From assembly GCA_036517655.1 (NCBI GenBank), contig DATDVE010000013.1:28364-92363 (forward strand): a DNA stretch of 64,000 bases. Reading direction: 5' to 3'. Below are positions 1-64,000 of the stretch, one piece after another. Each line of letters opens with the position of its first letter. Position 1 is the stretch's first letter. The translations under genes and the position numbers were made by a program. This stretch comes from Minisyncoccota bacterium (GTDB lineage Bacteria; Patescibacteriota; Minisyncoccia; Phycocordibacterales; DATDSR01). The notes under the pieces were generated by a model. The model worked only from the letters and a program-made list of their open reading frames with translations, was not told the DNA's origin and made no database searches.

Positions 1-443
1 TTACTAGTAACCGCGACAATACTACTTCAGTAGCTAACGATTTGCGCAAGCAATTCGGTCCGCACTATATTGCCGAGAGTCTCTACGGGCGGGCAAGGGC
101 AGATGGAGTAGATGCGGTGATCGAGTCTCTGCGCGCTCCGGCTGAGGTAGAATACTTGCGCAAGAAGGGCTTCTTCGAATTATGGGCAATTGACGCTCTC
201 CCACGGCGCCGTTATGTGTGGGTGAGCAAGAGGGGGAGCGCACTTGATAATATCTCATACGAGAAGTTCCTGGCTGACGAAGATCGCGAGATGCACTCGA
301 ATGACCCGACCAAACAAAATTTGTCGGCGTGCATTGCGCTTGCAAATGTTGTCTTTCGTAATGACAGCACTAAGGAAGGCCTCTGGCAGAAAGTAGACAA
401 AGAACTAGACAGAATCCGCAATTCGGTATATAATTCAGACTAG
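1..443 (+). CDS. Nucleotide/nucleoside kinase-like protein (P-loop kinase fold), 5' truncated by window edge
   Basis: Frame is open to position 1 and no P-loop lies within the window, so the N-terminus is missing. C-terminal region resembles dNMP/dephospho-CoA kinase-like proteins. GC-elevated. Confidence 0.3.
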   Translation, partial: TSNRDNTTSVANDLRKQFGPHYIAESLYGRARADGVDAVIESLRAPAEVEYLRKKGFFELWAIDALPRRRYVWVSKRGSALDNISYEKFLADEDREMHSNDPTKQNLSACIALANVVFRNDSTKEGLWQKVDKELDRIRNSVYNSD

Positions 444-476
444 AACGCTCGTAAGGGTTCGGGGAGGGCAAAGAAA

Positions 477-863
477 ATGAAGTTCGACCGAGAAGTGAAG
501 GGACCGAAGGGCCTCTTTGATCTGGTTCTCGACGTCGCGGCGGGCCGGATCTTCATCTCGCGAGAGCATCCGCTCACAGTGGCTGTCGATCTCATGGGAA
601 GCAAGAAGAATGTTGTGACTATCAGTCGTTACCACGGGCACCTACAGCCCCATTTCCGCACGCGGGGACAGGACGAGAGCGGAACTGCTCTGGCCGCGGC
701 CGTAAACGGGCTCGTGGGAGAGAGGAAGGGGATCCTAGTCGAGTCGGCGGATCGCCAGGTGTTCGAACTTGTTCACCACTGCTTGGTCGAGGTGACGGAT
801 CTTGGCACGAAAGTGATCGAGGTCAGGGAGCCGGAGTTCGGCCGGCCAGTGGCTGCGCCCTAG
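477..863 (+). CDS. Hypothetical protein (GC-rich island I)
   Basis: ATG preceded by GGGGAGGG SD. About 58% GC against the ~45% backbone. Followed by hairpin terminator 878-918. Confidence 0.4.
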   Translation: MKFDREVKGPKGLFDLVLDVAAGRIFISREHPLTVAVDLMGSKKNVVTISRYHGHLQPHFRTRGQDESGTALAAAVNGLVGERKGILVESADRQVFELVHHCLVEVTDLGTKVIEVREPEFGRPVAAP

Positions 864-877
864 GGCCGGGAGAATAG

Positions 878-930
878 GGGTCGCGTGATGGAGAGAATCT
901 TTCTCCGGAGCGCGACCCTCTTTATTTATT
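878..930. terminator. Bidirectional hairpin terminator between convergent genes
   Basis: GGGTCGCG...CGCGACCC stem followed by T-rich tract. Stop of the minus gene lies at 922-924. Confidence 0.5.
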
Positions 931-2259
931 ACGCCCGTGAGCGCGACCCTTGTCCGGACTTGATTTGTCGAGGGTTGTTGCGGGATTAAAGTATGTGTGG
1001 AGTTTGTCTATTGAGTTTGTGACGTCCGTGAGCGTGCCTACGATTGAGTAACAACGAAAGTTGTGCGTGCTACCGGCGATCACATTTCCACCGCGGAAGA
1101 CGCAATTCCATTTAACCGTGTCTGCGAATTTGAAGCGGCCATAACCGGCGCTTGGGAAGCTTGCTTCGGGCAAGTCTGGCGAGTACACGCCCATGGCGTA
1201 TTTCTTGTCTGGGGTTGAGAGGATCACCGGCAGGTTCTGTTCGCCCCGGCCGTCACTCAATGGAGCAAGTGTTTTCGTCGATGGGTTGTATGAATAGAAG
1301 CTAGAGAATGTTGGCGGCATGTACCCAGTAAGCGTTTCCCACACAGCTGATTTGTGAGCTTCGGGTACAAAAAAGCTTATTTTGTGTTCGATCACGTTTG
1401 GGATTCCGGCGAAGCCAATAGTGACAGTCTTATCAAGATAATGATTGGAAAGGTTAGTTTTGTTCTGGGCAGTGGTAAAGTTAGTATGGCCACAATTCCA
1501 GCCGTAAGGACTAAGAGCCTTGAGCCAGAAGGCCATCTGGGTACTTGCTTGCAACGAGTTGCTAGTTTTTGTGAGCTTGCGTAGCACGCTCGTGCTTACT
1601 AGGCCAGTGCCGTCGGGCGATGAGCCCGCTTCGGTGGGGTTGAAGCATTCACCTAGTCCATCATAAGAAGATGCGCTCTGAAGTTCGCGCCCATGATCGT
1701 AACTGTTGATAAATTCTTGGCCATTCCATTTAAGTGAACCGATTGCGCCTGCTAGGCGTTCGGTTGTTGTGATGGTGATGTTTGAGCCGTTGAATGGCAC
1801 AGAGATGCTTGAGTTGGCCGAGGGTCGTGCGCCAATTGTCTTGGGCGCACCGACTAGGACTGGGTTGCCGTCACCGTTTGTGTCAATAGCGTAAGCGTAA
1901 ATTTGGTGGTAGCCGATCTTGTATCTATCTGGTAGTTGCCACGAGAATCCGTGGTTGCCAGGGTACTTAGTGACCTTGTTCACGTCCGGCCTAGCAATAT
2001 TGGCGGTGGCAGAGCCAATGAGTAAACCAGATCCCGCTGGCCCATTGGCGTAGAAGTGTACAGCGATGCTCTTGGTGGGTGCATCAGGGTCAAGGGCCCA
2101 ACCCCAAACTTTGCCTGTGCCCTGATCTACCCCGTCGAGATGGCCGATAGATTTAGAGCCAGCGCTTGCAGGCAAGGAGACACCTAGTAAGAAAATAAAG
2201 GCGCTGACAAACAAGACTGTTTTTGTCTTTTTCATGTGACCCAAACTACGCTCTTGCAA
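922..2259 (-). CDS. Secreted hypothetical protein
   Basis: N-terminal signal peptide MKKTKTVLFVSAFIFLLGVSLPASA, 445 aa, no recognisable catalytic motif. Confidence 0.55.
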   Translation of the reverse strand: MQERSLGHMKKTKTVLFVSAFIFLLGVSLPASAGSKSIGHLDGVDQGTGKVWGWALDPDAPTKSIAVHFYANGPAGSGLLIGSATANIARPDVNKVTKYPGNHGFSWQLPDRYKIGYHQIYAYAIDTNGDGNPVLVGAPKTIGARPSANSSISVPFNGSNITITTTERLAGAIGSLKWNGQEFINSYDHGRELQSASSYDGLGECFNPTEAGSSPDGTGLVSTSVLRKLTKTSNSLQASTQMAFWLKALSPYGWNCGHTNFTTAQNKTNLSNHYLDKTVTIGFAGIPNVIEHKISFFVPEAHKSAVWETLTGYMPPTFSSFYSYNPSTKTLAPLSDGRGEQNLPVILSTPDKKYAMGVYSPDLPEASFPSAGYGRFKFADTVKWNCVFRGGNVIAGSTHNFRCYSIVGTLTDVTNSIDKLHTYFNPATTLDKSSPDKGRAHGRNK

Positions 2260-2288
2260 AATTTTGTCAAGCGGAGTAGTTTACGAAT

Positions 2289-3350
2289 ATGACAAACAAA
2301 CTAATTCTCACAGGTCTCCTCTCGGGCCTCATTTTAGTGCCTGGCTTAGTTAGCGCCCAGTATTACACTGGTATGTATCCTCAGTACCAGAGCCAGTACC
2401 AGACTTATCCGTACACTTACGGATACAATTACGGTCAGGTTTTGGGAGCTTCCTACTATCCTTATCAGCAATATCAACCTGGTTGCAACTTCACAGTTAA
2501 TCTTTCGCTTGGTTCTACACATCCACAAGTGGCTGATCTAAATAGGATGTTAGGTATAGGAGAGGGATCGTATTTTGGCGCGGCCACTTATAACGCAGTT
2601 GTGCGTTTCCAGAATCAATATGCAAGCGAAGTGCTCTATCCTGCAGGTCTCACGTCTGGGACAGGCTTCGTGGGTTCGTTCACGCGCAACAAATTAAATT
2701 CACTTTGCAACGGACAATCCAGTTTGCAAATGGGAATGAGCATGTACGGCGGCTATCCATATTACGGACAAGTTGCTGGTGCATACTACAATGCGTATCC
2801 GTATTACAACTACCCAACATATCCTACTTACCCCACGTATCCAACTTATGGCACACCTACTCTTAACTTCTACGCCTCAAACACGAATGTTAATTACAAC
2901 GACGTAGTGACATTAAACTGGAACGGCACAAATATTTCGTCATGCAACGCAAGCAGCGGTTGGAGCGGCAGCAAAAGCATAAGTGGCACGGAGTCGCGCA
3001 CTATTAGTTCGGGCACTAACTTTACTCTCACGTGTTATGGCACAAATGGCGAGCAAGTCACGCGCAACGTCTATGTGAGCACAAGCGGTACTAACACTGG
3101 CAATATAAGCATCAACTTCTATGCCAATCCGGCCAACGTTTACTCGGGGGGTAGTACTACACTCTATTGGACTACAACCGGTGCCAATAACTGCACGGCA
3201 TCTGGTATAAACTGGTCAGGTTCAAGGGGGACTTCTGGCAACGAAGTGGTTTACAATCTAACGTCTACTCGCACTTACACTCTCTCTTGTTCCAACTCTT
3301 CTGGTCAGAGTGCAACCCAAAGTGCCACTGTGGGAGTTCTATCCAATTAG
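2289..3350 (+). CDS. Secreted protein with Tyr/Gln/Pro-rich low-complexity segments, putative peptidoglycan-binding-like domain and Ig-like repeats
   Basis: Signal peptide. YPQYQSQYQTYPYTYGYNYG and YPTYPTYPTYPTYG tracts. CNFTVNLSLG...PAGLTSGTGFVGSF domain shared with ORF 42325-45807. Repeated TLNWNGTNISSCNASSGWSGSKS-like Ig-fold modules. Confidence 0.6.
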   Translation: MTNKLILTGLLSGLILVPGLVSAQYYTGMYPQYQSQYQTYPYTYGYNYGQVLGASYYPYQQYQPGCNFTVNLSLGSTHPQVADLNRMLGIGEGSYFGAATYNAVVRFQNQYASEVLYPAGLTSGTGFVGSFTRNKLNSLCNGQSSLQMGMSMYGGYPYYGQVAGAYYNAYPYYNYPTYPTYPTYPTYGTPTLNFYASNTNVNYNDVVTLNWNGTNISSCNASSGWSGSKSISGTESRTISSGTNFTLTCYGTNGEQVTRNVYVSTSGTNTGNISINFYANPANVYSGGSTTLYWTTTGANNCTASGINWSGSRGTSGNEVVYNLTSTRTYTLSCSNSSGQSATQSATVGVLSN

Positions 3351-4285
3351 TGACAAACAAGCGAAGGACGAAACTTAGAATCGCTGTTTTATCCGGCGGA
3401 CCCGGAAGTGAGAGGGAGGTAAGTCTAGATTCTGGAAGGAATGTAGTTAGAGCGCTGGAAACTGGAGAAAACAAGTCTAGGTATATAGTAATACCTCTTA
3501 AGTTTCGCGATCCTCGATTACTTATGTCCAGACTCCAGCGCATCCAGCCTCATGTTGTTTTTCCAGTGTTGCACGGCGAGTTTGGCGAAGATGGCAAAGT
3601 TCAGGCTCTTCTGGAAGTATTCGGCAAGCCATATATCGGCTCGAGAGTGCTTGCCTCGGCGCTTGCGATGGATAAAGTGATTTCATCCAAACTTTTGCAC
3701 GCCGAGGGCGTGCGCGTTCCTAAGGAAATCACCCCGCGAAGCCAAGTAAATTTATTTGGCGGAGTGGGGTCATGTATTGTGAAGCCAAGGAACGGAGGCT
3801 CGAGCGTGGGGGTCTCGATAGTAAGAAATAAAAAAGACTTACAAAAAGCTATTAAGTTAGCCGAAAGAGAGGGCGAACCACTGGTTCAGGAATATCTATC
3901 GGGCAGAGAGTTCACTTGCGGGGTGCTCGAATTTGCGAAGGGCAAACCCAGCGCCCTGCCTGTGACAGAGATTATCCCCAAGAGTAAGTTCTTCGACTAC
4001 AAAGCCAAGTACATGAAGGGCGGTAGCGAAGAGATTACGCCGGCCGGTATATCGAGAAAGTTAACGGAAGAAATTCAACAGAGAGCTTTGCTTGCTCATA
4101 AAGTTTTGGCTTGCCGACATATATCTCGATCAGATTTTATATATTCGCGAGGCAAGCTCTATTATCTCGAGACCAACACCATGCCCGGCATGACGAGCAC
4201 GTCACTCATCCCGCAAGCCGTAAGAGCAGCCAAAATGACGATGCCCGAATTCTGCGATCGCTTAGTCCAAGCTACTCTTCAGTAA
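3350..4285 (+). CDS. ddl: D-alanine--D-alanine ligase (ATP-grasp)
   Basis: IAVLSGGPGSEREVSLDSG N-terminus plus ATP-grasp motifs. Start is probably the GTG at 3350 immediately after the upstream stop; the ORF-track start at 3287 overlaps the previous gene. Confidence 0.8.
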   Translation: MTNKRRTKLRIAVLSGGPGSEREVSLDSGRNVVRALETGENKSRYIVIPLKFRDPRLLMSRLQRIQPHVVFPVLHGEFGEDGKVQALLEVFGKPYIGSRVLASALAMDKVISSKLLHAEGVRVPKEITPRSQVNLFGGVGSCIVKPRNGGSSVGVSIVRNKKDLQKAIKLAEREGEPLVQEYLSGREFTCGVLEFAKGKPSALPVTEIIPKSKFFDYKAKYMKGGSEEITPAGISRKLTEEIQQRALLAHKVLACRHISRSDFIYSRGKLYYLETNTMPGMTSTSLIPQAVRAAKMTMPEFCDRLVQATLQ

Positions 4286-4341
4286 CTCACCCTACCCTCT
4301 CTTATAGATAAGAGAGGGCGAGACAGAGTCCGGGTGAGTTA
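4283..4341. mobile_element. MITE-like palindromic element copy 1
   Basis: TIR TAACTCACCC (4283-4292) / GGGTGAGTTA (4332-4341). Internal 24-bp palindrome CCCTCTCTTATAGATAAGAGAGGG. Its first TAA is the ddl stop codon. Confidence 0.8.
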
Positions 4342-4356
4342 TGTTAAGATACTATA

Positions 4357-5343
4357 ATGAAATCCTTTGATTTTATCGCGGTTGGAGATATTGTGGCGGA
4401 TGCTTTTATACGCCTTTCTGTGGCTGAAGAGCATTTGAATAAGCATGCTCCGGAACTCTGCATGCCCTTTGCCACCAAGATTCCTTACGAATCTGTTGCG
4501 GAAATTTTGGCTGTGGGTAATTGCGCTAACGCGGCTGTGGCCGCCGCCCGCCTTGGCTTATCAAGTGCCCTCGTTTCTAATCAAGGCGACGACGAGATAG
4601 CCAAGAAGCAACGGGAAGTACTTGTGAGTGAGAAAGTGGGAGATGAGTTTGTGATTGATCACTCCGGAATGAAGAGTAATTATCACTACGTTTTGTGGTT
4701 CAAAGATGATCGCACTATCCTAGTCAAACACGAAGATTATCCGTATACGTTGCCGGATATAGGCGAGCCGAAGTGGCTATATATAACTTCTCTTGGTCCT
4801 AAATCTTTGGATTTTCATAAAATTCTTGAATCGTACATCGTGAATCATAATTCTATCCAGCTCGCTTTCCAGCCGGGCACGTTTCAGATCAAAATGAGCA
4901 AGGAGTTGATGGGGTTGTATAAACTTGCCAAAATTTTCTTCTGCAATATCGAAGAGGCCCAGTTAATCCTCAACACAAAAATTGAAGACCCAAAATTACT
5001 TATGCAAAAGTTGCACGAACTGGGGCCCGAGATAGTGTGTCTGACTGATGGACCCAATGGCGCATATGCCTTGGATGGGAAGACGGGCGAAGCTTGGACT
5101 ATAAGCACGTATCCAGATCCCAAGCCCCCCTTTGATCGCACGGGTGCGGGCGATGCGTTTGCCAGCACATTCACATGTGCAATTGCTCTAGGTAAATCTA
5201 TCCCCGAAGCCCTCGCCTGGGCGCCCATTAACTCAATGAATGTTGTGCAATATGTAGGAGCACGCGAAGGACTGCTGACACGAGAGAAACTTGAAGAGTA
5301 TCTGGCAAATGCCCCGAGTGCCTACAAGGCAGCTAAACTTTAA
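4357..5343 (+). CDS. PfkB-family carbohydrate/nucleoside kinase (ribokinase-like)
   Basis: C-terminal GAGDAFASTF anion-hole motif typical of PfkB kinases. 328 aa. Confidence 0.8.
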   Translation: MKSFDFIAVGDIVADAFIRLSVAEEHLNKHAPELCMPFATKIPYESVAEILAVGNCANAAVAAARLGLSSALVSNQGDDEIAKKQREVLVSEKVGDEFVIDHSGMKSNYHYVLWFKDDRTILVKHEDYPYTLPDIGEPKWLYITSLGPKSLDFHKILESYIVNHNSIQLAFQPGTFQIKMSKELMGLYKLAKIFFCNIEEAQLILNTKIEDPKLLMQKLHELGPEIVCLTDGPNGAYALDGKTGEAWTISTYPDPKPPFDRTGAGDAFASTFTCAIALGKSIPEALAWAPINSMNVVQYVGAREGLLTREKLEEYLANAPSAYKAAKL

Positions 5344-5360
5344 TTATCCACTTTGTAGAT

Positions 5361-5400
5361 CAAGTAAAATTAGTGAGCGATCGCTCACTAATTTTACTTG
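5361..5400. terminator. Perfect 40-bp palindrome (20+20) between convergent genes; bidirectional terminator or operator
   Basis: CAAGTAAAATTAGTGAGCGA|TCGCTCACTAATTTTACTTG centred on GCGATCGC. Confidence 0.5.
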
Positions 5401-5407
5401 ATTTATT

Positions 5408-5986
5408 TCACTTGAGATCGAACTCTTCTCGCAACCAGTGATCATTTTCTAGTTTGTCTACTTCTAAATAAAGAACTTCTCTTCCCAACTCGTATTTCCG
5501 TTTGATCAGAGTGATAACATCAGCGCAAGGGTATGGATGAACCCACGCACTTTTTTGTAACGACACAAAGCCGAGGGCAATTAAAGTTGAACGCAGCTCC
5601 TCACGTGTACTTTTTTTAAATTCCGGAATATCAAACATTACGACTCGCCAGTTTCCGTCCCAGTTCCAAGGTTTCTTAATAGAAAGAGTTTTTAACTGAT
5701 ATCCAGTTGCAAGTTTTTCCCCTTTGTCTGTCAGTTCGTATCCTGTGCGATTTCCTTTTTTCACCTTTTTCAACAGTCCTCGATCCACCAGATCTTGCGC
5801 GACACGGTGCATGTACCATTCTTTTCGCTTAGATTCATCTATTCCTAAAATTTGTAACGCGTTTGGAGCCATCACGGCCACAGCAAGGAAACCTACTACG
5901 CCAACAGAATATAGAATTGTTTGTGCAATTTTCCCGATTCTCTTATTGTTTCGATAATCCCTAAGTTCTTTCGAAGTAAACGCCAT
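5408..5986 (-). CDS. PaaX-like/Cas2-fold wHTH regulator with N-terminal TM helix
   Basis: WDGNWRVVMFDIPEFKKSTREELRSTLIALGFVSLQKSAWVHPYP resembles the PaaX C-terminal (Cas2-like) domain. TGYELTDKGEKL wHTH. Hydrophobic stretch near the N-terminus. Confidence 0.4.
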   Translation of the reverse strand: MAFTSKELRDYRNNKRIGKIAQTILYSVGVVGFLAVAVMAPNALQILGIDESKRKEWYMHRVAQDLVDRGLLKKVKKGNRTGYELTDKGEKLATGYQLKTLSIKKPWNWDGNWRVVMFDIPEFKKSTREELRSTLIALGFVSLQKSAWVHPYPCADVITLIKRKYELGREVLYLEVDKLENDHWLREEFDLK

Positions 5987-6000
5987 TATTACAGGTTATT

Positions 6001-6312
6001 TTGTATGGTAAAATTAGTATGCTATCGCTCTCTAATTTTACCATTGGCACTCTTAATTATCCAGATAGTATGGCGGAGGAGGTTCGGATAATGGATAACT
6101 TCGTGCAGCACCCAGACAATGAAGTGCAGCAGGCGATCACGAGACTCGCAGACGCACTCTGTTCGTGGGAGAGGAGTACAGGACTACAATCGGTGTTAAT
6201 TATCCGAGAACAAGGTGATCCAGGGTTCGTTTTTCGAGCAATGTCGGGCAAGCCAGGGATTCCCGATGACATAACGGATCAGCAGATGGTGGATACGATA
6301 CGCCGGGGATAG
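6001..6312 (+). CDS. Hypothetical small protein
   Basis: ORF only. Followed by hairpin GTACCCGGG...CCCGGGTAC (6328-6359). Confidence 0.3.
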   Translation: MYGKISMLSLSNFTIGTLNYPDSMAEEVRIMDNFVQHPDNEVQQAITRLADALCSWERSTGLQSVLIIREQGDPGFVFRAMSGKPGIPDDITDQQMVDTIRRG

Positions 6313-6378
6313 GTGGCCCGTCATGAGTACCCGGGTCTGTGGTAGCAGGCCCGGGTACTTACAATTTTATGATACTAT

Positions 6379-6873
6379 TTGATTCTAATGATTCTACGGG
6401 TAATCAAGAGAGTTTTTGGTGAGACGCGATATTTTTTTATTTCTCTTTTTGCTTTTCTTATTCTGATTGTACTGGCTGCTTGGCTGCCTAATCTTGCACT
6501 CGTCAAAGTTATTCCCTTGGGCTTGATCAGCGCTTTACCCAGCACCCTCGGATTAATTCAGTTTGCATATCTATTAATTGTGAGTATGTTATTTAGCATC
6601 AGCTTGAGCTTCAGCATTTACTATATTAAGCACTCTGGTTTGCTTGCCCGCCGAAGCCTTGGCGTAGGTGGGAGCGGTTTAGTCCTTGCCGTGCTCGGCT
6701 TAGGTTGTGCCTCTTGCGGTTCTCTAGTCCTTACCCCGGTACTGGGACTTGCCGCTGGCGGTTTCCTTGCCTTCTTGCCACTGCGTGGTTTCGAGATTGC
6801 CGGTTTGGGTCTAACCCTGCTTGCATATTCCTTTTACAACTTAGCCAGAAAGATAGATAATCCGTACACATAA
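6379..6873 (+). CDS. Integral membrane protein
   Basis: Multiple hydrophobic helices. Stop overlaps the start of the next ORF (TAAATG). Confidence 0.5.
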   Translation: MILMILRVIKRVFGETRYFFISLFAFLILIVLAAWLPNLALVKVIPLGLISALPSTLGLIQFAYLLIVSMLFSISLSFSIYYIKHSGLLARRSLGVGGSGLVLAVLGLGCASCGSLVLTPVLGLAAGGFLAFLPLRGFEIAGLGLTLLAYSFYNLARKIDNPYT

Positions 6874-7362
6874 ATGGATCAGGTAGAAAATGTAAAAAAT
6901 GAGGAGTTAATTAGGCAAATACAGAAGCCGGAAAGGAAAGTTGCAAGACCTAAGCGATTTAAATTCTTGGCAATTCTGATTGTTTTAATTCTCGCGTTAC
7001 TCGTTACAAATTACGCGTACCAATATTTTGGCTACTACACTATTTCAGAGCAAGCCATCCACTGGCATGCGCACTTAATTATTCGCGATAAGGGGAAGTA
7101 CGTGCCTATTCCGGCGTCTGTCGGGTTGCTTAGGGACACAGCTCATCCGGAGAACTTGCACACTCACAGCGATGACAATATTATCCACATGGAGATAGAA
7201 GGACCAGTACGGGCAAGGCAAGTGATGCTCGGTGCGTTCTTCGGAGTTTGGGGCGAAGATTTCGGCAACCCGGTAAGCCTATTGGTGAACGGCAGCCCGG
7301 TGAGTGCCGGCGAGGATTATGTCATGCACGATGGTGACGAGATCGAGCTTAACTACGAGTAA
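6874..7362 (+). CDS. Membrane-anchored His-rich hypothetical protein
   Basis: N-terminal TM. HWHAHL and HTHSDDNIIHME His clusters suggest possible metal binding. Translationally coupled to the upstream gene. Confidence 0.45.
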   Translation: MDQVENVKNEELIRQIQKPERKVARPKRFKFLAILIVLILALLVTNYAYQYFGYYTISEQAIHWHAHLIIRDKGKYVPIPASVGLLRDTAHPENLHTHSDDNIIHMEIEGPVRARQVMLGAFFGVWGEDFGNPVSLLVNGSPVSAGEDYVMHDGDEIELNYE

Positions 7363-7427
7363 ACTTGTAAGAATTTGATTGCCAAAGCGTCTCCTATCTT
7401 AACAATAGCAATAATTAAATAATCTGT

Positions 7428-8264
7428 ATGGACGACATTCAAAGAGATAGGTCCCGTTTAATGAAGTCAGTAACGGCTTTCGTATGGATACTCTGCGCGG
7501 TGGCTGTGGCCTCCTTCCTTGTTCTGCTCAACTACAACAAAGCCGTGGACTCTTACGATAAGAGTACTATTACAGTGCAGGGCACTGCGGAGCGATTCGT
7601 GACGCCGGATATTGCCACTATATCTTTCGAGGTAAGCGAGACAGCCAAGACTGTATCTGCCGCTCAAGACTTGGCTACACAGAAAATGAACAAAGTGGTT
7701 GCTTACCTTAAAGAAAGTAGCGTAGACGAGAAGGATATTCGCACCACGGGTTATCAAGTTTACCCGGAGTATGAATATTTCTACGAATTCGACGGCGTGC
7801 GTTGTTTGTCCAACTATTGTCCGCCACCGTACGTATACAAAAATGAGATCAAGAGTTATCGGGTAGCGCAATCTGTGCAGGTGAAGGTGCGCAAAATAGA
7901 TGATGCCGGCAAGATTCTATCTGGCATCGGTGGATTCCAGGTGAGCAATGTTTCGGGCCTCTCGTTCGAAGTTGAGGATATTGAGAATGTGCGCGAGGCA
8001 GTCAAGAATGAGGCTATCAAAGATGCCCGAGCCAAGGCCAAAGAACGTGCCAAGTCACTCGGTGTGAGCCTCGGAGATATAGTGTCAGTAAGTGACGACG
8101 GTTACTATCCGATCTATTACGGTAAGGCCGTAGCTATGGACAGTAGCCTTGCCATATCCGAAGGCAGGGGAGGTGGAGGCGACGCCATGCCGGTTCCGCC
8201 AGAAGTGCCAGCCGGAGAGAATCAAATAGTCTCTAACGTAACAATAGTCTTCGAAATCAAATAA
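7428..8264 (+). CDS. SIMPL-domain (DUF541) protein
   Basis: TITVQGTAERFVTPDIATISFEV start and overall pattern typical of the SIMPL/26-kDa periplasmic immunogenic protein family. N-terminal TM. Confidence 0.7.
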   Translation: MDDIQRDRSRLMKSVTAFVWILCAVAVASFLVLLNYNKAVDSYDKSTITVQGTAERFVTPDIATISFEVSETAKTVSAAQDLATQKMNKVVAYLKESSVDEKDIRTTGYQVYPEYEYFYEFDGVRCLSNYCPPPYVYKNEIKSYRVAQSVQVKVRKIDDAGKILSGIGGFQVSNVSGLSFEVEDIENVREAVKNEAIKDARAKAKERAKSLGVSLGDIVSVSDDGYYPIYYGKAVAMDSSLAISEGRGGGGDAMPVPPEVPAGENQIVSNVTIVFEIK

Positions 8265-8442
8265 CACTCAACATTGCGATTGACGCAACATCTCCGTACC
8301 CGCGGTCGGTCCACCACGTTGTTGACTTAGAGAGCGAATAATGTAACTTTGGATACAGAGTAGCTCACTCTCATTGGGGCGACCCGGTGAGAAAATCCAC
8401 CAGCGATGGCTTCCGAGCGATCGGAGGAAAAGGAGAAGCTAG

Positions 8443-8871
8443 ATGATCACTCTGGCGATGATGGTAGCGTTCGTAAAGGGTAGGGATATGCTCGAGGCGG
8501 CGCCTAAGTTGCTCGATCGTATCCTGCGGGGGTTGAACGCTGTTCGCAAGCAGTTGAAACCGGAGACAGCCGATCTTGTTTTTGACATGCATCCTCCGGG
8601 GTGTCATGCGGGGTTTCATTACAGCATAAGCCTTAACTCCGGACAGTTCGGTGGGTACCGACTCTTCAGGTGCCCCTGTGTCTATGAAGGCCAAAACATC
8701 TATCATCCCTGGGTGCGGTTCGATGCTCCGGAAGGTGAGGAAGAGCTTCTGCTCCTGTTCTCCTTCTTTCCCTACGCCTTCGAGCAGATCTCTGAGCACT
8801 GTGGGCCTGGGTTCGACAAGATCTTGGCTGAACGTAGGAGAGCGGTGCTTGACCTCGGTGAGTATTTCTAG
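8443..8871 (+). CDS. Hypothetical Cys/His-containing protein (GC-rich island II)
   Basis: GGAGGAAAAGGAG SD upstream of the ATG. HPPGCHAGFH and CPCVYEG motifs. About 60% GC. Confidence 0.45.
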   Translation: MITLAMMVAFVKGRDMLEAAPKLLDRILRGLNAVRKQLKPETADLVFDMHPPGCHAGFHYSISLNSGQFGGYRLFRCPCVYEGQNIYHPWVRFDAPEGEEELLLLFSFFPYAFEQISEHCGPGFDKILAERRRAVLDLGEYF

Positions 8872-8956
8872 TGTCTGGGCGGCCCTTCGTGGGGCCGCCT
8901 TCGCCATTTGGCAGTTCGACCGCTATGTGCTAGCTTTGGGCCAGAGGAGGATTGCC

Positions 8957-9400
8957 ATGTCGGAACCGAGAATCGTGGACTTCAGAAAGCCAGCCGAGAA
9001 GTACCGAGCAGTTGTGGTGGAATACGACTACGAGGTGGATACAGGAGACGAATGCAAGGGTGTGAGAATCGAGGGACGTACAGGTCGCGGCGTGCTTTTC
9101 GAAGGACCTTCTGGCGTCGGCCGAGTACTTTTTCTCCCGCGCAGGTTCTACGAGAAGGAGCAGGGCGAGTTCTATGCTCTCACTGGCAAGGGTCGCGGGA
9201 GTAGATGGCCTTCGGCTCCTGAACTCGAGTACCATTCGTCAGACGCGTACGATCGGTGTGCGGCTCCCGAAACCGCCTTGCGTGAGATTGAGAAGGTCGA
9301 AGGGGCAGTGCCGGTGGTTGTCGAATTCGTACTACAGATCCCGATCAATCGCCGCAGGCAACAGGAGATCATGAAGACCTGTCTTGGTGTGACGTCGTGA
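8957..9400 (+). CDS. Hypothetical protein (GC-rich island II)
   Basis: Internal ATG at 8957 preceded by GAGGAGG SD. The ORF-track 8651-9400 is an upstream over-extension. Confidence 0.45.
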   Translation: MSEPRIVDFRKPAEKYRAVVVEYDYEVDTGDECKGVRIEGRTGRGVLFEGPSGVGRVLFLPRRFYEKEQGEFYALTGKGRGSRWPSAPELEYHSSDAYDRCAAPETALREIEKVEGAVPVVVEFVLQIPINRRRQQEIMKTCLGVTS

Positions 9401-9503
9401 CAGGGGACATGCCGGGCCCGGGGAAACCTGGGCCTTGCAACTTTTTATAAGTCTGGTAGTATGAGGCTACCCCGGGCAGGGGTTTTTTGCTAAGATTACA
9501 ACA

Positions 9504-9686
9504 ATGGCTAAAGTAACAGAATTCATTAAGGAGACTCGGGCAGAGCTTAAGCATGTGGCTTGGCCCTCCCGCAAGCAGACGGTTCAGGTCACTGCGCTCG
9601 TTATCGCTGTGTCATTATTTGTGGCCCTATTCCTGACACTCTTCGACTGGCTCTTTAGTCTTGGTCTTAAGACTTTAATAAGCTAG
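9504..9686 (+). CDS. secE: Preprotein translocase subunit SecE
   Basis: 60 aa with a single C-terminal TM, immediately upstream of nusG, the conserved secE-nusG-rplK arrangement. Confidence 0.8.
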   Translation: MAKVTEFIKETRAELKHVAWPSRKQTVQVTALVIAVSLFVALFLTLFDWLFSLGLKTLIS

Positions 9687-9718
9687 TACCTATTACCTAA
9701 CATTTAGTACCTACTAAA

Positions 9719-10264
9719 GTGGCTAAGCAAGAACTAAAACAAGAACGCGGTTGGTACGCTATACATACTTATGCCGGCTACGAGAACACTGTGTTGAGAA
9801 ATCTCAAACAGCGCATTGATAGTTTGGGTATGCAAGGCAAAATTTTCGCCGCGATTGTGCCGGTTGAGAAAAAGATCAAGATTAAGGGCGGCAAGCGTGT
9901 GAACACAGAAGAGAAGATCTACCCTGGCTACGTGCTTGTAGATATGATCGTAGATGACGAGAGTTGGTACGTGGTGCGCAATACTCCCAGAGTAACCGGC
10001 TTCGTCGGTTCGGGCACCACGCCCGTGCCCCTATCTGAAGAAGAAATTAAAAAGATTTTCTCGCGCATGGGCGAGGATGTGGCTCGGCACAATATTGATC
10101 TTGAAGTTGGCGAGGAAGTGAAAATTGAAGACGGGCCCTTTAAAGATCTGGAAGGCAAAGTAAACGAAGTAGATGACGTGCGCGGCAAGGTGAAAGTGCT
10201 CGTAAATATGTTCGGTCGCGAGACACCAGTCGAACTAGACTTTTTACAGGTTAAGAAAATCTGA
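9719..10264 (+). CDS. nusG: Transcription termination/antitermination factor NusG
   Basis: GTG start. NGN domain ([11 protein letters not shown]) and C-terminal KOW motif (GKVNEVD...KVLV). Confidence 0.9.
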
Positions 10265-10686
10265 TGGCAAAAAAAATTACAAAGAAAGTGAAGGTGCAGG
10301 CTATGGGTGGTGCAGCTACTCCTGCTCCTCCGCTTGGGCCCACACTTGGTCAGACGGGTATCAATATCGGTGAGTTCATTAAGCGCTTCAACGATGCAAC
10401 TAAAGATATGCGTGGAGAAGTGGTGCCAGCCGAGATTAGTATCTATGAGGATCGCTCATTCGATTTTGTTCTCAAGACGTCTCCCGCCTCACAATTGATT
10501 CTCAAAGCGATTGGCAAGGACAAAGGTTCGGGTACACCCAATACTGCAAAGGTAGGCAAGATCAGTAAAGCGCAGATCAAAGAAATTGCCGAGAAGAAAA
10601 TGGCAGACTTAAATGCTAAAGACTTAGAAGGAGCAATGCGAATCATCGAAGGCTCTGCCAGGAGCATGGGAGTAGACGTCAAGTAA
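10264..10686 (+). CDS. rplK: 50S ribosomal protein L11
   Basis: [28 protein letters not shown] canonical L11 N-terminus. TGATG overlap with the nusG stop. Confidence 0.92.
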
Positions 10687-10710
10687 GACAAGAAAATAGA
10701 GTGAACGAAA

Positions 10711-10755
10711 AGGGGCCCGCTCGCGCGTGGCCCCGGACTCTCGTCTTTCTTGTTC
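10711..10755 (+). terminator. Hairpin after rplK
   Basis: GGGGCC...GGCCCC stem followed by a T-rich run. Confidence 0.4.
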
Positions 10756-10763
10756 AGTGAGCT

Positions 10764-11138
10764 TTAGTTAGCATTCAGGATGAACTGCCGCACGGTGCGC
10801 CTGAACTTGCGTACGAGCTCCGGGTGCATGCCCGGCGAAGTTCGAAGCGTGCCACCGTTCTCGCGTAATTGCTCGAGGAGCGCTGGCAGGTCCTTCTCCT
10901 CAAGCGGGCACATGCTCCTGACCTCGTCCTCCGCAAGCGGACGGCAGTCAATGCCGATGCCGCCTTTGATCGGGTACCAGAGGCGGACCGTGCCGTCGTT
11001 TCCGTCCATGGCCAGGCCCTCATGGACCTTCTTGTTCCCGTACGTCAGGTACGTTACGGCTCGCAGGTTCGTGCCTCGGAAAGCTTGCCATCTTCCGAAA
11101 GCGGCTTTTCCTCTTCTGCCGATTGCCTTTGTCCTCAT
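10764..11138 (-). CDS. Hypothetical protein (GC-rich island III)
   Basis: 124 aa. Shares an AT-rich divergent promoter region (11139-11191, TATAAT-like) with the dUTPase-like gene. Confidence 0.4.
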   Translation of the reverse strand: MRTKAIGRRGKAAFGRWQAFRGTNLRAVTYLTYGNKKVHEGLAMDGNDGTVRLWYPIKGGIGIDCRPLAEDEVRSMCPLEEKDLPALLEQLRENGGTLRTSPGMHPELVRKFRRTVRQFILNAN

Positions 11139-11191
11139 GCTCCACCCCCCGGCTTATTATACGATATAATTAAACAAGGAGGGACTGGCCA
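11139..11191. promoter_or_regulatory. AT-rich divergent promoter region inside GC-rich island III
   Basis: CGGCTTATTATACGATATAATTAAAC with a TATAAT -10 box. Strong AAGGAGG SD for the plus gene. Confidence 0.4.
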
Positions 11192-11845
11192 ATGCCTGAG
11201 TCCAAGCAGCTCTTTTTACGCGCGATTCCGGATATCAAGGACACCGCCGGACAAGTTCCCGCGAGTGCGGAGGAGATACCTGTCCTGGTCCTGCCCGGCG
11301 GTCGGCCGCCAAAGCGACAGAATGAGGACGATGTGGGCTACGATGCCTCAACTAGGGCCATCATCTGCCCCAGTCTCGCCTTCGACGACGTCAATCCCGC
11401 CATGCGCAAGACGCTCTTCGACTTCAAGGAGCCCGCCCACGATCATACGCACCGCGGCAAGATCAAGCTTATTCCTGGTCGCGGAAATCCGGACGAGTGG
11501 GTCTGGATGATGGAGCCGGGTGAGCACGTCTTCCTGGGTCTGGGGGTCGTGCTCGGACTCACCAGTCCGTGGCGCGCCCACACCGTGCCACGAGGCTCGA
11601 CGCCGAATCGTCACTTCCTCATGTTGCTCGACGCCACGGTGCCGATCGATTCCGGTTTCCGCGGCGAGCCAGTTGCGCATCTTTGGCACACGGGGAAGGA
11701 ATCCTTTCCCCTTCGCCACGGCAATCGGTTTGTCCAGTTCGAATTCTGGAAGGCCGAGTTGCCCACGCTCGTGCAACTGCCACCCGGCGAAGTTCTGCCG
11801 GTCGGTATCCGGGGCACAAATTGCAACGGTTCAACCAGGGAGTAG
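11192..11845 (+). CDS. dUTPase/dCTP-deaminase superfamily protein (GC-rich xenolog)
   Basis: Motifs DVGYDAS (~AGYDL), PRGSTP (~RSG) and IDSGFRGEPV (~IDSDYRGE) of the dUTPase fold. A canonical dut exists separately at 16039. Confidence 0.5.
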   Translation: MPESKQLFLRAIPDIKDTAGQVPASAEEIPVLVLPGGRPPKRQNEDDVGYDASTRAIICPSLAFDDVNPAMRKTLFDFKEPAHDHTHRGKIKLIPGRGNPDEWVWMMEPGEHVFLGLGVVLGLTSPWRAHTVPRGSTPNRHFLMLLDATVPIDSGFRGEPVAHLWHTGKESFPLRHGNRFVQFEFWKAELPTLVQLPPGEVLPVGIRGTNCNGSTRE

Positions 11846-12361
11846 TGACCTCGCGCGCTCACGTATCTCGAAGTGGAAGGGGGGATTGTCCGGTCCGGCG
11901 GGCGATCCCTCTTCTTTTTTTACTACTTCAAATTCGTTTTCGTATTCGGGGAAGTAGACATCACCTTCGGCGTTGCTGTCTACGATAGTGAGATACAATC
12001 TGTCCGTATATGGCAGTGCTTGTTTATAAATTTCTCCGCCGCCGATTATGAAAATCTCATCACTATTTTCTGCCCGAGCAATCTCAAGGGCCTGCTCTAA
12101 CGATTCGGCTACTAGGTATCCGAAATTTGAACTTTGCGTTTTGAACTTTGCGCTTTGAGTTAGCACTATATTCGTGCGGCCAGGCAACACTCTCCCTATT
12201 GATTCAAAGGTTTTGCGCCCCATGATTATGGGATGACCCATGGTGAGGCTCTTGAACCGTGGCAGGTCTCCAGGAATGTGCCAAATTAAGCTGCCAGCCT
12301 TGCCTATGGCTCTAGTTTTGGACGATAGGGCGGCGATAATCGATATTCTTGGCTTTGTCAT
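11831..12361 (-). CDS. folA: Dihydrofolate reductase
   Basis: ISIIAALSS...LPW-like...IMGRKTFESIGRVLPGRTNIVLT...IGGGEIY motifs. True start is M171 of the ORF-track frame (CAT at 12359-12361). The upstream extension overlaps the next gene. Confidence 0.8.
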   Translation of the reverse strand: MTKPRISIIAALSSKTRAIGKAGSLIWHIPGDLPRFKSLTMGHPIIMGRKTFESIGRVLPGRTNIVLTQSAKFKTQSSNFGYLVAESLEQALEIARAENSDEIFIIGGGEIYKQALPYTDRLYLTIVDSNAEGDVYFPEYENEFEVVKKEEGSPAGPDNPPFHFEIRERARSLLPG

Positions 12362-12391
12362 GCCCTTCCAGTATACTTCTACCCAAGACTT

Positions 12392-13018
12392 ATGGCCAAA
12401 GTAGCAAAAATAAGTAGCAAGAATGGCAAGATAAGTAATAGGGGGATTTTCGGCTCGGGCTCGAACTTCTCCGATCGCTCTTTCGCCGATTACAAGAAGC
12501 TCAAAGCCTGCATTGATCATTGCAAGGGTCTGGGGCTCAAAATTATTCTCACTCAAGGTTCTTGGGATATGGCCCATATTGGTCACGCGCGATACTTCGA
12601 AGAAGCCAAGAAGCACGGTGATCTCCTCGTCGTGGGTGTAGATAGCGACGATAAGATCAGGAAGCGCAAAGGTCCGGGCAGGCCTGTTGTGCCCCAGGAC
12701 GAGCGTCTCGAGATGCTCTCGCACTTGCGTCACGTAGATATCGTCGTGCTCAAGGAGGCACATTATCCCAAATGGCATCTCATCAAGACAATTAGGCCCG
12801 ATGTCCTCTGGACAGTTAGGGAGACTTATAACGACAAGCAGAGACGCGAGCTCAAGAAATATTGCGGGCAAGTGTTGATTAGCCCGCGCATGGCCACAAC
12901 TTCTACTTCGGCCAAGATAAGACTAATGCAGATTAACACTGCCCAGCACTTGAAGCAGACACTGACACCCAAAGTGATGAGTGTGATCGAGGCGGTGCTC
13001 TCGGGAGAGAAAGCTTAG
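12392..13018 (+). CDS. Cytidylyltransferase-like nucleotidyltransferase (HxGH family)
   Basis: TQGSWDMAHIGHARYF...LLVVGVDSD matches the RfaE-domain-II/TagD-like nucleotidyltransferase signature. Confidence 0.6.
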   Translation: MAKVAKISSKNGKISNRGIFGSGSNFSDRSFADYKKLKACIDHCKGLGLKIILTQGSWDMAHIGHARYFEEAKKHGDLLVVGVDSDDKIRKRKGPGRPVVPQDERLEMLSHLRHVDIVVLKEAHYPKWHLIKTIRPDVLWTVRETYNDKQRRELKKYCGQVLISPRMATTSTSAKIRLMQINTAQHLKQTLTPKVMSVIEAVLSGEKA

Positions 13019-13026
13019 AAAGATTA

Positions 13027-13857
13027 ATGAAACTTGTCGCCTATATTCCTGTCTTGCACAAAGGCTATCTTGATCTATTCTCCCGGCACAAAGATTGCCG
13101 CGAACTTGCCATAATCGGCGAAGAAATTTTAGCCGACTTTGATCACGTAATTCGCAAAGACATCCGTCGCATTCCATCTGAACAAATGAAGCAAGCAATT
13201 GAAGCACTAGAACTATTTGATAAAGTAGAAATTCTCGACAAAAAGTTTGCAACTTCACTTGGCGCCCAGGGCGCCAAGTTAGTGATGTCAGATGATGAGA
13301 TTACTCGCACGCTTGCCAGTAGTGAGCTTAAGAAATGCGAGATAGAGTGGGACAAGGCATTCTTGCGTTGGCATCGCGACAACACGCTCGAAGAGCAAGC
13401 TACTGATCCAGACGAAACTGTCTCTCTCAAAGAAGTAGATCGGGAGCTTATGGGTAAAGCGAGAGAGAAGGGAAGTGAGAGTCTCGATTGGTATCGGCAG
13501 GTGGGGGCTTTGCTTGTGCGTGATGGGGAAATTCTGCTTAGTGCCGTAAACACTCATATGCCAAGTCCCACACAGGCTTATCAAGTCGGTGATCCAAGGA
13601 GTGTGTATAAGCGCAATTTGAATATAGAAATTTCGAGCGCTATGCACTCGGAGGCGGCAATAATTTCTGAAGCAGCCAGGCGGGGGATCAAAACAGAAGG
13701 CTGCTCTGTCTACGTCACAGATTTCCCCTGCCCGCCATGTGCCAAAGTATTATCGCACTCCGGTATAAAAAAATTATACTACGCCGGAGGCTACGCGGTC
13801 TTAGATGGGGGAATAGTCTTGAAAGATGCGGGGATCAAACTAATCAGAGTTAAATAG
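13027..13857 (+). CDS. dCMP/cytidine deaminase with ~145-aa N-terminal extension (degenerate nucleotidyltransferase-like)
   Basis: C-terminal HSEAAIISEAARRG...PCPPCAKVL zinc-binding deaminase motif. N-terminus AYIPVLHKGYLDLF resembles an HxGH motif. Confidence 0.75.
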   Translation: MKLVAYIPVLHKGYLDLFSRHKDCRELAIIGEEILADFDHVIRKDIRRIPSEQMKQAIEALELFDKVEILDKKFATSLGAQGAKLVMSDDEITRTLASSELKKCEIEWDKAFLRWHRDNTLEEQATDPDETVSLKEVDRELMGKAREKGSESLDWYRQVGALLVRDGEILLSAVNTHMPSPTQAYQVGDPRSVYKRNLNIEISSAMHSEAAIISEAARRGIKTEGCSVYVTDFPCPPCAKVLSHSGIKKLYYAGGYAVLDGGIVLKDAGIKLIRVK

Positions 13858-13868
13858 TAGCTCGCGAT

Positions 13869-13904
13869 CGGAGAGCAAAACCCCGAAGGGTATTTGCTTC
13901 TCCG
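13869..13904. terminator. Strong bidirectional hairpin between dCMP deaminase and HIT gene
   Basis: CGGAGAGCAAA...TTTGCTTCTCCG, 11-bp stem with one mismatch. Confidence 0.5.
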
Positions 13905-13927
13905 ACCGCTCGCTTTATGTGTGAGAC

Positions 13928-14485
13928 CTAGCCTTCGGTGGCGACTGCGTTCGGTCGCGGCTTTTCCGAGAAGCCCTTGCCGTCCCAGTCGCGCGGCATC
14001 TCGGTGTTGAAGCGATCAGATAGGAAAGCTTCGAGATGTCCCTCGTCGCGAAGTCGCTCGTAGATCGCCGCGAAGCGCCCGGCCCGTGCCGCGCTCTCGG
14101 CGTTCTCTTCGGGTTCCTTGGCGAGCGTCATCTGCACCCGCCCCGTCCCATCTGGTTCCCAGAGGTTCCAGTGGAAGTGCTCGATCGAGCCGGCGTTGAA
14201 CATCGGGTCGCCGAAGCGCAGTCCCAGGCCACCGCCCTTCATGTCGTACTCGTCAAGGGCCCAGCAGAAGAAGTGGAGGAACTCCAACCACTCCTCGTTC
14301 ATGAAGTCGTTCGGCGTAGTGATGTGGTTCTTGGGCACGATGAGCAGGTGCTTCTTGGTGTGCTTGTGTGGCGGATTGCACCACAGGAGCCTGACGTGGT
14401 TGCCCTCGATGATGATCTTGGTCGGATCGACTTTGCAGAAGGGGCAAGCGCTCCCGCCCGCCTCCATGCTCGCCCGGGTCTTCAC
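13928..14485 (-). CDS. HIT-superfamily (GalT-like branch) nucleotide transferase/hydrolase, GC-rich xenolog
   Basis: CPFC zinc motif and HFHWN histidine triad. About 62% GC. Paralog of 14606-15079. Confidence 0.5.
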   Translation of the reverse strand: MKTRASMEAGGSACPFCKVDPTKIIIEGNHVRLLWCNPPHKHTKKHLLIVPKNHITTPNDFMNEEWLEFLHFFCWALDEYDMKGGGLGLRFGDPMFNAGSIEHFHWNLWEPDGTGRVQMTLAKEPEENAESAARAGRFAAIYERLRDEGHLEAFLSDRFNTEMPRDWDGKGFSEKPRPNAVATEG

Positions 14486-14605
14486 GTACTGCTCGAGCTG
14501 GCGGCAGCCTTTAAGGCGCTGCAGATCGAATGCTGTGAGTTCCCTCGTGACGCACCTCCCTGTCCCACTTTTGCGGGACTCTTTCTTGGGTTAAGCTAGC
14601 ACAAA

Positions 14606-15079
14606 TTAGGCAGAAGGCAAGTTTGTTTTGTAGGCAAGTTTTACTTTCAGTTTTTCGTTCTCTTTGCCAAGAGAGTCAAGACGAGGAACGCCCGAGATTA
14701 GTTGAGCATGGATATGTTTGACTGTTGAACCGGTGTATTCCATGTCGCCGAAGCGCATGAAGACCGAACCTCCCGCAATTGCAAATTCTCTCTCCGCCCA
14801 CTGCATGAGACTGATTAGTTCTTCGCCCGCCTTACTTGGCAACTCGCTTAATTTCTCGTAATGAGATTTTGCAATAGCAAGCAAGTGTATGCGCGTGCCT
14901 TCGTATGGCCACTGATTCTTGGTTAGGATCCAATAGTCGCTTTCTTTGAGCACTGGCTCTTTGTGATACTTAGTTAAATTTTCTAAGCAGAAGGGACAAT
15001 GTCCTTCGGCTACGATCGTCTCCATCACCCGACGTTGTTCGTCGAGGCGGGAATTATCAAGATTTACGAAATAGCTCAT
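14606..15079 (-). CDS. HIT-superfamily (GalT/Ap4A-phosphorylase branch) protein
   Basis: CPFC zinc motif and KHIHAQL (HxHxQ) triad. Backbone GC. Confidence 0.6.
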   Translation of the reverse strand: MSYFVNLDNSRLDEQRRVMETIVAEGHCPFCLENLTKYHKEPVLKESDYWILTKNQWPYEGTRIHLLAIAKSHYEKLSELPSKAGEELISLMQWAEREFAIAGGSVFMRFGDMEYTGSTVKHIHAQLISGVPRLDSLGKENEKLKVKLAYKTNLPSA

Positions 15080-15095
15080 GATCTAGATTGTCATA

Positions 15096-16013
15096 TTAAA
15101 TAGCCACGGGTATACCCTTTATCCCTGGGTGCGGATTATAGTCGCTTAACTCGAAATCATCTTTCCTGAATTCAAATAAATCTTTTTTGGCCGTATTAAT
15201 AGTCATGGTAGGCAGGGCTCTCGGTTCGCGAGCGAGCATTGTCTCCACGGCCGGCACTTGATTAACGAATATGTGCGCGTCAGATATCGTGTGCACATAT
15301 TCGTACGGCTCAAGATCAAGCACTTGAGCGAGGGCAAGTGTGAGCGCGCCGTATTGGATCATATTCGAGGGGACACCCACGGGTACGTCGCCAGATCTCT
15401 GGAACATGTGCAGGGTGAGTTTGCCATTCATGACACGCAAGTGGATCCAACCATGACAGGGTGCCACTACCACTTTCTGCACTTTGCCACCGCCTCTGTA
15501 TGTGTACTGTGGAATCCAGGGAGTGATGAGATGAGTTTTCAAATGAGGTAGTTCTCGTATTTGTTTTATTATCTCGGCAAACTGATTTACTCCCTTGCCA
15601 TCGCTTGTGGGAAAGTCATGAAAGGCGGCGCCGTATGAACCCGGGCCCAAGTCACCAGTCGCAAGGCCGCGCTTAGAACACTTGGCTTCAGTAACCCAAT
15701 CCTTCCACCAGAAGCAGCCAAATTTCTCTAATTCTTCTTGGGTGTGAGCGCCGTTGATAAAGCCGAAGATTTCGCCGATTGCTTGACGCCAGACAGTTAC
15801 TGGCAAATGTTCAGATTCTTTGGGCGCCATATTTCGCTCGGTGATCATGGGGAAGCCGTTTGAGAGTTTGAAGTGCATCTGCACTCCGATCTTGCTGATC
15901 GTGTCTACTTCCTGCTGGCTCTTATCGCGCTGCCCCTCGGCGAGAATTGTCTTGAGAACATTCCTGTACTGCTCATCCGGTGTGCGCTCTGTGAGAGGGT
16001 GGGGCTTATACAT
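15096..16013 (-). CDS. thyA: Thymidylate synthase family enzyme (ThyA-like, divergent)
   Basis: VAPCHG (catalytic Cys), QRSGDVPVGVPSNMIQYGAL (Asn retained, uracil specificity), C-terminal YNPHPGIKGIPVAI almost identical to the E. coli ThyA end. Start is probably M22 of the ORF-track frame, which avoids overlap with dut. Confidence 0.75.
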   Translation of the reverse strand: MYKPHPLTERTPDEQYRNVLKTILAEGQRDKSQQEVDTISKIGVQMHFKLSNGFPMITERNMAPKESEHLPVTVWRQAIGEIFGFINGAHTQEELEKFGCFWWKDWVTEAKCSKRGLATGDLGPGSYGAAFHDFPTSDGKGVNQFAEIIKQIRELPHLKTHLITPWIPQYTYRGGGKVQKVVVAPCHGWIHLRVMNGKLTLHMFQRSGDVPVGVPSNMIQYGALTLALAQVLDLEPYEYVHTISDAHIFVNQVPAVETMLAREPRALPTMTINTAKKDLFEFRKDDFELSDYNPHPGIKGIPVAI

Positions 16014-16038
16014 GTCTAGTATTGTATAATGTCCGGGC

Positions 16039-16461
16039 ATGGAGATAAAGGTGCGCAAATTATCACCCGAGGCCAAATTGCCGGCTTATAGTCACGCGGG
16101 TGACGCGGGCCTAGATCTCTTTGCCCTAGAGAACACAGAACTTGAACCGGGCGTACGGGCGCAAGTCAAAACTGGCATTGCTCTGGAGATTCCTGATGGC
16201 CACGTGGGTCTAATCTGGGACAAGAGCGGCTTGGCCCAGAAATTTGGACTCAAGACGCTCGGCGGTGTAGTGGACGCTACGTATAGAGGCGAAGTGTTGG
16301 TGGGAATTGCTAATATCAGCAAAGAGCGATATGTGGTAGAAGCGGGGCACAAAGTTGCCCAGATGTTGATCCAGAAAGTTGAACAAGTGACTGTAGTAGA
16401 AGTGAAAGAATTAACGCAAACGAATAGAGGCCAAAGCGGCTTCGGCAGCACCGGCAAATGA
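16039..16461 (+). CDS. dut: dUTP diphosphatase
   Basis: GDAGLDL, GVVDATYRGEV and RGQSGFGSTG canonical dUTPase motifs. Confidence 0.9.
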   Translation: MEIKVRKLSPEAKLPAYSHAGDAGLDLFALENTELEPGVRAQVKTGIALEIPDGHVGLIWDKSGLAQKFGLKTLGGVVDATYRGEVLVGIANISKERYVVEAGHKVAQMLIQKVEQVTVVEVKELTQTNRGQSGFGSTGK

Positions 16462-18188
16462 CTTCGGAAATTATACACAAACAAATAGTCGAGGCGCTAA
16501 AGCGAGCTAACTTGCCCGAGAGCGATTTCGACGTTGAACTTGCGCGCGATTTTGCGCATGGCGATTATGCTAGCAACGTCGCCCTAATAGTAGGTAAGTC
16601 TACAGCGGTTGAACCGCTGGGAATAGCTGAAAAGTTACTGCCATATTTGGGTAATGATGGCGATGGATATATTGAGAAAGTTGAGATTGCCGGACCGGGC
16701 TTCCTGAACTTCTGGTTGTCAGAAAAGTATCATTCTAATGTTTTGCAAAAAGCTGCAATAGACCCCACTTCGCCAAGGCTTCGCGGGGCAAGGTGGGGCT
16801 GGAATGATAGTTTGCGCGGGAAGAAAGTGATGGTCGAGTACACGGATCCGAATGTTATGAAGCCATTTCATATTGGACACTTAATGTCTAACGCAATTGG
16901 CGAAAGTTTGTCGAGACTGTATGAAGCAAGCGGAGCCCAGGTGTCACGAACTAATTATTTTTCCGATGTTGGACTTGCTATCGCTAGAGCTGTTTGGGGC
17001 ATGAAAGAAATGAAGCAAACAATGCCCGCCGAGACGGTCGATGTGCGAGAGCGCACAGACTTTCTAGGTAAAGCTTATGCTTTTGGGGTGAAACAGGCAG
17101 AAGAAGACGAAAGCGTAATGAGCGAGGCGAAAGAAATAAATAGGCAGATTTACGTTAAGCAAGAAGGTGAATACCTTGAGCTTTACAACATTGGTAGACG
17201 TTGGTCTCTTGAGCATTTTGATTTGCTCTACAAGAAGTTGGGGAGCAATTTTGATCATTTGATTGCCGAGAGCGAAGTATCTAAACCGGGGCTCGAGATG
17301 AGTTGGCAAGCCCTCAAGCAAGGAATATTCACCGAGAGTGAGGGAGCAGTTGTTTTTCCCGAAGAGAAGTCCGGCCTGCACACTCGTGTGTTTGTGACCA
17401 AAGAGCAGTTGCCAACTTACGAGGCCAAAGAACTAGCACTCGTTGGGAAGAAACATGAACTCTTCCCGTTCGACTCATCTATTACTATCACAGCCAACGA
17501 GCAGAATGATTACTTCAAAGTTGTACTCAAAGCTGTAGATATTATCTTACCCGAGCTTGCGGGTAAAACTCGGCACGTCTCGCACGGCATGTTGCGTCTG
17601 CCTTCTGGCAAAATGAGCTCGCGCACGGGCAATGTTATTACTGGCGAGGCGCTCATAAATGATGTGGTTCTGAAAGCAAAAGAAAAGAATCCGGATGAGA
17701 AAATTGCCGAGGGTGTTGCAATCGGTGCGATTAAGTACTCTATACTCAAGCAGCAGCCGGGCAAAGATATTATTTTTGACTTCGAGAAGTCACTTTCGCT
17801 TGAGGGGGATAGTGGACCATATTTGCAATATGCTTATGCCCGAGCACGTTCGGTGCTAGAAAAATCCCAAAGTTCAAATCCCAAAGCTCAACCAAATCCC
17901 AATTTCCAAAATCTCAAACTCGGAGAACGGGAAAAGAAACTTGTGCGGGTGATTGCTAGATTTCCGGAGATTATCAAGAATGCGCAGGTACATCTTGCGC
18001 CGCAGAATATTTGCACTTACTTGATAGAGCTCGCTAGTGAGTTCAATAGCTTCTACGCAAGTAATCAGATAATTAATCCAGAAGATAAAGAGACTACGCA
18101 ACTGCGGCTAGTACTTACAGCGGCCGTTGCCCAGACGCTCTCGAACGGGTTATACACATTGGGTATCCCGGTGCTTGAGCATATGTAG
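16458..18188 (+). CDS. argS: Arginine--tRNA ligase
   Basis: Class I HIGH motif (PFHIGHLMSNAIGESL), ArgRS N-terminal domain, 576 aa. Confidence 0.9.
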   Translation: MTSEIIHKQIVEALKRANLPESDFDVELARDFAHGDYASNVALIVGKSTAVEPLGIAEKLLPYLGNDGDGYIEKVEIAGPGFLNFWLSEKYHSNVLQKAAIDPTSPRLRGARWGWNDSLRGKKVMVEYTDPNVMKPFHIGHLMSNAIGESLSRLYEASGAQVSRTNYFSDVGLAIARAVWGMKEMKQTMPAETVDVRERTDFLGKAYAFGVKQAEEDESVMSEAKEINRQIYVKQEGEYLELYNIGRRWSLEHFDLLYKKLGSNFDHLIAESEVSKPGLEMSWQALKQGIFTESEGAVVFPEEKSGLHTRVFVTKEQLPTYEAKELALVGKKHELFPFDSSITITANEQNDYFKVVLKAVDIILPELAGKTRHVSHGMLRLPSGKMSSRTGNVITGEALINDVVLKAKEKNPDEKIAEGVAIGAIKYSILKQQPGKDIIFDFEKSLSLEGDSGPYLQYAYARARSVLEKSQSSNPKAQPNPNFQNLKLGEREKKLVRVIARFPEIIKNAQVHLAPQNICTYLIELASEFNSFYASNQIINPEDKETTQLRLVLTAAVAQTLSNGLYTLGIPVLEHM

Positions 18189-18205
18189 TAGAATATGAGG
18201 GCAAA

Positions 18206-18751
18206 ATGCAGAGTTCAAAAATCAAAATTTCAGTTCAAAAATCAAAATTTTTAATTTTGCCTTTTACTTTTGCCCTTTGCCTTTTGAACTTTAACTTGGC
18301 ATTCGCGGCTCCTTGGTCTCTTGACCTTGTGAGTGCCGTGGATGGCACTGATCAGACCATAACTGTTACTCCGGGCGCGACAGTCAATCTGCGCGGTATT
18401 ATCTACGGTACACCGGGTGGGCAAACCTTCTTTACTTTTAGCTGTGGCAGTACTGTTGTGAAGAAGGGAGAGGTTATGGGGAAGCTTATCAATGACTTAG
18501 CTTGCACGTTGCCCGTAGCAGGCGTGCTTAACCCGAAACTTTCAGTCACGAGAGAGAGCGACGAGCAAACGCTGACAGAAGCTATTACGATCAATTTCAC
18601 CTACGGCAATCCTGGGTCGGATGCTGCGAAGGGTAATGAGGCAGATAATACAGAGAGGGGACGACTTGCCTGGTACGTTGTGGGTATCTTGTTGACAACC
18701 CTGGCTGGAATCATTTATTACACAAGGCAAAGCAGAGGAAGTCAATATTGA
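18206..18751 (+). CDS. Secreted protein with C-terminal TM anchor
   Basis: Signal peptide encoded partly by tandem TCAAAAATCAAAATTT repeats. C-terminal hydrophobic helix plus basic tail. Confidence 0.5.
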   Translation: MQSSKIKISVQKSKFLILPFTFALCLLNFNLAFAAPWSLDLVSAVDGTDQTITVTPGATVNLRGIIYGTPGGQTFFTFSCGSTVVKKGEVMGKLINDLACTLPVAGVLNPKLSVTRESDEQTLTEAITINFTYGNPGSDAAKGNEADNTERGRLAWYVVGILLTTLAGIIYYTRQSRGSQY

Positions 18752-18883
18752 CGCAAATTTGCTTTGAGGCATACTTGTAAGTAGCATCGGCGAGTTCCGT
18801 CAATAGTGGCGGACTTCGCAAGGTCTCATCTTTAACCTTCTTCCCGCGCGAGCAATCGTTGCGGCGGCCCGAAAGGAGCCAGC

Positions 18884-19303
18884 ATGCAAATCACGCGCAG
18901 CCGATTCTTGGCGGCCCTCTCGGCCGCCGCCCTCACCTTCGTCATCGCCTGCAGCAGCGGTGGTGGTCCGACCAGCAAGGAGCCGCCCGACCCGCACGGT
19001 GGCTTCGTGGTCACCTCCACGAGCTTCTGCTACTGCCCGATGCCCGACGGGGCCAACGTGGCCCATGCGAGCCTCGCGTGGGACAAGGCCGATCGCGTCG
19101 ATCCCGACGCGTTCGCCCGGATCATCGGGTTCTACGAGGTCGCGCGCTTCTCCTGCGCCGTCACCCAGACCAGCGGGGCGTGTGGGAGCGTGGTGAACAT
19201 CGGCGATGCCGTCGCGACCCAATACGAGCTCGAGCTCGTTTCGCAGGGGCTGCACCTGTCCACCGGCGGATTCCCGCCCGCGGTCTGTAGTACCTGCCCC
19301 TAG
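18884..19303 (+). CDS. Putative lipoprotein (GC-rich island V, about 67% GC)
   Basis: AAAGGAG SD. Signal peptide with lipobox LTFVIAC. Followed by GGGGGCGAGG...CCTCGCCCCC terminator. Confidence 0.5.
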   Translation: MQITRSRFLAALSAAALTFVIACSSGGGPTSKEPPDPHGGFVVTSTSFCYCPMPDGANVAHASLAWDKADRVDPDAFARIIGFYEVARFSCAVTQTSGACGSVVNIGDAVATQYELELVSQGLHLSTGGFPPAVCSTCP

Positions 19304-19326
19304 GGGCAGGCCGAAGGTTGAAGGTC

Positions 19327-19375
19327 GGGGGCGAGGTATGCACAGTTGTGCTCCTCGCCCCCTTCTCCGTTTGAT
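19327..19375 (+). terminator. Rho-independent-like terminator after lipoprotein gene
   Basis: 10-bp GC stem followed by a T-containing tract. A TATAAT for the next gene follows. Confidence 0.5.
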
Positions 19376-19398
19376 ACTGGCGTACTATAATTTAAGGT

Positions 19399-22095
19399 AT
19401 GCAAAAGGTGCTCTCATTGTCGAAGCTTTCTTTAATATTTACAATCCTGTTCCTTGGACTTGTTGTGACGAATAAAGCGTATGCCCAAAGTGCAGGGTCG
19501 CTCGAGATAATCCCAGAAAACCATGCACTAGTTGGCTTCGGCTACGGCTCAGACGACAAGAATTGTACTCTATATTGGAAGGAGGGCAGAATGTACGCAG
19601 ATGGCACAATAGGTGAGATAGATACCAATTGGCATGAGAAGGGTTGCTATTATGGCAATGCAAATCACTATGGAGATGACACGATCCCGAGTTCGGCTCG
19701 TCAAAAGCAAGCTCCAAGTAACGAGTATCTAACAGCATGGAGTTGGGATTCTGACACAGATGGAGGCAGGAAATTGGGTATTCCCCCAAACGAATATACG
19801 GATATAGATTATCCAGGTAACGAATGTTTCTATCAGATATACCAACAATTTGACCCTAACACTAAGGCATTTATAGGTTCACCTAAGGCTTTCGGCTCGC
19901 CGTATGATGGTAGTTGTAACGAACGCCAATATGAGTTTGCTTGGTTGCAGCGATTCGCTGTCGCAAACCCGGGCAAGGTACTTGTGGCTGTGGGTTTGAG
20001 TCTCGGTGGGGACGGCGACGTTAATTATGTTTCTATTGCTTCGCGCAAACCACCCCCAGCTGCACCTAGCTGTACAACGCCCGGACCGGGGACTAATCAG
20101 ATGATAGGCTGCAAGTTCTACGATGTTCCGTATACCGAGAAGCTCACATATATTGGTGGCAATGCTCCTGCGGGACCAAGTACAGGTAGCCCTGCGCCGA
20201 CGTCATTTACTGCCATTGATCAAATTTTTTCTGGAGGACTTTTAGACGGCTATAAAGATTTTTCTTTACGTTGGCAGGGAACATTCAATTTCTCAAGTGG
20301 CGATTACGATTTTATTCTCGAGAATCCGGATGATGGCGTTAGGTTATATATCGACGGGGCATTAGTCACAGACAAGTGGGTAGTGCAATGCTGCAACAAC
20401 TTTACTACCCGAAGGAGCGGGTTCAGTGGGTCTCATACGATCAAGCTTGAGTACTTCAATCAAGGCGGCCCCGCGCAGGTCAAATTGCGCTGGCAGAAAG
20501 TTGGAGATCCGCCTCCACCCCAACCTACACCCACGCTCACATTCACCGCTAGCCCGCCGAATATTACCTCTCCTGGGCAAGCCTTATTAGAGTGGTCAAG
20601 TTCGAATGTGACATCTTGCACAGCAAGTGCTTCGCCAGCGAATTCCCAATGGACTGGAAGCAAAGCAGTTGGACCTGATAAACAGCAGGATGTCACAAAT
20701 TTAACTCAAACCACAACTTTCTATCTCGAATGCGATGGACCTTATGGCAAAACTCCCAAACGCGAGCAAACTGTTACTGTGAGCCCACCGTCACCCGTAG
20801 AGCCTTACGGTTTCCACGATGGAGTTGAAGCCGACTGCTCGATCACTTGGGGATGGACATGCGATTCTGACGACTTTGCCACGCCACTTAATGTCCGCTT
20901 CTATACTCACGATAACAATGCCTGGCAATTCCGCGGCGAGATGACTGCGGATGGCAATCGGCCCGACGTGGCAAGTAGTTGTGGCGGTAACCCCAATCAC
21001 GGATTCATCTGGACTCTGCCAGAGAGCCTCAAGGACGGTTTTCAGCACGAACTCTCCGCATGGCCTTGCGGCATCCCTGACGACCCCAATATCCCGGGTT
21101 GCGATTATTCGGTGAATCCGCTACCAATACCCAAGATCATTACTTGTGGGGCGCCACCACCACCACCCGCTGTTGATATATCAGCCTCGCCTACTACTGT
21201 GCCCTATAACACAGCGAGCACACTTAGCTGGACGTCGCAAAGCGTAGTTTCCTGTTCCGCCTCCGCCGATCCTATTAACACAAACTGGACAGGCGATAAA
21301 CCGATCTCGAGTTCTGGCTACAGCACCGGCCCGCTCACCGAGACAACCGTGTTCACAATCACCTGTCTCGATGCGGGTAATCAGCCGTACACGGATCGAG
21401 TAACAGTGACTGTGGGACAGCCCGTGGCCAATATTAATCTTACCGCGTCGCCTCAAGCAATCACGCCTGGGGATACGTCGACGCTCAACTGGGATACCTC
21501 TAATATTATCTCCGGATCTTGTGTGGCAAGTGGCGGTTGGTCTGGGACCAAATCGGATTCGGGCAGTCAAGTTGTGGGTCCACTTAATGTGACAACGACT
21601 TTCACTCTCACTTGCAAGGATCTCAATAATCAAGATGTTGTGAAGTCTGTTACGGTGACAGTGGGTTCGGGCACATTGGGAGTGACGCTCTTCATAAATG
21701 CGGGTGGTGGTTGGCAGGAAGATACGCAAGCGGCGCTGCCCGCCAACAATGTTGACCTGCGAGGTGATGTATCTGGAACAGTGCTTGGCCCAATCACATA
21801 CAAATTCTGGTGCGATGCGTCGCAAACAAATCCCACCATCACCGAAACAAGCAATCTTGATCCAAAGGATTACATAGATCTCTGCGATTACACAACGCAG
21901 GGTATATATACAGCTAAAGTGACAATAACTCGGGCAGGCCTGGATGCTTCTGACACGGGTAGAATTACTGTGGCGAGAAGTTGCGCCTTGGGCGCGGCTC
22001 CGAATAATCGCCACTTCGCTCGTCTTGAGTTGGTTGAACCAAGTTTTGACTTACCCGGGCTTATTCAGAGCATTATTCTCGCCATCTCGCATTAA
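19399..22095 (+). CDS. Large secreted surface protein with PA14 domain and Ig-like repeats
   Basis: Signal peptide. PA14 signature FSLRWQGTFNFSSGDYDFILENPDDGVRLYIDGALV. Repeated SCTASASPANSQWTG-like Ig modules. Confidence 0.7.
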   Translation: MQKVLSLSKLSLIFTILFLGLVVTNKAYAQSAGSLEIIPENHALVGFGYGSDDKNCTLYWKEGRMYADGTIGEIDTNWHEKGCYYGNANHYGDDTIPSSARQKQAPSNEYLTAWSWDSDTDGGRKLGIPPNEYTDIDYPGNECFYQIYQQFDPNTKAFIGSPKAFGSPYDGSCNERQYEFAWLQRFAVANPGKVLVAVGLSLGGDGDVNYVSIASRKPPPAAPSCTTPGPGTNQMIGCKFYDVPYTEKLTYIGGNAPAGPSTGSPAPTSFTAIDQIFSGGLLDGYKDFSLRWQGTFNFSSGDYDFILENPDDGVRLYIDGALVTDKWVVQCCNNFTTRRSGFSGSHTIKLEYFNQGGPAQVKLRWQKVGDPPPPQPTPTLTFTASPPNITSPGQALLEWSSSNVTSCTASASPANSQWTGSKAVGPDKQQDVTNLTQTTTFYLECDGPYGKTPKREQTVTVSPPSPVEPYGFHDGVEADCSITWGWTCDSDDFATPLNVRFYTHDNNAWQFRGEMTADGNRPDVASSCGGNPNHGFIWTLPESLKDGFQHELSAWPCGIPDDPNIPGCDYSVNPLPIPKIITCGAPPPPPAVDISASPTTVPYNTASTLSWTSQSVVSCSASADPINTNWTGDKPISSSGYSTGPLTETTVFTITCLDAGNQPYTDRVTVTVGQPVANINLTASPQAITPGDTSTLNWDTSNIISGSCVASGGWSGTKSDSGSQVVGPLNVTTTFTLTCKDLNNQDVVKSVTVTVGSGTLGVTLFINAGGGWQEDTQAALPANNVDLRGDVSGTVLGPITYKFWCDASQTNPTITETSNLDPKDYIDLCDYTTQGIYTAKVTITRAGLDASDTGRITVARSCALGAAPNNRHFARLELVEPSFDLPGLIQSIILAISH

Positions 22096-22122
22096 GAGCC
22101 AGTCTAAGCTATATTTACACTT

Positions 22123-25100
22123 ATGACTGGCCCCACACCGGCTAATTTGCCAGAGAAGTCTGACGCTGCCAAGAGAGAAGAAGAAACTCTCAAGTTTTGG
22201 CAGGAAAACAAAATCTTCGAGAAGTCCCTCAAGTTAAGAGAGGGCAAAGAAGAGTTTGTCTTTTATGATGGCCCACCGTTTGCTACCGGCTTGCCCCACC
22301 ATGGCACATTACTTTCCTCTGTGGCTAAAGATGTTATTCCGCGATACAAAACAATGCGCGGGTTTTATGTACGCAGGCGCTGGGGCTGGGATACTCACGG
22401 TTTACCTATAGAGAATATGATCGAGAAGGATTTGGGGCTAAAGTCAAAAAAAGATATTTTGGCATTGGGGATTGAGCAGTTTAACGAAGCTTGCCGGGCT
22501 AAAGTTATGCAATACGCGCATGATTGGCAGAAATACGTTGATCGAGTTGGGCGCTGGGTTGAGTTTGAGAGCGCATACAAGACAATGGACGCAACGTACA
22601 CAGAGAGCGTGTGGTGGGCGCTCAAACAAATGCACGAGAAAGGCTTGCTATATGAGGGCAGGAAAGTGCTCATGTACTGTCCACATTGCGAGACGCCCCT
22701 GGCCAAAGCCGAGATTGCCATGGATAACTCATATAAAGATGTTACAGAAGAAGCCGTCACAGTGAAGTTTAGGTTGAAAATTGAAAATTGGAAATTGAAA
22801 ATTGCAGATACGCCCACGTATCTGCTGGCCTGGACTACCACGCCATGGACACTCCCTGCCAATGTGGCACTAGCTGTTGGGCCGGAGATCGAGTACTCGT
22901 TAGTAACTCACCCGGACTCCGTCTCGCCCTCTCTTATTAATAAGAGAGGGGTAGGGGTGAGTTATATTGTGGCTTCCGCATTAGTTGAGAAGCATTTTGG
23001 CAAAGATGCAAAAGTTGAGAAAACTTTTTTTGGCAAAGATTTAGAGGGGATAGAGTACGAGCCGCTCTTCCAGATTCCAGCTGTCCAGCAATCTGGTAAG
23101 CCAGCGTACTATGTTGCTCTGGCAGACTTTGTGAGTACAGAAGAAGGCACAGGCATTGTGCACACGGCTGTGATATATGGCGAGGACGACTACCAGCTAG
23201 GACTGAAAAATGATTTGCCCATGGTTCCCATATTAAATTCAAATGGCACTTACAATGATTTAGTGCCGGAGTTTTTGCAGGGGCAATACATCAAGAAAGC
23301 AGATAAGTTAGTGATAGAGGATCTCGAGAAGAGGGGTTTACTTTTCTCCAAAGCGCCAAACACGCATAGTTATCCGCATTGTTATCGTTGTGGCACGGCG
23401 CTCATATATAACGCGCTCTCCAGTTGGTTTGTCAACATTCAGAAGATCAAAGCGCGCATGATTGAGCTCAATGAGAAGATAAACTGGGTGCCAGAGCACC
23501 TGAAGCACGGCAGATTCTTGAACATTGTCGAGAACGCCCCCGATTGGACAATCTCGCGTAACAGATTCTGGGCAAGTCCATTGCCGATCTGGAAATGTAG
23601 TGAATGCGATTTAGTTAAAGTTGTGGGATCCCTCTCGGATTTGGAAGATAACCGCTCCACCAAACCGAATAAGTACATTTTGGTTCGTCATGGTCAGAGC
23701 GAAAAGAATAGTGGCAACGGAGAGCAGGGGGTCATCGCCACTACTCGCGAGGGTGATAGGTACCACTTAACAGAAGAAGGTCGAGAGCAGAGCAGGAAAA
23801 TTGCCTCTGAACTCAAATCACAAAACATTGACCTAATTGTGACCTCGCCTTATCTGCGCACTAAGGAGACGGCAGAGGCAATAGGAAGCCTTCTGGGCGT
23901 GAAGGTAGAAGAGGACGAAAGATTGAAGGAACTCCAGCTGGGTCAGACGCTCGAGGGCAAGACATGGGATGCTTTCAGAGAATTCGAGGGGAAGCGCGGT
24001 TTCGATGATCACTTAGGAGAGGGAGAGAGTTGTCGCGAGATGTTGGAACGTATGAGAGCCGTTGTTGTTGACCTAGATAAGAAGTACCAAGGGAAAAGCA
24101 TTGTTCTTGTGAGCCATGGTGATCCACTTTGGCTTCTGCGTTCTTATCTTATGAATCTCTCTCCTCAAGAAACACTCAAGCAGCATGATTCTCTGTATCC
24201 TAAGCGGGGGGAATTTTATGTTTTATCTCACAGCAATTACCCAAGGAACAAAAACATGGAGCTTGATTTTCACCGGCCCTACATTGATGCGATTAAGCTT
24301 GCTTGTTCATGTGGGGGCGAAATGGTGCGCATACCGGAGGTGGTTGATTGCTGGGTGGAATCTGGCTCGATGCCCTTCGCCGAGTATCATTACCCCACAG
24401 AAAACAAAAAAGAATTTGAAGGCCGATTTCCGGGAGACTACATAGCCGAGTACATTTCCCAGACCAGGACTTGGTTCTATTACATGCTCGCTGTTTCGAC
24501 AGCACTCTTTGATCGCGAGCCATTCAAGAATGTTGTAACAACTGGCAACTTACTTGCAGCGGATGGAGCCAAGATAAGTAAGTCTAAAGGCAACTATACG
24601 GACCCGCTTCTTCTGATTGATAAATATGGAGCAGATGCATATCGCTACTACGAAATGGTATCTGTTGTTATGCAGGGGGAAGATGCGCTCTTCAAAGACG
24701 ACGAGGTGAAAGAAGTGTATCAGCGCATGATAAACATTCTCTGGAATGTTGTTCAATTTTATACGACGTATAAAATTGAAGGGCAAAGTGCAAAGGTCAA
24801 AAATCAAAATTACACTTCAAAATTTGAAAATGTGCTGGATCGGTGGATACTCGCAAGATTGGCAGAACTCAATCGTGATGTGACAGAGAATCTAGATAAA
24901 TTTGATACAGTCAAAGCCGGTCGGCCAATCAGGGACTTTGTCACGGATCTATCAACCTGGTATATTCGCCGGTCGCGCGATCGCTTTAAATCAGATAATG
25001 CGCAAGATAGAGACAGTGCTATTGGGACGACTAGATTTGTGCTGCTGGAGCTCTCTAAACTAATAGCGCCGTTTATGCCATTCCTTGCCGAACAAGTATA

Positions 25101-25605
25101 CAAAGCCGTAGGTGGTGAACTCGAGTCAGTCCATCTGGAGAACTGGACTGAAATAAAGTCCGAGCCAGAGCATTCTGATGTTCTTGAGAACACCAGAATA
25201 ACGCGCGACATAGTGTCGCTAGCGCTCGAGGCACGCCAGAAGGAGGGGATCAAAGTGCGCCAGCCGCTTGCAAGTTTACAAACTAGCGCAAAGCTTGCTC
25301 CAGAATATCTGGAGTTGATAAAAGACGAGGTGAATGTCAAAGAAGTAAAGTTTGGCCCAGAGCTCCTTCTCGACACAAACATAACGCCTGAACTCGAACT
25401 CGAAGGCAAGATGCGCGATCTAGTAAGATCTGTGCAAGAGAAGCGCAAGGACTTGGGTCTCCAGCCCACTGATCAGGTCAATCTCACTCTCCCAACTTCA
25501 CTTGGGGATCTGATCCCTAAGTTTGAAAGCGAAATCAAAAAATCTGTGCATGCACAAAATGTGTCATTAGCAGACACACAAGAAATAAAGATAGAAAAAG
25601 TATGA
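22123..25605 (+). CDS. ileS: Isoleucine--tRNA ligase with in-frame MITE insertion and inserted histidine-phosphatase domain
   Basis: PFATGLPHHGT (HIGH), WTTTPWTLPAN, KISKSKGN (KMSKS). 1160 aa. MITE at 22904-22964. PGAM-like domain (LVRHGQSEKN, TSPYLRTKETAEAI, LVSHGDP) at about 23632-24255, between the CxxC and CxC zinc-finger halves. Confidence 0.9.
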   Translation: MTGPTPANLPEKSDAAKREEETLKFWQENKIFEKSLKLREGKEEFVFYDGPPFATGLPHHGTLLSSVAKDVIPRYKTMRGFYVRRRWGWDTHGLPIENMIEKDLGLKSKKDILALGIEQFNEACRAKVMQYAHDWQKYVDRVGRWVEFESAYKTMDATYTESVWWALKQMHEKGLLYEGRKVLMYCPHCETPLAKAEIAMDNSYKDVTEEAVTVKFRLKIENWKLKIADTPTYLLAWTTTPWTLPANVALAVGPEIEYSLVTHPDSVSPSLINKRGVGVSYIVASALVEKHFGKDAKVEKTFFGKDLEGIEYEPLFQIPAVQQSGKPAYYVALADFVSTEEGTGIVHTAVIYGEDDYQLGLKNDLPMVPILNSNGTYNDLVPEFLQGQYIKKADKLVIEDLEKRGLLFSKAPNTHSYPHCYRCGTALIYNALSSWFVNIQKIKARMIELNEKINWVPEHLKHGRFLNIVENAPDWTISRNRFWASPLPIWKCSECDLVKVVGSLSDLEDNRSTKPNKYILVRHGQSEKNSGNGEQGVIATTREGDRYHLTEEGREQSRKIASELKSQNIDLIVTSPYLRTKETAEAIGSLLGVKVEEDERLKELQLGQTLEGKTWDAFREFEGKRGFDDHLGEGESCREMLERMRAVVVDLDKKYQGKSIVLVSHGDPLWLLRSYLMNLSPQETLKQHDSLYPKRGEFYVLSHSNYPRNKNMELDFHRPYIDAIKLACSCGGEMVRIPEVVDCWVESGSMPFAEYHYPTENKKEFEGRFPGDYIAEYISQTRTWFYYMLAVSTALFDREPFKNVVTTGNLLAADGAKISKSKGNYTDPLLLIDKYGADAYRYYEMVSVVMQGEDALFKDDEVKEVYQRMINILWNVVQFYTTYKIEGQSAKVKNQNYTSKFENVLDRWILARLAELNRDVTENLDKFDTVKAGRPIRDFVTDLSTWYIRRSRDRFKSDNAQDRDSAIGTTRFVLLELSKLIAPFMPFLAEQVYKAVGGELESVHLENWTEIKSEPEHSDVLENTRITRDIVSLALEARQKEGIKVRQPLASLQTSAKLAPEYLELIKDEVNVKEVKFGPELLLDTNITPELELEGKMRDLVRSVQEKRKDLGLQPTDQVNLTLPTSLGDLIPKFESEIKKSVHAQNVSLADTQEIKIEKV
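22904..22964. mobile_element. MITE-like palindromic element copy 2, in frame within ileS
   Basis: TAACTCACCC...GGGGTGAGTTA with internal CCCTCTCTTATTAATAAGAGAGGG. Translated as VTHPDSVSPSLINKRGVGVSY inside IleRS. Confidence 0.8.
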
Positions 25606-26198
25606 GGCGGGTAATTATTGTGCATTGTTGGGAAGGGACTCCTGATTTTTGTTGGTATTCTTATGCCAAGCGCGAACTGGAGAAATTGGGTTTCGAAGTT
25701 AATGTTCCGGCTATGCCGGACACCAGTACTCCCCGATTTATTCCATGGCTCACTAAACTGCAGGAGGAGATTGGGTCAGCAAGTGAGGAGCTGTATCTTA
25801 TTGGTCATAGTTTGGGCGGACCAACTATAATGAAGTATTTGGGAACTCTCGCAGAAGGTACAAAAGTGGGTGGGGTTGTGTTTGTTGCCGTACCCACAGA
25901 TACACTAGATGAAGTTGCTGCAATTCAAGACAAATCCGTTTTGCCAGAATTCTTTGGTGACGGGATAAATTGGAATAAAGTTAAAGAAAGCTCAAAGGCA
26001 TTTATCGGCATTTATTCTGACGACGATCCATATATAGACTCAAGACACGCGGAAGTGATTAAAGAAAAACTTGGAGCAGAAATTATCACAAAACATGGTT
26101 TGGGGCACATGTCTGAACCAGACGGTGAGGGTGACATAATGGTAGTCAAAGAACTGCCCGACGTTGTCGAAGCAATTAAAAAGCTAGCGCATGTCTGA
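25602..26198 (+). CDS. Alpha/beta hydrolase (YdeN/RBBP9-like serine hydrolase)
   Basis: GHSLGG nucleophile elbow, about 200 aa, 4-nt overlap with the ileS stop. Confidence 0.7.
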   Translation: MRRVIIVHCWEGTPDFCWYSYAKRELEKLGFEVNVPAMPDTSTPRFIPWLTKLQEEIGSASEELYLIGHSLGGPTIMKYLGTLAEGTKVGGVVFVAVPTDTLDEVAAIQDKSVLPEFFGDGINWNKVKESSKAFIGIYSDDDPYIDSRHAEVIKEKLGAEIITKHGLGHMSEPDGEGDIMVVKELPDVVEAIKKLAHV

Positions 26199-26658
26199 AC
26201 GTATTTACACAACTAGGGCTTTAGTTTTGAGTGAGCGAGCTAGTGGGGAGGCTAGTAAAGTTTTTACACTTTTTACTCGGGAGTTGGGTTTGGTCTATGC
26301 TTATGCGCGATCTGTTAGAGAAGTACGTTCTAAGTTGCGCTACAACTTGCCGCTCTACTCGCATACTCTTGTTTCGCTTGTGCCAGGCAGGGAATACTGG
26401 CGATTGGTGGGAGCGGAGAATTCTGAAAGGGGGATATCAGCCGAACTTTGCAGGTTTATTTGTCGTTTCATGGGCGAGCACGAGCCTCACGTTGATATTT
26501 TTGACATGCTTACTGTCGGGGTAACTGGACAAGACGGAAACGAGAGAGAACTTAAACTTAACATATTAGATAAGCTTGGTTATGTGGGCGTACGGGCAGA
26601 ATCGGACAAGCATAGGGAGCAACTGATAGAGCAGGGTATATACGCCAGCCATTTATAA
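26191..26658 (+). CDS. recO: Short RecO-like protein (N-terminal OB-fold)
   Basis: ALVLSERASGEASKVFTLFTRELGLVYAYARS resembles the RecO N-terminal domain. Only 155 aa. Confidence 0.4.
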   Translation: MSERIYTTRALVLSERASGEASKVFTLFTRELGLVYAYARSVREVRSKLRYNLPLYSHTLVSLVPGREYWRLVGAENSERGISAELCRFICRFMGEHEPHVDIFDMLTVGVTGQDGNERELKLNILDKLGYVGVRAESDKHREQLIEQGIYASHL

Positions 26659-26677
26659 GTTCGTGTTATAATAAGTC

Positions 26678-28585
26678 ATGGCTGAACATGACAAGGGTCT
26701 AGTCGAAGACCTTAAGCAGAAATTATACAAAAGGGGCACATTCAAGGCTGATATCAGCCGAGCGCAGCAATCTTTGCCACGAACTGAAGTGGCTCCAGAC
26801 TGGGATAAAGAAGAAGAACCAGTGACCAGAGGTTTGCTAAACCCATCTTTCCTCAAGAAATTCTTTTTAGTTGCATTGCTTTTCTTCGTTCTCGCTGTTG
26901 CTGCTTCAGCTTTCATAATTTGGAGCGGTTCGAATGTTGTCTCGGCAGATAATCTCGAGATTACGCTCAAGGGTCCGACTTCGCTTAAGGGTGGCGACGA
27001 GCTTGGTCTTTCCGTTGCGGTTGCGAATAACAATGCTACTTCCTTAGAATTTGTTGACCTTATCGTTACATTCCCGCCTGGCACGCGCGAGGCGGATAAC
27101 CTGGAGAAGGAGTTGGTCCGTTACCGAAAGAACTTGGGCACTCTTAACAAGGGAGACGTTGCGAACGAATCTGTTAAGGCAGTTTTATTCGGTGAGGCCG
27201 GTAAGGAGCAGGAAGTTAAGGTCACGGTAGAGTATAGGACCACCGGTTCTAATGCTATCTTCGAGAAGAATAAAACCTACACAGTTCTTATCTCTTCATC
27301 GCCGCTTGATTTGTCACTCTCTTTGCCAGATGAAGTGAATGCTGGTAATCAAGTGCAACTTGTAATTGATGTTGCTTCGCGTGCGACAAGCGAACTCTCC
27401 GATATATTGGTAAACGCGAGCTATCCTTCCGGGTTTAGATTCAAGGATGCAAGTCCTAAGCCAATTTTTGGCAATAATGTTTGGCGGATTGGTGATATGC
27501 AAGGAGATATCAGGAGACGTATAACTATTACTGGGGTCCTTGACGGTGAGGATAATGAGAAGAAACTTTTCAAGGTTGTTGCCGGCCGAGCCAAGGAGAC
27601 TAGCGACAATGAGGTCGGAGTTCCGTATGGATCCACTTTCGCAACTGTCGTGATGCGTCGATCATTCGTTGATCTTGCTGCAAGCTTCTCTGGCCAAGCT
27701 GCATCAGAAATTATCTCTGCGCCCAGTCAGACTTTGCGCGGTAGCATAGCGTGGACTAATAATCTGGGTGACAAGCTTATAAATGGTACCGTAAGCGTGC
27801 GTCTATCTGGGAACGCTCTAGATCAAAGTAGTGTATCAGTTGGATCTGGTTCATACCGGTCTCTCGACAATACGATAACTTGGAAAGAGCAACACGACCA
27901 GTCGCTCGCACTCATCGAGCCTGGCAGTTCTGGGCAGATCAGTTTCGATATCTCTACGCTCTCAAGTGACAAATTGGGGGCTTCGGGTATACGTAACCCT
28001 TTTATCCAGGCTGACGTAACCTTCGAGGCGACTCGCGTAACCGAGGATGGTTCCGGAGATATTGTTCGGACTTCTGTTTCGAGACTGATCCGTCTCAATT
28101 CTGCTCTTGATCTTGGAGCGAAGGCGGTGTACACGGTTGGTCCATTCGCAAACTCTGGGCCGATGCCGCCCAAGGTGAACGTCGAGACCACTTATACTCT
28201 CGTTTGGTCTGTTCTGAGCGCTTCCAATGACCTTAACGGAGTAACGGTAAGGGGACTCCTGCCTTCGCATACTCGTTTTTTGGGCAATGTATCACCTTCA
28301 GGTGCTGACCTACGTTTCGAAGCCACGACTGGTATTGTTTCTTGGAATGTGGGGAGACTAGAGGCGTCTCCGTCGAGTGTTTCCCCTCGCGAGGTTGCTT
28401 TCCAAATTGCTCTCTTGCCCAGCTTGCCCCAGGCGGATCAGACCTTGCCACTTATGACGAATATGAATGCGAGCGGCCGGGATCTATTTACGGGAGAGAC
28501 GATTTCTGATAGCGTGCCACTTATTGACACGCGCATATCCGAAGACCCTAATTTCCAAGAATCATGGAGCAAAATAGCAAATTAG
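26678..28585 (+). CDS. Membrane-anchored large hypothetical protein with extracytoplasmic beta-rich repeats
   Basis: Cytoplasmic N-terminus, one TM helix (FFLVALLFFVLAVAASAFIIW), then about 550 aa of repeated beta-strand-rich sequence. Confidence 0.55.
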   Translation: MAEHDKGLVEDLKQKLYKRGTFKADISRAQQSLPRTEVAPDWDKEEEPVTRGLLNPSFLKKFFLVALLFFVLAVAASAFIIWSGSNVVSADNLEITLKGPTSLKGGDELGLSVAVANNNATSLEFVDLIVTFPPGTREADNLEKELVRYRKNLGTLNKGDVANESVKAVLFGEAGKEQEVKVTVEYRTTGSNAIFEKNKTYTVLISSSPLDLSLSLPDEVNAGNQVQLVIDVASRATSELSDILVNASYPSGFRFKDASPKPIFGNNVWRIGDMQGDIRRRITITGVLDGEDNEKKLFKVVAGRAKETSDNEVGVPYGSTFATVVMRRSFVDLAASFSGQAASEIISAPSQTLRGSIAWTNNLGDKLINGTVSVRLSGNALDQSSVSVGSGSYRSLDNTITWKEQHDQSLALIEPGSSGQISFDISTLSSDKLGASGIRNPFIQADVTFEATRVTEDGSGDIVRTSVSRLIRLNSALDLGAKAVYTVGPFANSGPMPPKVNVETTYTLVWSVLSASNDLNGVTVRGLLPSHTRFLGNVSPSGADLRFEATTGIVSWNVGRLEASPSSVSPREVAFQIALLPSLPQADQTLPLMTNMNASGRDLFTGETISDSVPLIDTRISEDPNFQESWSKIAN

Positions 28586-29790
28586 AAAAAATAGTCAGTC
28601 TCTGCAAAAGAAGGGGCTTCGTCTTCCCAGACTCGGAAATTTACGGCGGGCTTTCTGGTTTCTACTCTTACGGTCACCTAGGTAACGAGCTTTTACACAA
28701 CATTAAGAATCTTTGGTGGCAGAAGTTTGTTTACGGCAGAGAAGATGTATTTGGAGTACGAACACCCATCGTCATGAATCCCAAGGTTTGGGAAGCGGCT
28801 GGACACGTACAAAATTTTACTGATCCACTTGAGGGTGGCAAGTTTAATACTATGTTCAAGACAGAAGTAGGTGCGCGCAAAGATGAGACCACCACGGCAT
28901 ACCTACGACCAGAGACAGCTCAAGGCATGTTTGCCAACTTTAAAACCCTGCTCGATACAACCAGAGGCAGTTTGCCCATGGGGGTGGCCCAAATCGGAAA
29001 GGCTTTTAGGAACGAGATATCGCCCAGAGACTTTATTTTCAGACTGCGCGAATTTGAGCAGATGGAAATTGAATACTTTATCAAGCCAAATGATTGGCAG
29101 AGTATATTTGAGCAGTGGCGCGTGGCCATGCACGAATTCTTCACTTTACTTGGTTTGCCTAAGGTGCATGAGCTTGAAGTTCCAGATGGTGATAGAGCTC
29201 ACTACTCGAAGCGCACAATTGATTTCGAGTTCGAGTATTCTATCGGCAGACGCGAGATTGCTGGCCTTGCGTATCGTACAGATTTTGATCTCTCATCGCA
29301 CGCCAAGTATTCTGGCGCTGACTTGAGCTTCTATGACGAAGAGACGAAAGAACGATTTATTCCCCATGTTATTGAACCATCGTTCGGCGTTGAGAGGATA
29401 TTACTTGCAATACTCGATTGTGCCTATACAGAAGATGAGTTAGGTGGCGAGAAAAGGATTTACTTAAAACTTGCGCCCAAGATCGCTCCCATTAAAGTTG
29501 CTGTGTTCCCCCTGCTCAAGAATAAGCCAGAGCTAGTTGCTAAAGCCCGCGAAATTTATAAAAACCTAAAAACCTATAACCTATCACCTATAACCTGCAT
29601 CTTTGACGACAATGGCAATATCGGCAAACGATATCGCCGGCAAGACGAGATCGGCACGCCTTTCTGCGTCACTGTAGATTTCCAAACCCTGGACGATCAA
29701 ACCATAACAGTCAGGCATCGCGACAGCGGTATACAGGATCGTCTCGCTTCGGCCGAACTCCCCGCTTTTATTCTCGAGAAAATAAAATGA
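28564..29790 (+). CDS. glyS: Glycine--tRNA ligase (alpha2 type)
   Basis: RRGFVFPDSEIYGG N-terminus and FRNEISPR class II motifs. Confidence 0.9.
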   Translation: MEQNSKLEKIVSLCKRRGFVFPDSEIYGGLSGFYSYGHLGNELLHNIKNLWWQKFVYGREDVFGVRTPIVMNPKVWEAAGHVQNFTDPLEGGKFNTMFKTEVGARKDETTTAYLRPETAQGMFANFKTLLDTTRGSLPMGVAQIGKAFRNEISPRDFIFRLREFEQMEIEYFIKPNDWQSIFEQWRVAMHEFFTLLGLPKVHELEVPDGDRAHYSKRTIDFEFEYSIGRREIAGLAYRTDFDLSSHAKYSGADLSFYDEETKERFIPHVIEPSFGVERILLAILDCAYTEDELGGEKRIYLKLAPKIAPIKVAVFPLLKNKPELVAKAREIYKNLKTYNLSPITCIFDDNGNIGKRYRRQDEIGTPFCVTVDFQTLDDQTITVRHRDSGIQDRLASAELPAFILEKIK

Positions 29791-30848
29791 ACGAACCACA
29801 GAGAATAATAGTTACCCCCAGTCTTTCCGGCATCATCAAAGTGGCGGTTGTCGCTCTTTGTATTGTGGCTCTCTTTCTCGTCCGCAACGTAATTCTTATC
29901 ATGCTTACTTCTCTTGTCATAGCTTCTGCCATCGAGCCCGGGGTTAAGGGACTTACCAAGAAGGGGTTGCCCCGTGTGGTATCAGTCCTACTCATATATC
30001 TGCTCTTTGCCCTTATCTTCTTCATCTTCACACTCATCTTCATCCCACCGATGCTGTCGGAAGTTTCTAATCTTTCTGTTGTCTTGCCGGGGTATCTTGA
30101 GAGTGTGAATGTTTCCGATGTTATCCCGGACATTATCCCCGGAGGGGACTTAGTCGGCGGTGAGTTGGTAGATACTTTCTCGATCAGATCCGGTATCGAG
30201 CAGTTGCAGAGTGCTCTTGCTGGGTTGTCCAAAGGATTTCTCCACACAGCTTCGACTATCTTCGGTGGTGCGCTCTCGGCCATGCTTGTATTGGTGATCT
30301 CATTTTATCTTGCTGTGGAAGAACGGGGGATAGAGACATTCTTGCGCGTAGTTACTCCAATACAGAAAGAGAATTATGCCATCAATCTCTGGAAGCGGAC
30401 ACAGGAGAAAATTGGTCTCTGGCTCCAGGGGCAGCTCTTGCTCGCTGTCATTGTGGGCGTGCTTGTCTACTTGGGCCTCTTCATATTGCAAGTGCCGTAC
30501 GCTACTTCGCTTGCAGCTCTTGCCGCTCTGCTCGAGATTATTCCGATTTTTGGCCCGATCATAGCGGCCATACCGGCTATCATAATCGCTTTCTCGATTA
30601 GCCCCACTCTTGGTCTAATGGTCGTGGGCCTCTATGTCATAATCCAGCAATTCGAGAATCACCTTATCTATCCCTTAGTTGTGACCAAGATCGTAGGTAT
30701 ACCACCTATCATCGTAATTGTGGCTCTGCTTGCTGGCGGTCAGCTTGCCGGGATATTGGGCTTCTTGCTTGCTATCCCGCTTACAACCGTCTTGGTCGAA
30801 CTTTTCAACGATCTAGAGAAGCACAAGTTGGCTGCACAAAAGACTTAA
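29787..30848 (+). CDS. AI-2E family transporter (PerM/UPF0118)
   Basis: Eight predicted TM helices. LLEIIPIFGPIIAAIPAII signature. Confidence 0.75.
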   Translation: MNEPQRIIVTPSLSGIIKVAVVALCIVALFLVRNVILIMLTSLVIASAIEPGVKGLTKKGLPRVVSVLLIYLLFALIFFIFTLIFIPPMLSEVSNLSVVLPGYLESVNVSDVIPDIIPGGDLVGGELVDTFSIRSGIEQLQSALAGLSKGFLHTASTIFGGALSAMLVLVISFYLAVEERGIETFLRVVTPIQKENYAINLWKRTQEKIGLWLQGQLLLAVIVGVLVYLGLFILQVPYATSLAALAALLEIIPIFGPIIAAIPAIIIAFSISPTLGLMVVGLYVIIQQFENHLIYPLVVTKIVGIPPIIVIVALLAGGQLAGILGFLLAIPLTTVLVELFNDLEKHKLAAQKT

Positions 30849-32269
30849 TGTCCGATAAGTTCTACATCACAACTACTACGCCATATGTAAACGGCGACCC
30901 GCATATTGGGTTCGCGCGTGAGATTGTTGTAGCAGACGCTATCGCTCGCTTCAGGAAAATTATGGGCGACGAAGTGCGCTTCAACACTGGCACTGACGAG
31001 CACGGACAGAAAATATTTGAGAAGGCTCGAGAAGAAGGTCTAGAGCCCAGAGATTATGTAGATAAACTTGCGCCCAGATTCGCGGCGCTCAAGAGTCCGC
31101 TTGATCTCTCGTTTACTGATTTCTCGCGCACATCAAGTGAGCAACACAAGGTGGCTGCACAGGAGATGTGGAAGCGGTGCAATAAGAACGGTTATATCTA
31201 TAAAGGCAAGCACAAAATTAAATATTGCATAGGCTGTGAGCTAGAGAAGACAGATTCAGAACTTGACAGTGACAAGTGCCCAATTCATCCCAATCGCGAA
31301 TTAGAAAAAAGAGAAGAAGAAAACTACTTTTTCAAGTTTTCTAAACTTGCTCCCAAATTGCTTGAGCTGTACAAAGATAATCCAGAATTTGTGAGGCCAG
31401 ATTTCAGGATGACAGAGATCAGAACTTTCGTAGAGCGAGGCTTGCAAGATTTCTCTATCTCGCGACTTAAGTCAAAAATGAGTTGGGGAGTGCCAGTGCC
31501 CGACGATCCAGAACATGTTATGTACGTATGGTTCGACGCCCTCGTAATATATATTTCTCCCTTGGGTTGGCCAGAAGATGAGAATATGGGTGGCTGGTGG
31601 CCCGGCATGCAAGTCTGTGGCAAGGACAATCTTCGCCAGCAGACGGCCATGTGGCAAGCTATGCTCATAGCAGCCGGACTACCTGCTTCAACCCAGGTGC
31701 TTGTTTTTGGTTTTATAACTGGCGATGGGGGTATCAAAATGAGTAAGAGCTTGGGTAATGTTGTTGATCCCGTGGCTTTGGTAAATGATTGGGGGACAGA
31801 TGCTGTTCGCTATTTCCTGTTGCGCGAGCTTAGTTTGTGGGAAGATAGCCCGTTTACGCCCGAGCGCTTCAAAGAAGCATATAACGCTAACCTGGCAAAC
31901 GGCCTGGGGAATCTTGCGTCGAGAATTATGAAAATGGCGGAGGTAAATCTAGATACGCCGGTTAAAATTCCCGATAACTCTCTACCAGACGATTATAAAA
32001 AGTTAATGGACGAGTTTGGATTGCAGAAGGCAGCTGATTATATCTGGACTGAAATTGGCAGACTAGACACTCTCATCCAATCAAGTGAGCCATTCAAGTT
32101 AGTTAAGAGCGACCCAGAGAAGGGAAAAGAATTAATTCAAGAGTTGGTGGTGGACCTCTATACAATTGCCAGCATGTTAAACCCGTTCATACCAGAAACA
32201 GCGCAAGCGATCAAAGACGCAGTGAAGGGAAACAAGAGTTTTACTAAGCCACTTTTCCCTCGTAAATAA
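30848..32269 (+). CDS. metG: Methionine--tRNA ligase (short form)
   Basis: PYVNGDPHIGFA (HIGH region) and KMSKSLGN. The stop TAA is the first 3 nt of the composite element. Confidence 0.9.
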   Translation: MSDKFYITTTTPYVNGDPHIGFAREIVVADAIARFRKIMGDEVRFNTGTDEHGQKIFEKAREEGLEPRDYVDKLAPRFAALKSPLDLSFTDFSRTSSEQHKVAAQEMWKRCNKNGYIYKGKHKIKYCIGCELEKTDSELDSDKCPIHPNRELEKREEENYFFKFSKLAPKLLELYKDNPEFVRPDFRMTEIRTFVERGLQDFSISRLKSKMSWGVPVPDDPEHVMYVWFDALVIYISPLGWPEDENMGGWWPGMQVCGKDNLRQQTAMWQAMLIAAGLPASTQVLVFGFITGDGGIKMSKSLGNVVDPVALVNDWGTDAVRYFLLRELSLWEDSPFTPERFKEAYNANLANGLGNLASRIMKMAEVNLDTPVKIPDNSLPDDYKKLMDEFGLQKAADYIWTEIGRLDTLIQSSEPFKLVKSDPEKGKELIQELVVDLYTIASMLNPFIPETAQAIKDAVKGNKSFTKPLFPRK

Positions 32270-32716
32270 CTCACCCGGACTAAAGTCTCGACCTCTCTTA
32301 TAAACAAGAGAGGTAAAAAACAGAATCGTGAACAAATTTTTGGCGAACAATAAAATTCTGAAGAACCGCAGAAGGGAATTGCGCAGGAATCAGACTGAGG
32401 CCGAAAAGATTATGTGGGCATACCTTAGGGGTAAACAAATTGGGGTCCGTTTCTTGCGTCAATACAGTCTGGGTCCTTACATTATTGACTTCTATTGTCC
32501 TAGGATCAAACTTGCTGTAGAGTTAGATGGTCCCGTCCACGATTTACCAGTAAGTCAGGAGTATGATAGAGAAAGAGGATTATATTTAGGTAGTCTAGGG
32601 GTGAGGACAGTTAGGTTTAAGAATGCCACAGTAATGAATAATCCAACTAAAATTACAAATAAACTTAAACCTCTCTTATCTATAAGAGAGGTCGAGGCTT
32701 AGGCCCGGGTGAGTTA
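32267..32716. mobile_element. Composite TA-flanked element carrying a DUF559 endonuclease gene (probable full-length relative of the MITEs)
   Basis: Left end: TAACTCACCC+GGACTAAAGTCTCG+hairpin ACCTCTCTTATAAACAAGAGAGGT. Right end: hairpin ACCTCTCTTATCTATAAGAGAGGT+CGAGGCTTAGGCC+CGGGTGAGTTA. Ends are about 85% identical to the MITE ends. Confidence 0.75.
32328..32702 (+). CDS. DUF559 (Vsr-like PD-(D/E)xK) endonuclease-domain protein
   Basis: RRELRRNQTEAEKIMWAYLR...FLRQYSLGPYIIDFYCP..LAVELDG.VH...D.R...L...G..RF matches the DUF559 consensus. The C-terminal 10 aa are encoded by the right-end hairpin. Confidence 0.75.
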   Translation: MNKFLANNKILKNRRRELRRNQTEAEKIMWAYLRGKQIGVRFLRQYSLGPYIIDFYCPRIKLAVELDGPVHDLPVSQEYDRERGLYLGSLGVRTVRFKNATVMNNPTKITNKLKPLLSIREVEA

Positions 32717-33477
32717 TGATCATCGACGTACATAGTCACTTAAACGACGAGCAGTTTGAGTCTGATCTGCCCGAAACTGTGGCCCGCATGAAGGGGGCGG
32801 GGGTGTCTACTATTGTGGTAGGCACTGATCTTGCCACCTCACGCAGAGCCCTCGATGTGGCTAAGATGTACGGCCTATGGGCGACTATCGGCCAGCATCC
32901 AACGGATAACGTGGAAGAGAACTTCGACGAGGCGGCTTATGCTGAACTTGCTAAAAATAAGGAAGTGGTTGCCATCGGTGAGTGTGGACTCGACTTTTTC
33001 CTAGACAAGAGTGATGAGGGGCATGCAAGACAAGAGAAACTTTTTCATCTTCATCTTGAACTTTCTGCCAAAACAGGTAAGCCCTTAATGATTCACTCAC
33101 GAGGCGCGTACGAAAAAATATCCGTTAATCTGGCCACCAACATTCGCTTGCTCCCGTCCACCCCCGGCAATGTGCACTTTTTCACCGGTTCGTGGGTAGA
33201 TGCAAAAAGATTACTGGACCTTGGATTCACAATTTCATTCCCTGGAGTTATTACTTTTACCAGTGATTATGACGAAGTCATAAAGAATGTGCCTAAGGAT
33301 ATGTTCATGGTTGAGACAGATTCTCCCTTTGCTGCTCCGGTGCCCTATAGAGGTAAGCGCAACGAACCGGCCTATGTGGTGGAAATTGTTAAAAAGATCG
33401 CCGAATTGCGTGGCATGAGCCCAGAGAAAGTAGCCGAGCTAAGTTTGGCTACTGCCAAACGCGTATTTGCCTTGTAG
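32716..33477 (+). CDS. tatD: TatD-family metal-dependent DNase/hydrolase
   Basis: MIIDVHSHLN start, GECGLD motif. 253 aa. Confidence 0.85.
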   Translation: MIIDVHSHLNDEQFESDLPETVARMKGAGVSTIVVGTDLATSRRALDVAKMYGLWATIGQHPTDNVEENFDEAAYAELAKNKEVVAIGECGLDFFLDKSDEGHARQEKLFHLHLELSAKTGKPLMIHSRGAYEKISVNLATNIRLLPSTPGNVHFFTGSWVDAKRLLDLGFTISFPGVITFTSDYDEVIKNVPKDMFMVETDSPFAAPVPYRGKRNEPAYVVEIVKKIAELRGMSPEKVAELSLATAKRVFAL

Positions 33478-33505
33478 AGGGCGATCTGCTAATATTGCCC
33501 CACGT

Positions 33506-33976
33506 ATGGATGATAAGGATTTGGATAACGAAAGGGAGAAGAGCTTGTACGAACTTGCCTATATTCTCGAGCCAGAATTGGACGAGCAGGCTTCCCAACA
33601 GGAACTAGCCAGGATTAGCTCGGTCATCGAGAAGCACGGTGGCGCGACTGTGCTATCAGAAAGTCCTAAGCTACGAGGGCTAGCCTACACCATAGAGCGA
33701 TCGGGGGGCGACAAGAAAAGGAAGTTTAATCAGGGTTATTTCGGTTGGATGAAGTTTAATATCGTAGGTTCTATCCTGCCGGAATTGGAGAAGGATCTTG
33801 CGCATGATTCGCATATAATTCGGCATCTAGTAATGCACGCCACTCTGGCTTCTGCTTCTCCCATCCGCAGGGTTCCTCGCAAAATTACACCTGACGTGCC
33901 AGTTGAAAAAGCGAGTGAGGCTGAAATAGATAAGGAAGTAGAGAAACTAATCGAGAGTACAACTGTGGCCATATAA
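33506..33976 (+). CDS. rpsF: 30S ribosomal protein S6 with C-terminal extension
   Basis: YELAYILEPEL...LRGLAYTI...GYFGWMKF S6 core. In an operon with ssb and rpsR. Confidence 0.75.
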   Translation: MDDKDLDNEREKSLYELAYILEPELDEQASQQELARISSVIEKHGGATVLSESPKLRGLAYTIERSGGDKKRKFNQGYFGWMKFNIVGSILPELEKDLAHDSHIIRHLVMHATLASASPIRRVPRKITPDVPVEKASEAEIDKEVEKLIESTTVAI

Positions 33977-34062
33977 TTATGTATCCCATTAGAAGTCTAT
34001 CTAAATAATGTCACTTAACATGTCGAACCCATTTGCTATAATCGTAAGTAACTTCTAACGGG

Positions 34063-34524
34063 ATGTACCTGAACAAAGCAATTGTAATAGGCAATCTCAC
34101 TCGCGATCCAGAATTGCGGGCACTGCCATCTGGTGTCGCAGTAGTTACGATGGCCGTGGCCACAAATAGGGTTTGGAAGGATCGTGATGGCAACAAGAAA
34201 GAAGATACCCAATATCACAATATAGTTGTCTTTGGCAAACAGGCCGAGACGGCTGCCCAATATCTCAAGAAGGGTCAATCTGTTCTCGTCGAGGGCCGAA
34301 TGCAGACCCGCAGTTGGGATGATAAGAGTTCCGGCGAAAAAAAGTATCGCACTGAGATCGTGGCCGACCGTGTGCAATTCGGTCCCAAATCAGGCGCCGG
34401 TGGTGCGGGAGGTGGGACCGGTCAGAGTGCGAGCGCGCCTAGTTCTGTGAAGGGCGCACAGGAGCCAATGGGCGAGATAGATTATCCAAATGAGAACATT
34501 AACCCTGAAGACATCCCATTTTAA
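34063..34524 (+). CDS. ssb: Single-stranded DNA-binding protein
   Basis: OB-fold N-terminus, Gly-rich linker, acidic C-terminal DIPF tail. Confidence 0.9.
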   Translation: MYLNKAIVIGNLTRDPELRALPSGVAVVTMAVATNRVWKDRDGNKKEDTQYHNIVVFGKQAETAAQYLKKGQSVLVEGRMQTRSWDDKSSGEKKYRTEIVADRVQFGPKSGAGGAGGGTGQSASAPSSVKGAQEPMGEIDYPNENINPEDIPF

Positions 34525-34527
34525 TTT

Positions 34528-34725
34528 ATGCAATGCTATTTCTGTACAAATAACGCTACCCACATAGATTACAAGGACCTGGAGACTCTCAAGAAGTTTC
34601 TAGATCAATACGCGCGAATCTCTCGCAAGCGCACAACCGGAGTCTGTTCCCTCCACCAGAGGAAACTAGCCCGAGCAATCAAACACGCCCGCTTCATGGC
34701 ACTCCTACCATTTGTGGCATCATAA
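34528..34725 (+). CDS. rpsR: 30S ribosomal protein S18
   Basis: CYFCTNN...IDYKD...ISRKRTTGV...QRKLARAIKHARFMALLPF. Confidence 0.88.
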   Translation: MQCYFCTNNATHIDYKDLETLKKFLDQYARISRKRTTGVCSLHQRKLARAIKHARFMALLPFVAS

Positions 34726-34781
34726 CTCACCCAACCCTCTCTCATAGATAAGAGAGGGCGAGACGGAGTCCGGGTGAGTTA
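34723..34781. mobile_element. MITE-like palindromic element copy 4 between convergent rpsR and efp
   Basis: TAACTCACCC (34723-34732), CCCTCTCTCATAGATAAGAGAGGG, GGGTGAGTTA (34772-34781). Its TAA is the rpsR stop and its TTA is the efp stop on the minus strand. Confidence 0.8.
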
Positions 34782-35339
34782 GACCCTCGAAACATACTCA
34801 CCAGTTTCAGTGTTGATCACGATAATATCATTCTCATTGACAAACAATGGCGCGTTCACCTGTGCTCCTGTTTCTAGAACTACTACTTTAGTGCCGCCCT
34901 GAGCTGTGTTGCCGCGGGTAGATGGCGGCGCTTCGGTTACTTTGAGCTCTACTTTGATGGGCATCTTTACTCCCAGCAACTTTTCTTCAAACTCTATCAA
35001 ATCTACCAGCATATTCGCCTTCAAGAATTTGCCCGAGTCGCCGATTTTATCAGAGGGGAGCTCAAATCTTTGGGCAGGGTTATTGGGCTCACAGAACCAA
35101 TATTCACCTTTATTCTCGTAGATAAACTTGGCGGGACGAGTTTCTATCTCTGCCTCTTCGACCTTCTCACTTTGATGAAAAGAATTTTCGGCTACTTTGC
35201 CCGTCATTAAATTGCGCAATTTAGTGTCATTAACAGGCTTGCGCTGTTGCTTGCGAAAGACGTGGCTTGAGAGCACTTCGTATGGGGTGCCACCCAAGAC
35301 GATGAACTTGCCTGGTTTGACTTCGTTATATTCAAGCAT
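34779..35339 (-). CDS. efp: Elongation factor P
   Basis: MLEYNEVKPGKFIVLGGTPYEVLSSHVFRKQQRKP; 186 aa; KOW-like plus two OB domains. Confidence 0.9.
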   Translation of the reverse strand: MLEYNEVKPGKFIVLGGTPYEVLSSHVFRKQQRKPVNDTKLRNLMTGKVAENSFHQSEKVEEAEIETRPAKFIYENKGEYWFCEPNNPAQRFELPSDKIGDSGKFLKANMLVDLIEFEEKLLGVKMPIKVELKVTEAPPSTRGNTAQGGTKVVVLETGAQVNAPLFVNENDIIVINTETGEYVSRV

Positions 35340-35413
35340 GCGATTATTTTAGCCCTGTAACTTTATATGTTTAACCACCAGTTGTAAAGGGGGCAAGGAC
35401 GCGATAAAGTAAC

Positions 35414-36004
35414 ATGATAGTGCAATATTTAGGCGATGAGATAAAGCAAGAAGAGATGGCGGACGAGGTAATCCTTTCTCGTTCTATGGCGCGCCCCGAA
35501 CTTTTCGGCCTCCTTGTTGACAAGTACCAGGAAGCCTTCGTGCGCAAAGCCAAGCGCATTTTGGGTGATCGACCCGAAGTAGAAGATGTAGTCCAAGAGA
35601 CTTTCACTAAGATCTATCTCTATGGCTCTAAGTTCGAGACACAGGAGGGCGCAAGTTTCTCTTCCTGGGCGTACAAGATTCTTATGAATACAACCTTTAC
35701 CTACTATCAGAAGTTAAAGAAGAGGGGAGAGGCACAAGCGAACGTAGACGAAGAGATACTTGCTCTGGCGCCTGATCACTCACACAGGCAATCAGAGAAA
35801 GATAATTATAAGGACGTAGTCGCCTCCGTCCTCTCCCGTATGCCCGAACCTTTAGCCCGCGTTCTCTCGCTACACTTCCTGGACGACAAACCTCAAGAGC
35901 AAATTGCAGATGAGCTGGGAGTAAGCGTATCGGCAGTCAAGACGCGAGTACATAGGGCCAAGAAAGAGTTCAAAAAGATTAGCGACAGCTTCCAAGTTTT
36001 ATAA
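35414..36004 (+). CDS. RNA polymerase sigma-70 family (ECF-type) sigma factor
   Basis: Region 2 (VQETFTKIY...SWAYKIL) and region 4 HTH (QIADELGVSVSAVKTRVHRAKKEF). Confidence 0.7.
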   Translation: MIVQYLGDEIKQEEMADEVILSRSMARPELFGLLVDKYQEAFVRKAKRILGDRPEVEDVVQETFTKIYLYGSKFETQEGASFSSWAYKILMNTTFTYYQKLKKRGEAQANVDEEILALAPDHSHRQSEKDNYKDVVASVLSRMPEPLARVLSLHFLDDKPQEQIADELGVSVSAVKTRVHRAKKEFKKISDSFQVL

Positions 36005-36009
36005 AAATT

Positions 36010-36327
36010 ATGATGCAACTCAAAAACAAAATTATGCGCAGGATCTATATTATTTCCTACTTGCGCACGATTCTAGCGCCTCTGCCACTTAAGATATACG
36101 CAAGCGCGCTCATCCTCTGGTCAATAGGAAGGCAAGTCTGGGTCTCAAGAGTCCTTGAGAACGCCCCCGGCACAGATGTCTCGAGTAATCTAAGCTTCTT
36201 CGCGAGCGCCGTCTGGCACGCAGAATTCCTTGTCCAAACTCTGGTCTTAGGTCTCCTAGTCTTAGGCCTCTGGCTCATCAAAGATCTTTTCTCAACCCGA
36301 AGATTAAGTTTTTATCAAAACTTCTAG
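36010..36327 (+). CDS. Small membrane protein, possible anti-sigma factor
   Basis: Position immediately downstream of the ECF sigma gene. Two or three TM helices. No motif. Confidence 0.3.
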   Translation: MMQLKNKIMRRIYIISYLRTILAPLPLKIYASALILWSIGRQVWVSRVLENAPGTDVSSNLSFFASAVWHAEFLVQTLVLGLLVLGLWLIKDLFSTRRLSFYQNF

Positions 36328-36398
36328 CAAATTTGGTTACCTGGTAACCAAGTCCGACCGTATAGGGTTAGTTTGGGTTTACCTGCTATAATTGAGGC

Positions 36399-36986
36399 AT
36401 GAAAAAGAACCTTGTTTTATTGCTTGTAGTTATTGTGCTAATCGTGGGTGCGTTCCTGCTAAACAAGGCAGACAGCACTTCTAGTAAAGACAACAGTTTG
36501 CCTGTACAAGAAATTTCTTACGAGAACACAACCGAATATCAGTGTTATTTCCCCGGCGTGCCGTGTTCCTTCAGATATCCAAGCGACTACGATGTAAGTG
36601 TAGATATTGGTTCGATAATGATTTACAAAGATTCTCCCGAGAGGGCCCTAGGCATTGTTATTGTTGATTCAATCGGATTTATTGACGAAGATACTCCAGC
36701 CCGGACGACCGAGGAGTGGATTCGCTCAGAAGAATTTAAAGACTTCACAATTACGAGTGAAAAAAGAACAATAGGCGGTTACGAAGCCACCAAGTTATTG
36801 GCTATTAGTGATCCAGTACACGCATGGGTATTCCTAACAGATTATGAAATGGAAGTTGAACTAGAATTGCCCGAAGAATTCCCCCCGGTAAAAATCGGCA
36901 TCACAATTTACTCATCATTGGGAGACAGCCAAGAAGAGCATCTAGCAGAAGAGATAGTCCTCTCAAGTTTCAAATTCACCAAGTAA
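36399..36986 (+). CDS. Hypothetical protein with N-terminal TM anchor
   Basis: MKKNLVLLLVVIVLIVGAFLL signal/anchor. Acidic C-terminus. Confidence 0.45.
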   Translation: MKKNLVLLLVVIVLIVGAFLLNKADSTSSKDNSLPVQEISYENTTEYQCYFPGVPCSFRYPSDYDVSVDIGSIMIYKDSPERALGIVIVDSIGFIDEDTPARTTEEWIRSEEFKDFTITSEKRTIGGYEATKLLAISDPVHAWVFLTDYEMEVELELPEEFPPVKIGITIYSSLGDSQEEHLAEEIVLSSFKFTK

Positions 36987-37025
36987 CTGTTTGATCTTTT
37001 TGATCAGTGATATATACTATTTGGT

Positions 37026-37265
37026 ATGTCAGGAAAGAAACAATTTAAGGTTGTTATAAGGCAGGATGAAGATGGTTTTTTTGTTGGGTCAGTTCCTGCT
37101 TTGCCGGGTTGTCATACTCAAGCCAAAACTCTTCCGGAATTACGCAGGCGGGTGCGTGAGGCTATAAGTCTATGTCTTGAGGTTGCAAAAATTGACAGCA
37201 CGTATCGGCGTAGGATTTCGCTTGGTGAACCATCCTTTGTAGGTCTGGACCTGGTCGAAGTATGA
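37026..37265 (+). CDS. hicB: HicB-family antitoxin
   Basis: FKVVIRQDEDGFFVGSVPALPGCHTQAKTLPEL typical HicB/UPF0150 N-terminal domain. ATGA overlap with hicA. Confidence 0.7.
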   Translation: MSGKKQFKVVIRQDEDGFFVGSVPALPGCHTQAKTLPELRRRVREAISLCLEVAKIDSTYRRRISLGEPSFVGLDLVEV

Positions 37266-37486
37266 GCCATTTGCCCTCGCTTAGATCGAGAGACGTTATT
37301 CGCTTTCTCCACAAACTCGGTTTCGAAGAAGTAAGACAGAAAGGTTCGCACAAATTTTTTAAACATCCGGATGGAAGAACAACTTCTGTACCCGTCCACG
37401 CCGGCGAGAATATTGGTCGAGGATTGTTAAGTGACATTCTCGAAGACATAAGAATGTCTCACGACGAGTTCCTAGATCTCTATTAG
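37262..37486 (+). CDS. hicA: HicA-family mRNA interferase toxin
   Basis: [27 protein letters not shown] matches the YcfA/HicA signature (GSH...H). Confidence 0.75.
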
Positions 37487-38532
37487 GCCGTAGTTAGTTT
37501 CTCTTTGATCTTTTTGATTAGCTCACTCTTCACTTTGGGATTTTCTATTAAGTACTGCCTTGCTGCGTCGTAACCTCGGCCCATTTTGTGCGCTTCGCCT
37601 GCTTTGCCATCCTTGCCTACCGGCTCATACTCGTATGAGCCGCCACTAGATTTACTGATTATCTTGTACTTCTCGCCCAAGGCTAGCACCTCGCCTTCTG
37701 GTGAGATCCCTTCGTTATAGAGAATATCAAATTCGGCTTGCTTGAATGGCGCAGCTACTTTGTTCTTCACAACTTTCACTCTATGTCTGCCGCCAACAGT
37801 TTCTTCGCCTTTCTTGATCTGCGCAATACGTCTGATATCGAGGCGCACACTTGCATAAAACTTGAGCGCTTTGCCGCCCGGAGTTGTCTCGGGGTTACCG
37901 AACATTACCCCAATCTGCATCCTAATTTGGTTGATGAAAATTACTACGCACTTACTTTTAGCAACTATGGGCGTGAGCTTGCGCAGGGCTTGGCTCATGA
38001 GCCTGGCCTGCTTGCCAACGTGCATCGCTCCCATGTCGCCCTCTATTTCGTCTTTAGGCGTGAGAGCTGCCACAGAGTCGATCACTATTACATCAATCTT
38101 GCCAGATCGCACCAAACTTTCAGCGATGTCTAGCGCCTGCTCGCCATAATCTGGTTGGGATATGAGCAGTTGATCGATGTTTACTCCCAGCTTGCGGGTG
38201 TATTCCGGATCCATAGCATGTTCAGAATCTATATACGCGCACACGCCGCCCTTCTTCTGTGCTTGTGCAACTATATGTAAACTCAAGGTTGTCTTACCAC
38301 TGGACTCGGGTCCAAATATTTCGATAATCCTGCCCCGCGGTACGCCGCCAACACCGAGCGCAATATCAAGTCCCAATGAGCCTGTAGGGATAGCATCAAC
38401 GCCGACTTTGGGTCGCTCGCCGAGCATAAGTATCGAGCCTTCGCCGAATTTGGTTTGGATGGCGCGCAATGTGTCGTCGATGCTTGCGCCTGATGTTTTC
38501 TCTGCCTTCTCTGCTTTTCCTTTTCTGACCAT
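37483..38532 (-). CDS. recA: Recombinase RecA
   Basis: [20 protein letters not shown] Walker [24 protein letters not shown]2 region. 349 aa. Confidence 0.95.
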
Positions 38533-38540
38533 GATGATTT

Positions 38541-38924
38541 TTAGTTTCCTAATAGGGCGACTTCTTCGATATTGTTCTCACGCGGCTTGTACACCAGCTC
38601 AAGAGTTTTCGATTCCGCACGATTGAAGCGATCAAGCACTTTAATCTCTATGACATTATACCCCAATCCGAGCAGCAGTTCTTTCTCAAAGCGGCCCGCC
38701 GCATCAGTCAGGACCTTAGCCCCGTTTAGGGTGACCATAGTGTTGCCGGGAGCCGTGCCTATGATAGTGACAAAGGCGCTCGAGAGTGTCTCGCCATTCT
38801 TCGGAGATTCTATGGCGATAGAGACGCCAAATAACAGATCGTGAGCCTTAAAGTAGGCGAAGACCAGCGTTACCAATACAAGGCCGCCCACTAATCCTAT
38901 TTTTAAAATGTTCCCGGGTCTCAT
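38541..38924 (-). CDS. Membrane-anchored hypothetical protein (beta-sandwich-like)
   Basis: N-terminal TM plus about 90-aa extracytoplasmic domain. No motif. Confidence 0.45.
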
Positions 38925-39003
38925 CCCGTTAGAAGTTACTTCGTTTAATATTGCAAGTCATAATAATTTGTGTGACATTATTTTGTTAAACTTCTAATGG
39001 GAC

Positions 39004-41298
39004 TCATAATTGTGTGTCTGACTGCTTATCGAACTCTTCAGCGTATTCATCAGTTGCCGTGGTGCTTGATCCGAACACTTCACGAGGCTTAGCCCCCGAT
39101 CCCGGACCAACTACGCCTCGTTCTTCGAGCATATCCAGCAGTCTTGCCCCGCGAGCATAGCCAACTTTGAGCTTGCGCTGGAGAAGAGAAGAGGAAGCCC
39201 TACCGGATTTCTGCACAGTTTCCCTTGCCTGTTCGTATAAGTCATCGTCATCTCCAGAGGCTTCGTCAGAAAAGTTGCCATCACTTGCCCCTTCTCCCTG
39301 GTTTGGTCCGGTGATCTCCACAATCGGAGCCTCCACTTCGTTGTTGCCATTGATGAAGCTCACCACTTTCTTCACCTCAGTTTCAGAAACGTAAGCTGAC
39401 TGGAGACGTGTAGGTTTAGAAGTTTCGCCAGACAGATACAACATGTCGCCGGCACCCAAGAGTTTCTCTGCGCCGGGCATATCGATGATTGTACGCGAAT
39501 CAATCTGGGAGGGTACCTGGAGAGCGACACGCGAAGGCACGTTTGCTTTGATCAATCCCGTAATCACTTCCGTAGATGGCCTCTGCGTTGAGAGCACTAA
39601 GTGGATGCCAACGGCCCGTGACATTTGGGCCAGACGCACTATTGCCGCCTCGAGTTCTCTGGGGTAGCTCGACATAATGTCGGCCAGTTCATCAATGACT
39701 ATTAATATGTACGGCATTGGTTCAGGCAGTTCGGCCTGCAGCCTGGCCTTCTCCTCCTCATCAATTCCGTCACCCAATTTCTTGTTGTAGACTTCAAGTG
39801 CCGGTCGGTAGACGTTGTCGTGGTAACTCTTGATGTCCCGGGCCTGCTCGGCTTCGAGAATATCGTAGCGCCTGTCCATCTCTTTGGCTGCCCACTTAAG
39901 TGCCAGGATTGCCTTCTTGGGATTGGTTATAACCGGCGTGAGCAGATGTGGGATATTGTTGTATAGCGTGAGTTCTACTCGCTTGGGGTCAATCATGATG
40001 AAGCGCATGCTCTCTGGGCCGTTCCTGTACAGGAGTGCCAGGATGAGGGCGTGAATGGTGACAGATTTGCCCGAACCGGTCGTACCAGCTATGAGCAGGT
40101 GGGGCATCTTGGCAAGGTCAGCAAATTGCACAGTTCCGGCGATATTCTTGCCGAGGGCAACGAGCAGTGACTTATCAGAAGTTTTGAAATCGTCTTCAGC
40201 CAAAATAGTTCCCAATCTAACCGTTGTCTTCACGCTGTTGGGCACCTCGATCCCTACGAGTGATTTACCCGGGATGGGCGCTTCTACGCGCAGAGGGTGT
40301 GCGGCCAGGGCAAGAGAAAGATCATTTTGCAGTGCTACTATCTTCGATAGCTTGACTCCCTCTGCGGGCTTGAGTGCGTAACGGGTTATGGACGGACCGA
40401 TAGATATTTCGTCCATCTCTACTTCTATACCGAAGTTTGCAAGTGTACGTTTAATAATGTTTGAGTTCGCCTTGATGTCGCCAGCAGCTGGTTTGCCGCT
40501 ATCTTTGCCGAGTAGTTCTAGTGGCGGAGGGACATAGGGCGCCGCGTCGGCTCTCGATGAGGGTGTGAATTCTTCGGCAATCTGACTACTTGCCCCAGAG
40601 TTTCTGGCAAAAATTTTCTCTACTATATTTTGCTTGCGCGGTTCATTCTGATTGGCGCCTGCCTCTGCCTCTTCCTGCTCTTCAGTTCCTTGGTCGTCCA
40701 GAAGTCCCTGTGTTTGCTCCAGATCTTCTTCGTCTGTTGTCTGCTCACGTTTCCTCCGAATGCGTGCCCAGAGATTTGGCAAAGAGAATGAAGTCTCGAA
40801 GAACAGCACAAGAGAAATGATCAACATAACGACAAAGATAAGCCAGCTTGCCACGCCGAAGAGGCGAGTAGCTGTGCCTGACACAGCCCACCCGATAATT
40901 CCTGCTGTCTTGTCGTGGAAACCAAGCTCAATGAGCCCCAGTCCAGATACTACAAAGAGCAAAACTCCCAGAAGTCGAGTACTAACTATGCGTGGTCGCG
41001 AGAATTTGAAAAATGATATAGACAGAAGTAGTGATACGAGGGGCACAAGATAATAGCCTGACCCCAAGAGATAGTGGAGTGACCTATAGATGTAATCTCC
41101 CACTGGACCGGCGTACTTAAGGCCGGCAAGACAGAGGAATACTGCAAGGGCCAGGAGGATGATCCCTATGATAGTGTGCTTGGCCTCGTCCTTTAAACCC
41201 CTCCTCTCTGACAGCGAAGATTCTTCAAGGGCTCCCTTTTTGTCCTTAGACTTATTTCGTCCCATATACAGTCTTATTGTAGCAGAGAAAGCAAGCAT
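39004..41298 (-). CDS. ftsK: DNA translocase FtsK/SpoIIIE
   Basis: Four or five N-terminal TM helices. Walker A GTTGSGKSV. C-terminal gamma wHTH (LYEQARETV...SSLLQRKLKVGYARGARLLDMLEE). Confidence 0.9.
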   Translation of the reverse strand: MLAFSATIRLYMGRNKSKDKKGALEESSLSERRGLKDEAKHTIIGIILLALAVFLCLAGLKYAGPVGDYIYRSLHYLLGSGYYLVPLVSLLLSISFFKFSRPRIVSTRLLGVLLFVVSGLGLIELGFHDKTAGIIGWAVSGTATRLFGVASWLIFVVMLIISLVLFFETSFSLPNLWARIRRKREQTTDEEDLEQTQGLLDDQGTEEQEEAEAGANQNEPRKQNIVEKIFARNSGASSQIAEEFTPSSRADAAPYVPPPLELLGKDSGKPAAGDIKANSNIIKRTLANFGIEVEMDEISIGPSITRYALKPAEGVKLSKIVALQNDLSLALAAHPLRVEAPIPGKSLVGIEVPNSVKTTVRLGTILAEDDFKTSDKSLLVALGKNIAGTVQFADLAKMPHLLIAGTTGSGKSVTIHALILALLYRNGPESMRFIMIDPKRVELTLYNNIPHLLTPVITNPKKAILALKWAAKEMDRRYDILEAEQARDIKSYHDNVYRPALEVYNKKLGDGIDEEEKARLQAELPEPMPYILIVIDELADIMSSYPRELEAAIVRLAQMSRAVGIHLVLSTQRPSTEVITGLIKANVPSRVALQVPSQIDSRTIIDMPGAEKLLGAGDMLYLSGETSKPTRLQSAYVSETEVKKVVSFINGNNEVEAPIVEITGPNQGEGASDGNFSDEASGDDDDLYEQARETVQKSGRASSSLLQRKLKVGYARGARLLDMLEERGVVGPGSGAKPREVFGSSTTATDEYAEEFDKQSDTQL

Positions 41299-41349
41299 TC
41301 TGGGGCTATTTATCTACACATTTACAATTAGTCCCTAAGGGGTATAGAA

Positions 41350-42021
41350 TTGACCTTAATGGCAGGTGAAAGAGACACGGCAAAAGATTCTTTAGGACCT
41401 CTCCTTTACAAGAGGACCTCAAGGCTGTGCATTGCTGTGTACAGGCTTAGTGACTTCTTCGAAACCGAGGAACCGCTACGGCAAGCCTTACGAGAGTCGG
41501 CTGTTGCCATCTTGCGTAGCGTTATGTCCTTTACATCTCAAAATCCGGAAAGACCGGGTGAATTGTTAAAGGACATAACGGACAAGCTAAATCTCTTATC
41601 CTCGTATTTTGATGTCCTTTTGGCCGCTGGTTATGTCTCTTTAGAAAACTCGCAGATTGTAAAGGACGAATTATTGTCCCTTATGGATATGACTGAGAAA
41701 TATTTCCACTCCCATTTCGGCTATGTGGCTGCACTGCGTGAGTTTCTTGGAACTGTCGAGGAATCCCTGCCATTGCCAAGGGCATCTAATCCTATTCCTG
41801 AACCTGGGGGATCTAGAAACATTGCCCCTGTCCAGAATGATAGGAGGGCCAAGATTATTGAGTATATTAAGAAGCATGGCCCTTCGACTATCAAGGATAT
41901 AGGGTCCGTAATTCGGGGCTGTAGCGAGAAAACTATCCAAAGGGAGCTCTCCACCCTCGTTCTTGCCAATATTGTGCGACGGGAGGGGGAGAGGCGCTGG
42001 AGCAAGTACATGGTAACTTAG
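41350..42021 (+). CDS. Hypothetical protein with C-terminal winged-HTH
   Basis: C-terminus KKHGPSTIKDIGSVIRGCSEKTIQRELSTLVLANIV looks like a wHTH. N-terminal helical domain. Confidence 0.35.
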   Translation: MTLMAGERDTAKDSLGPLLYKRTSRLCIAVYRLSDFFETEEPLRQALRESAVAILRSVMSFTSQNPERPGELLKDITDKLNLLSSYFDVLLAAGYVSLENSQIVKDELLSLMDMTEKYFHSHFGYVAALREFLGTVEESLPLPRASNPIPEPGGSRNIAPVQNDRRAKIIEYIKKHGPSTIKDIGSVIRGCSEKTIQRELSTLVLANIVRREGERRWSKYMVT

Positions 42022-42084
42022 TCAATTGACTGGCGTCTTCTACTATGTTAGCCTTAGTTCCGGGGCTTATCCACATGCCTAATT

Positions 42085-42112
42085 TTGTGGAGAGCCTAAA
42101 GGGCTATATAAT
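42085..42112 (+). promoter_or_regulatory. Sigma70-like promoter (TTGTGG-16-TATAAT) with about 210-nt leader before the giant surface-protein gene
   Basis: -35 at 42085-42090 and -10 at 42107-42112. Confidence 0.4.
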
Positions 42113-42324
42113 CAGTCACAGGATTTCCCAAATGCCGTTTTCCTCTGTGAACTCGCTCTTTGACAACTAAATATAACTAGACAGACGCACAGTAAGTTTT
42201 GCAGAAAGTTCTTACTGTTTTATTCTCGTATCTCCAAATTAGTTAACAACCGCCTACCCGTTTGTATGAGTAGGTGAATTGTGATGAAAGTAGTTAATAG
42301 AGAATTATTATTAAACGCGAAATT

Positions 42325-45300
42325 ATGAAATCATACCTCCAAAGTGGAGTTGTAAGATTCGCAAGTGTTGCGGTAGGCGTAGCTATGCTTCTTAGCGTGG
42401 CGACACCAGTTGCAGCCCAGACGCAGTCACAGATTGATGCGCTCTTGGCTCAGATCGCTGCACTTCAGGCTCAACTTCTAGCCTTGCAGGCTGGTAGCTC
42501 GACCTCGATGTCTTGCAACTTCACAGTTAACCTTAAGTTGGGCATGTCCCATGCTGAGGTTAGAACACTTCAACAGTTCTTGAACACGCATGGTGCTCAA
42601 GTCGCTGCTTCGGGCGCAGGATCGCCTGGTAACGAGACTATGTACTTCGGTGCGCTTACACGCGCTGCAGTCATCAACTGGCAGAATGCAAATGCCGCTT
42701 CAGTCTTGACTCCAGCTGGTCTTACCGCCGGAACAGGATTCTGGGGGGCCTTCTCCAGAGCACATGCCAACAGCCAGTGCACAGTAGCTGGTCCTGGCCC
42801 GGTCACACCTCCTACAACAGGTGGTATGGCAACGGTCACCGCCGCCGCTCAACCAGCTAACGGGCTCGCTGTACAAGGCGCGGCTCGTATCCCATTCACC
42901 AAGTTCACAGTTACAGCAGGAGCTTCTGCGGTCACCATCAACTCGGTTGAAGTGGAGCGCACCGGCCTTGCTGATGACGATGCTTTCTCCGACGTTGTTC
43001 TACTTGACAGTAATGGCATGCAGATTGGCATCGGCAGGACGCTCAACAGTAATCACCGCGCAACTATCGGTGAAGCCGTGACAGTACCTGCTGGTACTTC
43101 CATGACCTTCACTGTGGCTGCCAACACGGCTGCTGACAACGGTACCAACGCGGGTCAGGTGGCCTCGTTCTCTGTGGTTGGTCTTAACACCAACGGTACA
43201 GTGGCAGGTTCCTTCCCGATCACTGGCGCTTCTCACACCATCAACGCCTCACTTGTGATTGGCAGTGTAACAATCAACACGAGTGGCTTGGTCAACACGG
43301 CCGCCACGATTGATATTGGCGAAGCTGATATCATTCACTCCGGTGTTCGCCTTACGGCGGGTTCGTCTGAGAACCTTCGCCTCTGGTCAATTCGTTGGAA
43401 CAACGCCGGTTCTGCTGCACCTTCGGATCTTGGCAATGTAGTTGTCAAGGTTGACGGCACAAGCTACCCGACGACTGTTTCTTCGGATGGTAAGTACTAC
43501 ACAGCAACCTTCGGTAACGGTATCGTAGTCGCCAAGGGTAACACCGTGGAGATTACGATTAGCGCTGTAGCCCTCGGTGGTCCTAATCGCACCATCAAGT
43601 TCGACCTTTATCGTCGTACTGATGTGGCCTTCACGGGCGAGCTCTTCGGTTACGGCATCACGCCTCCAGCCGGTTCCGGCACGGCGGCTGCTACGACCCA
43701 GGAATTCACTTCCGGTACGCCTTGGTACGACGGTATAACTAAGACCATCAACGCCGGTACCATCACGACTGTTTCGAAGTCCAACTCCGTTCCTGCCCAG
43801 AACATTGCCGAGAACCTCTCGGATCAACCCTTGGGCGGCTTCGAGATTGACGTAAAGGGTGAGGCAATCACTGTTCAGTCGTCCATCTTCCACTTCGCAA
43901 TCAGCGGATCTGGAGGTGACGTGGCTGACATTGACAACATCACTCTTACCAACCTCACCACTGGTCTCATTGTGGCCGGTCCCAAGGATGCCACGGCTGG
44001 GGCAACCAACGCGGTGACCTTCACGGACTCGATCACTTACCCGACAGGCAAGAGCACTTACGTGCTTAAGGGCAAGCTCGGGACTGATTTCACCTCTGAT
44101 CAGACGGTCATTGCTTCCACCACCCCAGACACTGACAACGACTGGACAACCGTCACGGGTCAGATCACTGGCAACTCTATTACCCTGTCGAACACTATCG
44201 TGACCATGAACACCATGACGGTGAAGGTCGCGACTGCTACGATCAGCGTGAATAGCTTGCCTGCAGCCCAGAACGTTGTAGTTGGTACAACTGGCTTCAC
44301 ATTCGCCAAGTTCAACGTAGACGCTACAGCTTCTGGTGAGGATATCCGCCTCAACAGCTTCGAGATCACGGCTGACACACCAACGGAAGTTACTGCCGAC
44401 AGCCTTCCAGTGAACTGCTTCGCTTATAGTTCAGCCGGTACACGCCTGAATTCAAGCGCGGTCAATCCTACGGAGGCCGAACAGAGCTTCACTCTGGCCA
44501 CAGCCCTCGTTGTTAAGAAGGGGACAATTGAGGCCATCGAGATCAAATGCGATGTGCCTTCTAACCTGACCTCTGACAACTCGTTCCGCTGGACACTCAC
44601 AGCAGGTACTAATGCTTGGAGTGGTACTGGCGCAACCTCGGGTCAGACTGTAACCTTCGGCTTCAATACAGCCAACGGCAACACCATGACCTTCAAGGGT
44701 GCTGGTACGTTCACAGTCATCAAGGATTCTTCGAGCCCGTCGTACATCATTATGGCGGCTAATCAGAGCAACGCGATCAACGGTGTTCTTCGCTTCTCTG
44801 GTTCAAACGAGGAGGTCACACTCAAGAAAGTAGCCTTGCAACTTACCAACACGGCTTCGTCCACGAACGCCACCGTCACTGGTGTCTCGCTCTGGGATGG
44901 TGCAACTAAGGTAGGTTCGGGTCTCTTCACTGGTTCCGCTACCACAACCCAAATCACACTTGACCAGACTGTCACTATTCCTAAGGATGGCGACAAGAAG
45001 TTAACCGTCAAGTTCGATATTGCGGCCATTGGTACTGGTCAATCCGGTGTCCAGGGCGCCTTGGTCGCTGTTGACTACGATGCCAACGGTCAAGCTGGGA
45101 CCACGGAGGGCACTGGCGCTCAATCGGGCACCACAGTCCTCTCAAGCAGCACAAGCACCTCGGCTGATACAGCCTTCGACGGTGTACGTGTCTTCAAGGG
45201 TTATCCAACCTTCGCCAAGGTGTCGATGTCGCCTATCTTGAGCAACGGTTCTGACAAACCACTGATGCGCTACTCGATTACCGCCAACGGCAACGATGTC

Positions 45301-45807
45301 GGTATCGCCAAGTTCACAGTGCGCTTTGCCACTACTACCGCTACAGTTTCGGCCTCAAGCGTTAACATTCACTGCTTCACCAACTCGTCATTCACCTCTG
45401 CTTGCAGCGGTCTCTCCGCTGACGGCCAGGTGGATGATACAGACAAGACGTCGCAGGGTGTTAACCTCGCCGAGATCTACGCGGAGAATAGTGCTGGCAC
45501 TGCTTCGGCTTTGCAGATCCCAGTCGGTCAGACCTACTACTTCGAAGTTCGCGGTACTGTGTCCGGCGCAGCTGCTGGTACATCTATAGCGACCTACGTA
45601 GAGGGTGATGCCGCCTATCCGCTCTTCACCACCGATATTCTGATGGCTTCGTCCACAGGTATCGACAACGATCAGGGTGGTAACGACGACTTCATCTGGT
45701 CACCAAACGCGGCTACTACTTCGGCTCTGTACGCCGAAGACTGGACGAACGGTTACCAGGTGGTCGGCCTGCCTTCTGGTGGTATCTCTGACTCTCTCTC
45801 ACTCTAA
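42325..45807 (+). CDS. Giant secreted surface protein (coiled-coil, peptidoglycan-binding-like domain, Thr/Ser/Gly-rich beta repeats)
   Basis: Signal peptide. QIDALLAQIAALQAQLLALQA coiled coil. CNFTVNLKLGMSHAEVRTLQQFLN...PAGLTAGTGFWGAF domain paralogous to 2289-3350. Then about 1000 aa of T/S/G/A/V-rich repeats. Confidence 0.7.
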   Translation: MKSYLQSGVVRFASVAVGVAMLLSVATPVAAQTQSQIDALLAQIAALQAQLLALQAGSSTSMSCNFTVNLKLGMSHAEVRTLQQFLNTHGAQVAASGAGSPGNETMYFGALTRAAVINWQNANAASVLTPAGLTAGTGFWGAFSRAHANSQCTVAGPGPVTPPTTGGMATVTAAAQPANGLAVQGAARIPFTKFTVTAGASAVTINSVEVERTGLADDDAFSDVVLLDSNGMQIGIGRTLNSNHRATIGEAVTVPAGTSMTFTVAANTAADNGTNAGQVASFSVVGLNTNGTVAGSFPITGASHTINASLVIGSVTINTSGLVNTAATIDIGEADIIHSGVRLTAGSSENLRLWSIRWNNAGSAAPSDLGNVVVKVDGTSYPTTVSSDGKYYTATFGNGIVVAKGNTVEITISAVALGGPNRTIKFDLYRRTDVAFTGELFGYGITPPAGSGTAAATTQEFTSGTPWYDGITKTINAGTITTVSKSNSVPAQNIAENLSDQPLGGFEIDVKGEAITVQSSIFHFAISGSGGDVADIDNITLTNLTTGLIVAGPKDATAGATNAVTFTDSITYPTGKSTYVLKGKLGTDFTSDQTVIASTTPDTDNDWTTVTGQITGNSITLSNTIVTMNTMTVKVATATISVNSLPAAQNVVVGTTGFTFAKFNVDATASGEDIRLNSFEITADTPTEVTADSLPVNCFAYSSAGTRLNSSAVNPTEAEQSFTLATALVVKKGTIEAIEIKCDVPSNLTSDNSFRWTLTAGTNAWSGTGATSGQTVTFGFNTANGNTMTFKGAGTFTVIKDSSSPSYIIMAANQSNAINGVLRFSGSNEEVTLKKVALQLTNTASSTNATVTGVSLWDGATKVGSGLFTGSATTTQITLDQTVTIPKDGDKKLTVKFDIAAIGTGQSGVQGALVAVDYDANGQAGTTEGTGAQSGTTVLSSSTSTSADTAFDGVRVFKGYPTFAKVSMSPILSNGSDKPLMRYSITANGNDVGIAKFTVRFATTTATVSASSVNIHCFTNSSFTSACSGLSADGQVDDTDKTSQGVNLAEIYAENSAGTASALQIPVGQTYYFEVRGTVSGAAAGTSIATYVEGDAAYPLFTTDILMASSTGIDNDQGGNDDFIWSPNAATTSALYAEDWTNGYQVVGLPSGGISDSLSL

Positions 45808-45830
45808 GCAAATTAAAAGTCGAACAAATC

Positions 45831-45857
45831 GGCCCCCTCACGGGGGCCTTTTTGTTT
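45831..45857 (+). terminator. Rho-independent terminator
   Basis: GGCCCCCTCACGGGGGCC followed by TTTTTGTTTG. Confidence 0.7.
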
Positions 45858-45873
45858 GTGCTATAATATTTAT

Positions 45874-46437
45874 ATGTCCAAGAGAGTCATTCTGCCCATA
45901 CTTGTCTTGGTGGCGATTTTCGGCGGTCTTTATGTCTACGAACAATATTTGAAATTTCCTCCACCGCCGGGGTATCATCGTGAGATTAGTTACCCTGATA
46001 AGATAAAGGAGGCAGACAGAGTCGCCCTGGGGGAAGCTTTTGGGAAGACTCTTGCTACTATCGACAAGGATAAGCACGACAAATCGGCTTGGATGGATCT
46101 GGGCGCTCTCTACAACATCATCGGGGACTACCAAGGGGCCCGGCTTTCGTGGGAGTATGCGGCAATTCTGGATCCAAATAGTTTCGTCCCACTATATAAT
46201 TTGGGCACTCTGTACTTGTCTGATCTGAAAGATTACGCTCTTTCCGAGAAATACTTCCGACAAGCGCTAGTTCTTGATCCAAGCCAGATCGGTGTTTATC
46301 AAAGTCTTTATGATCTGTATCGTTATGGGCTCTTGGATGATACTAGAGCCAAAGCGATTCTCGAGGAGGGTATCGAAGCTAACCCATTCGCCTCTCCGAA
46401 TCTAAAGTATCTCCTCGAGCATTACGATGAAGCTTAG
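45874..46437 (+). CDS. TPR-repeat protein with N-terminal TM
   Basis: ATG at 45874 preceded by TATAAT (45862-45867). TPR-like LGALYNIIGDYQGA / LYNLGTLYLSDLKDYALSEKYFRQAL repeats. Confidence 0.65.
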   Translation: MSKRVILPILVLVAIFGGLYVYEQYLKFPPPPGYHREISYPDKIKEADRVALGEAFGKTLATIDKDKHDKSAWMDLGALYNIIGDYQGARLSWEYAAILDPNSFVPLYNLGTLYLSDLKDYALSEKYFRQALVLDPSQIGVYQSLYDLYRYGLLDDTRAKAILEEGIEANPFASPNLKYLLEHYDEA

Positions 46438-46443
46438 TCCTTA

Positions 46444-47688
46444 ATGATTTACAAGAAACGCATTCTAGTACTCGGTGGCGGTTATGGCGGCACTTACACC
46501 TTCAAACATCTCCACAAAAGTTTTAAGAATAATTCAGGTGTTGAGCTACGTTTAATTAGCAAGACTAATTATTTTGTCTCCACGCCCTTCTTGCACGAAG
46601 TGGCCACGGGCAACATTGACCCCGAGCATGTGGCCGAACCTCTGCGCAAGATTTTCCCCGGACCGGAAGAATTCCAGCTTGCCGATGTTAAAGCTATTTC
46701 GTTAAAAGATAAAAAAGTAGAAACAAATGAAGGAGTAATAGCTTACGATTATCTTATTATGGCTTTGGGCGCTGAGACTAATTATAGGAACACGCCAGGT
46801 GCGCGCGAACACACGCTTGCCCTCAAAACACTCGAAGATGCTATCAAACTCAAGAACCATTTTATCTCAACGTTTGATCAAGCTGCTAATCTGCATAACG
46901 AGGAAGAAATAAGAAAGAAATTGCGTTTTGTAGTGATTGGGGGCGGGGCAACGGGAGTAGAACTTGTTTCCGAAATGTCTGATTTCCTATACTCTTCGCT
47001 GGGGACGTATTACACCAAAAATTTCATAGCACATATTTCTATTATTTTAGTGCATGCAGGGGACGACCTACTTCCCAACTTTAGCCACAATATCAGGCTT
47101 GCCAGCAAAAAAGTATTGCGCAAAAAGAAAATAGAAATCAAATTCGGTCTGCAAGTGATCGAAGTGCGCCCCGGAGCTTTGGTGTTAAATAACGGCGAAG
47201 TGATAGAATCAGACACAATTATTTGGGCCGCTGGCGTAAGTCCCTCCAGTGTGTCAGTTACCCCGAGCGTAGAAAGAGAGAGGGGCAGAATAATTGTGAA
47301 TCAATTTTTCCAGATCCCATCTTATCCAGAGGTGTTTGTGCTCGGCGACCAGGCGGCTTTTAGGAATGTTGGTGATAGCGCGGCTCTACCCATGCTCGCT
47401 CAAGTGGCACACAAACAAGCTGACGCAGTGGCTCGCAATGTAGCGAGAATAGTAGAAGGCAAATTACCCATGCCATATACCTACAAGCACTTGGGCGACT
47501 TAGTAAGCTTGGGTGAGTGGGTGGCGGCGGGCGAACTATTTGGCATCAAGATATTTGGCCACGTGGCTTGGTTCTTCTGGCGCGGAGTCTACCTCTCTAA
47601 ACTCCTGTCTCCCACAAAAAAAGTGAAGGTTCTCCTAGATTGGCTCCTAAATCTTTTCGCCCCTCGCGACATCTCCGCCATCAACTAA
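46444..47688 (+). CDS. ndh: Type II NADH dehydrogenase (NDH-2)/FAD-dependent pyridine nucleotide-disulfide oxidoreductase
   Basis: Two Rossmann GxGxxG motifs (ILVLGGGYGG; VVIGGGATGVE). 414 aa. Confidence 0.75.
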   Translation: MIYKKRILVLGGGYGGTYTFKHLHKSFKNNSGVELRLISKTNYFVSTPFLHEVATGNIDPEHVAEPLRKIFPGPEEFQLADVKAISLKDKKVETNEGVIAYDYLIMALGAETNYRNTPGAREHTLALKTLEDAIKLKNHFISTFDQAANLHNEEEIRKKLRFVVIGGGATGVELVSEMSDFLYSSLGTYYTKNFIAHISIILVHAGDDLLPNFSHNIRLASKKVLRKKKIEIKFGLQVIEVRPGALVLNNGEVIESDTIIWAAGVSPSSVSVTPSVERERGRIIVNQFFQIPSYPEVFVLGDQAAFRNVGDSAALPMLAQVAHKQADAVARNVARIVEGKLPMPYTYKHLGDLVSLGEWVAAGELFGIKIFGHVAWFFWRGVYLSKLLSPTKKVKVLLDWLLNLFAPRDISAIN

Positions 47689-48417
47689 CTTGGAGGCCTT
47701 GCCTCCAAGTTATAAGGGTGATGATTAGATGTCTCCAATAGCAAAACTATCTAATTTTTTTGATTTTTTTACTTCTAACATGAGTTGCAAAGAATCTAAA
47801 GCAAATTTCCTGTAGTCATTCGTGTTCTTAAACTGGTCAAGTATGATTTTTTTCTCACAAATAGACAAGGTACTTTCTTTCATATATTCGTCCCAACTAC
47901 TTCGCACCAACTTAGAGGCCTTGCCTCCAAGTTGGTGAACTTCTGGGTTCAGGTTCACATAAGCACTACAGTGCAGCAGGTCGTCATTGCTGAGTATTCG
48001 TCTTGCTTTAAATTTTCCTTGGTACAAAGACCCAGATCGTTTATATCTATTATTTATGTAATAGGCAAAACCTCCAGATAGTCTTCCAAGGAACATACTG
48101 ATACCGTTTTCCACTAGTTGTTTCAATATCAGATGGAAATGATTCGGATTTAAGCAATACGCGACTATTTCCACGAGTTTTTTCTTGGGTCGTTTTTTAT
48201 CAGGTTTAGCAAAAGACTGTTCATAAATGCTACCTATTGGCTCAACAACGTTAAAAAGTATTAGGCTTTCCACAAACCGATTTGAATCTAAAGGATCTCG
48301 AGTGATATCGCACCCTTCAGCCCCGCGATTACAAATGTGGTAGTACTCATCGTGAGCGAAGGGCTCCTTTCGTGATGACATTGGTTTAATCTAACACTTG
48401 GAGGCAAGGCCTCCAAG
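47689..48417. mobile_element. IS200/IS605-like or REPtron-like element: Y1 (HUH) transposase flanked by inverted REP hairpins
   Basis: Hairpins CTTGGAGGC-CTT-GCCTCCAAG (47689-47709) and CTTGGAGGC-AAG-GCCTCCAAG (48397-48417) in opposite orientation. A third copy (47911-47931) lies inside the transposase ORF. Confidence 0.65.
47725..48381 (-). CDS. Y1 HUH transposase (IS200/IS605 TnpA or RAYT)
   Basis: YYHICNRG (~YHV.NRG), NPNHFHLIL (HUH motif), SLYQGKF (catalytic Tyr region). Confidence 0.7.
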   Translation of the reverse strand: MSSRKEPFAHDEYYHICNRGAEGCDITRDPLDSNRFVESLILFNVVEPIGSIYEQSFAKPDKKRPKKKLVEIVAYCLNPNHFHLILKQLVENGISMFLGRLSGGFAYYINNRYKRSGSLYQGKFKARRILSNDDLLHCSAYVNLNPEVHQLGGKASKLVRSSWDEYMKESTLSICEKKIILDQFKNTNDYRKFALDSLQLMLEVKKSKKLDSFAIGDI

Positions 48418-48476
48418 TGAGCTATGCACATGTTGTCCACAGCAACTTGCATGTCGCTAGATGATAAACTAACTGT

Positions 48477-49805
48477 ATGAAATGGAGGTTCTTGCTGCTC
48501 CTGCCACTACTCCTCTCGCCAATTTTTATCACCTCTGCTGTATCTGACTCTATCACTAAACTCGTATTCACGAGTGAACCTATCACAGTTGCTCCGAATG
48601 AACTTTCTTCGCAAATTACTGTACAACTTCAGAACAGTTTGGGCGCGAGCGAGGAGACTTCCGAGACAGTAGATGTTCTCTTCACAAGTTCATCCGCCAC
48701 CGGAGAATTCTTGAATAGTTCAGGTAGCACTGTGACCAAGACGATGTCCACGGGCACAGCCAACAAGAATTTCTATTATCGAGATTCAAGTGCCGGCACG
48801 CACACAATTACTATTATGGCCACTGGCCGGGTGAGCGGATTTAGCGTGAGCACAAGCCAGAGTATTGTGGTCGGGAACAACACAGGTAGCCAAGTCCAAG
48901 GAACGTCAACTTCGAACTCGGTAACCCCAGTCCAGATAGGCGGGTCCTCTGGCGGGGTCTGGGGCAGCGGCGAAGAAGAGACAGACGATTTCTCTGTGAG
49001 TATTGGCAAGAATCGGACCGGCTTGGTGGGCGTGCCAATCTATTTCACCGCCACTTTATCCCCGCGCTCTTACGAGGGCGAGGCGGAGATTATTTGGTCC
49101 TTTGGGGACGGCGTTGGTGCTCTCGGCGCCGCCTCTCACCATAGTTTCTTGTTTCCAGGCGACTATGTTGTTGTCGCCCGAGCTCGTGTGGGCAGCGAGT
49201 TTGCCACTGCAAGAATTATCGTCAGAGTTCAACCCCTGGGCGTCTCTATTAGTGAGGTTACGCCGGGCTCCGAAGGTTACATTCTTATTTCGAACAATTC
49301 TCCCACGGATGCACATCTGGGTAACTTCTCTCTCAATAAGAGTGCTCAAGTCTTCAGGTTGCCACAGGACTTCGTGATTATGCAGGGGGCAAGTTTGCGT
49401 CTGTCTGCGCTGGTGTCTGGCATTAATCCCAAAGGAGGCGATATGGTGGAGTTGCGTAACCCATCGGGCGAAGTTATGTCTACGTATATACTCGATGAGC
49501 CTCAAGTAGAACTCACAGACACTGCGAGTATTAGTGGCGAAGAGACGAATATAGATTTGCAAGAATTGCAGGTTTCGCTTGCGTTACTAGAGCAGACGGC
49601 CCTTGCAATGAAATCTGTCAGTAAGCAAGTTCCACTCACGATTTCTGCAAAACCCGCAGATCCTGTTGGCCAAGCCCGGGAAGTTGAAAAACTATTTGAG
49701 CCAAAGAGTGCTACCATTGTGATAGAGCGAAAACAGAATTTCTTCGCCAGATTCCTTGCTCTCCCAAGACTAATTATTGGTAACGTGGTCGAGGCCTTCA
49801 AATAA
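48477..49805 (+). CDS. Secreted protein with PKD domain
   Basis: Signal peptide. PKD signature VPIYFTATLSP...IIWSFGDGVGALGAASHHSFLFPGDYVVVARA. Confidence 0.6.
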   Translation: MKWRFLLLLPLLLSPIFITSAVSDSITKLVFTSEPITVAPNELSSQITVQLQNSLGASEETSETVDVLFTSSSATGEFLNSSGSTVTKTMSTGTANKNFYYRDSSAGTHTITIMATGRVSGFSVSTSQSIVVGNNTGSQVQGTSTSNSVTPVQIGGSSGGVWGSGEEETDDFSVSIGKNRTGLVGVPIYFTATLSPRSYEGEAEIIWSFGDGVGALGAASHHSFLFPGDYVVVARARVGSEFATARIIVRVQPLGVSISEVTPGSEGYILISNNSPTDAHLGNFSLNKSAQVFRLPQDFVIMQGASLRLSALVSGINPKGGDMVELRNPSGEVMSTYILDEPQVELTDTASISGEETNIDLQELQVSLALLEQTALAMKSVSKQVPLTISAKPADPVGQAREVEKLFEPKSATIVIERKQNFFARFLALPRLIIGNVVEAFK

Positions 49806-49909
49806 TTATGAAATATTTTGACGAAACTTTCTGGAAGATGGCCTTAGGCTTCCTGGGACTAATTATCCTCGGCGTTGTCTTTGTAGTTGCGGCCGGAGCC
49901 AGTTTCTGA

Positions 49910-50032
49910 TATACTTCTCTTGTTGCAAAGACGATAGGCATCCATAAGTCCTATCCAGCGGTCGATTGCGGCTTCAAGCTGCATTTTGCATTTAACCTAA
50001 AACCTAGTACCTATAACCTAATACCTAAGTTA
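49910..50032 (+). promoter_or_regulatory. rplJ leader with ACCTA-array motif (candidate L10(L12)4 autoregulatory leader)
   Basis: Long untranslated leader. AACCTAAAACCTAGTACCTATAACCTAATACCTAAG immediately upstream of the rplJ ATG. Confidence 0.35.
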
Positions 50033-50521
50033 ATGCCAAAGACACGAAAACAGAAAGAAGAGAACGTAGAATCTCTGACGCAGGCTCTCAAGAGCGCAAG
50101 TAATGTGACCTTCACCACTTTCAATAAACTGAAAGTCGTAGACGAACGAGCCTTACGCAAGAACTTGCGAGAATCTGGATCAAACTACACTGTAGCCAAG
50201 AAATCACTCTTAGCTCGAGCCCTCAAAGTTCTGGGTTTCGAGACGCCAGAATACGAAGGCCAGGTAGCCCTTGCTTATGGAGCTGATGCTGTGGCTCCGG
50301 CCAAGAGTGTTGCCGAGTTTGCAAAGAAACACGAAGGTGTAATGAGCATTCTGGGGGGCATCTTCGAAGGCAAACTAGTTGACGCTGTGAAGATGAAAGA
50401 GATTGCAGCAATCCCACCGCGGGAGACGCTACTTGCCATGCTTGCCAATGTTCTCAATTCGCCAATGCAACGCATAGCTATTGCTATTGATGCAGTAGCC
50501 AAGGAAAAAATGAAAAAATGA
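50033..50521 (+). CDS. rplJ: 50S ribosomal protein L10
   Basis: Typical L10 N-terminus and length, upstream of rplL. Confidence 0.88.
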   Translation: MPKTRKQKEENVESLTQALKSASNVTFTTFNKLKVVDERALRKNLRESGSNYTVAKKSLLARALKVLGFETPEYEGQVALAYGADAVAPAKSVAEFAKKHEGVMSILGGIFEGKLVDAVKMKEIAAIPPRETLLAMLANVLNSPMQRIAIAIDAVAKEKMKK

Positions 50522-50571
50522 GCAAATGTGCAATTTGCAAACAATGAATTAAATGAATTAATTACAAAAAC

Positions 50572-50931
50572 ATGGATGACATACTAAACAAAATAGAGAA
50601 AATGAGTGTGCTCGAGCTCAATGACTTGGTCAAGGCAATCGAGACTAAATTTGGAGTTAGTGCCCAAGCAATAGCAGCTCCCGCCGCCGCTGGAAGCTCC
50701 GGCGAGGTAATAGAGGAGAAAACAGCTTTCAACGTGCACTTAGCAAGCGCCGGTGCCAACAAGATTGCGATTATTAAAGTGATTAAAGAGGTCCTTAATT
50801 TGGGGCTTAAAGAAGCCAAAGACTTAGTTGATGCCGCGCCCTCTGTCGTCAAAGAAGGCATGAAGAAAGAAGAAGCCGAAACCTTGAAAGCGAAAATCGA
50901 AACCGCCGGGGGTAAGGTTGAGCTGAAATAG
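50572..50931 (+). CDS. rplL: 50S ribosomal protein L7/L12
   Basis: [14 protein letters not shown]...Ala-rich hinge...[24 protein letters not shown]...KAKIE.AG.KVELK. Confidence 0.92.
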
Positions 50932-50980
50932 CCTCCGTACGGAGGCTTAACCTTCGCGAAGGTTAAGCCTTCGGAAAGGA
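50931..50980 (+). terminator. Tandem hairpins after rplL
   Basis: GCCTCCGTACGGAGGC and CTTAACCTTCGCGAAGGTTAAG stems. Confidence 0.5.
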
Positions 50981-51047
50981 AGAGATATAGAGGGTCCCGT
51001 GGATAGACGCGCAAGCGTGCCATGGAGCTCTCTGCTATAATTCTCGC

Positions 51048-51614
51048 ATGTCTGCAAACGGGGTGCTTGATAAGCTTTTGGGAGGGCCCGCAAGAGTGCG
51101 TCTCTTGCGGCTTTTCCTTCTCAATCCGGATACCACTTTTGGGTCCAATGTTATAGGTAGCAAAACTAAGGTCAAGGGAGCTATACTCCGGCGCGAGCTG
51201 CTGGCTCTTCGGGCGATTGGTTATGTCAGGAAATCTGGCAAAGGGCTCAAGCTCTCACGCTCCTTCGAATTCCTATCGCCTATGCGCGAGCTCTTGCTTT
51301 CTACGGAGCCTTTCCGCGATGATGAGATTATAAACAGATTCAAGAAGGGTGGTTCTATTAAGTGCATCGTTGTCTCCGGACTCTTCACCCAGCAACCAGA
51401 GTCTAGGGTAGACATATTACTTGTAGGAGATAGGCTCAAACGCAAGAAGATTGAGCGTGCTCTCAAGGATATGGAGAGCGAGGTTGGCCACGAGCTCTCG
51501 TATGCCATCTTCGAAACGCAAGAATTTAAGTACAGATTAGAGGTTTACGACAAGTTTATCCGCGACATCTTCGATTATCCCCATAGGGTCCTTATTGACA
51601 AAGTAGGGCTCTAA
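51048..51614 (+). CDS. Hypothetical protein (N-terminal wHTH-like)
   Basis: Occupies the position normally taken by rpoB after rplL. No catalytic motif. Confidence 0.4.
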   Translation: MSANGVLDKLLGGPARVRLLRLFLLNPDTTFGSNVIGSKTKVKGAILRRELLALRAIGYVRKSGKGLKLSRSFEFLSPMRELLLSTEPFRDDEIINRFKKGGSIKCIVVSGLFTQQPESRVDILLVGDRLKRKKIERALKDMESEVGHELSYAIFETQEFKYRLEVYDKFIRDIFDYPHRVLIDKVGL

Positions 51615-51634
51615 AATCTTGTTATAATAATAGA

Positions 51635-54600
51635 ATGAAGAGGCTCTTACTTTTTTCGGCCTTTACTGTCTTTGCTGTTGCTCTATTTGCTGGCAGAGCT
51701 TATGCCTTGCCCACCGCTTATCTTGGCTATGAAGGCCAGCTCACCAACTCCTCCGATACAGCCCTGACGGGGAGTTACGATATTACCTTTAAGCTTTATT
51801 ATGTTTTGTCTGGAGGCACAGCTATCTGGACAGAGACCCACACTGATCTATCTGTCTCAAGCGGTTATTTTGCCGCCACTTTAGGTTCCACAACGCCCTT
51901 TTCGAATATAGATTTCCGCAACCCTCTTTACCTTGGTATCACTGTCGAGTCTGATTCGGAAATGTCACCCAGACAATTGATCCATTCAAGTGCCTATAGT
52001 CAAACTGCTTCTACCACGCTCTCTGTTTACGCCACTACCACCCAACCCACCAGCGCCTCGGGTGGTAGCGTCTACTACAACGCCACTGACGGCCGGGCCT
52101 TCATATACGACGCGGTCAATTCTGCCTGGCGACGTCTTGGCCTTTGGGCCACCACTACCACCGGTGCCGCATATTATAACGACGGTCGTGTTGGTGTGGG
52201 CACAACTTCTCCGGGTGCGACTTTCTCGGTGCAAGGTGACGAACTAATCTCTGGCACAAGTACCGTTGGCAACCTAGTCGCCACAAGTTCACTAAAAATT
52301 CTTGGCACAGCTACGTCAACCGGAGCGAACGGTTGGGATATAACGGGCGGCTGCTTCGCAATAAACGGCGTCTGTATCACCGGTAGTTCCGCCACTGACA
52401 TCACTTTCTCCACAACCTCAGCCGACTACTGGAAGACCGTTAACAATTTCTTTTCCACTACTTCGGCTGATTATAATTTTGAGATAGCTGTCTCTGCCAC
52501 AAGCTCCTTGCCCAAACTTTCCACTCTTGCAGGCCTTGTTACCCTCGGCTCAAGTACAGCAACCACCACTGCCCTAGGTCACTTCGGCATCACGTCTAAT
52601 TTCTTGGTCAGTGGTTTCAGTTCCCTAACCAAATTTGGCGCCACAAACGGCACAAGTACTACCTTCCAAACCTCCAATCTGGGTGTGGGTACTGATTACC
52701 TGACCGACATCACCGGTACTGGTCTCTCGATCGTGGGTGGAGTCCTCAACTGCGCCACCGCTTCTCCCCTTACAATTGGCTGCCTCTCTACCACCGACTG
52801 GACTCTATTCAACAACAAAGTCTCCTCCACTTCTATAGATACTTCTGCTGAACTTGCTGCACTTCTTACTGACGAATCCGGCAGTGGCGCTTTTATCCTT
52901 GATTCTTCGAACCTTCCTTCTAAATGGGCCACCTCGACCGGTTCGACTACTGCGATTATCCCAAGTGGCGGTGATTCTATCAGTTTGGGTATTGGCACAA
53001 GCACTCCCGGCTCACGCCTGTCAGTGGGTGGAGTTGCTAACTTCAGTGCAGCAACTTCGTCATTTTATTCTAGTGGCGGTATTGATCTTGCAGCCGGCTG
53101 CTTCGCTATAAACGGCACTTGCCTCACTGCCGGTGGTATCACGGCGAGTCAGATTGCGCAGAGCAAGTGGGCTACGTCGACTACAGACTCGAGTGCTATC
53201 TACTCTGCCGAAGCAACCAAAGTTGGTATTGGTACTAGCTCGCCATACGCTGCTCTCTCCGTAGTGGGCGCATCGGGCGTAGTGGCTGATCGCTACACGG
53301 CCACAAGCACGGCTACGTCGTCAGACTTCCAGGGTTTGTTTGCCACCTTTGCCACTACCACTTCACTCTTTAGTACCACTGCTTCAACTACCAATTTGTA
53401 TGCTGATACCGCAAGTCTTGCTTCATCTACAATATATTCTCTCAACCTGCTCGGTAGTGGCACAACTACAGCTTTCAACGGCATCAATCTCACTAATGGC
53501 TGTTTCTCGATCAGGGGGACTTGCGTGGGTGGGTCCTCATCATCTGGCGCCCCTTCTAATTCCAAGTGGTCAACTTCAACAGACAACGTTTCGATTTATG
53601 TTAATGCTGCGACTAACGTGGGTATTGGCACAAGTTCGCCATATACTACCCTTGCCGTCTCCGGTTCTGTCATTCTTGATTCAAATTCGATTACGTTCGC
53701 ATCAAGCTCTGCTACGTCGCTCACCATCAACTACGGTGTTTCCTCAACGTCAACTATTCCGGTAACTAAGTGGAACGCTTGGTCTATTGCAACCTCCACT
53801 ACAGCTCTCTCTATTTTTAGCATTGATACTATAGGTCCGTATGCAAGTTCAAGCTTCGCTGGTAACTTCGTAATTGACGGCGGCAGATTAAGTCATGATG
53901 CAAGCACTGGCGAAACCTCGATCGTTAACTTGAGCACCGGACCGCTTAACTTTGAAGACGGGGCTGGCTGGGTCTCGTGGACTAATATTGCCGCCACGAG
54001 CTCAGCCACGGCTGATAACGACGTACAGGCCTACACTGCCCAACTGGGGAGCAACGACGTGCTCACTATCTACGGCCAAGCTGATGGCCCGAGTAACGGC
54101 GCCATTGATACCTTGCGCACAATTATTGGCACCACCACGGCCACACTCATGAGTTCGACTAACATTCCCTATAACTCTCTTATAGTCTCAAACTCTGCCT
54201 TGTGCGTGGGCAATACTTCCGCTGGTAACTGCACGGAATTTGCCATGAAGCGTGGTCAGATTGTGGGTTGGGGTGGAGGCATCTTTATGGCAAGCTCCAC
54301 GGGCATAGTAGGTGTCGGTACCACTTCTCCATACGCCACACTTTCTGTGGTGGGAGCATCGGGTGTTGTGGCAGATAAATACTTTGCCACATCTACGCGC
54401 GCCACAAGCACCTTCATGGGTGGTGTAGAGATCGGCACAAGTACGGCACCCAAAAATTGGAAGCTTACAGTCCAGGGCGGCGTGTGCATCACGAGTGGTA
54501 ATACTTGTCCCGACGTTGAATCTCCCGGCGGCCTGACTGTTGATACGGCTGATGCAACACCGGACGCAGATGACATAGGCGAAGTCTTCGACGTGGCCGA

Positions 54601-55363
54601 GCGCTACCTAGCCAGCGAAGAAGTGAGCGCTGGCGAAATAGTAGCTCTTGATCTTGAGGCAGAAAAGAGCGCAACAGTTAAGCGAGCGACCGAGGGAGAT
54701 GTGCTGATAGGCGTAATGTCCACTGCACCCGCGATTGCTTTCAACGGTCCAAGCTTGACCCTCGGTCCTGACAGAGAAGCGACAAGCACTAAACCCCTAG
54801 TTGCCCTAGTTGGTCGCGTGCCGGTCAAAGTAAACGTTGAGGGCGGCGAAATCAGAAAAGGTGACAGGATATCAGCGAGCAGTGAACTTGGGATAGGAAA
54901 AAAAGCTTTGCCAAGCGAGCAATCTGTCGGCTTTGCTCTTGAGAACTGGCCAAACGTAGACGATCCAGAGGATGACACGGTGCTTGTGTATGTTAAGTTA
55001 TCAGATACCGATACTCACAGAAACTCAATTGAAACTAGTGGAAACTCGTTGTCGGGAGATAAGGGAAGTAGATTAGATATGTCCGGTTGGGGCATAAACA
55101 GCGAAGGCGAACTGGTAGTTAAGAGAATAAGGGCCAAAGAATTGTGCCTGGGTAGTACATGTATTACAGAATCTGATTTGAAAGAGATCCTGAATAACCG
55201 ATCAACTGAAACTGATGGAAGTTTATTGCCGGAACCAGAAGTAACTCCCGAACCAGAGCCGGAAGTAATTCCTGAACCGGAGCAAATTGAACCGATTGAG
55301 GAAGTCGCATCTCTGCCTGAACCCGAAGAACTCACCGAGACAGTAGAGCCAATAGTAGAATAG
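51635..55363 (+). CDS. Giant secreted surface/fibre-like protein with internal repeats and acidic C-terminal PEPE repeats
   Basis: Signal peptide. 1242 aa rich in S/T/A/G. Near-duplicate modules GIGTSSPYAALSVVGASGVVADRYTATST / GVGTTSPYATLSVVGASGVVADKYFATST. C-terminus PEPEVTPEPEPEVIPEPEQIEPIEE. Confidence 0.65.
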   Translation: MKRLLLFSAFTVFAVALFAGRAYALPTAYLGYEGQLTNSSDTALTGSYDITFKLYYVLSGGTAIWTETHTDLSVSSGYFAATLGSTTPFSNIDFRNPLYLGITVESDSEMSPRQLIHSSAYSQTASTTLSVYATTTQPTSASGGSVYYNATDGRAFIYDAVNSAWRRLGLWATTTTGAAYYNDGRVGVGTTSPGATFSVQGDELISGTSTVGNLVATSSLKILGTATSTGANGWDITGGCFAINGVCITGSSATDITFSTTSADYWKTVNNFFSTTSADYNFEIAVSATSSLPKLSTLAGLVTLGSSTATTTALGHFGITSNFLVSGFSSLTKFGATNGTSTTFQTSNLGVGTDYLTDITGTGLSIVGGVLNCATASPLTIGCLSTTDWTLFNNKVSSTSIDTSAELAALLTDESGSGAFILDSSNLPSKWATSTGSTTAIIPSGGDSISLGIGTSTPGSRLSVGGVANFSAATSSFYSSGGIDLAAGCFAINGTCLTAGGITASQIAQSKWATSTTDSSAIYSAEATKVGIGTSSPYAALSVVGASGVVADRYTATSTATSSDFQGLFATFATTTSLFSTTASTTNLYADTASLASSTIYSLNLLGSGTTTAFNGINLTNGCFSIRGTCVGGSSSSGAPSNSKWSTSTDNVSIYVNAATNVGIGTSSPYTTLAVSGSVILDSNSITFASSSATSLTINYGVSSTSTIPVTKWNAWSIATSTTALSIFSIDTIGPYASSSFAGNFVIDGGRLSHDASTGETSIVNLSTGPLNFEDGAGWVSWTNIAATSSATADNDVQAYTAQLGSNDVLTIYGQADGPSNGAIDTLRTIIGTTTATLMSSTNIPYNSLIVSNSALCVGNTSAGNCTEFAMKRGQIVGWGGGIFMASSTGIVGVGTTSPYATLSVVGASGVVADKYFATSTRATSTFMGGVEIGTSTAPKNWKLTVQGGVCITSGNTCPDVESPGGLTVDTADATPDADDIGEVFDVAERYLASEEVSAGEIVALDLEAEKSATVKRATEGDVLIGVMSTAPAIAFNGPSLTLGPDREATSTKPLVALVGRVPVKVNVEGGEIRKGDRISASSELGIGKKALPSEQSVGFALENWPNVDDPEDDTVLVYVKLSDTDTHRNSIETSGNSLSGDKGSRLDMSGWGINSEGELVVKRIRAKELCLGSTCITESDLKEILNNRSTETDGSLLPEPEVTPEPEPEVIPEPEQIEPIEEVASLPEPEELTETVEPIVE

Positions 55364-55397
55364 TCCTCAGAAGAATGATAAACAAAGTATTTAATAA

Positions 55398-55427
55398 TTC
55401 GATTTCCCCCTTGCGGGGGAAATCGAA
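55398..55427 (+). terminator. Strong hairpin (13-bp stem)
   Basis: TTCGATTTCCCCC-TTGC-GGGGGAAATCGAA. Confidence 0.55.
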
Positions 55428-55617
55428 ATTCAATATCACTCACACGCCCTTGTTGATTGACTGTCTAATCCTAAAGGATTTTGACCAAGGCTTTTGTGGT
55501 GTGAGTGTCTGCGTGGACTGTCACGAAACGTGGCGATCCCATTTCGGCATGAGCCCTTGGCAGAACGGTTCCTCAATGCCTATCGGACCTACAATCATGT
55601 CCGAATTGTATTGATAC

Positions 55618-56181
55618 ATGATATCAAACCCAAAACCGATGTCAAACCCAACAATCAAAGATAAAAAACCAATCAGGCTTAGGGGTAAGACCATTGTCTA
55701 CGTTGATTGGGCAAATGTTTATGGCTGGAGCAAATCGCTTAAGAAAGAAATAAGTTTAGAAAAGTTATTCGCTTATTTCAGGATTTACGATGGGGTCGAG
55801 GATATTCGTCTCTATTTTGGCGAGGATGTTAATCCTAAGTCAAAAAAGTTTTTGGTTGATGCCAGAAATATCGGATACACTGTTGTTAGTAAAGAAGTAA
55901 AATATATTGCCTCCGGCAAGATCGAAGGACAGGTGATACATAGAAGAAAATGCGATTTTGACATGGAAGTTAGTATTGACGTCCACAAGGCTTTGGCCGG
56001 AGGAGTTGAGGGCTTCGTCTTTTTGACCGGGGACGGTGACTTCGCGCCTCTCTACGAGATGTTAATTGCCTTACGTAAACAAGTGGTGGTGATATATACT
56101 AAAGGTCATATTGGGAGAGAAGTGTGGGCTATTAGTAAGGGCATTTTTAAGGCGCAATTAAAGAATATAGTGGATCTATAA
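55618..56181 (+). CDS. NYN-domain (LabA/YacP-like PIN-fold) ribonuclease
   Basis: GKTIVYVDWANVYG...FDMEVSIDV...FLTGDGDFAPL typical NYN signature. Confidence 0.7.
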   Translation: MISNPKPMSNPTIKDKKPIRLRGKTIVYVDWANVYGWSKSLKKEISLEKLFAYFRIYDGVEDIRLYFGEDVNPKSKKFLVDARNIGYTVVSKEVKYIASGKIEGQVIHRRKCDFDMEVSIDVHKALAGGVEGFVFLTGDGDFAPLYEMLIALRKQVVVIYTKGHIGREVWAISKGIFKAQLKNIVDL

Positions 56182-56189
56182 AAGATCAT

Positions 56190-56209
56190 CCCCCCGATTT
56201 CTCGGGGGG
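56190..56209 (+). terminator. GC hairpin after NYN gene
   Basis: CCCCCCGA-TTTC-TCGGGGGG. Confidence 0.45.
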
Positions 56210-56259
56210 CGTGATTAGATAAAGCATATCATTCCCAAAACCCATGTCAAGCCCTAAAA

Positions 56260-56333
56260 ACACAGAAATATCAGGATACTACGATATCAAGATATTGAGA
56301 TACTAATAAAAACTGCGATACTTAGATACTATG
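56260..56333. repeat. Left arm of about 75-nt GATACT-rich inverted repeat flanking the four-helix-bundle gene
   Basis: GATACTACGATATCAAGATATTGAGATACTAATAAAAACTGCGATACTTAGATACT pairs with the reverse complement of 56721-56815. Confidence 0.6.
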
Positions 56334-56720
56334 GCGGAGAAGAAAAGATATATACAGCTAAAAGATCTAGAGGTTTATAAACACGCAAGAGAGCTCTCGA
56401 GACTTGGTTGGGAGATGTATAAATCCTTCGACTGGCAGACAAAGAAGGTGATCGGAGATCAATTTATCACAGCAACTGATTCTGTGGGAGCTAATATTGC
56501 AGAAGGCTACAGCCGTTACCATTATCTAGACAGAATAAAGTTTTTCTACAATTCCCGAGGCTCGCTTGCCGAGGCGGCTGACCACTGGTTGGCCATTCTC
56601 CATGAACGAGGTAAAATAGATGATAAGCAACACGAAGCATTTGCTTTGATTGCCAGCAGGGTGTCGTTAAAACTCCAGAACTTCATCAATGCAATATATA
56701 AAACCAAAAACAGCGAGTAA
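56331..56720 (+). CDS. Four-helix-bundle protein (family usually found in 23S rRNA intervening sequences)
   Basis: EVYKHARELSRLGWEMYKSF...IGDQFITATDSVGANIAEGYSRYHY...YNSRGSLAEAADHWLAILHERG matches the TIGR02436-type four-helix-bundle family. Confidence 0.75.
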   Translation: MAEKKRYIQLKDLEVYKHARELSRLGWEMYKSFDWQTKKVIGDQFITATDSVGANIAEGYSRYHYLDRIKFFYNSRGSLAEAADHWLAILHERGKIDDKQHEAFALIASRVSLKLQNFINAIYKTKNSE

Positions 56721-58929
56721 AGTATCTAAGTATCGTAGTATCCCAGTATCTATTAGTATCGGTTTTATTTTCCTAGTATCTATAAGTATCTTGATATCAA
56801 CTAATATCGCCTCCATCGTCTCCGCTTTCACTATTCAAAAGACCCTGCCCACTCAACCCGACCTGCAAAACGGCCTAGTGGGCCACTGGACATTTGATGG
56901 CAAGGATATTTCCGGTACCAGCGCCACAGACCGAAGCGGCAACAACAACACCGGCACCCTCACCAACGGCCCACTTGCCACTGTCGGCAAAATCGGCCAG
57001 GCCCTGAACTTTGATGGGAGTGATGATTATGTAAGTATTGCGGACAATAATTCTCTTGACCTTACATCTGCGGTCACTATTAGCTTATGGTTTAAAGCTG
57101 ATGGGTGGACTGCCGCATACCAAGGGCTCGTTGCGAAAAGAATTGGCAATTCGTCCAATTACGGTTTGAATGTAAGTAGCACAGGAAGTGCATTTCAGTG
57201 GTTCTTCCATGACGGGGATTATCAGATAGTTGATATAAATGCAAGTACCGTTTCTACAGGCCAGTGGCATCATTTTGTGGGGACTTTTAGTGATACTGGC
57301 GATGTAGTGGGGTCTATCTATATTGATGGAACTTTGAAAAAGACAGAAACATTTACGGCTAGAAATCTTGTCGCAAATACCAATACTCTTCGTATCGGTG
57401 AGAGTAATAATCCGGCAAGTGGCCCCGAACATTTCAATGGCTCCGTCGACGACGTGCGCGTGTACAGCCGGGCGCTTAGTGCGGCCGAGATTACTAAACT
57501 GTACAAACTCGGGGCCACCAGTCACGTCAATGTCACCCTCCCCACCCAACCCGACCTGCAATCTGGTCTGGTCGGCCACTGGACGTTTGACGGCAAAGAT
57601 ATGGGCCCGAATGTACTTGATAAATCAGGCAACGCAAACCACGGCAATGCTGTTTACGGCACCACTGGCAATACGAGCACGACTACAGTCGCGGGCCGGA
57701 TCGGCCAGGCACTTGTCTTTGATGGATTTCCTGTGCTCAATGGATTAGCTGACAGCGTTCTTCTCCCTGGTGTTTCAGTGACGGGGACCAGCCATAGCGT
57801 TTCCATGTGGCTCAATGTTACCGGGCTTCCAGCCGACACATACGGTACCCTTTTCAGTGATGCGTTTGGGAACACTGGACTTTATTATTATAACGATGGG
57901 GCGACAGAAAAGATTACTTATTTCTATAGTCTTGCCGATAATTTCGCCTCAACTACAATAAAAGTTGATAACAAGTGGCACCATTTTGCAGCTGTTTCCG
58001 GTACTGGCGGAGTTACTTTCTATGTCGACGGAGTTAGAAGTGGCGCAGTGTTTGGTCAAGTCCCGGATTATTCGGCAACAAGAATCGGAGGTGACATTTT
58101 TAACGATGAGTTTAAGGGTGCCCTCGACGACATCCGTCTCTACAATCGTCCACTTAGCGCGGCAGAAGTAACTAAACTATACAAACTCGGGGCCACCAGC
58201 CACGTCAACACAACCCTCCGCACCCAACCCGATCTGCAAAATGGCCTAGTGGGCCACTGGACATTCGACGGAAAGGACGTGGGGCCGAATGTACTTGATA
58301 AATCAGGCAACGCAAACCACGGCAATGCTGTTTACGGCACCACTGGCAATACGAGCACGACTACTGTGCCAGGCCGCATCGGCCAAGCTTTGAGCTTTGA
58401 TGGCGTGAACGACTATGTTCTGGTAAATAATAGTGCAAGTCTCACTATGACCACTGGTGATATAAGTATGGGAGGGTGGTTATATCGAAATGCGTCATTC
58501 TCGGTCAATCCCAATATCTTCCACAAAAAGAGTGGTACAAATGATATTAATAGTGGATACGCTATGGGAGTATTAAGAAGCACCCATTCATTGGGTGGCC
58601 ACAAGCCAGCTTTCAGTTTCGCCGATGGTACAAATGCCGCTTATTTCTACCCCACATCAATAACATACGCAACACCTTTCAGAAAGTGGGTCCATGCTTT
58701 CGTAGTTTTCAATTCTACTACCGATACGGCGCAAATATATATCAACGGACAACCAGTCGATACAACTAACGTTTATGCCAGCGCGATTGGTTCAGTAACT
58801 AACACCACAGCGCCAAATATAGGCAGGATATCCACATCCTACTTTGGTGGAAATATTGATGATTATCGCGTCTACAGCCGGGCGCTTAGCGCGGGGGAGG
58901 TGAGGAAATTGTATGAGATGGGAAGATAG
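56689..58929 (+). CDS. Secreted protein with three tandem LamG/concanavalin-A-like lectin domains
   Basis: Each about 228-aa repeat begins TQPDLQ.GLVGHWTFDGKD and ends DD.R.Y.RALSA.E..KLY.LG. Start uncertain: the N-terminal hydrophobic segment is encoded by the right inverted repeat and overlaps the four-helix-bundle gene. Confidence 0.65.
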   Translation: MQYIKPKTASKVSKYRSIPVSISIGFIFLVSISILISTNIASIVSAFTIQKTLPTQPDLQNGLVGHWTFDGKDISGTSATDRSGNNNTGTLTNGPLATVGKIGQALNFDGSDDYVSIADNNSLDLTSAVTISLWFKADGWTAAYQGLVAKRIGNSSNYGLNVSSTGSAFQWFFHDGDYQIVDINASTVSTGQWHHFVGTFSDTGDVVGSIYIDGTLKKTETFTARNLVANTNTLRIGESNNPASGPEHFNGSVDDVRVYSRALSAAEITKLYKLGATSHVNVTLPTQPDLQSGLVGHWTFDGKDMGPNVLDKSGNANHGNAVYGTTGNTSTTTVAGRIGQALVFDGFPVLNGLADSVLLPGVSVTGTSHSVSMWLNVTGLPADTYGTLFSDAFGNTGLYYYNDGATEKITYFYSLADNFASTTIKVDNKWHHFAAVSGTGGVTFYVDGVRSGAVFGQVPDYSATRIGGDIFNDEFKGALDDIRLYNRPLSAAEVTKLYKLGATSHVNTTLRTQPDLQNGLVGHWTFDGKDVGPNVLDKSGNANHGNAVYGTTGNTSTTTVPGRIGQALSFDGVNDYVLVNNSASLTMTTGDISMGGWLYRNASFSVNPNIFHKKSGTNDINSGYAMGVLRSTHSLGGHKPAFSFADGTNAAYFYPTSITYATPFRKWVHAFVVFNSTTDTAQIYINGQPVDTTNVYASAIGSVTNTTAPNIGRISTSYFGGNIDDYRVYSRALSAGEVRKLYEMGR
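56721..56815. repeat. Right arm of GATACT-rich inverted repeat
   Basis: AGTATCTAAGTATCGTAGTATCCCAGTATCTATTAGTATCGG...CTAGTATCTATAAGTATCTTGATATC. Confidence 0.6.
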
Positions 58930-59019
58930 GGCGAAATTGGCCATGCTTTTTCATCAAGCCCTGCATAGGTTTATCACATGTCTTGACTAGTTTAAAGTTG
59001 TAGCTTAAACTGGCCATAT

Positions 59020-60246
59020 ATGAAGGGATACATACATAGATACTTGGAATCGGCTGTTTTGAGGATTTCGAAGACATTTCCGGTTCTTTTATTGACCGGA
59101 CCTCGGCAGGTGGGGAAGACTACGCTTCTGCAGTATCTTATTGCGCAAGAAGGGAAAAAGCGCGGGTATGTCAGTTTGGATGATTTTAAAACGCGCACAC
59201 TGGCCAATGAGGATCCGGCGCTGTTTCTCCAGCAAAATCCTTCTCCCTTGCTCATTGATGAAGTTCAATATGCTCCCAAGCTTTTTACCTACATTAAGAT
59301 TGCTGTGGATCGAGATCGCAACAATGGCATGTATTGGCTTACCGGATCGCAGCAATTCCACATGATGAAAGGAGTATCAGAATCACTCGCTGGGCGCGTG
59401 GGCATATTGTCGCTCCTGGGCCTCTCGCAGGCAGAAATTGATGGTATGCCGCAAAAAGAGGAGCCGTGGATGCCAGGCGCCGCTGCCAAAGCAGAGGGTA
59501 CGAGCACCACAGCCATATTCAGTAAAATTATCAAAGGATCGTTTCCCGCGCTTTTTCAGGATCAAGCTCCCAAACTTGACGAATACTATGGCGCTTATCT
59601 CCGTACCTATGTTGATCGCGATGTGCGGGACATCATCAAAGTTACCTCTCTTGCCTCATTTGAAAAATTTGTTTCCGTTTGCGCGGCAAGGACAGCATCA
59701 CTTTTGAATTATTCTGATCTGGCCCGGGATGCCGATATCAGTGTTCCTACCGCAAAAGAGTGGATGAGCATTCTCGAGGCCGGACACCATGTGTTTCTAC
59801 TCCGTCCCTATTATCGTAATCTCACCAAGCGTCTCATCAAGGCCCCAAAGCTTTATTTTCTTGATACCGGACTTGCGGCGTATCTTACAGGCTGGCGCGA
59901 TCCTGGAACGGCACTTCGCGGGGCCTATGCCGGCCAGTTGTTTGAAACATTGATCATCAGTGAGATTATCAAAAGCTATGTGCATCGTGGCAAGGATCCG
60001 CGTTTCTTTTCATATTTTCGAACCAAAGAGCAAGAGGAGGTCGACTTTCTCATTGATCAAAATGGAATACTCACGCCTGTTGAGGTTAAACTTGGAATGC
60101 AAGTGAACAAGGCTGATCTCCGCGGTGTTGAAGCGCTTAAAGCTACCAAGACAAAGGTCGGGCTTGGCGCAGTCATTGCGCCCGTGGAGGCGCCGTATCA
60201 TCTAAACCAAGATGTTATCGTTGAGCCGCCAAGCGCGATTTCATGA
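59020..60246 (+). CDS. AAA+ ATPase with DUF4143 domain
   Basis: Walker A LLLTGPRQVGKTT. 408 aa. Arrangement typical of the DUF4143 ATP-binding protein family. Confidence 0.75.
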   Translation: MKGYIHRYLESAVLRISKTFPVLLLTGPRQVGKTTLLQYLIAQEGKKRGYVSLDDFKTRTLANEDPALFLQQNPSPLLIDEVQYAPKLFTYIKIAVDRDRNNGMYWLTGSQQFHMMKGVSESLAGRVGILSLLGLSQAEIDGMPQKEEPWMPGAAAKAEGTSTTAIFSKIIKGSFPALFQDQAPKLDEYYGAYLRTYVDRDVRDIIKVTSLASFEKFVSVCAARTASLLNYSDLARDADISVPTAKEWMSILEAGHHVFLLRPYYRNLTKRLIKAPKLYFLDTGLAAYLTGWRDPGTALRGAYAGQLFETLIISEIIKSYVHRGKDPRFFSYFRTKEQEEVDFLIDQNGILTPVEVKLGMQVNKADLRGVEALKATKTKVGLGAVIAPVEAPYHLNQDVIVEPPSAIS

Positions 60247-60316
60247 CGACGTGCGCATCTACAACCGGGCGTTGAGTGCGGGGGAGGTATTAAAATTGTA
60301 CGAGATGGGGAGGTAA
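60244..60316 (+). pseudogene. Orphan duplicate of the LamG-protein 3' end (encodes DDVRIYNRALSAGEVLKLYEMGR*)
   Basis: About 78% nt identity to 58853-58929. Begins exactly at the ATPase stop codon. Confidence 0.6.
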
Positions 60317-60344
60317 TTTGACCCTATTTCTTTAATAATATACA

Positions 60345-60956
60345 ATGGAAGGGTGGAGATATCACCTTTCCATCAGACACATGTCCACAGATAATCTCAT
60401 TGCCAAGCTATATCAGTCCCCCAAAACAATCCTAACCACAAAGGATATTGCTTTAACTTGGGGGGAAACTAACCCCATCAATCTTTTCTCAAAGATCAAA
60501 TATTATGCCAAACAAGGATCGCTGATCCGCCTATCTAGGGGGATTTTTGCCAAAGATAAAAATTATAATCCTAAAGAACTAGCCACGAGTATTTATACTC
60601 CATCATACATCAGTTTTGAAACAGTCCTAAGGGAAGCCGGTATAATTTTCCAGTACCACGATTCGATCTTTGTGGCCGGTCCCTATCCCACGATAAAAAA
60701 GTTTGGAGATCAAACGATTACATTTAGGAAATTGAAAGATAGCCTTCTCTATAATGCCAAGGGTGTTAAAAGTGAAAAGAATTACAGCATCGCCACACCG
60801 GAACGAGCCCTCCTCGATACCATGTATTTATCTCCTAAATTTTATTTTGACAATCTGCGACCTATTAACTGGGAGATATGCTTCGAACTTGCAAAAATTT
60901 ATGGCAACAAGCAGTTAATTAAACGAGTCGCAGAATACCAAAAGCATGCTCAATAA
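60345..60956 (+). CDS. AbiEi-family antitoxin/transcriptional regulator (type IV TA)
   Basis: N-terminal wHTH-like region (...GSLIRLSRGIF...) and position immediately upstream of, and overlapping, the AbiEii gene. Confidence 0.65.
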   Translation: MEGWRYHLSIRHMSTDNLIAKLYQSPKTILTTKDIALTWGETNPINLFSKIKYYAKQGSLIRLSRGIFAKDKNYNPKELATSIYTPSYISFETVLREAGIIFQYHDSIFVAGPYPTIKKFGDQTITFRKLKDSLLYNAKGVKSEKNYSIATPERALLDTMYLSPKFYFDNLRPINWEICFELAKIYGNKQLIKRVAEYQKHAQ

Positions 60957-61659
60957 AGAGAAACATCAACTAATCATGGGGCAGATTCTGCGAGATATTT
61001 ACTCGGATACTTCTATCTCATCTTTGCTCGGATTCAAGGGCGGTTCCTGCGCCTACTTTTTCTATGGTCTATCAAGATTTTCTGTCGATCTTGATTTCGA
61101 CCTATTTTCTAGCGACGAAGCTACTCAAAAATTGGTGTATGAAAAAATTGGTAGCATGTTGGGGAGATACGGAGAAATCAAGAATAATTATATAAAACGC
61201 AACACTATTTTTTTCCTGCTCTCATACGGAGACGCAGAGCACAATGTCAAAATTGAAGTTAATGTGAGAATCTTGATGCCCGATCTCAAAGAGCATTACA
61301 AAGTGGAAGAATATCTTGGAATTTCTATGCTTGTGGGCAAAAAGGATTATCTCTTCGCAAGTAAGCTCGCGGCACTCACTGACCGAAGATTGCTTGCTAT
61401 GCGCGATATTTACGATATTTGGTTCTTTGCCAAAAGCAACTGGGATATCGATGCCGAGGTACTCAAGACGAGAACCGGCAAAACTATCAAAGAACGCATG
61501 GCTGATTGCATTGCAGTCATTGAAACGGTTAAAGACAATGAAATTTTGCGAGGACTGGCCGAATTGTTATCGGGCGAAAAAGAAAAGGCGTGGGTCAAAG
61601 TTCACTTAAGAAAAGAGGTTATCTTCCTGCTCAAGAACTACCAGTCGGTATTAAAATAA
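60946..61659 (+). CDS. AbiEii/AbiGii-family nucleotidyltransferase toxin (DUF1814)
   Basis: GFKGGSCAYFFYGLSRFSVDLDFD matches the GG(T/S)...RFSEDLDF signature of AbiEii. Confidence 0.7.
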   Translation: MLNKEKHQLIMGQILRDIYSDTSISSLLGFKGGSCAYFFYGLSRFSVDLDFDLFSSDEATQKLVYEKIGSMLGRYGEIKNNYIKRNTIFFLLSYGDAEHNVKIEVNVRILMPDLKEHYKVEEYLGISMLVGKKDYLFASKLAALTDRRLLAMRDIYDIWFFAKSNWDIDAEVLKTRTGKTIKERMADCIAVIETVKDNEILRGLAELLSGEKEKAWVKVHLRKEVIFLLKNYQSVLK

Positions 61660-61735
61660 AACTTATGATAAAATTACGAGGCAGAACTGCTGCGAACATG
61701 CCTAAAGTATATTGATGGCACTGAAAATTGAATAA

Positions 61736-63289
61736 ATGGAACATTTATTGAAAATCATAACCCTCATATTTGTTTTTTACGTAGCCTTGCCAACTTACGC
61801 CGCTAATCTCGAGAGTACCAATTACAAAATCTATGGCGGTCAAGTTAACGAGATCATCGGAGAACCGGCTTCTACTAACTATAATCTCAATTCTGGTGGC
61901 AATCCGATAGAAGGGGATACTTCAAGCGCTAATTATAAACTACAATCCGGTTCGGCACTTTCTTTTCCCGGCGCAAGCAGTAGTCCCAGCCCATCTCCCA
62001 GCCCCAGCCCTTCACTCAGCTCCGGTTCCGGTGCTAACGGACCGCCTGATATGCCTAATCTCTTTGTTGTCTCGCCAGGCATTCCTTTACTATCGCCTTA
62101 TCTCCCCCCGCTTCACGAACTTCTGCCAAATCTGCCTGACGACTTCCTCACCCCGCCCACTATTCCGGACTATTCTATCGTAACCGAGGCGGATCTCGCC
62201 GAGTTTGCCAATTTGCCTAGTAGTCTGCGCTTACTCACTCGCAAGTTTCCGAGCCTGGCTGGTACTTTTAGGTCTATCGGGGTCAAAGACTTTTCTGACT
62301 TGGATAGACTTTCGCGAGGTACATTTATTTTGCCCGGTTTTGACGAGCTCGATAAGATTCCCACCGAAGTTGTCTTTGCCCGCTCCGGTGATAAGCTGAT
62401 AAATTTCAACACCCAACTAAAGATTGCCAAATCCGGCCTGGTTACCCAGCTCATCCACGTAATCTCTGGTCACCCGGTTAATCTGGCTATCAGGCCAAAC
62501 GGACAAGTGAAGGAGATTACTGGATACCTTGTCCTGCGAGAGAGCAACTTCTCGCAAGACGCCGATGATAGCGAGAATATTTCTATCGATGTTTCAAGTC
62601 TAACTGCGTCACTCATTCTCGCACAAGCGGGGCAAGTGAAAGTTGACACCGGTCCTAAAAAAATCGAGCTAGAACCGGATCCTAATGTGAATGTGAGTGA
62701 TGAGTTCTTGCTAAATAAATTTACATATTCTGATCCGGACGGGGATGGCATATTTACCACTACTATTACCGCGCCATTTGTAGCCTCAACTTATGAAGTT
62801 ATCACTAATATTACTTACGCTGATGGTAGTACCGGTTCATCTGGCATTAGGCTGATCCTAGTAGTTGACCCAGAAGGTTACGTCTATACAGTTAAGGCCG
62901 GCCTTGAGGCGCGCGTGCCGGATGCTGTTGTCACTATCTTCTGGCGTGATCCGCAGGCAAATGATGGGAAAGGGGAATACGTGCCATGGCCGGCTCGCGA
63001 GTACAGCCAGCGCAATCCGCAGGTTACAGAGAAGGCCGGCGAGTATTCATTCCTAGTGCCGCCTGGCGAATACTACTTAACAGTTGCATCTGCTAAGTAT
63101 CACCCGTACACAAGCGAGCCCTTTATTGTCACAGAAGGCTCGGGTGTGCACATGAATATCGAACTTGCGCCGGTCAGATCCTTTGGTCAAATTCTGCTCT
63201 GGATTGGCTTCTTTATTCTATTCCTGCTACTTCTGCTTATTCTCTTGTTCTTGATAAAGCGCAGGAAGCAAAATAATTATTATCAATAG
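61736..63289 (+). CDS. Secreted protein with SP-repeat linker, carboxypeptidase-regulatory-like domain and C-terminal TM anchor
   Basis: Signal peptide. SPSPSPSPSPS linker. YVYTVKAG...YYLTVASAKYHP beta-sandwich. C-terminal ILLWIGFFILFLLLLLILLFLIKRRKQ. Confidence 0.55.
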   Translation: MEHLLKIITLIFVFYVALPTYAANLESTNYKIYGGQVNEIIGEPASTNYNLNSGGNPIEGDTSSANYKLQSGSALSFPGASSSPSPSPSPSPSLSSGSGANGPPDMPNLFVVSPGIPLLSPYLPPLHELLPNLPDDFLTPPTIPDYSIVTEADLAEFANLPSSLRLLTRKFPSLAGTFRSIGVKDFSDLDRLSRGTFILPGFDELDKIPTEVVFARSGDKLINFNTQLKIAKSGLVTQLIHVISGHPVNLAIRPNGQVKEITGYLVLRESNFSQDADDSENISIDVSSLTASLILAQAGQVKVDTGPKKIELEPDPNVNVSDEFLLNKFTYSDPDGDGIFTTTITAPFVASTYEVITNITYADGSTGSSGIRLILVVDPEGYVYTVKAGLEARVPDAVVTIFWRDPQANDGKGEYVPWPAREYSQRNPQVTEKAGEYSFLVPPGEYYLTVASAKYHPYTSEPFIVTEGSGVHMNIELAPVRSFGQILLWIGFFILFLLLLLILLFLIKRRKQNNYYQ

Positions 63290-63326
63290 TTTATTAGTAA
63301 TTTTTAGTCACAATAATTTAAAAGCC

Positions 63327-63725
63327 ATGGAGTCAAACACAAATACAACTAGTCCACATTCTAAGTTCGTCCACTCTGTTCTCGCTGTTGTCGTGCTTGC
63401 GCTCCTGGCTCTCTCTTCCGCCCTTATCTTCCAGTACAAAGATCTGAAAGAGCAGCTATCTGGCACAAACGGGACAGAGTATGCTCCCGAGAACACCCGA
63501 GTCCTGCTCTTTCTGGATGATTTCGTAAACCTTGTGCTTGGTTCAACTACTGAAATCAGCCTTGAAGACAGGTTACGCTTAGAGAATGAAGTACGAGCCT
63601 TGGGGGATAAAGAAATCCTAGCCACTTGGCAGGCCTTCACCGAGGCCCCTGACGATATGGTGGCTCAAGGACAGGTCATCAAGCTCCTGCGCCTTCTGGT
63701 GGCCAAGCTTAAAGAAGCCCAATAG
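63327..63725 (+). CDS. Small membrane-anchored hypothetical protein
   Basis: One TM (VLAVVVLALLALSSALIF) plus a helical C-terminal region. Confidence 0.4.
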   Translation: MESNTNTTSPHSKFVHSVLAVVVLALLALSSALIFQYKDLKEQLSGTNGTEYAPENTRVLLFLDDFVNLVLGSTTEISLEDRLRLENEVRALGDKEILATWQAFTEAPDDMVAQGQVIKLLRLLVAKLKEAQ

Positions 63726-63887
63726 TGGTGCGCGCACCGCGTAGCCCCGCTCGTAGCGGGGCGGAGTGGTGTGGATATCAAAATAGGGCCTAGATCATAA
63801 GGGGAGTATAATTTCCCATAGGTAATTAGCCGTGGCGGGAGGTCGAATACCAGCCTTGGCGCATGCTTTATTAATCAAATTATACTT

Positions 63888-64000
63888 ATGCAAAACGAAC
63901 TAGTAGACACATTGAGCACTTCGCTCAATAACGTCTGGAGCGGGGTAATCGCATTCCTGCCGAAGTTTATCATTGCTCTCATTATCTTTATTATCGGCTG
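63888..64000 (+). CDS. Membrane protein, 3' truncated by window edge
   Basis: ATG at 63888 after a TATACT-like box. MQNELVDTLSTSLNNVWSGVIAFLPKFIIALIIFIIG. Confidence 0.3.
   Translation, partial: MQNELVDTLSTSLNNVWSGVIAFLPKFIIALIIFIIG

Follow-up and report, generated by a model that had tools for sequence, protein, structure and literature searches.

The window analysed here is a 64,000-nucleotide stretch of DNA from a member of Candidatus Paceibacterota (Patescibacteria/CPR), and the island under study occupies positions 55618-61659. All six gene calls in the island were confirmed at their coordinates, every one on the plus strand. Matches to Pfam, NCBIfam and PADLOC models bear out the gene content proposed in an earlier note on this DNA, namely an NYN RNase, a four-helix-bundle (4HB) protein, a LamG protein, a DUF4143 ATPase and an AbiEi/AbiEii pair, although every biochemical activity named for these modules is predicted from sequence. 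The surroundings are chromosomal, with genes for ArgRS, IleRS, MetRS, FtsK, RecA and L10/L12, and searches of the island for tRNA genes, Rfam families and Pfam integrase domains gave no match.

The first gene (55618-56181) encodes a predicted RNase of the LabA/DUF88-type NYN family (Pfam NYN 2.4e-13; the PADLOC NYN model matches weakly, 1.4e-4), with an alternative start at 55639 that is the one chosen by public gene calls. It has 455 homologues, of which the few with a source name are nearly all from Patescibacteria, and identity is about 50-67% among the best 120 of the 455. The acidic residues D30, D113, D115, D139 and D141 are invariant in the homologue alignment, and the sole PDB relative, 2QIP, is itself of unknown function. 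Members of the family mostly have housekeeping genes as neighbours, and the gene is a lineage-wide backbone gene and no island cargo. Two copies of an imperfect direct repeat, each about 52 nt long, bracket the gene at 55610-55661 and 56214-56266; the repeat scores 44 against 25 for the best among 500 shuffles, and the window contains its core CCCAAAACCNATGTCAA exactly two times, with zero occurrences expected. The left copy carries a promoter-like TTGACA-16-TATCAT on the minus strand at 55645-55618.

The 4HB reading frame (56331-56720, plus strand; 23S_rRNA_IVP, PF05635 1.2e-20, TIGR02436 8.4e-19) is enclosed by inverted-repeat arms at 56274-56330 and 56721-56798, which are composed of GATACT/AGTATC hexamers. 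Arms and gene together form a cassette (56274-56798, plus strand) resembling an intervening sequence (IVS), with a predicted RNA fold of -135 kcal/mol (56255-56775, z = -4.45) and an arm duplex of -56 kcal/mol (z = -6.4). The same arrangement recurs at six other loci (L095, L096, L110, L137, L143 and L146), with arms of 24-63 nt that are unrelated in sequence. In anatomy the cassette matches the 23S rRNA IVS of Coxiella burnetii with its S23p/4HB reading frame (PMC4990558): both measure about 0.45-0.5 kb, have complementary ends that pair into a long stem (-143 kcal/mol in Coxiella) and short tandem repeats just 5' of the reading frame, and encode a PF05635/TIGR02436 protein. However, the cassette here lies outside any rRNA gene and occupies the leader of a gene that encodes a protein; translation of the right arm gives the signal/anchor peptide of the LamG protein, and processing by RNase III is putative. 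The 4HB gene would thereby be placed in the loop of a stem-loop cassette of IVS type within the LamG gene leader.

The LamG gene itself (56689-58929, plus strand) begins 32 nt before the end of the 4HB stop codon, and the cassette's right arm codes for its hydrophobic signal/anchor segment. It encodes three Laminin_G_3 stretches (Pfam 2.8e-70) behind a basic and hydrophobic N-terminus and is internally threefold repetitive, with a unit of about 680 nt, and its product is predicted to be a secreted or anchored surface lectin-type protein of the kind typical of CPR cell-surface repertoires. A LamG gene is present in 17 of 80 related NYN loci, mostly directly 3' of NYN with or without 4HB. A second copy of the LamG 3' end, encoding DDVRIYNRALSAGEVLKLYEMGR up to a stop codon, lies at 60245-60318 on the plus strand, where it overlaps the ATPase stop codon. 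It shares about 81% identity with the first copy (58858-58929) and about 80% with the 3' end of each of the two LamG genes seen in the species, and it is the scar of a truncated LamG paralogue.

Between these two LamG 3' ends lies the ATPase gene (59020-60246, plus strand), which combines an AAA_14 ATPase (6e-29), a winged helix and a DUF4143 domain of PD-(D/E)XK type (2.2e-45) and matches PADLOC PDC-S01 over its full length (1.8e-108). Walker A (GPRQVGKTT) and Walker B (D80 E81) are invariant across 24 homologues, as are the PD-(D/E)XK residues E340, D342, E355 and K357. The AF2 model has a pLDDT of 87.8, with Sso1545 AAA+, Apaf-1, ORC and Avs as its best PDB fold matches. Apart from a 99%-identical protein of the same species, identity to the nearest homologue is only 61%, and the homologues with a source name come from many phyla and also from different domains. 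PDC-S01 (COG1373; AAA_14 plus DUF4143) was nominated as a phage-defence candidate via guilt-by-embedding (bioRxiv 10.1101/2024.01.29.577857; PMC12988326), and DUF4143 has been assigned to PD-(D/E)XK (PMC3424549). It is a predicted single-gene candidate among the commonest predicted defences, no member of which has been assayed for defence in the cited literature (bioRxiv 10.1101/2024.01.29.577857; PMC12988326; PMC13356809). Like PADLOC PDC-S01, the protein here is a full-length match with intact ATPase and nuclease residues and no conserved partner; it differs from other PDC-S01 genes in its position between LamG 3' ends and in being swapped, within one species, for a divergent allele with the same promoter boxes. 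It is a stand-alone PDC-S01 candidate in which a STAND/ORC-like ATPase is joined to a PD-(D/E)XK nuclease, and we infer that it senses and cuts nucleic acids in an NTP-dependent manner. The gene was probably acquired horizontally, is preceded by its own promoter-like site (TTGACT-17-TAAACT, 58983-59011) and is exchanged between strains.

A separate promoter-like site, TTGACC-17-TACAAT (60318-60346), precedes the last two genes. The predicted antitoxin and autorepressor AbiEi (60345-60956, plus strand; true start probably M13, 60381) matches the PADLOC model over residues 16-196 (3.7e-57) and NCBIfam TAA_AbiEi at 2.9e-7, under the equivalog cut-off, and has no match in a Pfam search. The predicted toxin AbiEii (60946-61659, plus strand; PF08843 3.6e-15, PADLOC 6.2e-64), a DUF1814 nucleotidyltransferase, overlaps the abiEi stop by 11 nt and carries the motifs KGGS...DLD and RDIYD in its translation. 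The mechanism of AbiE has been studied in Lactococcus and Streptococcus agalactiae (PMC3985639), and that of related DUF1814 toxins in MenT/MenAT (PMC7450476). The pair here likewise forms a two-gene operon with overlapping reading frames and the antitoxin first, the nucleotidyltransferase has the GG[ST]...DxD and D..D motifs, and both proteins match the PADLOC models full-length. It differs in its CPR host and in an AbiEi that Pfam does not recognise, and its activity is predicted. By homology to the studied family, AbiEii would arrest growth and AbiEi would neutralise it and repress the operon, the two forming a complete, self-contained type IV toxin-antitoxin/abortive-infection pair. Exactly this module, 60327-61659, and nothing beside it is common to an unrelated contig, L141, at 70% DNA identity with other flanks (AbiEi 7e-91, AbiEii 2e-113); it is portable by itself.

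The stretch shows insertion or recombination scars, and comparison of strain contigs reveals a population-level breakpoint within the ATPase promoter at 58982-58993 (CTTGACTAGTTT). Left of this breakpoint, the window agrees with contigs that run on into a different ATPase allele; right of it, the window agrees with contigs that have a different LamG gene upstream; for example, L174 4115-9133 is 99.94% identical to window 58982-64000. The junction of the window type was assembled independently in L001/L003 and in L184. The earlier note's claim that each gene is bounded by repeats or scars applies to NYN, 4HB, LamG and the ATPase; AbiE lacks such a repeat, and only the comparison with L141 defines where the module ends.

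The same note had remarked that NYN, the ATPase and AbiE beside a surface lectin protein have not been described as a unit. In the corresponding reading these genes, possibly with LamG as sensor, would form one undescribed multi-gene defence system. The genes are indeed consecutive, close together and on one strand, and all have nucleic-acid-directed domains. Across about 80 ATPase homologue loci from many phyla, however, NYN, 4HB and LamG were each found in 0/80 and AbiE in 2/80. The search for AbiE used phmmer with single sequences, and Pfam for the immediate neighbours alone, so that divergent AbiE subfamilies further off could have escaped it. Conversely, about 80 Patescibacteria-like NYN loci had the ATPase in 0/80 and AbiE in 1-2/80, never adjacent: AbiEi and AbiEii together in one (L141, 7.5 kb off) and a weak AbiEi-only match in L147. 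Both sets of loci are samples and no census. In addition, modules have separate promoter-like sites with scars between genes, the ATPase and LamG parts are swapped among strains independently of each other, and the NYN family sits mostly beside housekeeping genes. A joint system is therefore highly improbable and has already been largely refuted by these co-occurrence tests; the scattering of genes that the note had named as contrary to its grouping is essentially what the homologue loci show. Gene order is kept in relatives only for NYN-(4HB)-LamG.

A narrower grouping would join PDC-S01 and AbiEi/AbiEii into a three-gene module, for example with the ATPase-nuclease as sensor or second effector and the other genes as bystanders. 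Among the 10 same-species contigs listed from 18 abiEi carriers, a gene ends 99 nt 5' of abiEi wherever an upstream gene is visible, and it is a full ATPase in 5/10 and a contig-cut fragment at equal spacing in 5/10. Furthermore, a genome from an unrelated phylum (L040, Eggerthellaceae) has ATPase, abiEi and abiEii in the same order and strand, and AbiE at 2/80 ATPase loci exceeds a naive genome-wide expectation. Such a module nevertheless seems unlikely, as 78/80 ATPase homologues have no AbiE nearby, the closest AbiE relative (L141) stands without an ATPase, and the ATPase is separated from abiEi by the LamG remnant and a further promoter-like site. Across 80 genomes, the 145 genes immediately next to the ATPase match 176 Pfam families without a recurrent partner, the commonest being another DUF4143 (5); AbiEii is outside the 25 families listed as commonest and is therefore matched by at most one of the 145. 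Since PDC-S01 and AbiE are both among the commonest predicted defence genes (PMC12988326, PMC13356809), their adjacency in islands is expected by chance.

In a relative (L139/L140), NYN is followed by a terminator, about 100 nt and then directly a homologue of the 517-aa downstream gene (p517). This looks like an empty site and would place the insert at about 56252-61710, although the relative is distant (NYN about 57% identical) and the insert may therefore be the sum of many events. Arrival of this whole 4HB-LamG-ATPase-AbiE block as an integrated mobile element would fit that arrangement and the somewhat lower GC content over NYN-4HB and AbiE. It is distinctly doubtful, as the block has no integrase, transposase, tRNA or terminal repeats, several relatives carry NYN-4HB-LamG without ATPase or AbiE, L141 shares AbiE alone, and searches of phage and plasmid collections gave no DNA match for the ATPase-AbiE segment.

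On the grounds observed here (what the genes encode, motifs kept intact, genes that fail to co-occur elsewhere, polymorphism among strains), the stretch is probably a chromosomal accessory hot spot holding independent modules that act separately. It would be bounded by two conserved genes, the NYN RNase and the 517-aa surface-protein gene, with modules accumulating between them and recombination among LamG paralogues reshuffling them, and the modules would be neighbours because the site is permissive and prone to recombination, not because they share a mechanism. Selfish and defence-type cassettes, as the earlier note had proposed, are present in this accessory, strain-variable stretch as the complete AbiE pair, the PDC-S01 candidate and the IVS-like cassette, but genes typical of defence islands are AbiE and PDC-S01 only; NYN, 4HB and LamG are no defence-island markers here. 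As in known defence islands and hot spots, unrelated defence and selfish modules cluster at a strain-variable site with conserved flanking genes, whereas this island is small, has only two recognised defence entries and interleaves its modules with surface-protein genes of a CPR organism. It is ordinary because separate pieces stand side by side at a strain-variable spot. New leads are two, the recurring order NYN-(4HB)-LamG and a conserved opposite-strand unit 3' of NYN.

The latter, a tiny convergent transcription unit attached to the NYN gene (56180-56252, minus strand), is the sole unexpected feature. It comprises a -35 TTGACA (56250-56245), an extended -10 TGATATGCT (hexamer 56228-56223), AATCACG (56216-56210), a GC hairpin (56209-56190) and a T tract (about 56189-56180), is overlapped by the right copy of the NYN-flanking repeat, and is predicted to yield an RNA of about 36 nt, for which an Rfam search gave no matching family. 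Type I toxin-antitoxin pairs with convergent, 3'-overlapping antisense RNAs include txpA/RatA and bsrG/SR4 of B. subtilis, and SymE is an RNase-like toxin paired with SymR RNA. The likeness lies in a strong convergent promoter, a small RNA that could pair with the 3' end of the mRNA, and a shared hairpin. For NYN and its small unit the comparison would be a functional analogy only. The predicted RNA is just about 36 nt and does not overlap the NYN reading frame past the stop codon region; we know of no studied member of the family. Consensus promoter, invariant AATCACG, GC hairpin and T tract are kept on the opposite strand in all 66 distinct NYN-downstream sequences aligned. A strict promoter regex matches 61/79 NYN loci at constant distance, against 1.8% of control windows, and AATCACGCCC occurs on the minus strand once per locus in 76/80 NYN loci, compared with four occurrences in 1.3 Mb of ATPase loci.

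The six open reading frames that an earlier note had named as a candidate island, with NYN, DUF4143 ATPase, AbiE and a lectin proposed as a unit, are all present and all lie on the + strand. They encode an NYN protein (55618-56181; Pfam NYN, 2.4e-13), a four-helix-bundle (4HB) protein of the 23S_rRNA_IVP family (56331-56720; PF05635, 1.2e-20; TIGR02436, 8.4e-19), a 746-aa LamG protein with three Laminin_G_3 domains (56689-58929; Pfam, 2.8e-70), an ATPase of AAA_14 plus DUF4143 architecture (59020-60246), AbiEi (60345-60956) and AbiEii (60946-61659; PF08843, 3.6e-15). Full-length matches to PADLOC profiles were obtained for the ATPase (PDC-S01, 1.8e-108), AbiEi (3.7e-57) and AbiEii (6.2e-64), whereas the NYN protein had a weak partial match to PADLOC-DB (1.4e-4) and the 4HB and LamG proteins had none. 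The window is chromosomal and also holds the ArgRS, IleRS, MetRS, FtsK, RecA and L10/L12 genes, and from L10 through AbiEii identical proteins are deposited under consecutive accessions from a Candidatus Paceibacterota bacterium MAG. An Rfam search of the window gave no match, rRNA included. The flanking genes at 61736-63289 and 51635-55363 encode large secreted proteins, the latter a protein of 1242 aa and the former a 517-aa protein. The 517-aa protein shows weak N-terminal similarity to PamT, a pilus protein of CPR bacteria (2.7e-4), and its C-terminal part comprises a CarboxypepD_reg-like domain and a TM anchor. Elsewhere in the window, a class I tRNA synthetase (tRNA-synt_1; 22123-25605, +) is interrupted by an entire histidine-phosphatase domain (His_Phos_1, residues 519-684, 2e-33), which directly follows the N-terminal portion of the catalytic domain.

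Whether these genes form one system was addressed with two samples of loci, and the answer was negative for NYN, ATPase and AbiE, which lack shared occurrence or order in unrelated genomes. The first sample was anchored on ATPase homologues and covered 80 loci, one per genome, together with their flanks of 10 kb in either direction; the genomes belong to many phyla. Using phmmer with the window proteins, NYN, 4HB and LamG were found around none of these 80 ATPase homologues, and the AbiEi and AbiEii pair lay within 10 kb of two, directly downstream of the ATPase in one (L040) and upstream on the other strand in the second (L087). The 145 immediate neighbours of the ATPase homologues fall into 176 Pfam families, of which the commonest, another DUF4143 protein, occurs just five times, and so the PDC-S01 ATPase is without a conserved partner. 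The second sample was anchored on NYN and comprised 80 metagenome loci, all Patescibacteria-like, with NYN proteins 46-64% identical; the ATPase was absent from all 80, AbiEi and AbiEii occurred together in a single locus (L141), 7.5 kb from NYN, and one further locus (L147) had a weak match to AbiEi alone. Because the ATPase and NYN are each missing from the loci of the other and AbiE is rare at both, these genes are scattered rather than co-localised, the outcome that the earlier note had itself named as a refutation, and only the NYN-(4HB)-LamG order recurs.

LamG is found in 17 of the 80 NYN loci, mostly directly downstream of NYN, and among 118 downstream NYN neighbours the leading Pfam families are Laminin_G_3 (14), 23S_rRNA_IVP (11), DUF2341 (5) and PemK (4), the others being housekeeping; AAA_14, DUF4143 and AbiEii are not among the 25 commonest. 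Upstream of NYN there is no recurrent protein partner, as 65 neighbours represent 82 families. The NYN-4HB-LamG trio is present in eight loci (L095, L096, L110, L128, L135, L137, L138 and L143) and partially in two more (L098 and L146). Since these loci mostly belong to one clade of the NYN tree, the trio may be inherited synteny instead of a repeated association. In L139 and L140, NYN is followed by a hairpin, about 100 nt and then a homologue of the 517-aa gene, and relative to this arrangement the window contains about 5.5 kb extra (about 56252-61710). What stands of the earlier proposal is that the stretch is an accessory island made up of defence and selfish cassettes, a view supported by AbiE, PDC-S01, the IVS-like 4HB cassette and the strain haplotypes. 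There is no evidence for joint function of the island genes, and as an island the finding is ordinary: AbiE and PDC-S01, both of which rank with the most frequent predicted defence entries, stand beside a surface-protein gene and a cassette of selfish type. Making this plain averts a spurious call of a new system. Genes for PemK/MazF toxins rank with the commonest genes next to NYN homologues (7 of 183 neighbours scanned; for example, L141 8795-9915), and nucleotidyltransferase and reverse-transcriptase genes also adjoin them, so that NYN is often found beside cargo of the toxin-antitoxin (TA) type.

The AbiE pair is bicistronic, with the antitoxin gene first on the same strand and an 11-nt overlap between the two genes, as in known AbiE operons, where the genes are adjacent or overlapping with the antitoxin upstream. 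In this type IV TA and abortive-infection system, the antitoxin neutralises the toxicity, and infection is aborted when phage attack. AbiEii scores 57 bits against PF08843 (cut-off 22.5), aligns to the PADLOC AbiEii profile over residues 3-234 and contains the nucleotidyltransferase motifs KGGS...SVDLDFD and RDIYD, which agrees with known AbiEii proteins as DUF1814 nucleotidyltransferases with a conserved NTase motif. Known AbiEi proteins are antitoxins of two domains with a wHTH at the N-terminus; AbiEi of the window has a full-length PADLOC match, but it has no Pfam match and reaches 30 bits against NCBIfam TAA_AbiEi (cut-off 150). Its start is probably M13, at position 60381, because residue 16 is the first that the PADLOC model covers and a promoter-like TTGACC-17-TACAAT upstream of abiEi extends to 60346. 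By homology with the described DUF1814 toxin and antitoxin-repressor mechanism (PMC3985639; PMC7450476), AbiEii would be the nucleotidyltransferase toxin and AbiEi the antitoxin and repressor. In a different organism of the same metagenome (L141), the two-gene module alone matches window 60327-61659 at 70% DNA identity (AbiEi 7e-91, AbiEii 2e-113), with flanks unrelated to the window.

The ATPase agrees with PDC-S01, in which an AAA_14 P-loop ATPase is fused to a DUF4143 PD-(D/E)XK domain (PMC3424549 for the classification of DUF4143), and its residues 1-406 align on profile positions 8-416 of 422. The Walker A and Walker B residues together with E340, D342, E355 and K357 are invariant in 24 homologues, and the AF2 model (pLDDT 87.8) resembles Sso1545, Apaf-1, ORC and Avs-type AAA+/STAND modules; from this architecture we infer a putative NTP-dependent nuclease. 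PDC systems are candidates for phage defence (10.1101/2024.01.29.577857; PMC12988326), and PDC-S01 is a single-gene system without an obligatory partner, to which the neighbour scan across 80 genomes conforms. Leaving out a 99%-identical protein of the same species, the closest relatives are 61% identical, and the homologues that bear a source name belong to Deltaproteobacteria, Nitrospirae, Margulisbacteria, Saganbacteria, Patescibacteria and one archaeon, a pattern in agreement with the horizontal spread reported for PDC-S01 (PMC12988326). An origin from a mobile element was considered and rejected, as the ATPase and AbiE DNA had no match in phage and plasmid collections and a tRNA search of the 64-kb window found none.

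The earlier note had described each gene as bounded by repeats or insertion scars, which is true around NYN, 4HB and the ATPase but not for AbiE, which has no repeats of its own. NYN is flanked by the two copies (55610-55661 and 56214-56266) of a direct repeat, imperfect and about 52 nt long, which scores 44 against a best of 25 in 500 shuffles. The ATPase gene lies between two LamG gene 3' ends about 81% identical to each other, namely the real one (58858-58929, +) and a remnant (60245-60318, +) that overlaps the ATPase stop codon and encodes DDVRIYNRALSAGEVLKLYEMGR followed by a stop. A diversity-generating retroelement (DGR), with 4HB as a member of the Avd family and the LamG 3' copies as VR/TR, was also considered for these repeats, and was ruled out because no island protein has an RT domain and the differences are not adenine-specific, the two 62-nt copies differing at 12 positions with adenines at only 3-4 of these in either copy.

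Contigs of the same species showed how the ATPase site varies between strains. Two of them (L004 and L007) show no difference from the window as far as about 58993, beyond which they run into another AAA_14 allele, with the sequence MITKDDFKERYIQ...GPRQVGKTT..., the breakpoint falling inside a promoter-like TTGACTAGTTT-N12-TAAACTGGCCATAT; both contigs break off after some 190 nt of this alternative gene, and a homologue search with its 64-aa N-terminus gave no match. Two others (L174 and L002) match the window at 99.94% identity over its whole right part, from 58982 onward. Upstream of this point lies another LamG gene, again with three domains, and before it a paralogue of p1242, the gene for the 1242-aa surface protein (L174 1-1968). 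From this comparison, the window therefore combines the left part of one haplotype with the right part of the other, joined within the 12-nt CTTGACTAGTTT. The junction was assembled three times independently (L001/L003, L184 and the window) and is therefore no assembly chimera. The second haplotype is predicted to read LamG3 - alt-ATPase - ... - p1242' - LamG' - ATPase - AbiE. The simplest reading of the sequences is a deletion or insertion of the segment from the alternative ATPase to the second p1242 and LamG genes through recombination between the repeated promoter and LamG sequences, a reading in which the LamG remnant past the ATPase is another scar left by such recombination. This is a clear strain-level exchange at one site, involving PDC-S01 alleles and LamG genes in a CPR population, and it bears on how the surface and defence repertoire varies in ultra-small, host-dependent bacteria. 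Both DUF4143 ATPase alleles directly follow a LamG gene, and although divergent they share identical -35/-10 boxes (window 58982-59019; L004 13355-13382; L174 4115-4152) and 8 nt past the -10 box (CTTGACTAGTTT ... TAAACTGGCCATAT), whereas their 12-nt spacers are wholly different. A Y1_Tnp or REP-associated tyrosine-transposase-like gene is located at 47725-48381 (-) (Pfam, 1.7e-6; NCBIfam REP_Tyr_transpos, 4.6e-9, under the cut-off), and homologues of it adjoin LamG genes in four related loci (L096 4007-4261, L105 8641-9369, L112 3248-3925 and L132 8397-9101).

Two features of the island are of interest to the specialist, the first being the 4HB cassette. Its reading frame lies between inverted repeats (56274-56330 and 56721-56798) made of GATACT/AGTATC hexamers, and the 521-nt cassette RNA folds at -135 kcal/mol (z = -4.45). 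The same layout occurs in six related loci with arms of 24-63 nt that are unrelated in sequence and consist of lineage-specific short tandem repeats (L095 3648-4180, L096 771-1291, L110 812-1292, L137 10635-11113, L143 1768-2235 and L146 3465-3938). This resembles the 23S intervening sequence (IVS) of Coxiella, which has complementary termini, short tandem repeats before the reading frame and an S23p reading frame (PMC4990558), all three of which the window cassette shares, its reading frame being of the S23p/23S_rRNA_IVP family and lying within a long stem. Unlike the 23S IVS, which is inserted in a 23S rRNA helix from which RNase III excises it, the window cassette is not in rRNA, as the window has no rRNA, and it is situated between NYN and LamG, overlapping the LamG reading frame. 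No Rfam family fitted the stem at gathering thresholds, and matches at E <= 10 were at chance level.

The right arm falls within the first part of the LamG coding sequence that follows, and in both the window and L096 it is translated as the hydrophobic core of the LamG signal or anchor peptide. RNase III-type processing of the stem would then cut the LamG message. As the arm encodes the signal peptide, the IVS-like stem may act as a gate on the expression of the surface lectin whose gene follows NYN. These are cassettes of IVS type found not in rRNA but in the leader of a gene for a secreted protein, and the preservation of arm complementarity while arm sequences change offers a handle on the role of the very abundant 4HB family.

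The second feature is a micro unit on the minus strand directly downstream of NYN and convergent on it (56252-56180, -), which emerged from an alignment of 66 distinct NYN-downstream sequences (from L093-L172) and has the same series of elements in 66/66. The promoter part, which in the window is the right copy of the NYN-flanking direct repeat, consists of TTGACA, 17 nt and TGnTAnnnT, followed after about 6 nt by an invariant AATCACGCC, then by a GC-rich hairpin with mostly a GNRA loop and by a T tract that stops at the NYN stop codon. The stem differs between loci, as does hairpin length, and MAFFT does not align such hairpins. A strict promoter pattern at fixed distance was found in 61 of 79 NYN loci against 1.8% of random windows, and 76 of 80 NYN loci have a single copy each of the 10-mer AATCACGCCC, always at the micro unit, against four occurrences in 1.3 Mb of unrelated loci. 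The micro unit reads as a transcription unit for a predicted RNA of about 36 nt (56216 to about 56180, -) complementary to the 3' end of the NYN mRNA.

This arrangement can be compared with type I TA systems, in which a small RNA gene with its own promoter overlaps the toxin mRNA and the RNA neutralises the toxic protein; the NYN micro unit has an opposite-strand promoter, hairpin and T tract in all 66 sequences, and its transcript is predicted. It is a possible but rather doubtful reading that NYN and the micro unit constitute a two-part module, widespread in Patescibacteria, in which a tiny RNA with a 5' AAUCACG controls the RNase. Such an RNA could act as an antisense or antitoxin-like regulator at the 3' end of the NYN mRNA, or alternatively as a ligand or decoy of the NYN RNase, and the micro unit could instead serve as an insulator. 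In a search at 77 NYN genes, the AAUCACG target CGTGATT lay close to none of their starts, and it was not enriched across the window. For the micro unit too, Rfam returned no family at gathering thresholds and chance-level matches at E <= 10, and a literature search linking NYN proteins to Patescibacteria found no paper. Almost no regulation is known in Patescibacteria, and the micro unit with its uncharacterised NYN RNase family across this group is a lead for RNA-based regulation or a TA arrangement. In another lineage (L131 and L136), a second promoter-like element of the form ...AAAACCATGTCAA...TATCCACA is located about 70 nt upstream of NYN, paralleling window 55610-55661, and two adjacent NYN genes occur in L146 and L161; the upstream promoter-like copies may be what is left of NYN modules once arranged in tandem.

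Follow-up and report, generated by a model that had tools for sequence, protein, structure and literature searches.

A PF05635 gene between periodic inverted repeat arrays in a protein-gene spacer: a probable intervening-sequence-type cassette outside rRNA

Intervening sequences (IVSs) of rRNA have been known for more than 30 years, and their origin, their mobility and the function of the ORFs they carry are still open (PMC4990558). The 23S IVS of Coxiella burnetii has three to four tandem heptamers (GACAGAT) directly upstream of its ORF, together with a 28-bp terminal stem; RNase III cuts at the first repeat (PMC4990558). A survey of rRNA insertions in CPR bacteria recorded only 22 ORFs of the family PF05635 (PMC11270868). 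GxxRxxxSxxxNxxE has been reported as the conserved motif of this family, and in cas loci a gene of the family occurs with cmr3 on one side and cmr2 on the other (PMC3936711).

Here we describe a PF05635 gene that is enclosed by two repeat arrays and sits between two protein-coding genes, in a 64-kb stretch of DNA (hereafter the window). We consider it probable that the gene and its arrays form an IVS-type cassette, a compact element of the kind that rRNA genes carry as ORF-bearing IVSs, placed in a spacer with the order NYN-cassette-LamG. An earlier reading of the letters without database searches (the sequence-only reading) had located the gene and its repeats correctly to within a few bases. 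The features of the locus, in window coordinates, are as follows.

55618-56181, plus strand: NYN-domain gene
56190-56209: hairpin, CGTGATTA, in the conserved 3' module of the NYN gene
56250-56223, minus strand: promoter TTGACA-16-TATGCT, part of the NYN 3' module
56265-56330, plus strand: left array, 7 tandem units with the core GA[AT]A[TC], GC 0.29 (from the sequence, GATACT matches and the cluster scan)
56275-56808, plus strand: predicted long imperfect stem with the ORF as its loop, some 59 pairs, with helices of roughly 19-23, 8 and 14 bp
56331-56720, plus strand: cassette ORF, 129 aa, four-helix-bundle protein (PF05635 / TIGR02436, '23S rRNA intervening-sequence protein')
56689-58929, plus strand: downstream LamG gene, 746 aa, three LamG domains
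56721-56808, plus strand: right array, 9 units, reverse complement of the left units, GC 0.28

The left array is made up, in order, of GAAAT, GATACT, GATATC, GATATT and three further copies of GATACT, with cores starting at 56265, 56275, 56283, 56291, 56299, 56317 and 56325, at spacings of 10, 8, 8, 8, 18 and 8 nt and thus with a period of mostly 8 nt. Its final unit ends at 56330 and the ATG of the cassette ORF follows at 56331, with no gap. At the other end the TAA stop codon occupies 56718-56720 and the right array begins at the very next base; seven copies of AGTATC (starting at 56721, 56729, 56737, 56745, 56755, 56775 and 56785) are closed by GATATC at 56793 and AATATC at 56803, with spacings of 8, 8, 8, 10, 20, 10, 8 and 10 nt. 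The cassette has a GC content of 0.38 vs 0.48 in its surroundings, and its left boundary lies about 11 nt past the NYN 3' module (context stretch 55618-56254).

The window contains 43 GATACT sites against 25.3±5.0 expected, 11 of them within the two arrays, and a cluster scan with the generalised core returned the two arrays and one 5-unit run in a coding region (55004-55045). The array repeat is local, not genome-wide; these counts remove the concern, raised by the sequence-only reading, that the repeats might be common low-complexity sequence, and we reject a low-complexity artefact. A single copy of the cassette was found in the window by the same scan. Among the called genes there is no transposase in or beside it, the 129-aa PF05635 protein being its sole ORF. 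The only candidate for a promoter of its own (56295-56322) matches at 9 of 12 positions, is itself built of array units, and is not convincing.

The predicted protein matches PF05635 (23S_rRNA_IVP) with an E-value of 1.2e-20 and 74.1 bits against a cut-off of 33.8, over positions 1-104 of the 106 in the model, and TIGR02436 with an E-value of 8e-19 and 67.8 bits against a cut-off of 24, in agreement with the four-helix bundle recognised in the sequence-only reading. An identical 129-aa protein, annotated as a Candidatus Paceibacterota MAG protein, is present on 17 contigs. Groundwater samples, among them JGI 3300025317 and ENA ERZ4903072, contain the contig of the window. Part of the family motif, S51-x3-N55-x2-E58, is present in the cassette protein and invariant among 26 close homologues; the G..R part is not evident in the cassette subfamily (DQFITATDS). 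A profile of the close homologues matches PDB entries 2RLD (E-value 6e-6) and 2GSC (4e-4), each deposited with five chains, and homology suggests that the cassette protein is a putative pentamer.

The site, flanked by NYN and LamG genes and away from any rRNA, was correctly described: no rRNA, tRNA or any other Rfam family has a match in the 64-kb window, and the flanks of the cassette are two protein genes rather than an rRNA helix. Lying outside rRNA, the cassette is not an IVS in the literal sense. Its design is that of the Coxiella element (PMC4990558); its location is not. Nor does this family reside 'normally' in rRNA, as had been supposed, since every one of the ~80 close relatives of the cassette ORF that we examined lies between protein-coding genes, against 22 ORFs in the CPR rRNA survey (PMC11270868).

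The sole in-frame ATG of the LamG gene (56689) is 32 nt inside the cassette ORF, and residues ~12-40 of LamG, the hydrophobic stretch SKYRSIPVSISIGFIFLVSISILISTNI, are encoded by the right array. That the right repeat encodes the hydrophobic N-terminus of its downstream neighbour had been noticed from the letters and holds, as the repeat lies within the only ATG-initiated frame of the gene. Neither of the other in-frame starts (TTG at 56791, GTG at 56878) would leave a normal signal peptide; on the public contigs, gene callers likewise give a LamG protein of 746 aa, and LamG orthologues have a signal peptide at the same place.

The arrays contain inverted-repeat arms, among them 56312-56330 complementary to 56721-56739 (19 nt, 95%) and 56299-56330 to 56729-56760 (32 nt, 84%), and the innermost predicted helix takes in the ATG and the stop codon region of the cassette ORF. 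When the two arms were joined by a tetraloop and compared with 200 shuffles, they folded with -55.5 kcal/mol vs -28.1±3.7 (z=-7.5), none of the 200 shuffles being as good. The full 590 nt from 56226 to 56815 folded with -147.4 kcal/mol (z=-3.4) and a long terminal stem. The imperfect inverted repeats are thus able to form the long stem proposed for them. The minus strand reaches -54.9 kcal/mol, equal to the plus strand, so that the functional strand at the window locus cannot be told from folding.

To place the locus among its relatives, we surveyed 73 non-redundant homologous loci with both flanks complete, from CPR bacteria, Bacteroidota and others. GA[AT]A[TC] occurs 4.90 times per locus in forward and 0.77 times in reverse orientation in the upstream flanks, 0.92 and 4.93 times in the downstream flanks, and 0.84 and 0.66 times in control flanks 700 nt away. 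Cores are most often spaced exactly 10 nt apart (124 intervals upstream, 166 downstream); the window and its nearest homologue (L136) have a period of 8 nt, other loci one of 10 nt, and the consensus of the extended unit is approximately (A)(A)T(A)GA(A/T)AT(T). The flanking repeats are a conserved, periodic and oriented feature of the whole subfamily, not a peculiarity of the window locus. We did not find arrays around non-rRNA PF05635 genes described in the literature, of which our coverage was incomplete, so this is no proof of novelty.

The insertion contexts are diverse, the downstream genes of the surveyed loci falling into at least 36 different clusters. Protein identity between CPR MAGs and cultured Bacteroidota isolates is 55-65%, which suggests horizontal spread. 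A target preference for genes of secreted proteins is not borne out, as a strongly hydrophobic N-terminus is encoded by just 29 of 69 downstream genes, many of them members of one orthologous TolC cluster, and cytosolic downstream genes (enolase, RecR, UvrD-like helicase) also occur. A plasmid link finds a single distant match, a PF05635 member with 28% identity on a Pseudanabaena (cyanobacterial) plasmid. This member is without arrays, and the array architecture is therefore not universal in PF05635.

Two paralogues in one Paceibacterota MAG (L051 and L063) are 84% identical over ~650 nt including both arrays and the ORF; their similarity is lost outside the arrays, and a change in unit number accounts for a 34-nt difference between them. 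On the question of presence or absence at this locus in relatives, posed by the sequence-only reading, NYN-LamG synteny without the cassette ORF is seen in L094/L102, L097 and L103. L094/L102 have an ORF-less array pair, whose arms (904-939 and 1002-1037) are 75% complementary.

We suggest that an IVS-type cassette would work as follows. The unit would consist of the left array, the PF05635 ORF and the right array, with neither a transposase nor a convincing promoter of its own, and would be transcribed together with the host genes; the cassette ORF runs in the same direction as its upstream neighbour at 73 of 75 loci and as its downstream neighbour at 67 of 73, which argues for dependence on host transcription. 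In the transcript the arrays are predicted to zip into a long imperfect stem, with the start and stop codons of the ORF held together at its inner end. Arms made of short tandem units would render such a stem tolerant of register, and slippage and conversion could keep the two arms alike. Judging from rRNA IVSs, the stem may be a substrate of RNase III, and cleavage by this enzyme would set the cassette RNA free from the host transcript. At the window locus the element appears to have become entangled with its neighbour, the LamG start lying inside the cassette and the signal-anchor probably being read from the right array. Complete excision can therefore not be the whole story there: it would be awkward because the only ATG of LamG is on the loop side of the right arm, and cleavage would sever it from the gene. 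It also counts against such a cassette that, with no transposase and no clear target duplication, a mechanism of insertion is not evident. It may be, more speculatively, that with their conserved core and strict period the arrays also serve as recognition sites for the pentameric protein that they enclose.

Co-variation of the two arms across loci speaks for the IVS-type cassette. The core type (A-type or T-type) agrees between the arms in 55 of 59 loci (Fisher 8e-12), and in 31 of 35 (7e-5) after removal of the large TolC cluster. Cognate arm pairs form more stable duplexes than non-cognate pairs (-36.3 vs -25.8 kcal/mol, p=8e-8) and have higher alignment scores (p=3e-8). Non-cognate array pairs and shuffles served here as replacement controls for duplex energy, the raw comparison of cognate arms with distant flanks (-36.3 vs -36.4 kcal/mol) being uninformative because distant flanks are GC-richer coding DNA. 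Where the arms mismatch, there is a weak bias towards G.U pairs on the sense strand (279 vs 226, p=0.02; 42 vs 23 loci). At the same time, transversion mismatches are numerous (922 vs 3905 matches), similarity between arms is concentrated in the cores (0.88 vs 0.79) and not in the spacers, and spacer complementarity is not above background (0.684 in cognate vs 0.679 in non-cognate pairs). The arms are thus kept alike mainly at the cores, a pattern that recognition by a protein fits at least as well as a stem does.

The arrays may be mainly protein-binding sites and not a processing stem, which we consider less probable. A PF05635 pentamer ring would bind GA[AT]A[TC] units in tandem, the most plausible ligand being single-stranded RNA wrapped around the ring in the manner of TRAP. 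Putative binding of the left array, over the translation start of the cassette, would amount to autoregulation and would free the right arm for downstream translation. The same 5-nt core recurs across phyla with a strict 10-nt period, where a plain stem would be free to drift, and in many loci just 1-8 nt separate the innermost core from the ATG. The difference in period between clades (8 vs 10 nt) would be tolerable for single-strand binding with flexible spacers, and not for a protein bound along a single duplex face. A downstream TolC-like gene in 29 Bacteroidota loci has an ATG that overlaps the cassette stop codon and a reading frame that runs through the right array; translation of the right arm as part of such genes argues that it is often single-stranded and intact. 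The median of five cores per arm recalls the five chains of 2RLD and 2GSC. However, among the longest clean chains a length of 4, not 5, is commonest and lengths span 0 to 16, so that the match to a pentamer is loose and the five cores per arm lend it weak support. Common ancestry of the cassettes could also give a shared core without selection, and bAvd, a relative from diversity-generating retroelements (DGRs), reportedly binds nucleic acid without sequence specificity, which counts against this explanation. Binding of this kind can coexist with an IVS-type cassette.

A bolder proposal, which we regard as doubtful, is that ring protein and periodic arrays would together make up self-contained 'operon-riding' elements, a class so far unrecognised that would have spread across phyla. 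The ring would read its own repeats in the transcript and toggle it between a closed stem, with the cassette silenced or excised, and an open form, with the downstream gene translated through the right array, and the supply of a start codon and signal peptide would make the element hard to delete.

We find it improbable that the arrays act at the level of DNA, as subterminal repeats of a non-autonomous transposon or as hairpin-forming ends in single-stranded DNA, mobilised by an enzyme encoded elsewhere that the four-helix-bundle protein perhaps recruits. Direct repeats inside each end, mutually inverted ends, equal folding of both strands at the window locus, a discrete unit that is multi-copy in one genome, an ORF-less, MITE-like derivative and the many insertion contexts with high cross-phylum identity would all agree with such an element. 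Against it, the co-orientation with host genes described above would be unexpected for a DNA transposon unless selection were strong, a transposase is absent in or next to the cassette, and neither a target-site duplication nor a clear terminal boundary is evident in the sole paralogue pair examined (L051/L063), where the array edges are ragged. The copy number, one in the window and two diverged copies in one other MAG, does not point to a transposon either. A pattern search of IMG/VR returned no viral relatives, and we also reject a phage origin on this ground.

A stray DGR accessory gene (Avd) with the repeats as remnants, or a phase-variable invertible segment, is largely refuted and most improbable: Avd-like DGR proteins do belong to PF05635 (PMC10053308), but the genes called up to ~6 kb to each side include no reverse-transcriptase family and the LamG repeats are ordinary protein-domain repeats. 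Gene order and orientation at the cassette locus are the same in all 10 places listed of the 17 contigs, and the co-directionality of the ORF with its upstream gene in 73 of 75 loci gives no sign of inversion. Invertible switches are typically short segments flanked by inverted repeats.

If the IVS-type cassette is accepted, the copies known from rRNA may be just the conspicuous part of a far larger intergenic population of the same cassette, the members of which share a conserved, periodic and oriented repeat code. Such a population offers dozens of independent contexts of insertion, derivatives without an ORF and arms that co-vary as material for studying both the movement of the element and recognition by its protein. 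It may also explain the recurrent 'association' of PF05635 with unrelated systems, such as the cas loci, and the LamG gene illustrates a route to entanglement with host genes, in which an inserted element donates a start codon and a signal peptide.

Several known systems share parts of this design. In Tn7, Mu, Ac/Ds and En/Spm each end carries several direct copies of a motif (multiple transposase-binding sites) and the ends are inverted. The cassette has the same direct motifs at each end and inverted ends, and differs in having no transposase, a strong orientation bias and ragged outer boundaries. The trp RNA-binding attenuation protein (TRAP) is a ring-shaped homo-oligomer that binds 11 (G/U)AG repeats overlapping a translation start, and offers a mechanistic analogy, regular short motifs and a putative ring protein, for the protein-binding explanation. 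Its fold is unrelated, and the cassette has in addition a complementary second array downstream. The Avd protein of DGRs (bAvd, PDB 4DWL) is a pentameric homologue, likewise a four-helix bundle, and acts together with nucleic acid (PMC10053308). Unlike Avd genes, the cassette has no reverse transcriptase nearby (~6 kb on each side). We know of no Avd gene that is bracketed by inverted repeat arrays.

The Correia elements of Neisseria are intergenic and co-transcribed and have inverted-repeat ends whose hairpins can be cleaved by RNase III. The cassette family resembles them in its intergenic position, its inverted-repeat ends and its ORF-less copies (L094/L102). Correia elements have no ORF, have unique arms rather than periodic arrays and are confined to a single genus, whereas the cassette bears an ORF, has periodic arms and is found across phyla. 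The ORF-bearing IVSs of 23S and 16S rRNA genes (Coxiella burnetii S23p, Leptospira, and the CPR rRNA insertions with PF05635) encode the same protein family as the cassette. Both have an ORF enclosed by terminal inverted repeats with a long stem (predicted for the cassette), a sense orientation in the host transcript and a GC content below that of the surroundings, and the Coxiella IVS shares with the cassette tandem direct repeats immediately upstream of the ORF (seven units in the cassette). Unlike the rRNA IVSs, the cassette described here has protein genes as its host, longer arms (7 + 9 units) and a downstream coding sequence that begins inside the element.

We suggest, as the best-supported and rather probable reading, that the PF05635 gene and its flanking repeats form a cassette of the rRNA intervening sequence (IVS) type, riding in an operon spacer. 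Three genes between 55618 and 58929 run in one direction (window gene calls and Pfam), with the repeats placed as follows:

55618-56181, + strand: NYN-domain gene (Pfam match)
56265-56330, + strand: left array, cores starting at 56265 (GAAAT), 56275, 56283, 56291, 56299, 56317 and 56325 (GATACT, GATATC or GATATT), from the sequence
56331-56720, + strand: PF05635 ORF, 129 aa (PF05635/TIGR02436 match, E 1.2e-20)
56721-56808, + strand: right array, AGTATC at 56721, 56729, 56737, 56745, 56755, 56775 and 56785, GATATC at 56793, AATATC at 56803, from the sequence
56689-58929, + strand: LamG protein, 746 aa, three LamG domains (Pfam match)

The 129-aa protein, annotated publicly as a Candidatus Paceibacterota (CPR) MAG protein, has an identical copy on 17 public contigs, with neighbours unchanged in 10 of the 10 places shown. 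On the 3' side of LamG, the cassette adjoins a small block resembling defence or toxin-antitoxin genes (59020-61659: an AAA_14/DUF4143 ATPase gene, a 203-aa ORF without Pfam record and an AbiEii-family gene).

The sequence-only reading had described a four-helix-bundle gene bracketed by stem-forming inverted repeats, and this is borne out. The final left unit stops at 56330, immediately 5' of the ATG, and the right array begins directly after the stop codon, whose last base is 56720. Complementary stretches of the two arms include one of 19 nt (95% complementary) and one of 32 nt (84%). With a tetraloop linking them, the arms reach a folding energy of -55.5 kcal/mol, compared with -28.1±3.7 in shuffles (z = -7.5), and the full 590 nt folds into a long terminal stem with the ORF as its loop; sense and antisense strands fold equally well at this locus. 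Nor are the repeats low-complexity sequence scattered through the window, as 11 of its 43 GATACT sites fall within the two arrays and a cluster scan with the generalised core GA[AT]A[TC] returned only these arrays plus one run inside a coding region. This left-array-like run (55004-55045, GATACCGATACTCACAGAAACTCAATTGAAACTAGTGGAAACT, five cores, period mostly 10 nt) sits in the C-terminal coding part of a 1242-aa ORF with no matching reverse array close by, and could be chance or a relic.

Among 80 loci of the closest relatives (50–66% identity, one genome per species), inspection of the ORF flanks revealed a tandem array upstream and a reverse-complement array downstream in nearly all. Upstream units include TAGAAAT, TTGAAAT, TGGAAAC, TAGATAT and TTGATACT, and the extended consensus is approximately (A)(A)T(A)GA(A/T)AT(T), with a median of five cores per arm. 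In 140-nt flanks of 73 non-redundant loci the core occurs 4.90 times per locus forward vs 0.77 reverse upstream, and 0.92 forward vs 4.93 reverse downstream; flanks taken 700 nt away as controls gave 0.84 and 0.66. Core-to-core distances of exactly 10 nt dominate (124 such intervals upstream, 166 downstream), and lesser peaks stand at 7–8 and 11 nt. At many loci, 1–8 nt separate the innermost core from the start codon and 0–11 nt from the stop codon. The 8-nt GATACT-type array of the window is a clade variant, as the closest homologue (L136, 73% identity) also has 8-nt units, four upstream and six downstream. A distant cyanobacterial plasmid PF05635 member has no arrays, making the architecture a trait of the subfamily rather than of all PF05635. 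In one homologous locus (L047, 2225-2400) the right array is enlarged to a long perfect tandem repeat (16 cores/140 nt, unit CCTAATTTCTTAGTTT), which indicates that arrays can grow by slippage. In several cassettes (L017, L019, L024, L040, L051, L063 and L089), short G+C-rich hairpins, for example GCTCGC...GCGAGC and GGGCCGTCAGGCCC, lie among the array units in either flank.

The two arms co-vary. Their core type, A-type (GAAAT/C) or T-type (GATAT/C), agrees in 55 of 59 loci (Fisher 8e-12), and in 31 of 35 (7e-5) with the largest orthologous cluster removed. Cognate arms form more stable duplexes than non-cognate ones (-36.3 vs -25.8 kcal/mol, p = 8e-8) and also score higher when aligned (53.6 vs 39.7, p = 3e-8). 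Among mismatches, those that would pair as G.U on the sense strand are slightly more numerous than their antisense counterparts (279 vs 226, p = 0.02; 42 vs 23 loci), and the better duplex is on the sense strand in 44 loci and on the antisense in 28 (p = 0.013). The excess similarity is confined to the cores (0.88 cognate vs 0.79 non-cognate), with none in the spacers (0.684 vs 0.679); with this restriction, the conserved core and the strict period, there is a good chance that the cassette's own pentameric protein recognises the arrays, in addition to or in place of their pairing as a stem. That they act at the DNA level, in mobility, we regard as unlikely. Under the IVS-type reading, the transcript of the host genes would carry the cassette, and the arrays would pair in the RNA as a stem that is then processed.

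The cassette is a discrete unit. Two paralogous copies in one Paceibacterota MAG (L051 and L063) share 84% identity over ~650 nt, both arrays and the ORF included, and are unrelated outside it; a 34-nt indel between them is made of repeat units. Neighbouring genes are co-directional upstream in 73 of 75 loci, downstream in 67 of 73 and on both sides in 62 of 69. The downstream genes form at least 36 distinct clusters and thus many independent contexts, such as RecF-cassette-enolase, DnaB-cassette-RecR and signal peptidase-cassette-secreted protein. In the largest cluster, 29 Bacteroidota loci (cultured Cyclobacteriaceae, Marivirga among them), the cassette lies between an RND pump and a TolC-like gene, a site kept in many genera (L027, L031, L032, L034, L035, L039, L055, L057, L062, L066, L071 and others). 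Identities of 55–65% between CPR MAGs and Bacteroidota isolates suggest horizontal spread; a pattern search of viral contigs found no relative.

Presence or absence in relatives, the comparison proposed with the sequence-only reading, was followed in 38 loci of NYN homologues (53–62% identity), and NYN-LamG synteny without the PF05635 ORF occurs in L094/L102, L097 and L103. The L094/L102 spacer holds an ORF-less GAAAT-type array pair (arms 904-939 and 1002-1037, 75% complementary, fold z = -2.4). The GAAAT/ATTTC stretch (L094 895-1045) is identical in L102, the LamG frame is open across both arrays, and a TTG within the right one would yield a classic signal peptide, MFRISLFGFLILLIIVGVSFAHDASA. 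The L097 spacer has a few units at most; left-type GAAAT arrays of 10-nt period also precede two further ATGs upstream of its NYN gene (3200-3500; one such ORF begins MEKNFDQWNEVKK), so some CPR genomes may have arrays unaccompanied by PF05635 genes. L092 carries a divergent PF05635 gene (34% identity) preceded by 7-nt GAAT(A/T)T(A/G) units, and L109, with upstream DNA in common, is missing the ORF and keeps a right-type array of five ATTTCTA units that codes the N-terminus MSFYKFLKVSIVFL... of the next gene. The common DNA 3' of NYN (L092 1600-1710, L109 1080-1190) includes a long palindrome, CCCCGTTAGAGG...CCTCTAACGGGG, and is followed in L092 by the left array, the divergent ORF and the contig end. 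We consider the two a candidate occupied/deleted pair.

The right repeat had also been said to encode the hydrophobic N-terminus of the downstream ORF, which is correct. The sole in-frame ATG of LamG lies at 56689, 32 nt within the cassette ORF (next candidates TTG 56791 and GTG 56878), and the protein read from it through the right array begins MQYIKPKTASKVSKYRSIPVSISIGFIFLVSISILISTNIASIVSAF, a basic stretch and then a long hydrophobic segment coded by the array; signal peptides occupy the corresponding position in orthologous LamG proteins. A downstream gene whose first in-frame ATG falls 5' of or within the right array occurs in ~16 of the 27 site clusters where an array could be scored, and stem cleavage would therefore part such a gene from its start codon. 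Among the Bacteroidota loci, the ATG of the TolC-like gene shares bases with the cassette TGA (ATGA) and the frame runs through the right array, suggesting translational coupling and long-term retention. The array there encodes a conserved peptide, QY.SISNI.KYL, on the N-terminal side of the signal sequence.

A conserved module follows every NYN homologue examined (window 56182-56254; L091-L128), comprising a G/C hairpin (stem sequence variable across loci, complementarity kept), an invariant GGGGCGTGATT, TATAGCA and GTCAA. Its minus strand reads as a near-consensus promoter, TTGACA-16/17-TATACT (in the window TTGACA/TATGCT, 56250-56223), aimed into a terminator-like hairpin (56209-56190) and T-run. 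This predicts a tiny RNA of ~40 nt that converges on the NYN 3' end or is antisense to it, possibly an antitoxin-like partner of the NYN nuclease. A second strong promoter-like minus-strand site at the NYN start codon (TTGACA-16-TATCAT, 11/12, 55645-55618) points into a 250-nt spacer ending in the hairpin CGATTTCCCCCTTGCGGGGGAAATCG (55400-55425); 55400-55645 may be an unannotated minus-strand RNA, and relatives do not conserve the spacer upstream of NYN.

We found no description in the literature of arrays flanking non-rRNA PF05635 copies. The Avd proteins of DGRs belong to PF05635 too, although the cassette has no reverse transcriptase among the called genes within ~6 kb. The Coxiella 23S IVS (428 nt, closed by a 28-bp terminal stem that RNase III cuts) carries 3–4 tandem GACAGAT heptamers directly 5' of its PF05635 ORF, their number varying by strain (PMC4990558), and is of the same design. 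The analogy with rRNA IVSs is thus largely right, but a literal IVS it is not, since the cassette's host is not rRNA; as had been noted, no rRNA lies nearby, and neither rRNA, tRNA nor any other Rfam family matches anywhere in the 64-kb window. Few of the ORFs annotated within CPR rRNA genes belong to PF05635 (22 of 455, PMC11270868). PF05635 genes have been reported from within cas operons, one example lying between cmr3 and cmr2 (PMC3936711), which is the outcome expected of a cassette inserting between operon genes.

Follow-up and report, generated by a model that had tools for sequence, protein, structure and literature searches.

Among defence candidates in prokaryotes, PDC-S01 is said to rank fourth in frequency. 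It is very common, it has been transferred repeatedly, and it is a candidate only for defence (PMC12988326). The combination of the domains AAA_14 and DUF4143 is that of an ATPase fused to a PD-(D/E)XK-type domain (PMC3424549, PMC12988326), and COG1373 is counted among the near-identical genes common to different genera (PMC10782964).

The locus described here lies in a window of 64,000 nucleotides (by window we mean the whole stretch of DNA that was analysed), and its features are collected in Table 1. Its ATPase-nuclease gene is like PDC-S01 in having a full-length PADLOC match (E-value 1.8e-108, residues 1-406), in carrying the same two Pfam domains (PF13173, 6e-29, residues 21-140, and PF13635, 2.2e-45, residues 199-358, both above the gathering scores), and in adjoining another defence module, AbiE. 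It is unlike PDC-S01 as described so far in its palindromic operator, its sharp edges, and its apparent insertion in a gene terminus, of which the literature we searched has no account.

Other described systems also invite comparison. As in integrative islands at gene 3′ ends, a live gene end lies upstream of the insert and a diverged, orphaned copy lies downstream, and that downstream fragment appears to be half element-derived and half target-derived. Exactly this signature is borne by another member of the ATPase family, locus L069, a single-gene insert flanked by a duplicated tRNA-Pro 3′ end with its terminator (70 nt, 88.6%). Unlike those islands, the insert in the window has no integrase or second gene and is only 1.3 kb long, its repeats have only short identical cores in common, and the live LamG end is strain-variable and 52 nt away from the cassette. 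Free-standing homing endonuclease genes (intronless homing) are similar in that a single nuclease-family gene sits in conserved sequence, is flanked by homologous sequence able to template repair, and has spread between related genomes. The difference is in the protein, a 408-aa AAA+ with a PD-(D/E)XK-like domain, and not a LAGLIDADG, GIY-YIG, HNH or known PD-(D/E)XK homing enzyme; neither a sequence search of solved structures nor Foldseek matches it to a homing endonuclease family, and the 18 contigs that carry AbiEi include no intron-less or empty allele. Finally, as in defence hot spots and cassette exchange, two ATPases alternate in one slot, the neighbours are NYN and AbiE genes, and the breakpoints coincide with conserved sequence. 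Unlike in hot spots, the flanking homology is not that of core housekeeping genes but lies in a 72-nt block within the coding sequence of a repeat protein, and this block also appears to drive the shuffling of surface-protein domains.

Table 1. Features of the LamG-ATPase-AbiE region, in window coordinates
Feature	Position	Strand	Basis
NYN-domain gene and 23S_rRNA_IVP four-helix-bundle gene	55618..56720	+	upstream of LamG
LamG-repeat surface protein gene, 746 aa (LamG-746)	56689..58929	+	Pfam PF13385, E 2.8e-70, 3 stretches
Conserved terminal block of the live LamG gene, left repeat copy	58858..58929	+	alignment with 60245-60316
52-nt spacer, LamG stop to cassette	58930..58981	.	strain comparison
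Cassette left edge, putative promoter-operator	58982..59019	+	promoter scan; fold z -2.27
AAA_14 + DUF4143 ATPase-nuclease gene, 408 aa	59020..60246	+	Pfam, PADLOC PDC-S01
Predicted orphaned LamG terminus, 5′ half (DDVRIYNRALSA)	60245..60280	+	moves with ATPase
Predicted orphaned LamG terminus, 3′ half (GEVLKLYEMGR-stop)	60281..60316	+	specific to LamG-AbiE context
Promoter-like TTGACC-17-TACAAT	60318..60346	+	promoter scan
AbiEi/AbiEii type IV toxin-antitoxin (abortive infection) pair	60345..61659	+	PADLOC, Pfam

In an alignment of 37 sequences, the Walker A residues G27, G32, K33, T34 and T35, the Walker B residues D80 and E81, and the residues D342, E355 and K357 of a nuclease-type motif (D342..E355-x-K357) are all invariant; the motifs of the window ATPase read GPRQVGKTT, LIDEVQ and EEVDF...VEVK. 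The AF2 model has a pLDDT of 90.5, and the folds that Foldseek finds nearest to it are the archaeal AAA+ proteins 2fna/2qen, RuvB, ORC and STAND proteins, while a sequence search of solved structures returns only P-loop noise. A recombinase match is found neither in Pfam, NCBIfam or PADLOC nor among the top Foldseek matches, and the protein has no similarity to a transposase or homing-endonuclease fold. We take it for a candidate defence protein of PDC-S01, with a presumed anti-phage role.

The ATPase gene is the only ORF between two direct repeats of the LamG gene 3′ end, one at each border of the insert. A sequence-only reading of this DNA had noticed the repeat and put its identity at about 78%. 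The repeat is real, but the measured identity is 75% (54 of 72 nt) in a register that is now 72 nt for each copy, stop codon included. The last 24 LamG codons translate as DDYRVYSRALSAGEVRKLYEMGR and a stop, the downstream copy as DDVRIYNRALSAGEVLKLYEMGR and a stop, and the two peptides are identical at 19 of 23 residues. Nine of the 13 codons that differ are synonymous (counting the stop) and four are non-synonymous, which agrees with the earlier observation of one peptide with mostly synonymous differences. Outside the repeat, the similarity in register ends abruptly on both sides and falls to background (17/60 nt upstream, 12/60 nt downstream).

When the fragment peptide is compared by tblastn with the whole window, its only matches are itself and the ends of the three LamG domains, with E-values from 1e-10 for the live terminus to about 1e-8 for the internal domain ends; the next-best match has an E-value of 0.09, and thus the resemblance is far beyond chance. 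What is matched is the C-terminal strand/helix motif of PF13385 domains in its gene-terminal variant. The fragment is of the terminal type (..EMGR-stop) and not of the internal-linker type (..KLGATSHVN) seen at the ends of LamG domains 1 and 2, and the terminal form ..LY(E/Q)MGR-stop is common to the fragment and to the ends of LamG-746, LamG-712 and the LamG of strain variant L111. Could it be the start of an unrecognised gene? Its first nucleotide is the second of the ATPase stop codon (TGA 60244-60246), and the two reading frames differ. Read in its own frame, it is preceded by a stop 12 codons upstream, lacks a plausible start and terminates in a stop; a second copy of it, described below, is broken in frame. 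Without a start and with its second copy frame-broken, it is therefore not a gene. As far as its sequence can tell, these 72 nt are the 3′ end of another LamG allele, left orphaned, and annotations should label them a LamG pseudogene remnant rather than a gene.

The left edge of the cassette is located by strain variants. Over 58982-64000, contigs L002, L006, L111 and L116 match the window at 99.6-100% identity, starting exactly at 58982; to the left of that position, unrelated LamG alleles stand in for LamG-746, with their stop codon adjoining cTTGACTAG. The 52-nt spacer accompanies LamG-746 (in the window type and the L004/L005 type) and is missing where other LamG alleles directly adjoin the cassette. 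The NYN and 23S_rRNA_IVP genes, missing from L116, belong to this strain-variable left side as well. The five contigs of the L004/L005 type match the window until 59019 and continue with a different AAA_14 ATPase (ATPase2), so that alternative alleles, ATPase1 and ATPase2, share one slot between LamG and AbiE; no match to the 64-aa N-terminus of ATPase2 (L004) was found by sequence search. At 58983-59011, a promoter-like TTGACT-17-TAAACT overlaps the palindrome GACTAGTTTAAAG / CTTAAACTGGCC, and the ATPase ATG follows 8 nt past the -10 without a Shine-Dalgarno sequence. Most members of the ATPase family have a similar palindrome upstream. The promoter and junction sequences have no match in viral contigs. 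With its right edge at the ATPase stop/60280, the palindromic promoter-operator together with one ATPase ORF forms a sharply bounded, self-contained cassette.

The right flank is conserved, and the ATPase stands upstream of this AbiEi in all 18 contigs carrying AbiEi. The AbiEi antitoxin gene (PADLOC, 3.7e-57) comes first and the AbiEii nucleotidyltransferase gene (PADLOC, 6.2e-64; Pfam PF08843, 3.6e-15) second, and the promoter-like site ahead of abiEi follows directly after the stop codon of the fragment.

A second context is provided by 12 contigs in which the ATPase 3′ end, 96.6-100% identical and with the same TGA/GACGAC junction, lies upstream of mreB. Every one of these contigs ends within the ATPase, and the comparison covers the ATPase 3′ end rightward. 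Identity between the two contexts stops in the middle of the fragment, at 60280: its 5′ half is identical at 33 of 36 positions (100% in L130), its 3′ half at only 24 of 36. On the mreB side the 3′ half reads GEVRKLYNLGK-stop, and the 3′ halves of both contexts are good LamG termini. Exactly at the homology break, the mreB-side copy has a 20-nt palindrome insert, which splits the 5′ half from the 3′ half and breaks the frame. Counting against recombination through the LamG block, this palindrome might alone have set a limit to gene conversion between the two copies of a single, older duplication. The GC content is 43.7% in the mreB context, 48.3% in the window and 48.5% in the ATPase, and in a relative with 48.1% GC, obtained from the same sample as the window, mreB stands without the cassette and without the fragment; at mreB, the relative L132 has neither the cassette nor a LamG gene. 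GC content and the co-occurring relative point to another, lower-GC genome or species as the owner of the mreB context.

The LamG genes seem to recombine in the same place. LamG-746 consists of an N-terminal membrane anchor followed by three Laminin_G_3 domains, and the terminal block is the best-conserved nucleotide stretch of the LamG repeats. The LamG gene of L111/L006 is a mosaic: it is the LamG of L116 minus domain 3, with the junction inside the terminal block, and it carries GTTGAGTGCG, found elsewhere only in the orphaned fragment. The variant of the fragment in L126 remains LamG-like (DDIRIY). We read these LamG-end blocks as recombination breakpoints.

On balance, we lean slightly towards the view that the cassette is embedded in a conserved LamG terminal block and that recombination through this block placed or moved it. 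This is close to what the sequence-only reading had proposed, a cassette of about 1.3 kb inserted or recombined into a LamG-repeat terminus, and the sharp edges, beyond which strain variants show unrelated sequence, and the mreB context support it. So does the wider family: distant members occur as single-gene cassettes in unrelated contexts, with homology confined to the cassette, L069 and L084 have repeated sequence on both sides of the insert, and flanking direct repeats occur at 10 of 73 loci versus 2 of 128 mock positions (p = 0.00085). Of the ATPase-free relatives with which that reading had suggested a comparison, none was found. There is no empty site among the 18 AbiEi contigs or the 12 mreB contigs, nor in the plasmid flanks of the Agrobacterium/Rhizobium cassettes. 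As no ATPase-free relative was found, we infer the insertion rather than see it directly; and with neither an empty site nor a recombinase, we also infer the mechanism, presumably homologous recombination by the host, or homology-facilitated recombination, in which the cassette protein is not the catalyst.

A cassette lodged in a LamG terminal block would leave a live LamG terminus before it and a dead one after it, and the block would serve as portable homology. Recombination inside the block would have taken the cassette and the first 36 nt to another genome and there into a second LamG terminus. It could likewise swap whole LamG alleles upstream of the cassette, and gain or lose LamG domains, and the nuclease may assist it.

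Between LamG blocks, perfect matches extend at most to about 11-21 nt, short for RecA-type recombination, which speaks against insertion by way of the block, as do the missing empty site and the lineage-specific link to LamG. Regex scans find no LamG motif near about 100 more distant homologues, and therefore the LamG association is specific to the lineage and not a trait of the family.

Could the fragment instead be the relic of a deletion? The ATPase would then have stood between tandem LamG genes, or in a longer locus, and a deletion would have spared the last 24 codons of the second LamG. In favour of this, LamG genes exist in multiple copies and recombine readily, the blocks on both sides are of the terminal type, as expected of two separate genes, and the lack of an empty site fits as well. 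However, the end points would have to fall exactly at the ATPase stop and at the first codon of the conserved block, and the identical junction would have to recur at mreB with another 3′ half and other downstream genes. Moreover, the alignment shows the ATPase ending at the native C-terminus of its family (P403, I407), and therefore nothing was trimmed. We regard a deletion as unlikely, if still worth keeping in view. A tblastn search of the window finds no second ATPase or LamG gene. We also considered a tandem LamG-ATPase array from which the window type arose via deletion between two promoters; the relevant contigs all end inside an ATPase.

It is also possible, though we think it improbable, that the AAA+/PD-(D/E)XK protein itself drives the movement and that the LamG blocks are attL/attR-like products. 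It might remodel DNA at conserved gene termini or cut it there, in a homing-like double-strand break repaired from a cassette-bearing copy, or it might catalyse the integration of a circular operator-ORF unit. Such an element would be expected to appear as a single ORF with sharp edges in several lineages, and the wider family has examples. A 1361-bp cassette is 92.6% identical across two unrelated Rhizobiaceae plasmid contexts, and the pairs L090/L091, L099/L101 and L088/L105 have only the cassette in common, with homology ending at or near the stop codon. An active element is also favoured by inserts that lie at the ends of genes, lack an integrase and have imperfect direct repeats: besides L069, there are L084, with a 36-nt hairpin on both sides whose right copy shares 2 nt with the stop codon (the window shows the same overlap), an Agrobacterium insert placed exactly at the stop codon of pyc, and L137, with its insert at a truncated radC. 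A fragment that is half element and half target is expected from crossover or synthesis-dependent repair within the block, the L111 LamG end resembles the predicted excision hybrid, the D..ExK nuclease motif is invariant, and TTGAC recurs at the junctions.

On the other hand, the folds nearest to the protein are AAA+, STAND and ORC, and not those of a recombinase, transposase or homing endonuclease. The cassette edges lie at no fixed distance from the ORF (left -38, -77, -79 or -311; right 0 to +112), 63 of the 73 loci have no flanking repeat, neither a circular junction nor an empty site is seen, and TTGAC is merely the -35 consensus. Among the eight loci with a tRNA within 450 nt, a duplicated tRNA end brackets the ATPase only in L069; a repeat at L032 was tried as a tRNA-end insertion and rejected, as it does not include the ATPase gene. 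The more general proposal seems to us distinctly doubtful: that PDC-S01 genes are autonomous single-gene mobile elements, recognising their own palindromic operator without a classical recombinase, with LamG ends, tRNA 3′ ends, terminator hairpins and stop codons as targets and the LamG fragment as an attR-like scar. In a profile search of genome contigs, the homologues have at most 51% identity among the matches listed, and a metagenome search with the single ATPase protein gives one close relative (L108) and other matches at about 50% identity.

That the insertion itself duplicated 72 nt, as a target-site duplication or a strict att core, is very improbable. Direct repeats do immediately flank a single-gene insert, but they differ at 18 of 72 positions, while between copies of the cassette from different contexts the divergence is 0-3%, and with 25% divergence the repeat is therefore not a target-site duplication. 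In addition, the left repeat lies 52 nt off the cassette in the window and differs in sequence in other strains with an identical cassette. The duplicated, att-like character that the sequence-only reading had given to the fragment has to be dropped.

We find it hardly credible that the fragment is functional (a small ORF, a frameshifted C-terminal extension of the ATPase, or a terminator) and its resemblance to LamG incidental: an ATG-started ORF of 34 codons fits over 60212-60316, and there is a weak hairpin with a U-rich tract at 60301-60340, but the fold z-score is only -1.58, Rfam has no match in 55000-62000 of the window, the 20-nt insert breaks the frame of the mreB-side copy, and the peptide matches LamG termini with an E-value of about 1e-10. 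Stop-codon readthrough, +1 frameshifting and code 25 were also tried, and none gives a sensible in-frame fragment; the context UCA-UGA-C is not known as a +1 frameshift site.

The locus offers a base-resolved case of how a common, uncharacterised candidate defence gene, PDC-S01, may be packaged and moved. The package here is one ORF with a palindromic operator, bounded by the -35 box on the left and the stop codon on the right. In Patescibacteria, the LamG terminal block would be a recombination handle, the same 72 nt serving surface-protein domain shuffling, allele swaps and the transfer of a defence cassette between genomes. Should the protein drive its own movement, the cassette would represent a new class of single-gene mobile element; if it does not, we have an ordinary and instructive homology-facilitated insertion that left a pseudogene fragment behind.

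As a minor observation on the surface protein, LamG-746 has a weak NCBIfam match to the TafC fimbrial family. The variant of the fragment in L126 remains LamG-like (DDIRIY).

The sequence-only reading had placed a duplicated 75-bp coding fragment on either side of a 1.3-kb ATPase cassette at the end of the LamG gene. The repeat holds up, with its extent trimmed to two 72-nt copies, one at the live end of the LamG gene and the other an orphaned fragment beyond the ATPase (see the table). In register, 54 of the 72 nt are identical (75%), whereas identity outside the repeats is at background (17/60 in the 60 nt upstream, 12/60 in the 60 nt downstream). The LamG protein ends in DDYRVYSRALSAGEVRKLYEMGR and the fragment encodes DDVRIYNRALSAGEVLKLYEMGR; the two copies agree in 19 of 23 residues and in the stop, and 9 of their 13 codon differences are synonymous, 4 not. 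Across the whole 64-kb window, the fragment peptide has no good match beyond itself and the ends of the three LamG domains (E 1e-10 to 1e-8; the next match has 0.09). The fragment starts at the second base of the ATPase stop codon in a different frame, its own frame meets a stop 12 codons upstream, and we find no credible start codon for that frame. Its ending is of the gene-terminal type (..EMGR and stop), as opposed to the inter-domain type (..KLGATSHVN). At its other end, the listed LamG ORF begins 32 nt within the preceding ORF, and the real LamG start may lie further downstream.

Features of the locus and of the compared contigs, with coordinates on the sequence named
Feature	Sequence	Coordinates	Remarks
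Hairpin comparable to that of L108	window	19293-19310	the only one, in an intergenic gap
Strain-variable block	window	51635-58929	large surface protein, NYN, 23S_rRNA_IVP and LamG genes; against L116 1-4114
23S_rRNA_IVP ORF	window	56331-56720	overlap with LamG ORF 56689-56720
LamG ORF	window	56689-58929	746 aa, three Laminin_G_3 domains
Live LamG end	window	58858-58929	
Cassette unit	window	58982-60246	
Predicted sigma-70-like promoter	window	58983-59011	TTGACT-17-TAAACT
Upstream palindrome	window	58983-59015	
ATPase gene	window	59020-60246	408 aa, Pfam AAA_14 and DUF4143; stop TGA 60244-60246
Orphaned fragment	window	60245-60316	
End of identity with mreB-side copies	window	60280	
Second promoter-like site	window	60318-60346	3' of fragment
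abiEi candidate starts	window	60345; 60381	second ATG reads MSTDNLIAKLY...
20-nt GC-rich palindrome	L108	323-342	also in L122-L131
Hairpin 5' of mreB	L132	6945-6962	cassette-free relative
ATPase2 (window 59020 onward)	L004; L005	8330-8521; 5543-5734	begins MITKDDFKERYIQHQ...
LAGLIDADG_1 homing-endonuclease gene	L112; L117	16394-16975; 8958-9539	beyond window end
Rhizobiaceae unit	L140; L141	2838-4198; 2501-3861	single DUF4143 gene
tRNA-Pro and terminator	L069	3561-3684	
Second copy, last 23 nt of tRNA-Pro and terminator	L069	5330-5399	88.6% over 70 nt
radC N-terminal ORF	L137	3700-4001	89 aa, UPF0758_N

A second copy of the fragment is found next to mreB, in L108 and eleven further contigs. 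These begin about 280 nt inside the 3′ end of the ATPase gene, which has 96.6% identity to that of the window (100% for L130), and continue with the same stop/GACGAC junction, DDVRVYNRALSA, a 20-nt palindrome CCTGCCTGCCGGTAGGCAGG, GEVRKLYNLGK and a stop, mreB, frr, rseP and so on. Both contexts are present in samples JGI 3300025317 and 3300025323 and ENA ERZ27254752, ERZ4903055, ERZ4903072 and ERZ27254845, and that every mreB-side contig breaks inside the ATPase is as expected of a repeat shared between co-assembled genomes. The two fragments agree in 33 of 36 nt in their 5′ halves and in only 24 of 36 in their 3′ halves, and both 3′ halves are well-formed LamG termini with the stop at the identical position. 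The GC content of the mreB context is 43.7%, that of the window 48.3% and that of the ATPase 48.5%; a relative of 48.1% GC from the window's own sample carries mreB as well as a large surface protein and a hairpin of similar kind, without cassette or fragment. All this is explained most simply if the cassette and the first half of the block (the conserved terminal 24 codons) passed recently between two Paceibacterota species and came to rest once more in a LamG terminus. One ATPase-bearing Logan contig has 1299 nt, the exact length of 58982-60280, which is only suggestive. The palindrome CCTGCCTGCCGGTAGGCAGG sits exactly where the fragment copies diverge, and may be a terminator or a small mobile palindrome.

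Several metagenome contigs carry exactly these ATPase and LamG proteins, in arrangements of three kinds. L003, L112 and L113 are arranged as the window is. Five contigs of the L004/L005 type match the window exactly as far as 59019 and then carry a different AAA_14 ATPase (MITKDDFKERYIQ...), here ATPase2, whose promoter has the same -35 and -10 as the window's with a different spacer. All five end about 190 nt into the gene, so ATPase2 too is probably a repeat common to several genomes. Finally, L002, L006, L111 and L116 agree with the window at 99.6-100% identity from 58982 onward to its end, with nothing alignable to the left. The L116 LamG gene (712 aa, three domains) has its stop codon directly against cTTGACTAG; its large surface protein is a different allele, and the NYN and IVP genes are missing from L116. 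With varying LamG genes ahead of it, and an ATPase allele that can be replaced behind the same LamG gene, the unit from 58982 to the ATPase stop behaves as a module.

The LamG terminal blocks themselves are also points at which recombination breaks and joins. The L111/L006 LamG gene is that of L116 minus the third domain, and its terminus is pieced together from domain 2 (its 5′ part), from the L116 terminus (the 3′ half) and from AGTGCG, a hexamer whose only other known occurrence is in the fragment. In L126, the mreB-side fragment differs by 5 nt and still encodes DDIRIY; the differences are those that gene conversion from a live LamG end would give. The fragment is thus more than debris, and still exchanges with LamG blocks. 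All of this, the half-and-half make-up of the fragment, the mosaic LamG ends and the variation among strains, is observed directly.

How could such an arrangement arise? The fragment is probably the original terminus of a LamG gene, pushed aside once the cassette lay within the terminal block. With the block on either side, about 36 + 36 nt of homology would now be available, through which other LamG termini could acquire a copy of the cassette, and LamG alleles could be exchanged ahead of it. The insertion or recombination into a LamG terminus proposed from sequence alone is thus essentially supported; the repeat as a duplication made on insertion is not, and it is rather a paralogous, orphaned terminus. 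We infer that host recombination alone is responsible. The identical stretches available are short, 11-21 nt. There is a small chance that the process is instead stimulated by the nuclease, as in homing, or is encoded by the cassette in some other way. No empty site, circle junction or recombinase turned up. A simple deletion is an unlikely source of the fragment: one of its ends would have to hit the ATPase stop precisely and the other the opening codon of the conserved block, this would have to happen on two occasions, and the C-terminus of the ATPase is the native one. A target-site duplication is out: the repeats differ by 25% as against 0-3% between cassette copies, and the left repeat varies among strains bearing an identical cassette. 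The fragment as a gene or frameshift extension is out as well: the mreB-side copy is frame-broken, and the fragment has no start codon, weak structure and no Rfam match.

The case is a defence-type gene cassette in a gene terminus that left a pseudogene scar, a kind already known. Worth recording are a repeat-protein coding block serving as portable homology, and the compactness of PDC-S01 cassettes (operator plus ORF); the case would be of high interest only with an ATPase-nuclease that proves to be self-mobilising. If the cassette model is true, a LamG gene ending in ..GGGGAGGTTAACAAGTTGTATCAGATGGGGAGATAG and followed directly by CTTGACTAG is expected to the left of the mreB-linked copy. Insertion predicts an empty LamG terminus with the 3′ half GGGGAGGTATTAAAATTGTACGAGATGGGGAGGTAA and then TTTGACCCTATTTC (abiEi side) or GGGGAAGTGAGGAAACTCTATAATCTGGGGAAGTAA (mreB side). 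An excisable element predicts a junction of the ATPase stop and GACGAC...GAGTGCG with GGGGAGGTTAAC...TAG, followed by CTTGACTAG.

The ATPase matches the PADLOC candidate defence family PDC-S01 over its full length (E 1.8e-108). An alignment of 37 sequences shows no variation in the Walker A and Walker B residues or in a D342...E355-x-K357 motif; DUF4143 is listed among the PD-(D/E)XK families of unknown function (PMC3424549). The AlphaFold model (pLDDT 90.5) resembles archaeal AAA+ ATPases (2fna, 2qen), RuvB, ORC/Cdc6 and STAND NTPases, with no recombinase or transposase among its structural matches, and a sequence search of solved structures gave P-loop noise only. The ATG lies 8 nt past the -10 of a promoter predicted by scan, overlapped by a palindrome (fold z -2.27), and has no Shine-Dalgarno sequence. 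A second promoter-like site precedes the AbiEi/AbiEii pair; since its -10 overlaps the first abiEi ATG, the second ATG may be the real start. A homing-endonuclease gene lies about 7 kb past the AbiE pair, on contigs of this population that reach further.

Distant homologues (35-62% identity, many phyla) show no LamG association, and they do behave as cassettes. As an example, Agrobacterium pAt and Rhizobium pAtAB2-73d have 1361 bp in common, 92.6% identical between unrelated flanks; the unit begins just ahead of a palindrome that lies 79 nt before the start codon and extends 25 nt past the stop; in pAt, the last base overlaps the stop codon of a convergent pyc gene. Two other loci (L090/L091) have 1378 bp in common, and in the pairs L099/L101 and L088/L105 the common sequence stops at, or 1 nt past, the stop codon. 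Locus L069, from a Ruminococcus MAG, has an insert of 1.7 kb with a single gene and no integrase; it lies behind a tRNA-Pro and its terminator, which are partly copied again past the insert, and a motif GTGCCAACTG(G/A)A occurs near both inner ends. Locus L084 has a 36-nt hairpin 64 nt upstream of the gene, and a second copy overlaps the gene's stop codon by 2 nt. In L137, the TGA of a radC N-terminal ORF lies within the TTGACT box of the adjoining ATPase cassette, and the rest of radC is not seen within 182 nt downstream.

Direct repeats bracket the gene at 10 of 73 loci, compared with 2 of 128 mock positions (Fisher p 0.00085). A palindrome scoring at least 8 just upstream of the ATPase start is present at 32% of 93 loci versus 2.8% of 290 control windows (p 8e-17); it coincides with the cassette's left edge and probably serves as an autoregulatory operator. 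PDC-S01 has been described as the fourth most common defence candidate, experimentally untested and repeatedly transferred across domains (PMC12988326), and COG1373 is among the near-identical genes common to different gut genera (PMC10782964). Among 72,556 plasmid records, 369 have the ATPase family; in phages it is rare. Most AAA_14-DUF4143 genes of many phyla (L007-L139, and the window) have a long palindrome over a -10-like box, 5-25 nt before the start, such as ATCGTCTATAATGCAATCCGATTGCATTATAGACGA in L016.
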